Part shown: positions 1 to 20,000 of the stretch, in pieces | Numbering within the stretch: the first letter of the stretch is position 1 | Layout of the letters: every line of letters begins with the position of its first letter | DNA from: an uncultured virus (IMG/VR IMGVR_UViG_3300042308_001786) | Lineage: Duplodnaviria; Heunggongvirae; Uroviricota; Caudoviricetes | Length of the DNA stretch: 20,000 nucleotides | Reading direction: 5' to 3' (one strand) | IMG/VR virus record: IMGVR_UViG_3300042308_001786 | Translations under genes and position numbers: made by a program | The notes under the pieces: model-generated | The model's database searches: none | The model's input: the letters and a program-made list of their open reading frames with translations, nothing else | What the model was told of the DNA's origin: nothing

Positions 1-2
1 TT

Positions 3-503
3 GGTTATGGCAGTCCCACTCAAATTAACCTTCGTTTTGGTGGCACTTATAACGCTTCTGGCAATATAGTTGAAAGCATCAATAGCTACGGCATTGAAGC
101 TGGGCTTACTGTTGGGCAATCGCTTTCCGCCCCAAACACTAGCAATAATGGCGTCTATTTAATTGTCACTGCTTCTGGTGTGGGCACTGCTCCTGCGCCC
201 ACTGAAAGCCTTTCCATTGGTAACTGGGTGCTGTCGCAGGGCGTGGGTGCATCTTGGACTAAGGTCAATTTGAGCAGCGCAGTGGCTGGTGTTGGCGACC
301 AAGACGTACTAGTTGATGGCAACGCATTATCGCCAGTGGCATCTGGCGTGGCCAGTCAGGAAGATCTTAATGAGCTTGTATGGGCAAGAGTGCAACTTGC
401 CACAGCTAGCACCACTGGCATTGTGAGGGGATCTTCAGAAGTGGTCGTTGCAGCTAGCACTGGCATCATGAGCATTGGCACTGTCGATGATGGTTCGTAC
501 TGA
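3..503 (+). CDS. Tail/tail-fibre-associated structural protein, C-terminal part (5' truncated by window)
   Basis: The frame of ORF 180..503 is open from position 3 (GYGSPTQINLRFGGTYNASG...). G/S/T/A-rich, with a 'ATASTTGIVRG' fibre-like motif and C-terminus ...VDDGSY; lies upstream of the tail fibre. Confidence 0.65.
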   Translation, partial: GYGSPTQINLRFGGTYNASGNIVESINSYGIEAGLTVGQSLSAPNTSNNGVYLIVTASGVGTAPAPTESLSIGNWVLSQGVGASWTKVNLSSAVAGVGDQDVLVDGNALSPVASGVASQEDLNELVWARVQLATASTTGIVRGSSEVVVAASTGIMSIGTVDDGSY

Positions 504-525
504 TCATCATGCAAGGAGAAAGTAA

Positions 526-690
526 ATGCACGACAAATTTGTCTATGCAGGAAAAGAAATTCCTCCTTATGGTGACTACGGTCAAGTGTTGGTAAAAACA
601 AGCAAAGCTTTTTATTACACTGCATGGTCCGACATAGATCATATTATCAACGACACAAATGCTGAAATAGACGAAGGCGAATATACTTAG
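526..690 (+). CDS. Small hypothetical protein (54 aa), tail region
   Basis: Not in the ORF track. MHDKFVYAGKEIPPYGDYGQVLVKTSKAFYYTAWSDIDHIINDTNAEIDEGEYT; AAGGAG at 513-518 precedes the ATG; the 'GQVLVK...Y.T.W' motif is typical of phage fibre proteins. Confidence 0.65.
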   Translation: MHDKFVYAGKEIPPYGDYGQVLVKTSKAFYYTAWSDIDHIINDTNAEIDEGEYT

Positions 691-742
691 CTTTAGAATG
701 AGGCAATGTTAATGCCGCCATTTTGGCTCGGCTTCCATTGCT

Positions 743-3700
743 ATGGCTTCCATTCTTAAGCATCTTCGTTCGTCCACTGCTAATAAGCGCCCTACTGCTT
801 CGGGGCTTGCAGACGGACAAATTGCCATCAATACTGCTTCTGGCACTCCTGCAATGTTCTTTAAGGACAGTGCAGGAAATGTAGTGAAAGTTGGCCCTGC
901 CCATGTGGGAACTAGCGCTCCCAATGCAAGTCCCGCTGGCAGCGCTGGCAATTCAACGGGCGAACTGTGGGTGGATAATAGCCTGACAACGCCTGGTCTT
1001 AATTATTACACTGGCAGCGCTTTTGTTAATCTTACGCCTTCTGGCACAACTAGCACTGTTGGTTTAGTTGAACTTGCTACTAATGCTGAAACGCAAGCTG
1101 GCAGTGACGCAGTGAGGGCCGTCACTTCTGCTGGTTTACAGAGCAAGCTTAGTGATTCAACTAGCACTACAAGCTCTACCACCATCGCTTCTTCTACTGC
1201 AGTGAAGAGCGCTTATGATCTTGCTAATGCTGCACTGCCCAAGTCTGGCGGCACTCTCACTGGAGAGCTTTTAATTAGCCCTAGTGGCAGCCTTGTTTTT
1301 GAAGGAAGTTCGGACGATAGCTTTGAAACAACAATAGCAGTGACTAATCCCACTGCTGATCGCACCATTACTTTCCCCAATGTCACTGGCACTGTAATTA
1401 CCACTGGCGATACTGGTAGTGTTACCAGCACGATGATTGCTAATGATACTATTGTCGATGCGGATATCAATGCAAGTGCTGCGATTGCTCCGAGCAAGCT
1501 TGGTTCTGGAGCATTGCCTAGTGGGGTGACAGTAGCCAGTGCCAACATTGTTGATGGCACCATTGTTAATGCGGATGTAAATGCTAGTGCCGCGATTGCT
1601 GGTACAAAAATTAGCCCTGATTTTGGCGGGCAGAATGTCGTTACTACGGGTAATGTCACTGGAGCAGCGCTGATTCCTTCTAGTAGCACTGTTCCGACAA
1701 ATGGCGTTTATTTGCCATCAGCAAATAACGTAGCCATCTCGACTAATGGCACTGGGCGGTTGTTTGTTGATGCGAGCGGAAGTGTTGGGGTTGGTGTTGG
1801 AAATCCAAATGATAAACTCCACGTTTTAGAATCGAGTGCATCAGCGGCAGCAGCTACTAGTGCTTCAGTTGCACAATTTGAGAGGGCGGGCAATGCCGCG
1901 ATCACTGTTTCTACGGCGGATAGCGGAGCAGCGTCTATTTACTTTGGAGATACAGCTTCATCAACAGTAGGTACTATTCAATACAACCACTCAGATAACT
2001 CACTGTTATTTGGCACAAATAACGCTGAACGCCTCCGCATCACATCGGACGGGAAGCTAGGTCTGGGGACTAGTGCGCCTGGCTCTTTGCTACATACCAC
2101 TGGATCCAGAGACTACACAGGCTCAACCCCTAATTACAGTTCGTACGACGTTAATTTTCAATCAGGAACTGCATCTTTAGCTATTGGTCAGTCCAATGGA
2201 ATACCAACAATTCAAGGACATGGCACAGGTACTTCTTACAACCTAGCTTTATGCCCTAACGCTGGCCGCGTAGGGATTGGCACTACGAGCCCTAGCGAAG
2301 CCCTTGAAGTGGCGGGCAATGCGATTCTGGACGCTACCGATGCAACACTAAAAATTAAAGCAGGTACCACTGGAACCACTGGCGCTCTTAACTTTACCTT
2401 TAACACAGACTCAACTGTTTATGGTGGCGTAGATCTTGCCTACGACACAAGGGCTACCGTTGGCACGCGCTTCTTCTCTGGCTATCCAATAACTATTCAG
2501 TCTGGCGCGTCAACAAACGCAATTATTTTTAAGCAAGGCAGCACTGACGAACGCGCCCGCGTCGACAGCTCCGGCAGGCTGTTAGTTGGCACGTCTACTA
2601 GCCGTACAGCAGATGGTTATGCAAGTGGACTTCAGCTTGAGGGGACTACAAATTATCAATCTGCATCAATAAGCCTTACTCATAACAGGGCCGATACTGG
2701 CGCCCCGGAGTTTAGGTTTTGCAAGTCAAGGGGGACTAGCGCCGGAGCGGTAACACTTGTCAACTCGGGAGATATTTTAGGCAGGCTTTATTTTTATGGT
2801 ACTGATGGCTCAGCAGCAATTCAAGCCGCACGTATTTCCGCCGAAGTAGACGGCACCCCTGGCACTAACGACATGCCGGGCAGGCTTGTCTTTTCGACCA
2901 CCGCCGACGGAGCGAGCAGCCCGACGGAGAGGATGAGGATTACATCAGGAGGAAACGTAGGGATTGGCACTACGAGTCCTGGCTACATCCTTGAAACCGC
3001 AGGAGACATTCGGATCAATCCCCCATCCGGAAACGCTGTATTTCGGTTTGGACGCGCTGGTTCTAACGACTGGGCAATATACAACGATACTTCAGATAAT
3101 CTTGTTTTCTACAGTGATGCTGGTGGTGCAGAACGCGCCCGCATCGACAGCTCAGGCCGCGTAGGAATCGGCACCACGAGTCCTGGAGCAAATTTAGATA
3201 TTGCAGGCGCAACTTTTGCAAACCTTTTTCTTACTGATATTGCCGCGGGTGCTAGTGCGGCTATTTATGGAGATGGAGGATCTATTGATTTAAGGGCTAA
3301 CAACAGCAGTGACAACTCTTTTCTTATTACGTCTGATTCGCACAGATTTCGGGTTTCAGGCAGTGAACGCGCACGCATCGACAGCTCCGGCAGGTTGTTA
3401 ATTGGCACGTCTAGTGCAATCAGCACCAATGGCGTAACTGCAGGCGTTGAACTACACAGCACCGCCACCAACAATGGCGCGTCACTGTCTATAGCAAGAT
3501 TTAATACCGATGCAACCGCAGGTCAGTTAATACTGGCCAAGAGCAGAAACGCGACAGTCGCCGCTGGAACGATTGTTCAAAATGGTGATGAGTTGGGGCA
3601 ATTGGTTTTCAATGGTGATGATGGCACGGATCTTGCTACTCCGGCAGCTCGTATTCAGTGTTTTGTAGACGGCACCCCCGGCCTCAACGACATGCCGGGC

Positions 3701-4105
3701 AGGCTTGTGCTGTCGGTCACCTTGGACGGTGCCTCCTCGCCCACCGAAGCTCTCCGCATCACCAACGACCGGGTGATTGCCTACAACCAGCCCGATGTCA
3801 CCAGTAAGAGCGCCGCCGCAACCCTGACGGTGGCTGAGCTGAAAACTGGCATCATTCAGTACACCGGTGCTGCTGCCACACTCACCCTCCCCACCGGAAC
3901 CCTTACCGAGGGTGGCTTCAACGGCATCTACACCAACATGACCTTTGAATGGTCTGTGATCAATACGGGCTCCGGCACCTGCACCATCGGTGCGGGCACT
4001 GGTCACACCATTGTTGGCAGCACCACTGTTGCGGCTGGCGCATCTGGTCGCTTTGCCTCACGGCGTACAGCAGCGAATACGTTCGTGACCTATCGCTTGA
4101 GTTAG
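743..4105 (+). CDS. Modular tail fibre / receptor-binding protein (1120 aa)
   Basis: N-terminal MASILKHLRSSTANKRP...GQIAIN; fibre repeat GLVELATNAETQAG...ASSTAVKSAYDLA; several ER[AML]RI[DT]SxGxVGIGTTSP repeats; two VDGTPGxNDMPGRLV modules; G/S/T/A-rich. Confidence 0.85.
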   Translation: MASILKHLRSSTANKRPTASGLADGQIAINTASGTPAMFFKDSAGNVVKVGPAHVGTSAPNASPAGSAGNSTGELWVDNSLTTPGLNYYTGSAFVNLTPSGTTSTVGLVELATNAETQAGSDAVRAVTSAGLQSKLSDSTSTTSSTTIASSTAVKSAYDLANAALPKSGGTLTGELLISPSGSLVFEGSSDDSFETTIAVTNPTADRTITFPNVTGTVITTGDTGSVTSTMIANDTIVDADINASAAIAPSKLGSGALPSGVTVASANIVDGTIVNADVNASAAIAGTKISPDFGGQNVVTTGNVTGAALIPSSSTVPTNGVYLPSANNVAISTNGTGRLFVDASGSVGVGVGNPNDKLHVLESSASAAAATSASVAQFERAGNAAITVSTADSGAASIYFGDTASSTVGTIQYNHSDNSLLFGTNNAERLRITSDGKLGLGTSAPGSLLHTTGSRDYTGSTPNYSSYDVNFQSGTASLAIGQSNGIPTIQGHGTGTSYNLALCPNAGRVGIGTTSPSEALEVAGNAILDATDATLKIKAGTTGTTGALNFTFNTDSTVYGGVDLAYDTRATVGTRFFSGYPITIQSGASTNAIIFKQGSTDERARVDSSGRLLVGTSTSRTADGYASGLQLEGTTNYQSASISLTHNRADTGAPEFRFCKSRGTSAGAVTLVNSGDILGRLYFYGTDGSAAIQAARISAEVDGTPGTNDMPGRLVFSTTADGASSPTERMRITSGGNVGIGTTSPGYILETAGDIRINPPSGNAVFRFGRAGSNDWAIYNDTSDNLVFYSDAGGAERARIDSSGRVGIGTTSPGANLDIAGATFANLFLTDIAAGASAAIYGDGGSIDLRANNSSDNSFLITSDSHRFRVSGSERARIDSSGRLLIGTSSAISTNGVTAGVELHSTATNNGASLSIARFNTDATAGQLILAKSRNATVAAGTIVQNGDELGQLVFNGDDGTDLATPAARIQCFVDGTPGLNDMPGRLVLSVTLDGASSPTEALRITNDRVIAYNQPDVTSKSAAATLTVAELKTGIIQYTGAAATLTLPTGTLTEGGFNGIYTNMTFEWSVINTGSGTCTIGAGTGHTIVGSTTVAAGASGRFASRRTAANTFVTYRLS
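2269..2976 (+). repeat. Identical 21-bp repeat pair within tail fibre (2269-2289, 2956-2976)
   Basis: CGTAGGGATTGGCACTACGAG occurs at both sites (VGIGTT linker). Confidence 0.85.
2549..3413 (+). repeat. 49-bp near-identical repeat pair (2549-2597, 3365-3413; partial third copy 3131-3153)
   Basis: GAACGCGCmCGCrTCGACAGCTCCGGCAGGyTGTTArTTGGCACGTCTA, 45/49 identical by manual alignment. Confidence 0.85.
2846..3708 (+). repeat. 44-bp near-identical repeat pair (2846-2889, 3665-3708)
   Basis: GTAGACGGCACCCCyGGCnnnAACGACATGCCGGGCAGGCTTGT, 40/44 identical. Confidence 0.85.
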
Positions 4106-4128
4106 TAGTTTTACTCACTAAAAAAAAC

Positions 4129-4161
4129 AAGGGGCGGCATTCCACCGTCCCTTTTCTTTTT
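4129..4161 (+). terminator. Intrinsic terminator after tail fibre (possibly bidirectional)
   Basis: Stem-loop AAGGGGCGG-cattcca-CCGTCCCTT followed by TTCTTTTT, with an A-tract upstream. Confidence 0.75.
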
Positions 4162-4196
4162 CATCGCTTAAACTAACTAAGACTAATTGATTGATC

Positions 4197-4511
4197 ATGG
4201 CCACTGAATTCACTTGGAACATCGCTCAGATGGAGCGAGCCCTTTCTGACGGAATCGTCATGACTGTTCACTACACCATTGAAGCTTTTGATGGCGCTTA
4301 TCGTTCGTCTGCATATGGCAGTCTCGGGCTTGAAGCTCCCGATGAAGATGAAATGATTCCCTACGCGGATCTTACGCCTGAAATTGTCATTGATTGGCTG
4401 AAGGAAAAATTTGGCGAGGAGAAGGTGCAAGAAATTTGCGACGCTCTCCAGGCTCAAATTGATCAGCAGAAAACTCCCACCACTGGCACTGGTCTGCCTT
4501 GGGCTAGCTAA
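4197..4511 (+). CDS. Conserved small phage protein downstream of tail fibre (probable fibre-associated/assembly protein)
   Basis: MATEFTWNIAQMER...VHY...YGSLGLE...IPYADLT...W...GLPW, a family commonly seen next to these fibres; ATG at 4197. Confidence 0.7.
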   Translation: MATEFTWNIAQMERALSDGIVMTVHYTIEAFDGAYRSSAYGSLGLEAPDEDEMIPYADLTPEIVIDWLKEKFGEEKVQEICDALQAQIDQQKTPTTGTGLPWAS

Positions 4512-4534
4512 GCTTTTATTTTCATCGTCCTTCC

Positions 4535-4672
4535 ATGGCGGCAAAATCAAAGATTGGCATCAGTGGACAAAAGCTGTTTACGCCTGGCAAACCTAAAAAA
4601 TCTGCCCAGGGACAAGGTAAAAACAGCAAACCGAGTCATGGACGCAAGAAAATGCGCGGACAAGGTAAATAA
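4535..4672 (+). CDS. Small Lys/Gly-rich basic protein (45 aa)
   Basis: Not in the ORF track. MAAKSKIGISGQKLFTPGKPKKSAQGQGKNSKPSHGRKKMRGQGK; followed directly by a terminator; resembles small basic cyanophage proteins ending in RGQG. Confidence 0.7.
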   Translation: MAAKSKIGISGQKLFTPGKPKKSAQGQGKNSKPSHGRKKMRGQGK

Positions 4673-4674
4673 GC

Positions 4675-4701
4675 GAAGGGGCCGAAAGGCCCTTTCTTTT
4701 T
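4675..4701 (+). terminator. Intrinsic terminator
   Basis: Stem GAAGGGGCC-GAAA-GGCCCTTTC with GNRA loop, then TTTTT. Confidence 0.85.
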
Positions 4702-4732
4702 GCTCCTACAATAAAAGAAAGGCAGAATTGTC

Positions 4733-5956
4733 ATGGGACAAATTATTGCAGGTGGCGAACAGTTTGAAACTCATATTGAAGCCGACTATCGTGGAAAGAT
4801 TTTACAAAAAGGACCAGATAGTGGGGCTGTAGATGCTTTTGGAAGACAGCGTACCAGTGCTCCTTATACGCTTTTTGATAGCACAATGCGCTATGACAAG
4901 CGTCCTGATCAATGGTTTGACAGTATTGTTGGTAGCGGCACTTCTACATTTTTGACGCATCAAAGCAGTGTTGCGATGAGTGCCACCACTGCATCGGGAG
5001 ATACTGTTCTTCGTCGCACTAAGCAGAACTTTCCTTACCAAGCAGGCAAAAGCATGATGCTTTTGCAAAGCTTTGTAGGAGCTCCGCTTGCTTCTGGCCT
5101 CATTCAGGAAGTGGGAATTTTCAACGACCAGAATGGCGTGATGCTACGCGCCAGTGGTACCACGGTGCAGTTTGTCATTAGAAGCTACGCTTCTGGCACT
5201 ATCAATGAAAATGCAGTAAATCAAAGCGATTGGAATATTAATACGCTCTCTTCTCTTGATTTTTCAAAAGCACAAATCTTTACTGCTGATCTGGAATGGC
5301 TTGGCGTGGGGCGTGTTCGGTGTGGTTTTGTTATTGATGGAGAAATAGTGTATTGCCATGAGTTTGAACATTTCAATGCATTGGACAGCGTTTATATGAC
5401 AACAGCTATTTTGCCATTGTCATATCGCATTCATAATGCAACGGCTCAAGCTTCTTCTGCAACGATGAAGCACGTGTGTTGCAGCCTTTTAAGCGAAGGC
5501 GGCTACGAGCCAGATGGCGCCATTTATTCAGTTGGGCACGATCTTTCAACTGTATCTAATGCTTCTGGAGAGCGCATTACTGCTGGTATTCGCATGGCTA
5601 GTGGTCGCACTGGCAATGTCATCCTTCCCGTGAGAATTTCTACTACTACTGCGTCTAGCGATGTGGTGTTATGGAGATTACGGCTGAATCCTACGCTTTC
5701 TGGCGTAACTTGGAGCGCTGCCAACAATGGCAGGGGAAATGTGGAAGTGACGACCAGTGGCACTGCTTCTGGAGGCACCGTGATTGACTCAGGCTTTGTC
5801 AGCCAAGGCAGTGCTAATAACTATGCAGTGGCAGAAGCTATTCGCTTAGCGCTAGGGCAAAACGCCTCTGGCGTTAGCGACACTTTGATTCTTACTGTGG
5901 ACAGCAGCTTAAGCGCCAAGGCTTTAGGCATGATTGGCTGGGTGGAAGTAGTTTGA
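4733..5956 (+). CDS. Conserved hypothetical phage protein (407 aa), probably virion-associated
   Basis: Long ORF that looks beta-rich, with DAFGRQRTS..TLFDS, YQAGKS and EWLGVGRVRCGF motifs; no function recognised. Confidence 0.7.
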   Translation: MGQIIAGGEQFETHIEADYRGKILQKGPDSGAVDAFGRQRTSAPYTLFDSTMRYDKRPDQWFDSIVGSGTSTFLTHQSSVAMSATTASGDTVLRRTKQNFPYQAGKSMMLLQSFVGAPLASGLIQEVGIFNDQNGVMLRASGTTVQFVIRSYASGTINENAVNQSDWNINTLSSLDFSKAQIFTADLEWLGVGRVRCGFVIDGEIVYCHEFEHFNALDSVYMTTAILPLSYRIHNATAQASSATMKHVCCSLLSEGGYEPDGAIYSVGHDLSTVSNASGERITAGIRMASGRTGNVILPVRISTTTASSDVVLWRLRLNPTLSGVTWSAANNGRGNVEVTTSGTASGGTVIDSGFVSQGSANNYAVAEAIRLALGQNASGVSDTLILTVDSSLSAKALGMIGWVEVV

Positions 5957-5989
5957 CCAGTTAAACTAAGGAGTCTTGCCTTTCCTTCA

Positions 5990-6199
5990 ATGGATGCTTT
6001 TAAGGACCAGTGGTATAAACAGCAAGTAGATCACATCTCTGACGCTCTTCAAGAGCTTCTCACTGATGATGATCCTTCTATTGCCGCCAAGGGGCTAAGC
6101 GATGCCATTGCTAGCTGGGAAGATTATCACGAGAAGGAGCTAGCTAAATGGAAGCGCCTTAGGGCGCTTCTAAACTGGAAAGAGAGCGGTTTTCTTTAA
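5990..6199 (+). CDS. Hypothetical protein (69 aa)
   Basis: Helical acidic ORF filling the gap; TAAACT and AAGGAG upstream. Confidence 0.65.
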   Translation: MDAFKDQWYKQQVDHISDALQELLTDDDPSIAAKGLSDAIASWEDYHEKELAKWKRLRALLNWKESGFL

Positions 6200-6228
6200 A
6201 GGTCTTCATTTTCTCTTTGAGCATCGTC

Positions 6229-6291
6229 TAAGATAAAAGGGCAGCGGAACTGCAATTCCCTGCCCACGGATACCTAAAGGAGGTAGGCATC
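6229..6291 (+). promoter_or_regulatory. Putative -10 box plus structured leader of NUMOD4-HNH gene 1
   Basis: TAAGAT (6229-6234); hairpin GGGCAGcGGAA-CTGCAA-TTCCCTGCCC (6239-6265); second hairpin involving the AAGGAGG SD. Confidence 0.55.
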
Positions 6292-6855
6292 ATGTCCATG
6301 ATAGAAGAATGGCGCCCCATCGTTGGTTACGAGGGGCTTTACGAGGTGAGCAGCTTCGGTCGGGTCAGGAGCCTTGACCGAGCTTCGCGAGACAAGAATG
6401 GTCTACTCAAAAGGTTTAAAGGCAAAATCCTGTCTATTTGTATCAGAAAGAACAAGTATGGACAATACGCGATGGTTGGATTACCATTAAAGGATGGTAG
6501 TAAAAATAATACGCGATATGTAGCGCATTTAGTGCTCGAAGCTTTTGGCTGTCTCCGCCCCAGCGGAATGGAGTGTTGTCATTGTGACGGTAATTCGCTC
6601 AATAATCGAATTGATAATTTGCGCTGGGATACGCCCAAGGAAAATACAAAAGACAAATATAGGCACGGCACCGTTTTGTGGGGCTCAAAGAACCACCAAG
6701 CTCGGCTCACGGAGAAGCAAGTACTAGAAATACGAGCTAAATATATTCGCTACTCAAAAACTAAATCAAATAGCAGGCAGTTGGCAGATGAATACGGGGT
6801 TGACATACAGACTATAGGGAAAATTATTAGGCGAGAACGTTGGAAGCATATTTAA
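6292..6855 (+). CDS. NUMOD4-HNH homing endonuclease with C-terminal HTH
   Basis: EEWRPIVGYEGLYEVSSFGRVRS (NUMOD4); HLVLEAF...CCHCDGNSLNNRIDNLRWDTPKEN (HNH); RQLADEYGVDIQTIGKII (HTH). Confidence 0.9.
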   Translation: MSMIEEWRPIVGYEGLYEVSSFGRVRSLDRASRDKNGLLKRFKGKILSICIRKNKYGQYAMVGLPLKDGSKNNTRYVAHLVLEAFGCLRPSGMECCHCDGNSLNNRIDNLRWDTPKENTKDKYRHGTVLWGSKNHQARLTEKQVLEIRAKYIRYSKTKSNSRQLADEYGVDIQTIGKIIRRERWKHI

Positions 6856-7790
6856 CCTTCTTGGAAAACGCTAATAAAGACAGCTCCCTTGTCTGTTAGT
6901 GGCAAAATTTTATCGCGCAAATCAATATTACGAGCACGACAACAACCCATTGTTGGCATTAGTTTTTGATTTGGAGCCCACGCGCCTGGCCACCCAAGTG
7001 CACTAGATCCGCCATGAAGCATGATCCCTGCACGCCCATTATCCCTTTCTTGCCCCTCTAGATCAATCATGTCAAAACTGTACCAGCCATAAGCCATAAG
7101 CGTACGATCATAGGCAGGTTTGTCGCCTACTCTGTCATAATCTCGATAAATCGTGCCTAGCTTGTACAGACCTGGAGGACAATCACTGTTTTGGATGCGC
7201 CATTCAAAGTCACTATATTGCCCACGAGCAAGGCAAGGGATTTCCCACAATAGTTTTCCTTCATAGGAAAAAGCTTTCATGGTTTCCACTGCATCGTTCA
7301 CAACCAAATGCGAATCGCCAGGTTTAAAGCCAAAGTCTTGAGGACGCTTCTTGGGGCCAATCATAGTAAATTGCGTGGTTTCTGGGGCATATTCTTTCAT
7401 GAGTTTAGAAAGCTTTGCAGGATAATCGGGATCCGTTGCATAGCTTTGTTCCTTGAGCATGCGTGCTGCCGCATAGCGATTAGGCGCATTGTTCACGCCC
7501 TTAAATTGACGATAATCTTTGTACCAGCGGGTTACAAGATATTCAATGCAAGCAGCAAGGCTAGGGAAATCAATAAACCCTGCCTTAATTGTCACCCATT
7601 GACCGTCGTACCATTCTTGCGTGGTAGTAGTGGTGCCACTCCCCTTTAGGCCGAACGCATTCCATTGCCCAGAAAAATGCTTGCCAAAGCCACTCTCAAG
7701 CGCCCATTGGGCTGCCACTAGTTCAGGGAATCTGGCTCCGACTCTCTTGGCATGATCTTGAACTCCTTTCCATGTGTTGGGGATTTCCAT
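6852..7790 (-). CDS. Endolysin: GH73/FlgJ-like glucosaminidase plus C-terminal YkuD/L,D-transpeptidase-like domain
   Basis: AQWALESGFG, NAFGLKG and YATDPDY (GH73 motifs); GIMLHGG...PTMGCCR (His...GC motif of the YkuD family). Confidence 0.8.
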   Translation of the reverse strand: MEIPNTWKGVQDHAKRVGARFPELVAAQWALESGFGKHFSGQWNAFGLKGSGTTTTTQEWYDGQWVTIKAGFIDFPSLAACIEYLVTRWYKDYRQFKGVNNAPNRYAAARMLKEQSYATDPDYPAKLSKLMKEYAPETTQFTMIGPKKRPQDFGFKPGDSHLVVNDAVETMKAFSYEGKLLWEIPCLARGQYSDFEWRIQNSDCPPGLYKLGTIYRDYDRVGDKPAYDRTLMAYGWYSFDMIDLEGQERDNGRAGIMLHGGSSALGWPGAWAPNQKLMPTMGCCRARNIDLRDKILPLTDKGAVFISVFQEG

Positions 7791-7819
7791 GGCTAGATCC
7801 TCTATTCATAAAGTCTAGC

Positions 7820-7890
7820 TGTTATGATTTTTGTGGGTCCGCGTGATTGCAGTCACCGAACCCGTGGATCACTCGCCTAATCGAGCAACC
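7820..7890 (+). promoter_or_regulatory. Putative extended -10 promoter plus structured leader of NUMOD4-HNH gene 2
   Basis: TGtTATGAT (7820-7828); hairpin GGGTcCGcGTGA-TTGCAG-TCACCGaACCC (7835-7863); then CTCG-cctaat-CGAG. Confidence 0.55.
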
Positions 7891-8448
7891 ATGGACATTA
7901 TCGCAGAAGAATGGCGCCCAGTGCCAGGCGCTGAAGGTCGTTACGAAGTTAGCAATCTTGGGCGTGTCAAAAGCCTAAGACGAGTCGTCTCTTGTGGCAT
8001 CCGACAAGGGAAACGGGCCTATCGGACTGTGCCAGAGAAAATATTAAAACCTGGACTTGACAAAGACGGCTATGCGCAAGTCTTAATAGCACAAACTGAG
8101 GGTGATAAATTTAAAAACACTAGAATTCATCAACTAGTAGCATTGGTGTTTCTTGGGCCTAAGCCAAAGGACAAATGGGTTCTGCATGGTCCCAATGGAA
8201 AAGAAGACAATAGCGTTGGAAATTTATACTATGGAACTCCCGCTCAAAATATTAAAGACAAGTGGAGGGACGGCACTATCATTATTGGCGAAAAGCATCA
8301 CAAAGCCAAACTAAAAGAGGCTGATGTTATTGAAGTTCGCGAGCTGTACGAGCAAGGCTTAACGTGCAAAGAAATCGCGGCTCGCTATAGCGTAGGCGAT
8401 ACCGCGATTGCAAAAATCATCAACAGAGAAAACTGGAAATGGCTCTAG
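7891..8448 (+). CDS. NUMOD4-HNH homing endonuclease with C-terminal HTH (185 aa)
   Basis: Start moved to ATG 7891 by alignment with the paralogue (MDIIAEEWRPVPGAEGRYEVSNLGRVKS); HQLVALVF...VLHGPNGKEDNSVGNLYYGTPAQN; KEIAARYSVGDTAIAKII HTH. Confidence 0.9.
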   Translation: MDIIAEEWRPVPGAEGRYEVSNLGRVKSLRRVVSCGIRQGKRAYRTVPEKILKPGLDKDGYAQVLIAQTEGDKFKNTRIHQLVALVFLGPKPKDKWVLHGPNGKEDNSVGNLYYGTPAQNIKDKWRDGTIIIGEKHHKAKLKEADVIEVRELYEQGLTCKEIAARYSVGDTAIAKIINRENWKWL

Positions 8449-8452
8449 TCTT

Positions 8453-8596
8453 TCAGCCCTTCACACGGAAGACTGCCTTAAGGCCAGTCATGATCAATTG
8501 CAGGATGTTGTTTTCTTTATAAGGAGTGCGTTCGATAATTTGATCGGCAGCAGCAACAAGAATGCCACCAACCACAAACCATTCAATGCCGCCCAT
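8453..8596 (-). CDS. Putative holin-like small membrane protein (47 aa)
   Basis: Not in the ORF track. MGGIEWFVVGGILVAAADQIIERTPYKENNILQLIMTGLKAVFRVKG; GGAGG SD; hydrophobic N-terminus; same strand as the endolysin and upstream of it. Confidence 0.6.
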   Translation of the reverse strand: MGGIEWFVVGGILVAAADQIIERTPYKENNILQLIMTGLKAVFRVKG

Positions 8597-8625
8597 GATT
8601 TCCTCCCAGGAGGGTTTCTTAAAGC

Positions 8626-8835
8626 CTAGCGCTTAATTTCTAAACTACGCACTCTTGTTTCAATGTCACTCATCTTATCCGTTAAAGCACTAAGCTTTTC
8701 CGTAATGCTTTCAATTTGCACTGCCACTTTGGCTTGTTGATTGCCAACAGTGATAAGCATGGCCCCAGTGGAAAGAAGCATGCCAGCCGTGATAGTGGCC
8801 ACAAAATTGGCCATGCCTTCTTTAAAGGAGTCCAT
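8626..8835 (-). CDS. Single-TM plus coiled-coil protein (69 aa), possibly lysis-related
   Basis: MDSFKEGMANFVATITAGMLLSTGAMLITVG (TM) followed by a heptad region; ATG 8835 with AGGA upstream. Confidence 0.6.
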   Translation of the reverse strand: MDSFKEGMANFVATITAGMLLSTGAMLITVGNQQAKVAVQIESITEKLSALTDKMSDIETRVRSLEIKR

Positions 8836-8922
8836 GGAGATTTCCTGCAATTTTTATATTAGCGAACGCGCACTACTCTCTAAAGGCCCGTTAGATTATT
8901 TCCAGAAAAAGTAAATAGTGCC

Positions 8923-9405
8923 ATGCGAAGAGCGAATGGTCCCGATGAGCTGCTTTATTCTCTCATTGAACTTCGCCCTGGAGACGCAAGACGCAGATTT
9001 CGCAAGAGCATTTTTGAAGACTATCCGCTACGTGGTCCTCTTGGACAATGCGCCTGTGCATATTGCGGGCGATGGGATCAAAAGCTAACGATTGACCATA
9101 TTGTGCCTAAAAGCAAGGGTGGGCCTCATTTTGCAAAATATAATTTAGTGCCAAGTTGTCAAGCGTGTAATTTACTAAAAGGAGCTGAGCCTATTTTTGA
9201 ATGGTGGCGTCCACAGCGTTTCTGGACTGAGAAGCGAGAAGAGCTTCTTCTTGCATGGGTGCATCACAATAGCTTTGTTAGCGCCCACACTTCTTTGCAG
9301 GATATTGAAGCATTCGCAGAGGAGCGTGATTATTACATTCCACCGTCAAAAGAAGAAGCCCCCATTTCTGGGGGCTTTTGTTATACAGAATGGCAGGCAG
9401 CTTAG
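8923..9405 (+). CDS. Zn-finger HNH endonuclease (McrA/HNH_5-like)
   Basis: CAYCG...LTIDHIVPKSKGG...NLVPSCQACNLLKG. Confidence 0.88.
   Translation: MRRANGPDELLYSLIELRPGDARRRFRKSIFEDYPLRGPLGQCACAYCGRWDQKLTIDHIVPKSKGGPHFAKYNLVPSCQACNLLKGAEPIFEWWRPQRFWTEKREELLLAWVHHNSFVSAHTSLQDIEAFAEERDYYIPPSKEEAPISGGFCYTEWQAA
9346..9378 (-). terminator. Terminator for the - strand operon, embedded in the HNH 3' end (possibly bidirectional)
   Basis: Stem GAAGCCCCCA-tttc-TGGGGGCTTT at 9355-9378, with T-rich tails on both strands. Confidence 0.65.
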
Positions 9406-9776
9406 GCTTTATCTACGGGATCAAATAGCACTTGCTTACCAGGAAGATCGTAGCGAATGCCTGGCATTGGACAGAAGCCATCCTTACAGCCATTGTCCAC
9501 ATTATTTTCAATGGCAGCTAGAGCTTCACGCTCTTGATCAGTTTCAAGCGCAAAAATAAGCTGATTGAGATACCACTTGGCTTTCTCTAAATCTTCAAGA
9601 CCATTTTTACTTTCATAGCGCCAAACATACTTGAGTACGTTGCCTTTACAAAAGCCGCGATAGGCTTCAGTGCTCATGCTGGCTTCAATGCCTTCAATGG
9701 CTTCAATGCCACCAAATGCATAGTGCTTGGGGCGTTCCACTGGATGGAAAGCTTCAGGAGCTTGTTCAAAAGGCAT
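9402..9776 (-). CDS. DUF3310 family protein (T7 gp1.7-like nucleotide kinase / SaV-like)
   Basis: HPVERPKHY...IEAIE...GNVLKYVWRYESKNGLEDLEKAKWYL; start 9776 or 9782 overlaps the thyX stop. Confidence 0.8.
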   Translation of the reverse strand: MPFEQAPEAFHPVERPKHYAFGGIEAIEGIEASMSTEAYRGFCKGNVLKYVWRYESKNGLEDLEKAKWYLNQLIFALETDQEREALAAIENNVDNGCKDGFCPMPGIRYDLPGKQVLFDPVDKA

Positions 9777-10485
9777 TGCCATTTTCCTCGAATGCTTGAA
9801 AGGCTTCTTTAAAGAGAGGACGGGCCAGTGTGGCCAGTGCTTGAGCGTAGCATTGAATTTCGCCTTGTGCATCTGGCTTGTCGCGCAATGACAAGAAATG
9901 CAGAAGGGCTTGCAAGCTACAGGTCCAAGTGAATTGCGTATATGCGCTCATTGGCATGATTCCACGAGCCTGCTCTTTGCTCACGCCTAGCGTCAGAAGA
10001 GCCCTGTAAGCCTGCTTAGCTTGCTCTAGCGCCTTGGCATATTCGATCATCGCCATTTTGTTCATAGAGGGCTCTAAGGGGCCAGCAGAAGCTTGTTTGT
10101 TGCTGGCGCTTTGCTGCCTAAATTCACGAGGCATGTAGTACGTCTCGTCGTCGGCTTCGCAATAGCGGAAGCTTTTTTCATTCCAGCCAAGTTGGTCATT
10201 GGCATACGTGCCACCAATAACATGCTTCCACCATTGACGAGCAATAAACAGCGGAGCTTTCACTTGCCATTTTGTGACAACGCCCCTGAAGGGGCTAGTG
10301 TGCTGATGCTTCACCAAATAGTTAAGAAGTTTCTGATCTTTATCAGTCCATTCAAGAGAGGCTTGATCGAAACTTTGCCGCGCATCACAAACGATGTCAA
10401 GCGAAGTTCCCATCCAATCGATGAGCCTGACAAAGCTAATACCGTCACAGAGGGGATCAATAGCCTGGAGTGGAGAGCGGGTCAT
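9766..10485 (-). CDS. thyX: Flavin-dependent thymidylate synthase
   Basis: LLNYLVKHQHTSPF, APLFIARQWWKH, WNEKSFRY, KEQARGIMP, LHFLSLR..DAQGEIQ.YA. Confidence 0.88.
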   Translation of the reverse strand: MTRSPLQAIDPLCDGISFVRLIDWMGTSLDIVCDARQSFDQASLEWTDKDQKLLNYLVKHQHTSPFRGVVTKWQVKAPLFIARQWWKHVIGGTYANDQLGWNEKSFRYCEADDETYYMPREFRQQSASNKQASAGPLEPSMNKMAMIEYAKALEQAKQAYRALLTLGVSKEQARGIMPMSAYTQFTWTCSLQALLHFLSLRDKPDAQGEIQCYAQALATLARPLFKEAFQAFEENGNAF

Positions 10486-10700
10486 TTGTTGTTGTAATTA
10501 GTGGGCCAAATAAGCATGCGAATAGTGATGGCAATTAGCACCCACTGCCAAAAGCCAAGGATGAATCCTGGGAAAATCCAGCCCACGCAAATGCTTAATA
10601 GCCATGAACGCAGGCAAATCAAGCCAAAGGCAACAAGGATTTCAGCGATGACTTTGCTGACCACCTTGAGCGAGTCGTCTTGTGTTGGAGATAAAGTCAT
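10482..10700 (-). CDS. Small membrane protein (72 aa)
   Basis: Two hydrophobic segments; ATGA overlap with thyX. Confidence 0.65.
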   Translation of the reverse strand: MTLSPTQDDSLKVVSKVIAEILVAFGLICLRSWLLSICVGWIFPGFILGFWQWVLIAITIRMLIWPTNYNNK

Positions 10701-11001
10701 GAATCAAGAGGAAGGGACGAAGCCTCTGGAAGCCAATAATAGGCGCCAGCTTCGTTTCAGCGTGCCAAACGATGCGGGCTTTGCTTTGTCTTCCGTCTTT
10801 CACGATGGCAGCAATGGTGCCCAAGAGGCTCGTGGGCATCCATCCCGCAGCAGTGGGCTGCACATACACGACGGTTTGCCCAACTTCCCAAGTGTGGGAC
10901 GCTGGCGTTTTCGGGAGGGCTCTGAAGGAAGCCGTACCAAGCTTTTCGGCTTTCCTTCCATCGTCCACTGCGTAAACAAACTGCCTGCCATTTCTCTGCA
11001 T
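10642..11001 (-). CDS. Hypothetical protein (119 aa)
   Basis: ORF in operon orientation; SH3/KOW-like WEVGQTVVYV segment. Confidence 0.55.
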   Translation of the reverse strand: MQRNGRQFVYAVDDGRKAEKLGTASFRALPKTPASHTWEVGQTVVYVQPTAAGWMPTSLLGTIAAIVKDGRQSKARIVWHAETKLAPIIGFQRLRPFLLIHDFISNTRRLAQGGQQSHR

Positions 11002-11031
11002 CGCTAGGCTAAAGCAAACGACGGGAGCCCT

Positions 11032-11409
11032 ATGTCAAGAATGTTTTCCATTCCAGTAGCATTAAGCTACAACGGACGCGACTACATTGCTGAAATGGGG
11101 CCTTTTGAACGGAGCATGGAAAGGGACTTTGCCCTTGTCGCCAATAAGAAAGCATTGGACGAATGTAACGACATTGATAAGCTCAAGGAGGTGGCATGGA
11201 ATATGATGCAGGGCTGGAGCAACATGCAAGATGCCACTGCTTCGCTTGTCAAGGAAAACCTTGAACTGCGTCAAGCCATGCAGATTCAGCAAATGGACTT
11301 AGAAGCAGCAGATGCTTTGCTTGGCGAAGCTGGAGAAGCCATCAAGACATTCGCAGAACAGCAGCAATCTTCTCAAGCCAAGCGATTTCTTTGGCCGTTT
11401 GGGAAGTAA
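11032..11409 (+). CDS. Helical protein with possible NblA-like (phycobilisome degradation adaptor) core
   Basis: SMERDFALVANKKALDECNDIDKLKEVAWNMMQGWSNMQDATASLVKE resembles the two-helix NblA pattern; GGGAG SD and TAGGCT -10-like box upstream. Confidence 0.45.
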   Translation: MSRMFSIPVALSYNGRDYIAEMGPFERSMERDFALVANKKALDECNDIDKLKEVAWNMMQGWSNMQDATASLVKENLELRQAMQIQQMDLEAADALLGEAGEAIKTFAEQQQSSQAKRFLWPFGK

Positions 11410-11704
11410 GCAAAAATACTTTCCAGCCACAAAGCATGGCTAAGTTAAACTTTCTGGCGTCTCGTTCGTAGCCAGAGCCAGTAACATGACGACCACGATT
11501 AAAAGTGCCGCCTTGTATTTCAATGAGAGAGCGAGAAGGAAGATGTGCAAAATCTGCCCTGTAACGTTTTGAACGCTTGCTTTTTGCATAGCGCTCTTGA
11601 AAATCAGCTTCCCAGGCTTCTACATCGCTGAATTCCCTGATCAATGGGAGATCGGGATAGTGAGCTTGCCAAAGCCCGAGAAACTGATCTTCTAATGCGC
11701 TCAC
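11342..11704 (-). CDS. PD-(D/E)XK, Vsr/DUF559-like endonuclease
   Basis: YRADFAH...LIEIQGG...GRH...GYERDARKFNLAMLCGWKVF. Confidence 0.75.
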   Translation of the reverse strand: MSALEDQFLGLWQAHYPDLPLIREFSDVEAWEADFQERYAKSKRSKRYRADFAHLPSRSLIEIQGGTFNRGRHVTGSGYERDARKFNLAMLCGWKVFLLTSQTAKEIAWLEKIAAVLRMS

Positions 11705-11707
11705 GAG

Positions 11708-12295
11708 CTATACAGCAGCAAAAGCTACTTTAGCTCCTTGATTTTGATATTTACCATCGCCATAGGCGCTGGCGACATCGTTTTCTAGCTTCATAAACAT
11801 CACTTGAACGATGCCTTCATTAGCGTAGACCCTTGCTGGAAAAGCCAAGGGATTGACAATACAAATAGTGAGATAGCCAGACCAGCCAGGCTCAATTGGC
11901 GTAACGTTAATGATTGTGCCTTGACGTGCATACGTTGACTTCCCGTCAGTGATGCCCATCACATTGTTAGGCATCGAGATGCGTTCAAGGCTAACGCCAA
12001 GAGCGTAGGAAAAAGGCGGAAGCACGAAGAACGTACTGCCATTTTCTTGTCGAGGCGTCTGCTCTTCCATCAGCTCCGTGTCGAAGCTTTTCACATCCAG
12101 AGGGAAGTCCTTACTTACGCTGTTATCAATGACCATAAAGCCTTCAGGAGAAAGACGCAGGTCATAACCAGCGTGAGACAAGCCGTAAGACAAAGCTTTC
12201 GTGCCATTGTCCAGCTCGCGACGCTTCTCTCCCGTGAAAGGAAAGATGATATCGTTTTCAGCGAGAATGCTAATTTGCTTGTCGTTGAGAAGCAT
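11708..12295 (-). CDS. dcd: dCTP deaminase
   Basis: MLLNDKQI, SYGLSHAGYDLRL, GKSTYARQG, NVTPIEPGWSGYLT, YANEGIVQ, KYQNQ. Confidence 0.93.
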   Translation of the reverse strand: MLLNDKQISILAENDIIFPFTGEKRRELDNGTKALSYGLSHAGYDLRLSPEGFMVIDNSVSKDFPLDVKSFDTELMEEQTPRQENGSTFFVLPPFSYALGVSLERISMPNNVMGITDGKSTYARQGTIINVTPIEPGWSGYLTICIVNPLAFPARVYANEGIVQVMFMKLENDVASAYGDGKYQNQGAKVAFAAV

Positions 12296-12322
12296 GAAAG
12301 AAAAGGGGCGTTGCCGCCCCTA
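12296..12322 (-). terminator. Intrinsic terminator
   Basis: Minus strand: AGGGGCG-GCAA-CGCCCCT followed by TTTCTTTC. Confidence 0.75.
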
Positions 12323-12344
12323 AGAAACAACGATGGAAAGAGCG

Positions 12345-12758
12345 CTATTTGACGCGCCCTGATTCGGAAATAGGCAGGGGGACAAGACCATCAGTGGGAA
12401 TGTACACGACAGTCTTTTCACCTTGCTTGCCCTCCTGATCTTGAAGCCCTGTGATATACAGATACTTCAAATACTCAGGATTACCTTTAAGGCTATCGCC
12501 AATGATTTTATTGGCTTTAGCCACGCCTTCGGCGCGTGCCACTTCAGCATCAGCCTCTAAAACTGCTGCTTCTTTTTTAGCTTTAGCCTCATACACCCTC
12601 ACTTGGCGAGTGGATTCAGCTCCCTGCAGCATTGCTTTGCCATTTTGCGTTTTGCTATAGATGTTGTATTGAGGCCCAATCCAGAAAAGACTAGCAAGGC
12701 CAAACAATGCGACAACTAAGACAAGAACAACTTCGGCTGAACCGTTGTCTTTCCGCAT
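12345..12758 (-). CDS. Membrane-anchored protein with SPFH/HflC-like coiled-coil C-terminus
   Basis: N-terminal TM; EAEVARAEGVAKANKIIGDSL.GNPEYLKYLYI...VVYIPT. Confidence 0.7.
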   Translation of the reverse strand: MRKDNGSAEVVLVLVVALFGLASLFWIGPQYNIYSKTQNGKAMLQGAESTRQVRVYEAKAKKEAAVLEADAEVARAEGVAKANKIIGDSLKGNPEYLKYLYITGLQDQEGKQGEKTVVYIPTDGLVPLPISESGRVK

Positions 12759-12767
12759 TGCTCAGGC

Positions 12768-13052
12768 TCAGAACAGATCGTCGTTAGACGAAGACGATGC
12801 GAAGCTGCTGCCTGCACTTTCGCCGTTCTGCCAGAAAGAAGAATAAGCCTTAGGGCTATTTTCCATCTTGTTGACAGTCACTTGCCCCTTGAAATGAGGA
12901 GCAGTGTCCTTATCACGCTTATCGTTGTTCCACAGTGCCACGCGGAAGCTGTAGTTTCCTTGTGCATTGGGACCAGCCTTTTTGGCTGCATTCAGAATGT
13001 CGGGGGTGAGATCGACAGTACCGCTGAAAACGGGGAGATTGCCAGAGGGCAT
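12768..13052 (-). CDS. Putative single-stranded DNA-binding protein (94 aa)
   Basis: Beta-rich with aromatics (ALWNN..DTAPHFKG); flexible tail ending in acidic-aromatic NDDLF; downstream of the exonuclease and Sak3 genes. Confidence 0.5.
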   Translation of the reverse strand: MPSGNLPVFSGTVDLTPDILNAAKKAGPNAQGNYSFRVALWNNDKRDKDTAPHFKGQVTVNKMENSPKAYSSFWQNGESAGSSFASSSSNDDLF

Positions 13053-13123
13053 GTAGTGTTCCTCAGAAGGAGAGTGGTCGGCCCTGGAGGGGCTCTAGAA
13101 GCATAGCTGGTGCAGACGAGGAG

Positions 13124-14155
13124 TCAAGCTCCGCGGTCCATAGAAATGGTTAAGGCATGGGAATAATATGATTACTCTTGCCAGCGTTGCACTCACGGCA
13201 TAGCACTTGCAGGTTTGCCGCATCGTTTGTGCCGCCTTTGGACACGGGGTGAATATGGTCAATCTCAAGGACTGCCCCATTCGACCTAGATGCGCCACAC
13301 ATTTGGCAAGTGTATTTGTCTCGGACCAGTATTGCCACGCGATCTTTGGGTTTAATCGCAGACCTTTTGATTGGATTATTTAAACGACGGGCATTTTTGT
13401 TGTATGCGATATGACTCAATAGTGCCCATGGTGGTCCCCACTCGCATTGTGTTGCCATTTGGGCTGCAAACCAAAAATCATTGCGTTTTGTCTGCTCCAT
13501 CCAAGCAAAGTCGTGCCCACTTTCTTTATGCTCTTCGTATTCATCCCTTGCGTCCTTCAAGCGATCATCAAAGACTATATAAATTGGGACGCCAAGTGCG
13601 TATGCATAGCCGATTTCAGCCAACGTTCCATAGCAATCTGGTGAATCTATAAATGCATACAATGCGTCACATGTACGAATTTGGTACATGCAACGCTCTA
13701 ACACCTGTGACCTTGAAAGTCCATTCTCGCCGTCAGGACAACTTGTCTCTTGCTGAATTGCGTATAAATATTCGCGGCCATGGACCGGCACATCGTGAAG
13801 CCTTTCCCTTGAAGAGCCAAATAATGTTTGATCTTGCGCAAAAGGATTGTTAATGCCATGATTGCTTTTATGCCAGCATCCATGGTCGCACGACAATGCG
13901 CTCGGTCCTCCATAGCGCACTGTTCCCAAATCATATAGATCTAGCGGATTATCGTAGACAGAATGCTCTGATCCTATCGCCCTAGACATAATGCGATCAT
14001 CCTGGAACAGACTTCTCCTGTAATCACTGCTTCCTTTGCGAACCTTTCCAGCAAAATAAACCAAGAGTGGCTCAAGCAAATTCCGCTGATTTGCGGAGTT
14101 AAAGGTGTGTTCAATGGCCACAATCAAGCTCCACGGTCCATGGAAATGGTTAAGG
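13124..14155. mobile_element. 1000-bp inserted cassette bounded by 32-bp direct repeats (13124-13155, 14124-14155)
   Basis: TCAAGCTCCrCGGTCCATrGAAATGGTTAAGG, 30/32 identical; the repeat is the 3' end of the exonuclease gene. Confidence 0.8.
13150..14127 (-). CDS. Nucleoside 2-deoxyribosyltransferase-like (NDT/RCL fold) domain fused to C-terminal Zn-HNH endonuclease
   Basis: VYFAGK; IRTCDALYAFIDSPDCYGTLAEIGYAYALGVPIYIV (NDT GTxxE motif); RDKYTCQMCG...LEIDHIHPVSKGGTNDAANLQVLCRECNAGKS. Start is TTG 14127 or GTG 14121. Confidence 0.8.
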   Translation of the reverse strand: MIVAIEHTFNSANQRNLLEPLLVYFAGKVRKGSSDYRRSLFQDDRIMSRAIGSEHSVYDNPLDLYDLGTVRYGGPSALSCDHGCWHKSNHGINNPFAQDQTLFGSSRERLHDVPVHGREYLYAIQQETSCPDGENGLSRSQVLERCMYQIRTCDALYAFIDSPDCYGTLAEIGYAYALGVPIYIVFDDRLKDARDEYEEHKESGHDFAWMEQTKRNDFWFAAQMATQCEWGPPWALLSHIAYNKNARRLNNPIKRSAIKPKDRVAILVRDKYTCQMCGASRSNGAVLEIDHIHPVSKGGTNDAANLQVLCRECNAGKSNHIIPMP

Positions 14156-14924
14156 GGCGTCCGCCTGGGTAGTACTCGAAAAAGTACTGTTGCGTCTTCT
14201 GAGCCATGATCCCTGCCTGCATGGCAAGATCGGTGCCGTCAAGGCTCACGATTTGAGCCTCCTGTCCTTTGCCCGTATCGGGATCGTAAATGGCGATAGC
14301 GCAATGCGCCTCGTTGATTTCGATGCCATACATCTGCTCAATGGCTTGGGAATAAGCTCCGAGCTGCATGCGATAGTCGCCTAACTGCGTATCAGGCTTT
14401 TGTTTGTAGCTTGTCTTCCAATCAAGCAGGGCGATATTGCCGTTGCCCATGGTCGCAAGCATGTCAAATGTGCCTGAGTAGCCAGTTTCAGTGGAGGGGC
14501 AATACCAAGCGATGGCACTTTCCACTAAGAGGGGGCTAGCCACGCCAGTGAGGAAGTTGGCAATGCTGTCGAAATAAGGAACGAACAATGGATGGGAATC
14601 AAGGTGACAGTTGATGTCCTCGCCGTTCCAGAAATCCTCTAGCACGCCATGAAGCCAATTACCACGTTCTACAGCAGAGCGTGTGCGACGATTAGCTTCC
14701 TCATCGCCTACTTTCTTGCGCCAGTTCATGAGCGCTGCAATCTTGCCAGGCGGCGAACACGCGCTCGCAATAGTCGTCACAGAGGGCAAAACAATGCCTT
14801 CTGGGGCATTTGGAAAACCGTTCAAAACGTAATTCCGCTTGCCGTTCAAGGAGATTCGGTTGGGTTCGTAGCGGGCGAGAGAAGGCATCGAAAGAGCGTC
14901 GAGACATAGATCGTAACAGGGCAC
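14124..14924 (-). CDS. PD-(D/E)XK exonuclease (lambda-exo/RecB/Cas4-like phage family)
   Basis: LPSVTTI, LMNWRKKVG, RGNWLH, VES, YSGTFDML, LLDWKTS, QLGAY; alternative start ATG 14888. Confidence 0.85.
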   Translation of the reverse strand: MPCYDLCLDALSMPSLARYEPNRISLNGKRNYVLNGFPNAPEGIVLPSVTTIASACSPPGKIAALMNWRKKVGDEEANRRTRSAVERGNWLHGVLEDFWNGEDINCHLDSHPLFVPYFDSIANFLTGVASPLLVESAIAWYCPSTETGYSGTFDMLATMGNGNIALLDWKTSYKQKPDTQLGDYRMQLGAYSQAIEQMYGIEINEAHCAIAIYDPDTGKGQEAQIVSLDGTDLAMQAGIMAQKTQQYFFEYYPGGRPLTISMDRGA

Positions 14925-15247
14925 TATTTCTCATTCATGTCCCAGAAATACTCGCAGCCTTCTTCCGTATAAGGCGGCGTTGCAAAATAACTTTGGAAGC
15001 GATCAGAGGGCGCCATGTAACGCCAGCAATCTTCCTTGACAGGGCATTTGTCGCCCGTACACATTGCAATATCAGGCATGAGAATAGTTCGTGCAGTTTG
15101 ATAAAGGAAAGTGCGATCAGCCAGAGGATGTTCAGCAATAGCGTGGAGAACAGCAGCAATACGACGGTCGCTGCTAAGCGTATCGTCAGGAAAGCTCCAG
15201 AATGCTTCATGGCAAGCATCAATCAGCGTCCGTCTGTTTGTCAACAT
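14924..15247 (-). CDS. Hypothetical protein with C-terminal 4-Cys module
   Basis: MPDIAMCTGDKCPVKEDCWRY...QSYF...CEYFW. Confidence 0.65.
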   Translation of the reverse strand: MLTNRRTLIDACHEAFWSFPDDTLSSDRRIAAVLHAIAEHPLADRTFLYQTARTILMPDIAMCTGDKCPVKEDCWRYMAPSDRFQSYFATPPYTEEGCEYFWDMNEK

Positions 15248-15470
15248 CTTTCAGCAAGTCTGCAAATTCTTCTGCTTGTGCATTGAAGGCGTCAACAATG
15301 AGAGAGCGCGAATAACCACAGCCCATTAAATAACAGGCAAAGTCCTCGACAACTTCGTATATGGTTGCCTTGTAGCTCACCACTTCAATGTCAAAACTTG
15401 GGTCGCCATAGCGATTAGTTATTGAATGCTTCCATGAATGTTTCCATGGAGAAAGAGAAGAATCGTTCAT
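15219..15470 (-). CDS. Hypothetical protein (83 aa)
   Basis: In operon, overlapping its neighbours. Confidence 0.6.
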   Translation of the reverse strand: MNDSSLSPWKHSWKHSITNRYGDPSFDIEVVSYKATIYEVVEDFACYLMGCGYSRSLIVDAFNAQAEEFADLLKDVDKQTDAD

Positions 15471-15607
15471 GGTAGAACTAAGCTTGCAAGGAACAAAATG
15501 AGCAAGGCCAGAGCTGTAGAAGCAAAAGCAACTAGCAGGAACAAGCCAAGAGGATCGTCAGCTAAAGAGGCTGGAAGGAATGCAATTAATAGGGGCATTG
15601 TCTTCAT
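15467..15607 (-). CDS. Small hydrophobic membrane protein (46 aa)
   Basis: Not in the ORF track. MKTMPLLIAFLPASLADDPLGLFLLVAFASTALALLILFLASLVLP; ATGA coupling to the next gene. Confidence 0.5.
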   Translation of the reverse strand: MKTMPLLIAFLPASLADDPLGLFLLVAFASTALALLILFLASLVLP

Positions 15608-15621
15608 CAAGGCAAATGGTT

Positions 15622-15671
15622 CCAGCAAAGGCCCGCGCAAAGCGGGCCGCTGCTAGATCTATGGCTTTTTT
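15622..15671 (-). promoter_or_regulatory. Candidate -1 programmed frameshift signal (A_AAA_AAG, 8-nt spacer, stem-loop)
   Basis: Minus strand GCA AAA AAG CCA TAG; hairpin CTAGCAGCGGCCCGC-TTTGC-GCGGGCCTTTGCTGG (15656-15622). Confidence 0.55.
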
Positions 15672-16621
15672 GCAACGAAAGCTTTCATTGCTTCAACCAT
15701 TGTTTCCGTTGTATCGCAGGCGCGAACAAGATCAATTTCCTTAGTCATCTCTGTTTTAGTAATAACCATTTGCTCTTCCTTTGCCCAGACAGTCATCATG
15801 GCTGCTGCCACATTGCCAAACTGCTGCCATGTTTTCACTTCAGTGGCGCGAGACAGGCCGATAGCTTCCAGCGCAGCCTTACCAAGAGCCATGCTGTTCT
15901 TCTCATCGGCATAACCAAATGGATTGGCTTTGCAAATGGTGGTCAGGGCAGTTTTGGCATCAAATGCTTCATCACTGGTCCCTGTCGCAGCGGTGGGAGC
16001 ATTCCCTCCTTCTCCAGCAGGCTCAGAAGGAGCTTTAGCTCCCGTTGGCGCCTTGCTTGCCCGCGTAGTTTGCTTCGGAGCTTCCTGTTGGAGCGGGAGT
16101 TTGGGCGTTCCTTTTTCATCTTCTTTAGGGATGTCTTCACCTGCATAGAGACGCAGGCCAAGACCAGTGAAAGTGGCAATAGCCTTTACAGCAGCACGCT
16201 GGCAGTTGTCAGAGATGGCACGACCATCAAGCTCCTTAATGGAATTATGCTTCCTGTCCATGATCGGGAAGATCAAGGCAACAGTACGGCGGCAGCCATC
16301 AGTGAGGTAGGGGCGGAGATAGTAAGCGCCTGGTGTGCCAAACACCACTTCCCCAACGGTCTTCTCTTCAAAGGCTACAAAATACGTAGGGAAATGCTCC
16401 TTCAAATAGCGATAGGCAAAGGGCCAGGACAGATAAGACAAGCCCTTGTAGTCCTTCTCGATGTGAGGCCCGATGTCAGGCGTATCGTAAGCAGCCTTGA
16501 AGGCTTCAGCGCTGATCTCCAGAGGAGAGAAGATGCCGTTGTAACGGTCCATTGCGGCTTGTTTGGCAGGGTCCATGGAAGAAAAATCAGACGGGGAATA
16601 GAGCATAAAAGAATGGTTCAC
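15659..16621 (-). CDS. Sak3-like / DUF1071 single-strand annealing protein (Rad52-like) with C-terminal extension
   Basis: IEKDYKGLSYLSWPFAY, FPIMDRKHNSI, ISDNCQRAAVKAIA..GLGLRLYAGEDIP; then a Pro/Ala linker and a helical domain. Confidence 0.85.
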   Translation of the reverse strand: MNHSFMLYSPSDFSSMDPAKQAAMDRYNGIFSPLEISAEAFKAAYDTPDIGPHIEKDYKGLSYLSWPFAYRYLKEHFPTYFVAFEEKTVGEVVFGTPGAYYLRPYLTDGCRRTVALIFPIMDRKHNSIKELDGRAISDNCQRAAVKAIATFTGLGLRLYAGEDIPKEDEKGTPKLPLQQEAPKQTTRASKAPTGAKAPSEPAGEGGNAPTAATGTSDEAFDAKTALTTICKANPFGYADEKNSMALGKAALEAIGLSRATEVKTWQQFGNVAAAMMTVWAKEEQMVITKTEMTKEIDLVRACDTTETMVEAMKAFVAKKP

Positions 16622-16881
16622 TGTTTCGACTGCGGCATGCTCATGTATTCGCCATACATAATGACGAAATGCGTTGTCATTTCAGAGCCTTCGTTCTTGG
16701 TGATGATGCTCTTACCAGGAAGAGGCCAATCTGCAACTGCACGAATGTCAGTGGGAAGCTCATAGTATTTAGGATCGAAGCCTTCATCAATGGCTCCTTG
16801 TTCCCATAGAAGCCTCACTTCCTGATCACCATGGTCAAGAAGAAATTCTTCGCAAGCAAGTTTAAGCTGGGAAACTTTCAT
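16618..16881 (-). CDS. Hypothetical protein (MKVSQL...GDQEV type)
   Basis: ATG 16881; overlaps the start of the Sak3 gene. Confidence 0.65.
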   Translation of the reverse strand: MKVSQLKLACEEFLLDHGDQEVRLLWEQGAIDEGFDPKYYELPTDIRAVADWPLPGKSIITKNEGSEMTTHFVIMYGEYMSMPQSKQ

Positions 16882-16883
16882 GA

Positions 16884-17129
16884 TCAATTGTTCTCGTAAA
16901 AGAGAACGGCATAAGCAGATTCTTTTTCGTCTAGTTCTTGCTCTTCAATTGGCGTGCCGGGCAGGCCAGCATGTGGGCTGTTCATGATGCGCAAACCAAT
17001 GATTTTGTACAAACTTGCAATGCCGTCGATTTCACCGGCATCGTAAGTGCCTAGCGCTCCAATTTCAATATCACCATATTTAGTGATTGTTTTTTCAAGC
17101 TGCCTCATTAAGTCAGAAAGCTTCATCAT
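16884..17129 (-). CDS. Hypothetical protein (MKLSDL...GDIEI type)
   Basis: ATG 17129 or 17126; N-terminus similar to the adjacent gene. Confidence 0.65.
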   Translation of the reverse strand: MMKLSDLMRQLEKTITKYGDIEIGALGTYDAGEIDGIASLYKIIGLRIMNSPHAGLPGTPIEEQELDEKESAYAVLFYENN

Positions 17130-17355
17130 GTTCTGGAAAGTCAATGGGAGATGTGGAATAGTCTTCGATGAGATCGAAGGCGCCGTTTGCCAAGGTGGCG
17201 CTACCTTCCCAAATAGGCGTAGAACGAACGAGGCGTTCTAGGGTTTCGCTGAGGCTCAATCGAGCCTCGTGGGCGATGTTGCCGAGATGGGCGTAGGCAG
17301 TGTCAGTCAAGCTGAAATGCCTGCCCTTCTTCAGTTCTTTGTTGCTATTTGTCAT
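17113..17355 (-). CDS. Ribbon-helix-helix DNA-binding protein
   Basis: KKGRHFSLTDTAYAHLGNIAHEARLSLSETLERLVR fits the beta-strand plus two helices RHH/CopG pattern; near the start of the leftward operon. Confidence 0.7.
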   Translation of the reverse strand: MTNSNKELKKGRHFSLTDTAYAHLGNIAHEARLSLSETLERLVRSTPIWEGSATLANGAFDLIEDYSTSPIDFPEHDEAF

Positions 17356-17419
17356 AAAACAGAGGGCCAAGCAAGTAGCCAATTGAAAAGCCGATAAGGG
17401 CGGCCAGCCAGGGTTCCAT
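17345..17419 (-). CDS. Possible 24-aa single-TM peptide
   Basis: MEPWLAALIGFSIGYLLGPLFYDK; overlaps the RHH start. Confidence 0.35.
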   Translation of the reverse strand: MEPWLAALIGFSIGYLLGPLFYDK

Positions 17420-17587
17420 GGACGAGAGGCATCGGAAACATGGCCAGACTAGCCATAGTTTTTAGCCCTGCCAACCACGTTGAGCATTGCTGTTGCTTAT
17501 GCTTCTGCTCGTCTCGCATGGTTTTAGCTTATAAGTCTGTTGCTTCTTGATTTCCTTGCTACAACGGGGGCATTCCCACTCCTTTCC

Positions 17588-20000
17588 ATGGCATTCTCCA
17601 TCCTGGACCACATTGAGAAGCTTGAGACAAGCGATCATCCAGGGAAATACATCTGTCCAGCATGCGGAGGCAATGACCTCTCCATCAACACTAACAATGG
17701 TGCCTACAACTGTTTCAATGATGATTCAGCAAAGCACCGCGCCGAAATTCGTAACATCCTTGCTCCGCTTGATCGTTGGGAGCGCCCTCTTCGTGAACCA
17801 CAGTCTTACACTTTCCCCTACAAAAATAGGCAAGGCGAAACTACTATTAACGTGCATCGTGATGATGCAAGTGGCAAGAAAACAATTAAACAAAGCTACC
17901 CTTCAGTGCCGCAGGGCACGCATCAACGTAAAGCATACATTGATGAAATAAGAAGCACCATTCTTCCTTATCGCTTTGATGAGGCTCTTACTGCTTCACA
18001 GGTGACTGGACTTCCCATCTTCATTGTTGAAGGGGAACTCACATGTGACAGGCTATGGGAGATCGGGATTCCCTCGGTCACTTTCCTTGGTGGCAGCGGT
18101 CAGTATCGGGCCAACGGCGACTACTCCCTATTGTTTCGCGGCAAGAAGATTGTTCTATGCCCTGATCGTGATGAGCCTGGCATTGCTCTCATGCGAGAAG
18201 TGGCTTCAGATAATCCTGGGGCGCAATGGCTTTATGCCGATCCTGGCAATTTTGAATGGGACAGCCTTCCGCAAAATGGAGGCTACGACTTAGCTGACTG
18301 GCTTGATGATGGCGCAGACCAAGAACTCATCCTTTCCTCCATTGTTTCAAAGGATCGCCATGAAGGCAAAGATGGGCTTCCTTCCTATGAGGAAATCATT
18401 GGCACCTTTGAGCGCATGGTCGGGCTATTTGACAATGATGCTCGCGTGGCGTTTGAAGCTTCTAAATGGCTAGAAGCTCATGGCGTGAAGATGGCGCAAG
18501 CAAATATTGACAAGATGATTGACGAGGCGCGTTCTCGCTTGTTTGGCAAGGAGGAAATAGAAACTATTGACGTGCTGCAATTAATTGATGATGATTCCGT
18601 TCGTGAATGGCTGATTGCTGGCATTGTTCCGCTTGGTAGCGTCACTCTCCTTGCTGCGCAGGGCGGCACTGGTAAAGCTCAGAGCCTGGACAGCAAGATT
18701 CTCACCCCCGATGGCTGGACAACCATGGGAGAGCTTCACGTGGGCAGTAAGGTCATTGCAATGGATGGAACGGTGGCGAAGGTCACGGGAGTCTTTCCAC
18801 AGGGCGTCAAGCCTCTTTATCGGGTCACTATGAGCGATGGCAGTTCTACCATTTGCTGCGACGAGCATCTGTGGCTCACAAAAACCGAGAACGAGCGCAA
18901 TCTTAAACGCTCATGGAATATCAGGTCTCTTTCGGAAATTCGCTCTTCAATTCGTCGCGGTAATTCCGATAAGCGGAATCACTCAATTCCCATGGTTGGT
19001 CCTGTTCAATTTGAGAAAAAGGATCTTCCCATTCACCCCTATTTACTTGGCGTGATTCTTGGTGACGGAAATATTTCCAGCAATTCTTGCTCTGTAACTC
19101 TTTCGGATGATGAAATTGTTTATCGCATTCAAAAACTGCTTCCTCGTTATCACGATTTGAAGGTTCAAGAGAAAGCGAAAAAATGCACTACTTATGCGAT
19201 TCGCCAAAACTGCTCGACTACTATCTCGCCTGGTATTCGCGATATGTTGCGCGAAATGGGTTTGTGGGGCAAGCGCTCTTGGGAAAAGCACGTTCCACAA
19301 GAGTATCTTTTTTCCTCCGTTCAAGATCGCATGGACCTGTTACATGGCTTGATGGATACTGATGGAACCACAGGCGGCAGCCATACAACATTCGATTCTG
19401 CATCTAAAGACTTGGCGGAAGCTGTTCAATTCTTGGTTCTTTCCATTGGCGGCAAGGCAAGGCTCACTCAACGCCGCACTTTCTTCACTTATCTAGGACA
19501 GAAGAAACAAGGACGGATTAGTTATCGTGTTTTCATCTCAATGCCTTCTGGTTTTAAAAGCTTTAGTATTTCAGCCAAGGCAAGCAAGGAAACGCCGCGC
19601 ACCAAGTATTTACCCTCTCGCTTAATTGAATCAGTTGAATACATCGGAGATGGAGAAGCACAGTGCATCATGATTGACCATCCTTCGCATGCTTATGTAA
19701 CTGACGATTTTATTGTTACGCACAACACCAGCCTGGTCTACAACTGGGCTCTTGGCGTGGCCACTGGCTCTTCATGGTCTGGGCGGCGTTGCTTGCCTGG
19801 CAAATGCCTGCTCATCTCTGCTGACGAACCATTGTCAGACACCAAAGAAAAGCTTTCCATCATCGGCTATCAAGAAGCCAACATTCAGCCTGGCATGATT
19901 TCTTTCTGGGAAACCTGGCGCTTTGCTCACATGCAACAACTAGAACGCTTCATTAAAAAGCATCGCCCAGTGTTTGTCGTGATTGATTCGCTCACTGCAT
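17588..20000 (+). CDS. DNA primase-helicase (Zn-binding + TOPRIM + RecA-like/AAA_25 helicase), intein-containing, 3' truncated
   Basis: Absent from the ORF track because no stop lies in the window. Manual translation: MAFSILDH...ICPACGG...YNCF; IFIVEGE; LCPDRDEPG; EWLIAGIVP; Walker A AAQGGTGK|T; Walker B FVVIDSL. Confidence 0.9.
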   Translation, partial: MAFSILDHIEKLETSDHPGKYICPACGGNDLSINTNNGAYNCFNDDSAKHRAEIRNILAPLDRWERPLREPQSYTFPYKNRQGETTINVHRDDASGKKTIKQSYPSVPQGTHQRKAYIDEIRSTILPYRFDEALTASQVTGLPIFIVEGELTCDRLWEIGIPSVTFLGGSGQYRANGDYSLLFRGKKIVLCPDRDEPGIALMREVASDNPGAQWLYADPGNFEWDSLPQNGGYDLADWLDDGADQELILSSIVSKDRHEGKDGLPSYEEIIGTFERMVGLFDNDARVAFEASKWLEAHGVKMAQANIDKMIDEARSRLFGKEEIETIDVLQLIDDDSVREWLIAGIVPLGSVTLLAAQGGTGKAQSLDSKILTPDGWTTMGELHVGSKVIAMDGTVAKVTGVFPQGVKPLYRVTMSDGSSTICCDEHLWLTKTENERNLKRSWNIRSLSEIRSSIRRGNSDKRNHSIPMVGPVQFEKKDLPIHPYLLGVILGDGNISSNSCSVTLSDDEIVYRIQKLLPRYHDLKVQEKAKKCTTYAIRQNCSTTISPGIRDMLREMGLWGKRSWEKHVPQEYLFSSVQDRMDLLHGLMDTDGTTGGSHTTFDSASKDLAEAVQFLVLSIGGKARLTQRRTFFTYLGQKKQGRISYRVFISMPSGFKSFSISAKASKETPRTKYLPSRLIESVEYIGDGEAQCIMIDHPSHAYVTDDFIVTHNTSLVYNWALGVATGSSWSGRRCLPGKCLLISADEPLSDTKEKLSIIGYQEANIQPGMISFWETWRFAHMQQLERFIKKHRPVFVVIDSLTA
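18677..19726 (+). mobile_element. Class 3 intein (350 aa) with LAGLIDADG homing endonuclease
   Basis: Begins AQSLDSKILTPDGW directly after GK; block B CCDEHLW; LLGVILGDG and LLHGLMDTDG; block F EAQCIMID; ends IVTHN followed by Thr+1. Confidence 0.92.

Follow-up and report, generated by a model that had tools for sequence, protein, structure and literature searches.

A probable homing-type HNH nuclease cassette bracketed by a duplicated exonuclease gene end in an S-CBS4-like siphovirus

Results

In the window, the whole 20,000-nt stretch of uncultured-virus DNA that was analysed, we found a single free-standing HNH nuclease gene immediately after the exonuclease gene of an S-CBS4-like siphovirus from fresh water, with one copy of the exonuclease 3′ end on either side of it. 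This is probably a homing-type cassette that acts like the mORFs of fungal mitochondria and the WHO elements of yeasts, with cutting and homing as the steps that we infer. The features of the locus are as follows.

14124..14924, minus strand: PD-(D/E)XK exonuclease gene, 266 aa, homologue of S-CBS4 exo gp075
14124..14155, minus strand: upstream repeat copy (U), the last 9 codons and stop of the exonuclease
13150..14121, minus strand: cassette gene, 323 aa, NDT-like domain and HNH nuclease, GTG start
13387..14073, minus strand: N-terminal NDT-like domain (about residues 17-245) with an inserted Cys/His cluster, from Pfam
13171..13308, minus strand: C-terminal HNH nuclease domain, from Pfam HNH/HNH_5
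13124..13155, minus strand: downstream repeat copy (D), an untranslated duplicate of the exonuclease 3′ end
13100..13127, minus strand: promoter-like site TTGACT-16-TATGCT, a consensus match only
12768..13052, minus strand: 94-aa gene with an acidic ...NDDLF tail, homologue of S-CBS4 gp074

A single HNH gene behind the exonuclease

The exonuclease (Pfam PDDEXK_1, 9.5e-7; PHROG 298 exonuclease, 6.6e-43) is 71% identical in amino acid sequence to S-CBS4 exo. Only one gene lies between the two repeat copies (13150-14121, minus strand), and its start codon sits 2 nt past the exonuclease stop. GTG 14121, and not TTG 14127 as in the mechanical ORF list, is the real start of the cassette gene, since seven relatives have ATG at this position. 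The cassette protein matches Pfam HNH (8.2e-13), HNH_5 (1.1e-11) and Nuc_deoxyrib_tr (6.7e-9). Its HNH domain matches the HNH endonuclease of PDB 5h0m (1.8e-7), and D288, H289, N312 and two Cys pairs are invariant across 26 sequences, an intact HNH (beta-beta-alpha-metal) motif. PADLOC returned generic HNH-domain matches only for this protein, and a protein atlas returned only leads below 0.9.

The N-terminal domain resembles nucleoside-2-deoxyribosyltransferase (NDT; PF05014, 36.3 bits against a cut-off of 28.8) and carries the invariant motifs VYFAGKV and D-C-x-G-T-x-x-E-I-G. We take E88 of the Chroococcidiopsis NDT, a solved cyanobacterial enzyme, to be the catalytic nucleophile. The invariant E169 of the cassette protein aligns with this residue, the one changed in 8pqq 'E88Q'. 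A conserved Asp is absent, D62 of the Chroococcidiopsis enzyme being aligned with the invariant C144, and because of this replacement the enzymatic activity of the NDT-like domain is uncertain. The invariant Glu hints at an enzyme that does something other than homing. Fold matches of the domain to NDT, DNPH1 and BcmB were all weak; in a PDB fold search with an AlphaFold model (mean pLDDT 71), no match reached E <= 0.001 and only weak HNH and NDT-like rows were found. NDT-like domains are not known to serve homing endonucleases as DNA-binding modules, and this, like the invariant Glu, counts against homing.

The 94-aa gene is 38% identical to S-CBS4 gp074 (E 6e-22), directly succeeds the exonuclease in empty genomes and has no family match in Pfam or PHROG. 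Genes for nucleotide metabolism (dCTP deaminase and ThyX) lie nearby. The same window holds three other free-standing HNH genes and one LAGLIDADG intein; that the genome is rich in homing genes is a point for homing. A domain search found no integrase or transposase family among the window ORFs, in agreement with the original prediction. Rfam gave no match for an RNA element or intron over 12300-15000 at E up to 1, and a group I or II intron or an intein was rejected on this result and on the cassette ORF being separate, 2 nt past the exonuclease stop.

The two copies of the exonuclease end

A repeat search over 11500-16000 returned U and D as the longest direct repeat, 32 nt at 94% identity (30/32), and showed the cassette ends to be free of inverted repeats. 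On the minus strand, both copies translate in the exonuclease frame to L-T-I-S-M-D-R-G-A-stop, and the two differences, TCC/TCT (Ser) and CGT/CGC (Arg), are silent. U completes the exonuclease and contains GGAG (14132-14129) 7 nt ahead of the cassette GTG (14121-14119), a motif retained in four of five U copies from related occupied contigs. In all of these respects the match, its translation and the role of U were as originally predicted. Another part of that prediction, that D supplies the stop codon of the cassette gene, did not hold. The first 6 nt of D, CCTTAA, do close the cassette gene as its last codon and stop (CCT TAA, 13155-13150), but ...PMP-stop (ATG CCT TAA/TAG) is nearly invariant across the nuclease family and also ends the genes of the repeat-less contigs L161 and L162. 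Because this ending is present where no repeat exists, we read CCTTAA as 6 nt that the native end of the nuclease gene shares with the exonuclease, not as a borrowed stop.

The two copies start exactly 1000 nt apart in the window. The spacing is 1000 nt in L007, 991 nt in L087 and L158, and 1039 nt in L160, and since it varies in this way the round figure is a coincidence. Both full 32-nt copies are readable in four contigs, and in each of them U and D are 2-4 nt apart; L157, whose U is truncated, was left out of this count. The stop codon is TAA in 2/5 U copies, 0/5 D copies and 1/79 empty loci.

Empty and occupied sites

Relatives with the empty site, whose existence the original prediction had called for, are common. 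Among 80 related IMG/VR loci with exonucleases at 76-98% amino acid identity, 79 are exactly empty, as is the cultured Synechococcus phage S-CBS4; in these the exonuclease stop is followed by about 71 nt and then the next gene. Eight contigs are occupied at this one position, a presence/absence polymorphism, and the occupied contigs seen among the IMG/VR relatives are two, L007 and L087. L007, L087, L158 and the truncated L157 repeat the arrangement: U is followed after 2 nt by the ATG of a gene whose closing CCTTAA falls within D. Their nucleases are 93%, 61%, 60% and 71% identical to that of the window. The more distant L160 has an exact 17-nt duplication, a score reached by none of 500 shuffles. 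Homologues of the nuclease are repeatedly associated with duplicated exonuclease ends.

When the exonuclease end of L159 or L161 was aligned locally with the region past its own nuclease gene, no duplicate was found, the score being reached by 291/500 and 278/500 shuffles, and a decayed D copy in these two contigs was rejected as no better than shuffles. By eye, their post-nuclease regions bear a faint likeness to the exonuclease end of the window's clade, which we do not rely upon. A 52%-identical homologue in L162 lies in another context, with no exonuclease nearby and neighbours without a Pfam family. The record nearest to the window's genome (G001), a fragment of 10.8 kb, has a weak HNH match only. 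Other HNH genes of the phage group differ in layout: no repeat exceeding 9 nt flanks the 205-aa HNH gene that is inserted ahead of the exonuclease start in L015-L018, and the window's three other HNH genes have no bracketing repeat (5800-9700 examined).

The structure is not an assembly artefact, being carried by an identical metagenome contig (L156) and by independent Logan contigs from four runs (X5, X8, X10 and X11). X5 has it in one piece, pieces of X8 and X11 span both junctions, and the listed pieces of X10 cover the cassette interior and flanks and neither junction. No excision or empty-site joints were found in these Logan contigs over 12700-14700; such contigs drop rare variants and are therefore uninformative on precise loss. 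Precise loss of the cassette by recombination between the repeats is plausible.

Divergence, alleles and the promoter-like site

Between the window and L007 the cassette gene has dN 0.038 and dS 0.443 (dN/dS about 0.09), and on these rates it is a functional nuclease gene under purifying selection. The cassette dS of 0.44 is 1.4-1.8 times the flank dS (0.24-0.33), a ratio that would also fit vertical co-inheritance. In L087 and L158 the last 315 nt of the exonuclease are 98% identical in amino acid sequence and the nucleases 63.5% identical; judged by these identities, the nuclease lineages are deeper than the exonuclease backgrounds. Between lineages with saturated nuclease synonymous sites (pS 0.73-0.81), D copies differ at only about 3/32 positions. 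The D copies are intact in five contigs, and their seven variable columns comprise five codon-third positions, one synonymous CGA/AGA change and one natural T/I allele. D is thus not decaying, and its variation is coding-like. Among 57 unique exonuclease genes, codons 257-262 (CCC TTA ACN ATT TCT ATG) are almost invariant at synonymous sites, with TTA in 57/57, ATT in 57/57 and TCT in 55/57.

The cassette had been predicted to bring a replacement 3′ end from another allele. The two copies in the window do not discriminate for or against this, U and D each being 1 nt from the same natural alleles; in L007, TCC and TCT are swapped between the copies relative to the window. The idea is better seen in L087 and L158, where U and D belong to different natural allele classes. 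L158 and the empty L074 differ at 2 of 286 nt upstream. The U of L158 is the L074 allele save at its cassette-proximal 3′ end (GGG to GGA), and its D is the L074 allele save at its cassette-proximal 5′ end (ATG to ACC), a pattern that would be expected had the cassette entered through recombination within the repeat; it comprises 3-4 polymorphic positions in a single pair of contigs. L071 comes nearest to L087 in D, in the 60 nt that follow and in the next gene, whereas U and the upstream region are nearest other alleles. Taken together, the L158 chimeras and the L087 mosaic boundary at the cassette, few sites as they comprise, are compatible with co-conversion.

The first hexamer of the promoter-like site straddles the stop codon of D. 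In 36 of 55 unique empty sites the first hexamer straddles the exonuclease stop, and the remaining 19/55 fail this rule. In every lineage (the window, L159, L160 and L161), the stretch from the cassette to the next gene holds a promoter-like site on the gene strand, and that of L160 (TTGACA) starts at the first base of its 17-nt D copy. A promoter scan of the window gave 2 sites against 1.6 expected from shuffles. On these predicted positions, the exonuclease end is duplicated where a promoter-like site overlaps that end, and D probably carries predicted promoter sequence for the next gene.

Discussion

The following course of events is what we infer, and it takes in the endonuclease activity and its target, homing itself, the function of the promoter and what the NDT-like domain does. 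The nuclease would cut or nick an empty allele, most likely within the conserved block ...ATTTCTATGGA..., and in recombinational repair the left end would pair with donor U and the right end with donor D, the cassette between them being copied; the phage's own exonuclease and Sak annealing protein would be available for this repair. U would keep the exonuclease whole and give the nuclease gene its ribosome-binding site, and D would make good what the insertion would otherwise split, namely the end of the exonuclease where it overlaps the next gene's promoter region. An occupied genome would be protected only if the enzyme needs context beyond both sides of the 32 nt, or tolerates self-cutting.

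Some observations count against homing. The conserved block is kept in both U and D, occupancy is low, and other HNH insertions in the phage group (L015; window 5800-9700) come without a gene-end duplication.

A more far-reaching form of homing is speculative and, in our judgement, rather improbable: an undescribed phage class in which the NDT-like domain, with its invariant Glu and inserted Cys/His cluster, flips or excises a target base while HNH nicks, joined to a general gene-end rule. If true, homing would here be assisted by a glycosidase and would need a long site in two parts, which would account for neither U nor D being a target by itself. Gene-end duplication would then arise wherever a 3′ end overlaps the next promoter, predicting settlement sites in phage genomes.

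It is a real possibility, though an unlikely one, that the nuclease is instead a passive accessory gene that does not drive its own spread, serving nucleotide salvage or acting as an inter-phage or host-DNA nuclease with an active NDT-like glycosidase. Such a gene would have been captured once by homology-facilitated illegitimate recombination, with the exonuclease on the left and the 6-nt CCTTAA on the right, followed by vertical descent, ordinary phage shuffling and repeated loss between the copies. That CCTTAA is native to the nuclease end and present in the exonuclease is what a microhomology junction would leave, and this account also agrees with cassette and flank divergences of similar order, with low occupancy, with neighbours for nucleotide metabolism and with NDT-like motifs that are invariant down to the aligned nucleophile Glu. 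A 32-nt direct repeat beside phage recombination genes should moreover delete readily, but a gene so easily deleted and without drive should not last in at least three deep lineages, at one site and under strong purifying selection. Under vertical descent an untranslated D should decay, yet it is allele-like, and the L158/L074 chimeras and the L087 mosaic put recombination exactly at the cassette.

The persistence of D could also be laid wholly to nucleotide-level selection on a promoter or upstream element of the next gene, with its coding-like variation coming from occasional conversion from U. The near-invariance of codons 257-262 at synonymous sites argues for such selection, as do the promoter-like site overlapping the stop and the 17-nt copy of L160 that begins at TTGACA. 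However, selection of this kind alone does not predict codon-third and synonymous variation in D, CGA/AGA included, and conversion from U cannot be frequent when the copies are 2-4 nt apart in all four fully readable contigs. As the sole explanation this is very improbable; it would account for the retention of D, not for the origin and spread of the cassette, and as a contribution it complements homing. We give almost no credence to insertion by an integrase or transposase, with the repeat as an attachment site or target-site duplication, or to an assembly artefact. The direct repeats that bracket the insert and their round 1000-nt spacing might invite either reading, but the cassette is one ORF with HNH and NDT-like domains only, its ends have no inverted repeats, the copies within each genome differ by natural allele variants, and the structure recurs in independent contigs and runs. 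The sequence, as far as it goes, refutes these explanations.

Comparison with known systems

Phage homing endonuclease genes are usually described between genes or within introns and inteins. Landing on a gene end and duplicating that end would be a third route into a compact phage genome, one that spares both the coding sequence and the overlapping signals of the next gene. Integrative elements carry or create a second copy of a tRNA or protein gene end, so that the gene stays functional, and they depend on identical core sites and on a recombinase of the tyrosine or serine type. The original prediction drew its analogy with elements that restore tRNA genes; the restored gene end fits, but the phage cassette has no recombinase, and the likeness is looser than that to mORFs and WHO elements.

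Fungal mitochondrial mORFs form 'gene hybrids' in atp6 of Allomyces macrogynus and in atp6, atp9, cox2 and nad3 of Glomus sp. (Beaudet et al. 2013, PMC3630166), and C-terminal duplications of atp6 and cob occur in Endoconidiophora resinifera (PMC6279837). The phage cassette shares with these the order of complete host gene, endonuclease ORF and displaced 3′-end duplicate, with no splicing needed, an order found also in L007, L087, L157, L158 and L160; in the mORFs the downstream duplicate resembles the allele of endonuclease-free relatives, a likeness that the cassette may share. Unlike the mORFs, the cassette lives in a phage, encodes HNH and NDT-like domains instead of LAGLIDADG or GIY-YIG, has no in-frame fusion of its endonuclease ORF to the host gene, and duplicates only 32 nt in near-identical copies, the fungal pairs having 64-81% identity; the phage duplicate probably also bears promoter sequence of the next gene. 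In the WHO elements of Torulaspora and Lachancea yeasts the old 3′ end stays downstream, as it does here (Coughlan et al. 2020, PMC7282813). The WHO nucleases are intein-like and HO-related, and their allele-specific cleavage was shown experimentally there, whereas the phage cassette is known from sequence and has no visible U/D difference that would confer resistance. Membership in the mORF or WHO enzyme families (LAGLIDADG, GIY-YIG, WHO intein-like) was rejected, only HNH and NDT-like domains being found.

The mobA-E HNH genes of T4 and their relatives (PMC2988022; mobE, PMC2790892) resemble the cassette in being single HNH genes between two phage genes, patchy among relatives, in a genome with several other free-standing HNH genes. 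The N-terminal domain of the cassette protein is NDT-like and is none of the DNA-binding modules NUMOD, HTH or zinc finger. The T4 review (PMC2988022) contains neither 'duplication' nor 'direct repeat', a bracketing gene-end duplicate being absent from that description. A limited literature search of titles and abstracts found no phage homing gene described as lying between copies of a neighbour's duplicated end; layouts that duplicate a 3′ end are familiar from fungi and yeast, and phage examples have been little described.

The locus offers a natural series, with dozens of exact empty sites and several nuclease lineages sharing one layout, and its lineages with 32-nt, 17-nt and no duplication track the position of the downstream promoter-like site. 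With this series one can directly test how the mechanism works, what the target is and what the NDT-like domain does. For annotation, short duplicated gene ends beside HNH genes would mark recent mobility and recombination breakpoints, and the case would tie phage elements to the homing of fungal mORFs and yeast WHO elements.

Results

All genes of the exonuclease-cassette region lie on the minus strand, and a repeat search found a 32-nt direct repeat, 30/32 identical and with a spacing of exactly 1000 nt, on either side of the cassette.

Features of the window
15659-16621: the phage's own Sak annealing protein gene
14124-14924, minus strand: PD-(D/E)XK exonuclease, 266 aa (Pfam 9.5e-7; PHROG 'exonuclease' 6.6e-43)
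14124-14155, minus strand: upstream repeat copy (U), the 3' end of the exonuclease gene
GTG 14121 to CCT TAA inside D, minus strand: cassette ORF, 323 aa, starting 2 nt past the exonuclease stop; nucleoside-2-deoxyribosyltransferase (NDT-like) domain in the N-terminal two thirds (Pfam 6.7e-9, exceeding the curated cut-off) and HNH nuclease domain at the C-terminus (Pfam 8.2e-13)
13124-13155, minus strand: downstream repeat copy (D)
13127-13100, gene strand: sigma-70-like site, TTGACT-16-TATGCT, consensus match only
12768-13052, minus strand: 94-aa gene (the next gene)
12345-12758, minus strand: 137-aa membrane 'protease' family gene (PHROG 11227)

Read in the exonuclease frame, U and D both encode L-T-I-S-M-D-R-G-A-stop, and their two differences (TCC/TCT and CGT/CGC) are silent. 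The original prediction had described this repeat with the same match, spacing, reading and silent-only differences; we reproduced each of these, and the observation is confirmed. It had also placed the cassette start at GTG 14121, 7 nt downstream of a GGAG, and because seven relatives have ATG at the equivalent position, this start is right. As had been noted, there is no integrase or transposase among the ORFs of the cassette or the rest of the window. No intron or other RNA family was found.

The original prediction read the cassette as an insertion and called for relatives with an empty site, and we found these. In the closest cultured phage, Synechococcus phage S-CBS4 (exonuclease 71% aa identity), 23 nt separate the exonuclease from a homologue of the 94-aa gene in the window. 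IMG/VR has 122 stretches coding for relatives of the exonuclease; among the best 80 of these 122, the empty layout (stop, approximately 71 nt, 94-aa gene) is present at 79/80 loci (55 distinct sequences) and the sole occupied locus is L007. Compared with an empty site, the window has 1000 nt more, and its D and the following 60 nt are identical to several empty loci. Two empty loci (L049 and L079) have approximately 50 extra nt separating the exonuclease stop from the next gene. The 137-aa gene, whose neighbours are the 94-aa gene and dCTP deaminase, is a second gene that is present at some loci and absent from others: 7/80 loci match it, at 99% aa identity in L008, L009, L014 and L019 and as partial 60%-identical matches in L068, L069 and L074, and a stretch of approximately 110 nt shares 77% identity with cyanomyovirus S-PM2.

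Occupied relatives (nuclease identity to the window; duplication; U/D identity)
L007: 93%; 32 nt; 28/32
L087: 61%; 32 nt; 28/32, one difference Met/Thr
L158: 60%; 32 nt; 29/32
L157 (truncated contig): 71%; D present, U partly visible; not scored
L160: 53% (exonuclease 65%); 17 nt, exact; 17/17
L159, L161: 53% (exonuclease 42-43%); none detectable

In L007, L087, L158 and L157, the exonuclease end is followed by a 2-nt spacer, ATG and the nuclease gene, which ends CCTTAA within the second exonuclease-end copy. In L160, D lies 55 nt past the nuclease stop (score reached by 0/500 shuffles), and the nuclease gene of L159 and of L161 immediately follows the exonuclease. A further homologue (L162, 52%) is found in a different, unannotated context. 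The nuclease genes of L161 and L162 end ATG CCT TAG without any repeat; therefore the nuclease's stop is its own, contrary to the proposal that the downstream copy supplies it. The end of the nuclease gene and the exonuclease share the 6 nt CCTTAA, a microhomology of the kind where the right junction may first have formed.

An assembly artefact was ruled out by an identical metagenome contig (L156) with the same structure and by Logan contigs of four lake or freshwater runs: X5 holds the entire stretch in one piece, pieces from X8 and X11 span both junctions, and the pieces listed for X10 cover the cassette interior and flanks and neither junction. X11 contains two cassette variants. No empty junction across the cassette was found in the Logan contigs of these four runs, which are uninformative on loss.

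A search of 5.8 billion proteins returned 26 full-length homologues of the cassette protein (45-72% identical), all unnamed. Their alignment shows no variation in the HNH residues, the NDT-like motifs or a Cys/His cluster, and hardly any in the C-terminal ...PMP. The invariant E169 aligns with a Glu of a solved cyanobacterial NDT, which we take to be its nucleophile, and D62 of the same NDT aligns with an invariant Cys of the cassette protein family. An AlphaFold model (pLDDT 71) gave weak PDB matches only, to HNH nucleases, NDT, DNPH1 and BcmB. The proteins of the L159 and L160 sub-family are extended at the C-terminus by a conserved ...PLRW[DES][VI]; to the eye, the L160 stretch resembles an exonuclease-end copy that has diverged and shifted frame, and it may be co-opted duplicate sequence.

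Between the window and L007, the nuclease gene has a dN of 0.038 and a dS of 0.443 (flanking genes, dS 0.24-0.33), and it is therefore under strong purifying selection. Comparison with L087 and L158 shows saturation at its synonymous positions (pS 0.73-0.81). The exonuclease ends of L087 and L158 are 98% identical in protein and their nucleases 63.5%, the same distance as either has from the window's, so the nuclease lineages are older than the host exonuclease alleles, an indication that they have moved between backgrounds or that flanks are often exchanged.

D is untranslated past its first 6 nt, yet it is intact in 5/5 contigs, and D copies of deep lineages have only approximately 3/32 differences; the adjoining 16-18 nt spacer is scrambled between clades. 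Of the seven variable columns in the five D copies, five are at codon-third positions, one is a synonymous CGA/AGA and one is Thr/Ile, a difference present in functional alleles too. D thus looks as if functional exonuclease genes had renewed it again and again. L158 differs from the empty L074 by 2 nt over 286 nt upstream; its U is the L074 allele except for cassette-adjacent GGG to GGA, creating GGAG, and its D is the L074 allele except for cassette-adjacent ATG to ACC. In L087, the closest match to D, to the following 60 nt and to the next gene is the empty L071 (1, 3 and 10 differences, against 2, 18 and 29 for the next best); for U and the upstream region, other alleles are closest. Over few sites, these patterns are as would be expected from a break in the recipient's single exonuclease end, repaired on the donor's U to the left and D to the right.

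In the window, L159, L160 and L161, a promoter-like site lies between the cassette and the next gene, the sole gene-strand match per scan (approximately 1.2-1.6 kb each).

Sigma-70-like sites in relatives (gene strand, consensus match only)
L159: TTGACA-17-TAAGAT
L160: TTGACA-17-TACATT
L161: TTGACG-17-TAATAT

The site starts at base 1 of the 17-nt D in L160 and is entirely in the spacer in L159 and L161, which have no duplication. Among the 55 distinct empty sites, the first hexamer begins 3 nt before the stop codon's end in 36, and in all 55 the second-hexamer position has TA(T/A)GCT (TAAACT in one). The stop is TAA in 2/5 U, 0/5 D and 1/79 empty loci, a distribution that fits a lifted constraint on TTGA in U. 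Exonuclease codons 257-262 (CCC TTA ACN ATT TCT ATG; window 14136-14156, minus strand), the 5' part of the repeat, show almost no synonymous variation in 57 distinct genes (TTA 57/57, ATT 57/57, TCT 55/57, CCC 56/57); the next four codons vary freely, and mean codon entropy across the whole gene is approximately 0.9. This block may be an upstream promoter element, a nuclease target, both, or something else. Codons 45-55 form a comparable low-diversity block.

Discussion

The original interpretation is supported in part: insertion at an exact empty site without a recombinase holds, and the stop borrowed from the repeat does not. We propose that the cassette acts as a selfish gene of the homing type. 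It would be translated off the exonuclease transcript through the GGAG in U, and its nuclease would cut or nick empty alleles inside the conserved block. Repair of the break on the occupied genome would fall to the exonuclease and Sak annealing protein of the phage, and the recipient's exonuclease end would finish up divided between U and D. Since neither the exonuclease nor the promoter region of the next gene is disrupted, the duplication would be tolerated and probably also favoured by selection. The first insertion may have relied on exonuclease homology at one end and on the shared CCTTAA at the other.

This homing-type mechanism draws on sequence and a putative activity, and several points count against it: U and D both retain the putative target, occupancy is low, and other HNH genes of this phage group have no gene-end duplication. 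We know of no precedent for an NDT-like domain as a homing-endonuclease module. L015-L018 carry, at 2648-3497, a different 205-aa HNH gene and a 94-aa ORF directly upstream of the exonuclease start, without gene-end duplication. Around the window's endolysin gene are three further free-standing HNH genes, two with NUMOD4 and HNH_3 and one with HNH only, and no direct repeat of at least 14 nt brackets any of them. Their positions are listed here together with that of an ATPase gene:

6292-6855, plus strand: HNH gene
7831-8448, plus strand: HNH gene
8923-9405, plus strand: HNH gene
17540-19999, plus strand: RecA-family/AAA_25 ATPase gene, homologue of S-CBS4 gp082 (662 aa); ORF still open at 820 aa at the window end

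The ATPase gene has LAGLIDADG_3 and Hom_end matches at residues ~500-655 and probably contains a homing-endonuclease intein.

Limited term searches of the literature found no phage description of such a layout, and in a T4 mobile-element review the terms 'duplication' and 'direct repeat' are both absent (PMC2988022). The layout matches two known systems: the mobile endonuclease ORFs of fungal mitochondria, downstream of which a duplicated C-terminal part of atp6, atp9, cox2 or nad3 remains (PMC3630166; PMC6279837), and yeast WHO elements, where the FBA1 3' end is replaced at every integration (PMC7282813). The cassette differs from both in host, enzyme family, duplicate size (32 nt, near-identical copies) and a likely promoter role. 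The element is well documented by natural variation and its mechanism is testable; it is a known kind of element, in a new variant.

Follow-up and report, generated by a model that had tools for sequence, protein, structure and literature searches.

Mobile endonuclease genes shape phage genomes, and the usual view is that they hold nothing beyond a nuclease and a small module for binding DNA. In the 20,000-nt stretch of a cyanobacterial virus analyzed here (the window, to which all coordinates refer), such a mobile unit also bears a conserved enzyme-type domain of a family that cuts base-sugar bonds, raising the question of how the unit moves and on what its additional domain acts. Our best explanation, to which we give a rough probability of 0.45, is a mobile HNH cassette of the homing type, with an NDT-like domain that is predicted to be an active N-glycosidase acting on or near DNA.

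One gene joins an NDT-like domain to an HNH nuclease

The gene encodes a single 323-aa protein with the following parts:

13150..14121, minus strand: NDT-like/HNH fusion gene (Pfam, identity to P0001, starts of relatives, GGAG)
13423..14070, minus strand: NDT-fold domain, residues about 20-235 (PF05014, AF2 model, VIA-align, family profile)
13858..13890, minus strand: C80-D81-H82-G-C84-x-H86-x3-H90 motif, hallmark of the subfamily (counts among 94 sequences)
13744..13842, minus strand: lineage-specific insert, residues 96-128, of low model confidence (gaps in most of 94 relatives)
13615..13617, minus strand: codon of Glu171, the predicted nucleophile (kept in 94/94 subfamily sequences)
13171..13308, minus strand: HNH nuclease domain, residues 274-319 (PF01844, HNH_5, 5h0m profile match)

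An earlier note on this DNA had placed the open reading frame at 13150..14127 on the minus strand, which gives 325 aa from a TTG at 14127. The frame is correct, but the start is more likely the GTG at 14121, two codons further in, because the 100% identical protein P0001 of the collection has 323 aa and relatives begin MAIEH or MSIEH; this GTG also has a GGAG 8 nt upstream. All of the motifs that the note had singled out were found in the protein: YFAG (residues 24-27), CDALYAFID (residues 153-161), GTLAEIGYAYALGVPI (residues 167-182, including Glu171), CDHGCWHKSNHG (residues 80-91), and the HNH motif C274xxC277 ... D290-H291 ... N305 ... C310xxC313-N314.

The nuclease domain matched PF01844 almost end to end (E 8.2e-13, profile positions 1-46 of 47), HNH_5 (E 1.1e-11), and the profile of the GVE2 phage HNH 5h0m (E 3.5e-7). 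C274, C277, D290, H291, N305, C310, C313 and N314 were invariant in 20/20 sequences; we take them to be the catalytic D-H, the structural N, the metal-binding N/H and two CxxC zinc pairs. The PF01844 match and these invariant residues indicate that the HNH is intact, as the note had supposed. When the full protein was compared with GenBank phages, 256 records matched, all via the HNH only, and none reached at least 80% query coverage.

The pairing of NDT-like and HNH domains recurs in other viruses. About 29 full-length clusters at 37-72% identity retain both domains, and an alignment of 20 members shows no variation at Y24-V29, D161, D164, E171, H86, H90 or the catalytic and zinc residues of the HNH, so the architecture is more than a chance joining. 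Moreover, the identities of the two domains co-vary (r = 0.78; 190 pairs, 20 sequences), which, together with the invariant catalytic residues, argues that both are under selection.

The fusion gene is the sole cargo of a 1,000-bp cassette

The surroundings of the gene, in the direction of its transcription, are as follows:

14124..14924, minus strand: upstream neighbor, a PD-(D/E)XK recombination exonuclease (phrog_298 E 6.6e-43; PF12705 E 9.5e-7)
14124..14155, minus strand: direct repeat copy A, comprising the final 9 codons and stop of the exonuclease, LTISMDRGA*
13124..14123 (equivalently 13156-14155), minus strand: 1,000-bp cassette absent from relatives (blastn against empty-site relatives)
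13124..13155, minus strand: direct repeat copy B, 30/32 identical to copy A
13100..13127, minus strand: promoter-like site TTGACT-16-TATGCT (consensus scan)
12768..13052, minus strand: downstream neighbor, a small SSB-like protein, counterpart of S-CBS4 gp074 (phrog_18154 E 0.0014, a weak match)

The two repeat copies start exactly 1000 nt apart, and copy B overlaps the stop codon of the fusion gene and extends 26 nt past it. In blastn comparisons, relatives that were 91-98% identical in the flanks lacked exactly these 1,000 bp: the alignments stopped at 14124 and resumed at 13155, both using the same 32 nt of the relative. The exonuclease and the SSB-like gene are separated by 1074 nt in the window versus 74 nt in an empty-site relative. 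To place this in a wider sample, we surveyed 80 viral loci (of 122 matched) with exonucleases 76.5-98.9% identical; the site was empty in 79, with the SSB-like gene 71-126 nt after the exonuclease and no fusion gene between them, and occupied in one. The alignment with S-CBS4 likewise placed its exonuclease and gp074 next to each other at an empty site. A clean 1,000-bp indel at a site that is empty in 79/80 loci is the polymorphic insertion expected of a homing endonuclease gene and, together with the 32-nt flanking repeats, strongly supports the mobility that the earlier note had claimed for the gene. The window thus offers a natural occupied/empty allele pair for the study of homing, with a culturable Synechococcus phage system, S-CBS4 and its host CB0101.

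Occupied copies were found in at least four spacer/flanking backgrounds. The spacer allele of the window is the commonest, belonging to a 14-member group in which all 12 names listed are empty-site loci; the other occupied loci have different spacer alleles, each like those of other empty loci, and the spacer motif GCTATGCT is kept across most loci. Presence or absence at one site in several backgrounds is the pattern of a homing-type or recombination-shuffled cassette, which goes against the earlier suggestion of something other than a plain homing endonuclease.

The 32-nt flanking repeat is also present at the occupied loci L003, L004, L115 and L116. Flank-repeat scores of 26, 21 and 21 compare with a median of 7 and a 99th percentile of 13 among 833 control ORFs, of which three scored 18 or more. 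Copy B always encodes LTISMDRGA*, with synonymous differences only that mirror the variety of resident exonuclease 3' ends, a pattern explained by capture of resident exonuclease alleles. A -1 frameshift that would translate copy B and add LTISMDRGA to the fusion protein is therefore unlikely, and no slippery heptamer was seen by eye. The -35 hexamer of this putative promoter would come from the end of copy B; the site has 9/12 consensus matches, and the regional count of such sites is no higher than in shuffles.

We propose that the cassette inserted between the recombination exonuclease and SSB-like genes of S-CBS4-like cyanosiphoviruses, and that the insertion would have generated a second copy of the final 32 nt of the exonuclease, whose C-terminus would be kept via copy A; copy B and the spacer may preserve the upstream signals of the downstream gene. 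The HNH would be the DNA-cutting part, cleaving or nicking cassette-free genomes near the junction during co-infection, after which the phage's own Sak/exonuclease repair would copy the cassette into the cut genome. Recombination between the two repeats could remove it again.

Free-standing HNH homing endonuclease genes of phages, such as those of the I-HmuI type and the T4 mob type, share much with this arrangement: a small HNH gene lies between conserved genes, occupies one site in some but not all of a set of near-identical genomes, and is found among several kinds of flanking sequence. Unlike these, the fusion lacks the usual small DNA-binding modules and instead has 250 N-terminal residues of an enzyme-type NDT fold with a conserved active site. 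Its cassette also carries the 32-nt target duplication, and cleavage of the empty site is a step that we infer. Several observations count against the homing reading. The cassette is rare, at one of the 80 related viral contigs, and an efficient homing element might be commoner; recombination between short repeats could also shuffle it without any HNH activity. Moreover, the flanking repeat is missing from L117 and L118 (53% identical), which share the synteny (L119 lies in another context), and 65/69 HNH ORFs of the clade score 10 or less, indicating that such repeats are not general to it. Nor are they general to other NDT-like genes, 25/26 of which score 11 or less and one 15.

The N-terminal domain is a divergent member of the NDT superfamily

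The N-terminal domain matched Nuc_deoxyrib_tr (PF05014) at E 6.7e-9 over residues 102-191, with 36.3 bits against a cut-off of 28.8. An AF2 model of residues 3-250 (pLDDT 74.9) was searched against 48,161 chains with VIA-align, and ranks 1-10 were all NDT-superfamily structures (Z 13.3-10.2). The top row was 7m5h (Z 13.3, rmsd 4.2, 149 aligned), with 7o62 (12.5), YtoQ (12.5), MilB (11.4) and RCL (10.2) among the others; generic GTPase folds ranked below them, at Z of 9.9 or less. Foldseek gave weak rows alone (E about 0.007 and above). A family profile matched BcmB at E 2.2e-7, followed by TbNDT, MilB and DNPH1. Together, Pfam, VIA-align and the profile alignments confirm the two-domain protein with an NDT-fold N-terminus and a catalytic-type Glu that the earlier note had described; the flavodoxin-like NDT fold, on which that reading depended, is upheld by VIA-align and PF05014.

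Glu171 is present in all 94 subfamily sequences, and its motif GTxxEiGyA aligns with GTxvEiGwA (GTHxEIGWA) of BcmB and MilB; the equivalent residue, in a GTxxE(I/L)G motif after the fourth strand, serves as the nucleophile in NDT, MilB and DNPH1, and PMC3710099 cites work on Glu98 of NDT. At position 146, the 94 sequences have 81 Cys, 8 Asn and 4 Ser, and the profile alignments pair Cys146 with an Asp in BcmB (KLDYDAI) and MilB (RLDHDEI). We take the Asp on the preceding helix to be the general acid of NDT and DNPH1. With Cys in its place, the domain is a divergent member, and a chemistry identical to that of NDT or DNPH1 is not to be assumed.

The segment that the earlier note had called a His/Cys-rich insert proved to be no insert: it is the hallmark of the whole NDT-like subfamily, with C80 in 83, D81 in 89, H82 in 91, C84 in 86, H86 in 91 and H90 in 92 of the 94 sequences, and partner cysteines C130 in 84/94 and C146 in 81/94. 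The real lineage-specific insert, residues 96-128, is absent in about 85-93/94 relatives and has a pLDDT below 50. The four conserved Cys and three His probably form a metal site. The Cys/His motif has been lost from two family members, P0027 and P0029, and is therefore dispensable in some lineages.

The domain thus shares with the superfamily (NDT, DNPH1/RCL, MilB, BcmB, BlsM, YtoQ) the fold, the GTxxE(I/L)G(Y/W)A motif, the nucleophile Glu and a PF05014 score above cut-off. It differs from BcmB and MilB in having Cys146 for Asp, and from the superfamily in an extra GPxxxSCDHGCxHxxxHG segment and a fourth conserved Cys, in nearly invariant K28 and R37, and in its fusion to a nuclease. As part of the best explanation stated at the outset, we tentatively predict a catalytically competent member of a distinct, uncharacterized branch of the NDT/DNPH1/MilB N-glycosidases. 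Its substrate could reveal new DNA-directed glycosidase chemistry, or at least a new metal-bearing nucleotide hydrolase.

Related domains are repeatedly fused to nucleases

At E 0.001 or better, 1,185 representative clusters fall into the subfamily, and its members are repeatedly fused to HNH, GIY-YIG-like or Vsr-like nucleases or to an HTH. Among 50 long relatives scanned, 13 bear a nuclease domain (HNH in 6, MUG113/T5orf172 in 5, DUF559/MTES_1575 in 2), which is found at either end of the protein. The 26 viral NDT-like genes include six HNH fusions, three DUF559 fusions and one AlpA-HTH fusion; for 20 of the 26, a gene for a helicase, primase, SSB, recombinase or nuclease lies no more than two genes away, and none (0/26) has a nucleotide-metabolism gene within that distance. 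The same domain family has thus been joined to three unrelated nucleases in other viruses, mostly near replication and recombination genes. ESM Atlas matches were unnamed or weakly NDT-labeled clusters only, and tblastn of the N-terminal domain against 50,697 GenBank phage records gave no match at E 0.001 or better. In the portions of papers returned by a literature search on NDT/deoxyribosyltransferase with HNH, T5orf172 or anti-phage effectors, no description of the fusion was found.

The substrate of the NDT-like domain

The fusions to nucleases or an HTH and the location in replication/recombination modules suggest that the target of this branch is a deoxynucleotide within DNA or at a DNA end, and not the free pool. 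To our knowledge, NDT-fold enzymes of known activity all act on free nucleosides, nucleotides or NAD(P)+ and not on DNA, a habit that counts against the DNA-directed reading. A dCTP deaminase, ThyX and a nucleotide kinase, which lie 1-4 kb from the fusion gene in the same gene block, count against it too, as they would fit a pool enzyme, and so does the loss of the motif in P0027 and P0029.

These same neighbors are consistent with a mobile HNH cassette that carries a metabolic passenger, in which the HNH moves or maintains the cassette and the phage benefits from an NDT-like domain that works on free nucleotides, as a dNMP N-hydrolase or a base-exchanging deoxyribosyltransferase, reshaping or cleaning the deoxynucleotide pool during the recycling of host DNA. 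The best solved profile relatives, from BcmB to DNPH1, are indeed nucleotide N-glycosidases or NDTs, and a 2025 preprint (bioRxiv 10.1101/2025.10.22.683976) proposes depletion of dA as the role of phage NDTs in diaminopurine phages. However, the complete 73-kb relative has no PurZ, the BcmB and MilB Asp is Cys in the fusion family, the viral genes keep company with replication/recombination (20/26) and not nucleotide-metabolism genes (0/26), and a pool enzyme would not be expected to have been fused, repeatedly and independently, to three nuclease folds and an HTH. We therefore regard the passenger role as unlikely, if a serious contender.

The earlier note had instead proposed a modification-sensing or anti-competitor nuclease. 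On this reading, the NDT-like domain would flip out and recognize or excise a modified base and so license the HNH to cut host DNA or that of a co-infecting phage. Type IV restriction enzymes of the reader-HNH kind (McrA-like, SRA-HNH, EVE-HNH) do place a nucleotide-pocket domain at the N-terminus and a CxxC...CxxC HNH at the C-terminus, and the architecture of the fusion, a nucleotide-binding domain plus a C-terminal McrA-like HNH, resembles theirs. In contrast to these, the N-terminal domain lies outside the known reader folds and keeps an invariant nucleophile Glu, which argues for catalysis over mere sensing. Pfam gave only NDT-type and HNH-type families, with no known reader domain, and PADLOC at E 0.01 or better matched only the HNH part, weakly, to REase_II, ZorE and PtuB. 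The neighborhood also speaks against a defense role: recombination and replication genes of a phage module surround the fusion gene, instead of a defense island. Two exact peptide patterns recovered 23 bacterial loci from 185,579 species genomes, and the six inspected lie in mobile-element contexts, adjoining integrase, VapE-like, AAA_25, excisionase-type HTH, MazE, CoiA-nuclease or unrelated metabolism genes, with no conserved partner or defense island seen at these six. A comparative-genomics paper (PMC3710099) proposed DNA bases as the target of NDT domains in conflict systems; with no hypermodification genes recognized in the complete 73-kb relative, we nonetheless consider modification sensing quite improbable here.

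Least probable, and given very little credence, is an NAD(P)+ or signaling-nucleotide hydrolase that would destroy a host immune signal or take over metabolism, with the HNH acting independently. Its model is the retron type II effectors (Eco1/Sen2), in which an NDT-like catalytic domain is joined to a nucleic-acid-binding part, a DNA-binding domain according to PMC7736814; they have a role in phage-host conflict, and the Eco1 effector hydrolyzes NAD(P)+ (PMC12673091). The fusion gene differs in being phage-encoded and in having a nuclease as partner domain. No reverse transcriptase was seen in the scanned ORFs of the window or the annotated neighbors, nor an msDNA partner, and PADLOC gave no match to retron effectors. 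NAD+ depletion would hurt the phage, and the nuclease fusions would be left without explanation.

Within the DNA-directed reading, one specific form is that the NDT-like domain works in tandem with the fused nuclease, which we find attractive but doubtful. The HNH would nick the target, and the NDT-like domain, whose pocket would suit a deoxynucleotide bearing a free 3'-OH, would remove the base of the 3'-terminal or a flipped-out nucleotide, leaving a break that could no longer be ligated or extended and would have to be repaired by recombination. Such coupling would explain the fusions to three unrelated nuclease folds, the recombinase neighbors and the carriage by a mobile cassette. If true, it would establish mobile enzymes that damage DNA in two steps as a new class, and DNA-directed N-glycosidase activity would be new for the NDT fold, in a new metal-bearing branch.

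Two modified-base backgrounds were also considered for the phage itself and rejected. The "thymidylate synthase" neighbor is an ordinary ThyX (TIGR02170, E 1.9e-36) and not a sign of a hydroxymethyl-dU or other hypermodification pathway, and PHROG annotation of 54 ORFs of the complete relative (G002) gave no recognizable DNA-modification genes. A diaminopurine (dZ) phage was set aside since a PurZ-type adenylosuccinate synthetase was found in 0/2 relatives (G002 and G003). As a separate observation, G002 encodes one glycosyltransferase of the moron class.

Genomic context of the fusion gene

The window belongs to a siphovirus that is related to Synechococcus phage S-CBS4, with 81% DNA identity in the endolysin region and 67% identity over the whole length of the Sak-like annealing protein (SSAP). 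A complete 73-kb relative with direct terminal repeats (G002) has the same gene order; it carries neither PurZ nor recognisable DNA-modification genes.

Features of the window (coordinates, strand, description)
15659-16621, minus: Sak-like SSAP, first gene of the minus-strand block
between Sak-like SSAP and exonuclease, minus: two small genes
14124-14924, minus: PD-(D/E)XK exonuclease, directly before the fusion gene
13150..14127, minus: fusion gene ORF, 325 codons counted from TTG
12768-13052, minus: small SSB-like gene, directly after the fusion gene
12345-12758, minus: 137-aa gene after the SSB-like gene; phrog_11227 (E 5.6e-43, labelled 'protease'), also phrog_200 ('lipoprotein')
after the 137-aa gene, minus: dCTP deaminase, phrog_503 gene, ThyX and nucleotide kinase, in that order
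6292-6855, 7831-8448 and 8923-9405, plus: three further HNH genes around the endolysin gene, within 3 kb

The endolysin region is dense in mobile-type nuclease genes; the HNH genes at 6292-6855 and 7831-8448 are paralogues, both matching phrog_1492 and phrog_59 best. The module that holds the fusion gene has a second small indel at 12339-12763, the 137-aa gene, found in 8 of 80 related viral loci and without counterpart in S-CBS4, G002 or a further related genome, G003. Between the exonuclease and the Sak-side genes lies another mosaic junction of the recombination module: four related loci (L226-L229) have about 230-470 extra bases there, in place of which the window carries a short, different sequence (14925-15150). 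A long plus-strand ORF, open at the window end (17540-19999), matches primase/helicase, DnaC-like loader and 'terminase large subunit' PHROGs; its probable product is a RecA-family replicative ATPase that resembles S-CBS4 gp082 and has a long extension at the N-terminus.

Both domains of the fusion protein are conserved

The likely start codon is the GTG at 14121, because a collection protein identical to the product has 323 residues and relatives begin with MAIEH or MSIEH; GGAG lies 8 nt upstream, within the last codons of the preceding gene. Pfam placed Nuc_deoxyrib_tr (PF05014) at residues 102-191 (E 6.7e-9, 36.3 bits against a cut-off of 28.8) and HNH (PF01844) at residues 274-319 (E 8.2e-13), bearing out the pairing of an NDT-fold domain with an HNH nuclease proposed in an earlier note, whose quoted motifs were all found in the protein. 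Both domains are kept in about 29 full-length relative clusters of 37-72% identity. Twenty aligned relatives showed no variation at YFAGKV, D161, D164, E171, H86 and H90 of the N-domain, or at C274, C277, D290, H291, N305, C310, C313 and N314 of the HNH domain. Mean pairwise identities of the two domains in these sequences were 54% and 74%, and N-domain and HNH identities co-varied (r = 0.78; 190 non-independent pairs from 20 sequences). Judged from such comparisons, the fusion is clearly old, and purifying selection clearly acts on both halves.

A search with residues 3-250 against 1.84 billion representatives returned 1,185 proteins at E 0.001 or better, 175 of which reached E 1e-10; the majority are 170-270 aa long. 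Across 94 aligned subfamily members, the first strand is marked by Y24 (91), A26 (90), G27 (92) and K28 (88), with W or Y at position 36 (89) and R37 (93). A Cys/His segment comprises G74 (94), P75 (93), C80 (83), D81 (89), H82 (91), C84 (86), H86 (91) and H90 (92); further conserved positions are C130 (84), C146 (81) and D154 (83), and W219 (90) and F220 (85) towards the C-terminus of the domain. In the active-site motif (G167, 93; T168, 92; E171, 94), the catalytic-type Glu that had been read as retained is present in every member. The four added Cys, three His and one Asp look like one or two putative metal sites; family members P0027 and P0029 have lost the Cys/His motif.

The AF2 model of the N-domain, built on the 94-member alignment, reached a pLDDT of 74.9 (70.8 for the whole-protein model). 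When it was compared with 48,161 solved chains by VIA-align, the ten best rows were all NDT-superfamily structures, so the structural check on this domain returned the NDT fold. These rows included 7m5h (Z 13.3), Desulfotalea NDT (12.5), YtoQ (12.5), Leishmania NDT (12.2), Chroococcidiopsis NDT (11.8), MilB (11.4), purine transferase 1s2d (11.1), 1f8x (10.4) and RCL (10.2); generic GTPase folds followed at Z 9.9 or less, and Foldseek alone gave weak rows only. The family profile matched BcmB (E 2.2e-7), then T. brucei NDT, MilB and DNPH1, whose GTxxEIGWA aligns with the subfamily's GTxxEIGYA. Opposite the subfamily's Cys146, BcmB and MilB have an Asp, the residue that serves NDT and DNPH1 as general acid. 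On motifs and predicted fold, the N-domain is a divergent NDT-superfamily member, with the nucleophile kept and the acid replaced.

The fusion gene lies in a repeat-flanked mobile cassette

When the gene's ends were aligned with S-CBS4, the terminal 32 nt of the exonuclease gene (14124-14155; codons for LTISMDRGA and the stop) proved to occur again at 13124-13155, where the second copy overlaps the stop codon of the fusion gene. The copies are 30/32 identical and spaced exactly 1000 nt apart. The same repeat surrounds the fusion gene in viral loci L003 (spacing 1000), L004 (991) and L116 (991), and L115 is also repeat-flanked (994), interrupted by the contig end. As a control, the two ends of each ORF of at least 100 aa in the window and 78 viral loci were compared and their best ungapped match was scored: three fusion genes scored 26, 21 and 21, against a median of 7 and a 99th percentile of 13 for 833 control ORFs (three at 18 or more), and HNH ORFs of the clade scored 10 or less in 65 of 69 cases. 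The more distant relatives L117 and L118 (53% identical) share the synteny without the repeat, which is therefore a feature of a single clade within the family; L119 is located elsewhere.

S-CBS4 has one copy of the repeat sequence, and its exonuclease and gp074 genes adjoin. Among the best 80 of 122 confirmed viral loci found with the exonuclease protein (76.5-98.9% identity), 79 had an empty site, in which the SSB-like gene starts 71-126 nt (usually 74 nt) past the exonuclease without a fusion gene; the single occupied locus was the contig of L003, with a gap of 1074 nt. In blastn, relatives 91-98% identical in the flanks lacked exactly 1,000 bp, and both flank alignments used the same 32 nt of the relative. 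Because empty-site phages have no NDT-like gene at the exonuclease/SSB-like locus, the mobile unit is the whole fusion rather than a nuclease gene inserted next to an NDT gene that was already there.

Of the spacer alleles that follow the repeat, the window's is the most frequent (a group of 14), and its 12 named members all have the empty site; L231, L004, L115 and L116, which are occupied, carry alleles that are all different, each like those of other empty loci. The mobility claimed in the earlier note is strongly supported by a clean 1,000-bp indel, by the empty sites and by the several spacer alleles of occupied copies. The second repeat copy encodes LTISMDRGA plus stop in all four phages compared (LIISMDRGA plus stop in L115), with 2-5 codon differences per pair and zero non-synonymous, and exonuclease 3' ends at empty sites vary in the same synonymous manner. 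Most simply, the second copy would be the resident exonuclease end captured in each lineage, and the cassette would therefore have entered several exonuclease backgrounds, or recombined with them. The second copy, itself non-coding, preserves the peptide; the C-terminus of the real exonuclease varies (T or M), and capture of resident alleles would account for this. The alternative, translation of the second copy by a -1 frameshift, is unlikely; no slippery site was seen by eye. A promoter-like site, TTGACT-16-TATGCT, a consensus match only, begins within the final bases of the second copy and takes in a spacer motif conserved in most loci; it offers a possible reason why neither neighbour is disrupted by the duplication.

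These data fit a homing-type mobile cassette, with the HNH domain as a possible driver of its spread. Alternatively, the phage's own recombination between short repeats may shuffle the cassette, the HNH not being the driver; the rarity of the cassette, at 1 of 80 related loci, counts somewhat against efficient homing. We read the fusion as a mobile HNH endonuclease cassette, a known kind of element, whose enzyme-type partner domain is without precedent. The literature searched, in the parts available, holds no description of an NDT-HNH fusion or of the Cys/His-bearing subfamily.

Distribution of the subfamily and a possible role on DNA

Fifty relatives were scanned with Pfam (49 of 250 aa or longer among the 145 new in 150 listed representatives, plus P0067; 96 shorter ones were excluded). 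HNH was found in six (N-terminal in two), MUG113/T5orf172, a GIY-YIG-clan domain, in five (N-terminal in two), and DUF559/MTES_1575, a Vsr-like domain, in two; in the other 37 no additional domain reached E 0.001, save one weak zinc-finger match. Among 26 viral loci retrieved by searching with just the N-domain (near-duplicates L209, L217 and L223 excluded), six held HNH-NDT fusions, every one directly after a gene of AAA_24, the Sak4-type recombinase family; three held NDT-DUF559 fusions, beside DnaB-type helicases, and one an AlpA-HTH fusion. A helicase, primase, SSB, recombinase or nuclease gene lay within two genes in 20 of the 26, and a nucleotide-metabolism gene in none. The six HNH-NDT genes (L197, L201, L202, L204, L205 and L215) share a second, independent architecture of about 260 aa, an N-terminal HNH and a C-terminal NDT-like domain, after the AAA_24 ATPase gene; L205 also has a gene for an ERCC4-type nuclease, two genes downstream. 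A tblastn search of GenBank phages with the N-domain gave no match, and no PADLOC model matched it; 23 loci were found among 185,579 species genomes, the six inspected having mobile-element-like contexts.

We favour the reading that the N-domain works jointly with the nuclease on DNA or on DNA ends, because its subfamily has been fused independently to three nuclease folds and an HTH, sits in replication and recombination neighbourhoods, and has an invariant nucleophile. A serious rival is that it is a passenger nucleotide-pool enzyme: to our knowledge, all characterised NDT-fold enzymes act on free nucleosides, nucleotides or NAD(P)+. The rival draws its weight from these activities, which include that of the retron-Eco1 NDT-like effector on NAD(P)+ (PMC12673091), and from the pool-depleting phage NDTs proposed in a 2025 preprint (bioRxiv 10.1101/2025.10.22.683976). 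The sensing of modified nucleotides, which the earlier note had put forward, may still apply, but nothing in the present data points to it. One stand-alone subfamily member, P0060 (L031/L196), which lacks the CDHGC motif, lies in a region of the Capsulimonas corticalis chromosome classed as viral in IMG/VR, where its gene directly precedes that of a 911-aa protein, primase-helicase-like by eye.

Follow-up and report, generated by a model that had tools for sequence, protein, structure and literature searches.

Does the annealase gene of an uncultured tailed virus encode a second, longer protein that a fraction of its ribosomes would reach by slipping one base back just before the stop codon? 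The question arises at the 3' end of a gene lying in a 20,000-nucleotide stretch of viral DNA (IMG/VR record IMGVR_UViG_3300042308_001786), the whole of which is called the window here. In tailed phages, the programmed frameshifts described so far come mainly from genes for tail chaperones and capsid proteins. An earlier reading of the window, made from its letters alone and referred to below as the sequence-only reading, had proposed two annealase isoforms with different C termini produced by a -1 frameshift; the heptamer, the covariation of the downstream stem and the coding signal of the -1 frame now lend that proposal support. We regard it as highly probable that this 3' end of a phage Sak3-family gene carries a programmed -1 ribosomal frameshift site. 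The signal is of the canonical -1 kind, combining a slippery heptamer, a covarying structure and a selected -1 frame that can be reached by a shift only.

The gene and its surroundings

The window is a phage segment. It holds a tail fibre gene and genes for virion proteins, an endolysin, a thymidylate synthase, a dCTP deaminase, several HNH endonucleases and a PD-(D/E)XK exonuclease, and its primase/helicase-like gene is divergent. Three HNH endonuclease genes lie on the plus strand (6292-6855, 7831-8448 and 8923-9405), and two of the three are phrog_1492 paralogues that flank the oppositely oriented endolysin gene at 6852-7790. Two genes concern us here:

15659..16621, minus strand: sak, encoding a Sak3/DUF1071 single-strand annealing protein of 320 amino acids, with a GTG start and a TAG stop
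14124..14924, minus strand: PD-(D/E)XK exonuclease gene, downstream of sak in the same operon (PF12705; phrog_298, E 6.6e-43)

The protein matches PF06378 (SSAP_Sak) over residues 50-170, above the gathering score, with 59.9 bits against a cut-off of 22.3, as well as the 'Sak-like ssDNA annealing protein' family phrog_8492 (E 2.1e-56), and its N-terminal domain matches 80alpha Sak (PDB 8qe9) in a phmmer search (E 6.8e-7). PF06378 is the family known as Sak3 or DUF1071, according to the available part of the single-strand annealing protein survey (PMC8093625), and the name Sak3 that the gene had been given from its sequence therefore fits. The nearest named phage is the Synechococcus siphovirus S-CBS4, with 67% identity in Sak. 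An AlphaFold (AF2) model built from a 53-row alignment, with a mean pLDDT of 70.8, has an N-terminal domain of mixed confidence, a disordered linker (163-217) and a C-terminal domain (222-317) of five helices at a pLDDT of about 90, the last of which finishes at the slip site. The top Foldseek matches of the model are 80alpha Sak (8qe9, 8pq8) and Mgm101, all of them weak (E 5.8e-3 to 1, TM 0.24-0.55), and the same search gave no significant fold match for the C-terminal domain.

The exonuclease, whose homologues are called genome maintenance exonuclease 1 in one source, is likely to be the functional partner of Sak. Directly downstream of it, a minus-strand gene at 13150-14127 encodes a nucleoside 2-deoxyribosyltransferase-like domain (PF05014) fused to a C-terminal HNH endonuclease domain. 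Relatives of sak also occur in an RNA library: contigs of an aquatic metatranscriptome (run X18) are about 91% identical to the window over sak, covering 15794-16670 only, with the slip site outside; they record presence only and have no bearing on transcription or slippage.

Slip site and predicted products

On the minus strand the sak frame ends ...GTT GCA AAA AAG CCA TAG, and around this end lie the following features:

15665..15671, minus strand: slippery heptamer A_AAA_AAG, in phase, with AAA as the P-site codon and AAG as the A-site codon
15653..15661, minus strand: 0-frame stops, namely TAG (15661-15659), then ATC and a second in-frame TAG (15655-15653)
15558..15665, minus strand: -1 frame extension of 35 codons (15665-15561) followed by TGA (15560-15558)
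15621..15657, minus strand: predicted stimulatory hairpin of 8 + 7 = 15 bp with a 1x1 mismatch, two G-U pairs and a 5-nt loop

The first A of the heptamer is the third base of the GCA codon, which places A_AAA_AAG in the correct phase. Read from GCC at 15665-15663, the -1 frame would yield the 35-codon product AIDLAAARFARAFAGTICLDEDNAPINCIPSSLFS, so that an unshifted protein of 320 amino acids would be accompanied by a shifted one of 319 + 35 = 354. Most of what the sequence-only reading had reported of this site was right: the in-phase heptamer (15671-15665) one codon (CCA) ahead of the TAG, the -1 frame open for 35 codons up to the stop at 15560-15558, and the sizes of 354 and 320 amino acids. 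Its hairpin stood as to the 15 bp, the one mismatch and the two G-U pairs, and needed correction at the edges, the spacer being 7 nt instead of 8 and the stem running from 15657 to 15621 instead of from 15656 to 15622. The sequence of the slip site is reproduced with 0 differences by a contig from an independent DNA run.

Readthrough of the stop codon was considered as another route to an extended protein and was rejected, since a second 0-frame TAG follows two codons on and the frame that is conserved is the -1 frame.

Conservation of the heptamer

Two scans of viral contigs, one genome scan and the S-CBS4 record together gave 141 loci including the window, with two that run off their contigs (L010 and L020) excluded and L062-L070 outside the separate analysis. 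The 141 loci reduce to 113 distinct 430-nt sequences in which Sak identity falls to about 49%. An in-phase X_XXY_YYZ heptamer is present in every one of the 113, 72 carrying A_AAA_AAG and 41 G_GGA_AAG, although the loci share descent and counts over the 113 or the 141 are of non-independent events. The conservation of the heptamer in homologous genes, which had been put forward as a check, thus holds throughout the set. The A-site codon is AAG in all 113, and the 0-frame stop follows the heptamer after 0 codons in 41 and after 1 codon in 72. The same arrangement is present, unannotated, in the isolate phage S-CBS4.

The codon ahead of XXY shows that the constraint acts on nucleotides. It encodes any of nine amino acids (A, Q, S, E, G, R, V, T and K), yet its third base equals X in 113/113 sequences, A before AAA_AAG and G before GGA_AAG, and a third base fixed across nine amino acids indicates selection at the nucleotide level, beyond what the protein can explain. 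A FastTree phylogeny was made from 108 Sak sequences, with the slip-site residues trimmed and five sequences with <280 aa of sak frame dropped; on this tree the heptamer changes type at least 7 times without ever being lost, and well-supported branches require at least 3 of these changes.

The only match in 185,579 species genomes (L151, NYTN01000042.1) is a 20.5-kb contig of a metagenome-assembled genome labelled Rhodobiaceae. Since an IMG/VR viral contig (L050) equals it in length and range, the assembly has probably picked up a phage contig during binning.

The downstream hairpin

In the window, the 81-nt stretch that holds the hairpin folds at -32.1 kcal/mol, against -21.1 +/- 2.7 kcal/mol for 200 dinucleotide shuffles (z -4.04), and 0/200 shuffles fold as well. 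The pairing of the stem is maintained among relatives: across 41 distinct sequences of a first set, 90.4% of cells are standard pairs, compared with 36-53% when the 3' arm is slid. Compensatory changes occur in 8/15 pairs, and 0/500 shuffles match the covariation observed in these 41 sequences, so the stem passes the covariation check that had been suggested for it. Covariation was taken from explicit pair counts; an RNAalifold consensus of the same region (alignment A1) gave a partial stem, with five outlier rows breaking it. Some of the compensatory changes are synonymous in the -1 frame, which indicates that constraints on RNA and on protein coexist here.

Over the whole set, folding of the 55 nt that follow the heptamer gives -15 kcal/mol or less in 106/113 sequences and z <= -2 against windows of the same sak gene in 97/113. 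The free energy lies above -15 kcal/mol in 7/113, and a convincing stem is absent in L054-L057, L025, L050, L104 and L143. The fold z is near 0 in the L054-L057 group and in L025, and the weakest downstream structure among the 113 is that of L104 (-7.2 kcal/mol).

The element has no family of its own in Rfam, where a search of the site at E up to 1 returned no frameshift element and noise only (RsmY, E 0.09). It is also absent from the 4 terminator-like sites found by a simple scan, and its tail, UUUGCUGG, has only three U. The fallback offered by the sequence-only reading, that the hairpin is a weak terminator, thus goes unsupported.

The -1 frame as coding sequence

Several measures indicate that the peptide encoded by the -1 frame is under selection. 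The frame is open for 23-43 codons in 113/113 sequences, and the predicted tails share the core [IV]-D-L-A-A-A-R-L-A-R-A-F-A-G-x-[IV]-x-x-[DN]-x-D-G-x-P-[LF], or in short form DLAAARLARAFAG..D.DG.P[LF]. Substitutions are three-periodic in the -1 frame and the periodicity reaches past the stem; entropy at the codon positions of that frame is 0.65/0.34/1.09 (38 unique segments). The 39 unique segments of the first set give a pN/pS of 0.44 for the -1 frame, with the other two frames at 0.96 and 1.51. In the whole set, represented by 94 unique segments from 109/113 sequences once the four without an F-x-G anchor were dropped, the -1 frame has 0.46 and the others 1.04 and 1.56. The proposed check of -1 frame coding in homologues thus gives 0.44-0.46 against about 1 and 1.5, in favour of coding.

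Purifying selection at the protein level covers the first 17-19 tail codons, also in S-CBS4, L017 and L043, where the small membrane-protein ORF described below is missing, and the tail peptide is kept where the sequence of the hairpin varies (L025, L054-L057). In the clade of the window, the last 12 tail codons show no constraint in the tail frame (ratio 1.36). The functional core of the putative tail is its first 23-25 residues. Modelled alone with AF2 (pLDDT 75.8), the tail forms a helix at residues 2-13 and then a turn, a prediction in which the helix (IDLAAARFARAFAG) would be amphipathic and the turn (..C.D.D..P[LI]) acidic.

How such a peptide could be translated is narrowed by the absence of start codons. 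In 52/60 first-set loci no ATG, GTG or TTG occurs in the -1 frame from the last upstream -1 stop to the slip site, and in L043, L047 and L052 that stop lies just 3 codons upstream of it; with no start codon upstream, the conserved peptide is reachable only through the sak frame.

In L104 (2133-2243) an 8-residue insertion (INETVPY.) separates the slip site from the tail core. The S-CBS4 record (L061, NC_016766) has an annotation gap after gp079, at about 3437-3790, that is filled only by a 31-aa minus-strand ORF, gp078. The plus strand of this gap carries the unannotated candidate frameshift tail and an 87-aa ORF (MDHLSAHPHKWNH...) homologous to the window gene at 15219-15470.

The overlapped membrane-protein ORF

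The extension runs into another reading frame, whose existence had already been pointed out:

15467..15607, minus strand: small membrane-protein ORF in the sak 0 frame, 46 amino acids from ATG

This ORF overlaps the last 16 extension codons, and its own stop shares the sequence ATGA with the start codon of the gene that follows. A motif DP[LFI]G[LIVM]F followed by a hydrophobic segment identifies it in 42/113 sequences, all with the A_AAA_AAG heptamer, and its pN/pS in its own frame is 0.46, a signature of selection by which we judge that it is a real gene. It would encode a conserved single-pass membrane protein of 43-49 aa, M..LL.FLP..LA[DN]DPLGLFLL plus a hydrophobic segment, and matched no Pfam or PHROG family. 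Over 12 codons of overlap, the membrane ORF frame is constrained (0.60) and the tail frame is not (1.36), so the tail ending 'P..LF' in the clade of the window is best read as a by-product of the membrane ORF.

Control of the translation of this ORF had been suggested as a purpose of the shift. At most it would be a secondary one: the ORF is found in 42/113 sequences and the shift site and tail in 113/113, and because 71/113 keep slip site and tail without the ORF, its control cannot be the main purpose.

Fused and distant versions

A search for Sak protein homologues at E up to 1e-5 returned 637, of which 120 were listed. Each of the 120 stops at KK or within 2 residues after it, and the tail is absent from every one of these protein records; no in-frame fusion of Sak and tail was found among them, none having D[LIV]AAA and none exceeding 325 aa.

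A profile of 95 tails searched against 1.84 billion representatives gave 30 matches at E up to 0.001. Fourteen of these were examined, 10 being tiny ORFs of 30-63 aa that are the tail itself and 4 being repeat proteins; the other 16 are proteins of 1169-5913 aa, each with 3-23 short matched stretches. A DnaX-like single match is absent from the 30, and an ESM Atlas search with the tail gave no usable match. Against longer proteins, the tail profile matched one, P0121 (214 aa), of which only the last 52-54 residues match viral contigs. Those residues are the tail of the G_GGA_AAG clade, and the first 160 match none of the viral loci; P0121 could be a gene-call artefact running through the open -1 frame, or the same tail on another protein.

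Beyond close relatives, three distant DUF1071 genes were checked, from phages of Vibrio, Staphylococcus and Weissella. None has a shift site of this kind together with an open -1 frame, and their proteins, at about 206-216 aa, are without the long C-terminal domain. Judged by these comparisons, the arrangement is confined to an S-CBS4-like clade of cyanophage-like viruses, within which it appears obligatory.

Alternative explanations

One alternative accepts the frameshift and makes it regulatory, with shifted ribosomes melting the hairpin and crossing the start of the membrane ORF, or coupling downstream translation, and the peptide being incidental. Such a role would suit the position of the site, since the membrane ORF has its ATG (15607) immediately 3' of the hairpin and the -1 ORF reaches 50 nt into it before stopping, and it would suit the unconstrained state of the last 12 tail codons. 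However, the membrane ORF is limited to 42 of the 113 sequences that all have slip site and tail, and the first 17-19 tail codons are under purifying selection even in loci that lack the ORF (S-CBS4, L017, L043); we consider a purely regulatory shift unlikely. Transcriptional slippage, in which RNA polymerase would add one A in the A6 run and ribosomes would not slip at all, draws on the fact that A-runs are known slippage sites and that A6 is present in 72/113 sequences; Thermus dnaX uses A9 in this way, as stated in the available part of PMC3711429. The threshold given there, again in the portion available, is a homopolymer of A or T with n > 7 (PMC3711429), and A6 falls below it. The G_GGA_AAG heptamer of the remaining 41/113 has runs of at most 3 bases and shares only tandem tRNA re-pairing with A_AAA_AAG, which disfavours transcriptional slippage as the common mechanism. 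In addition, the third base of the preceding codon equals X in both heptamer types, and the conserved hairpin lies at 5-8 nt, a spacing past the heptamer that is a hallmark of ribosomal shifting. Polymerase slippage in place of ribosomal slippage is accordingly very unlikely.

The two remaining alternatives dispense with recoding. The site might be an RNA element only, be it a terminator, a processing site or an mRNA stabiliser, with the heptamer arising by chance from a C-terminal Lys-Lys, and a GC-rich hairpin right after a stop codon, followed by UUU, does have that appearance. Such an element would not explain three-periodic -1 frame substitutions beyond the stem, a peptide kept where the stem is not (L025, L054-L057), a -1 frame interrupted in 0/113 relatives, or a third base ahead of Lys-Lys or Gly-Lys that stays constrained over 9 amino acids; nor does the site look like a terminator in the scan or belong to an Rfam family, and the downstream genes are tightly packed on the same strand. 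We therefore give this explanation very little credence. Equally remote is the idea that the -1 ORF is translated independently, as a small gene from a start of its own, or that sak is a frameshifted pseudogene or an assembly error. In some contigs gene callers do report a tiny ORF for the tail, as with 10 of the 30 profile matches (30-63 aa), and some start codon lies upstream in the -1 frame in 8/60 loci; against this, 52/60 have none, and conservation of the peptide starts at the slip site itself. A pseudogene or an assembly error is hard to reconcile with 113 distinct sequences from many samples plus an isolate genome, and with an independent contig showing 0 differences.

Proposed mechanism and possible role of the tail

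A programmed -1 ribosomal frameshift, the reading we prefer, would work as follows. A ribosome at A_AAA_AAG would hold tRNAs on AAA in the P site and AAG in the A site, while the 15-bp hairpin 7 nt downstream, at the mRNA entrance, would resist unwinding. In a fraction of ribosomes both tRNAs would then re-pair one base back, on AAA AAA, and the -1 frame would be read for 35 codons; across the family, the same tandem slippage would have AAA or GGA together with AAG re-pair as AAA or GGG together with AAA. The majority of ribosomes would read CCA and stop at TAG, making a short form of 320 aa (Sak-S), and those that shift would make a long form of 354 aa (Sak-L) with the conserved tail. Both the occurrence of shifting and its rate are inferred.

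What the tail might do is suggested by analogy. The C-terminal domain of the lambda annealase Red-beta binds lambda Exo and SSB, as reported in the available parts of PMC6393309 and PMC5052646, and from this parallel we infer that the tail may act in docking or assembly, being present on a fixed minority of the subunits in a Sak oligomer. It could then offer a point of attachment to a partner, for example the exonuclease encoded nearby or one of the host's replication or SSB proteins. A specific version, in which the tail docks the Sak ring to the phage exonuclease, to host SSB or, through mimicry of the DnaX C terminus, to the host polymerase, is possible but tentative, and we would sooner expect it to be wrong than right. 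Were a docking role true, phages without their own polymerase would be using recoding to fix the stoichiometry of the coupling between annealing and DNA synthesis.

Significance and relation to known systems

In the literature searched, no frameshift in an annealase gene is described, although supplementary tables might list such a cluster. The available part of the Atkins 2016 recoding review has no mention of an annealing protein, RecT, Rad52, cyanophage or recombinase; the PRFect paper contains none of 'recombin', 'annealing' and 'Sak', Antonov 2013 neither 'annealing' nor DUF1071, and the part available of the annealing protein survey (PMC8093625) does not contain 'frameshift'. A deeply conserved frameshift in a recombination gene would widen the range of processes known to use recoding and would give annealases a second isoform that annotation pipelines have missed. 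It would also single out a short conserved peptide as a possible interaction motif, with implications for the coupling of annealases to exonucleases and to the host's replication proteins and for the choice or engineering of recombineering proteins for cyanobacteria. Both S-CBS4 and its host are cultured, which opens the case to direct testing.

Among known systems, one similar in outline is E. coli dnaX, whose tau and gamma products likewise depend on A_AAA_AAG and a downstream hairpin to give a protein of DNA metabolism in two isoforms that differ at the C terminus (PMC3711429, in the part available). The shift in dnaX truncates the protein, giving gamma, whereas here the 0 frame stops and the shift would add 23-43 aa; an upstream Shine-Dalgarno-like stimulator is a further feature of dnaX, and the gene families are unrelated. 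By inspection of the window, no GGAG-like Shine-Dalgarno motif lies in the 20 nt 5' of the heptamer. Like the lambda G/GT shift, the one proposed here is a -1 event near the 3' end of a phage gene with a minor extended and a major short product, and G_GGA_AAG, used by 41/113 relatives, is the lambda G/GT heptamer. It departs from lambda G/GT in lying in a recombination gene, in adding a short peptide instead of a whole domain and in having a strong conserved hairpin. In IS3-family elements, A_AAA_AAG and a 3' stem-loop give OrfA and OrfAB, a fusion product with added function. The heptamer and stem-loop are shared with the site described here, but IS3-family shifting joins two long ORFs where this one would add a short tail, and sak is no mobile-element transposase.

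For the tail only, lambda Red-beta offers a model, being an annealase whose C-terminal part serves partner binding and not annealing (PMC6393309, PMC5052646, both in the parts available), although there is no sequence or fold match and Red-beta is a single isoform made without recoding. With 80alpha Sak (8qe9, 8pq8) and other Sak3/DUF1071 proteins, the protein has its N-terminal annealase domain in common. It differs from the products of the checked Vibrio, Staphylococcus and Weissella phage DUF1071 genes in having a long C-terminal domain and the shift site. Set beside these systems, the site is well supported by its sequence features as a known mechanism in a gene family new to it, that of a phage recombinase.
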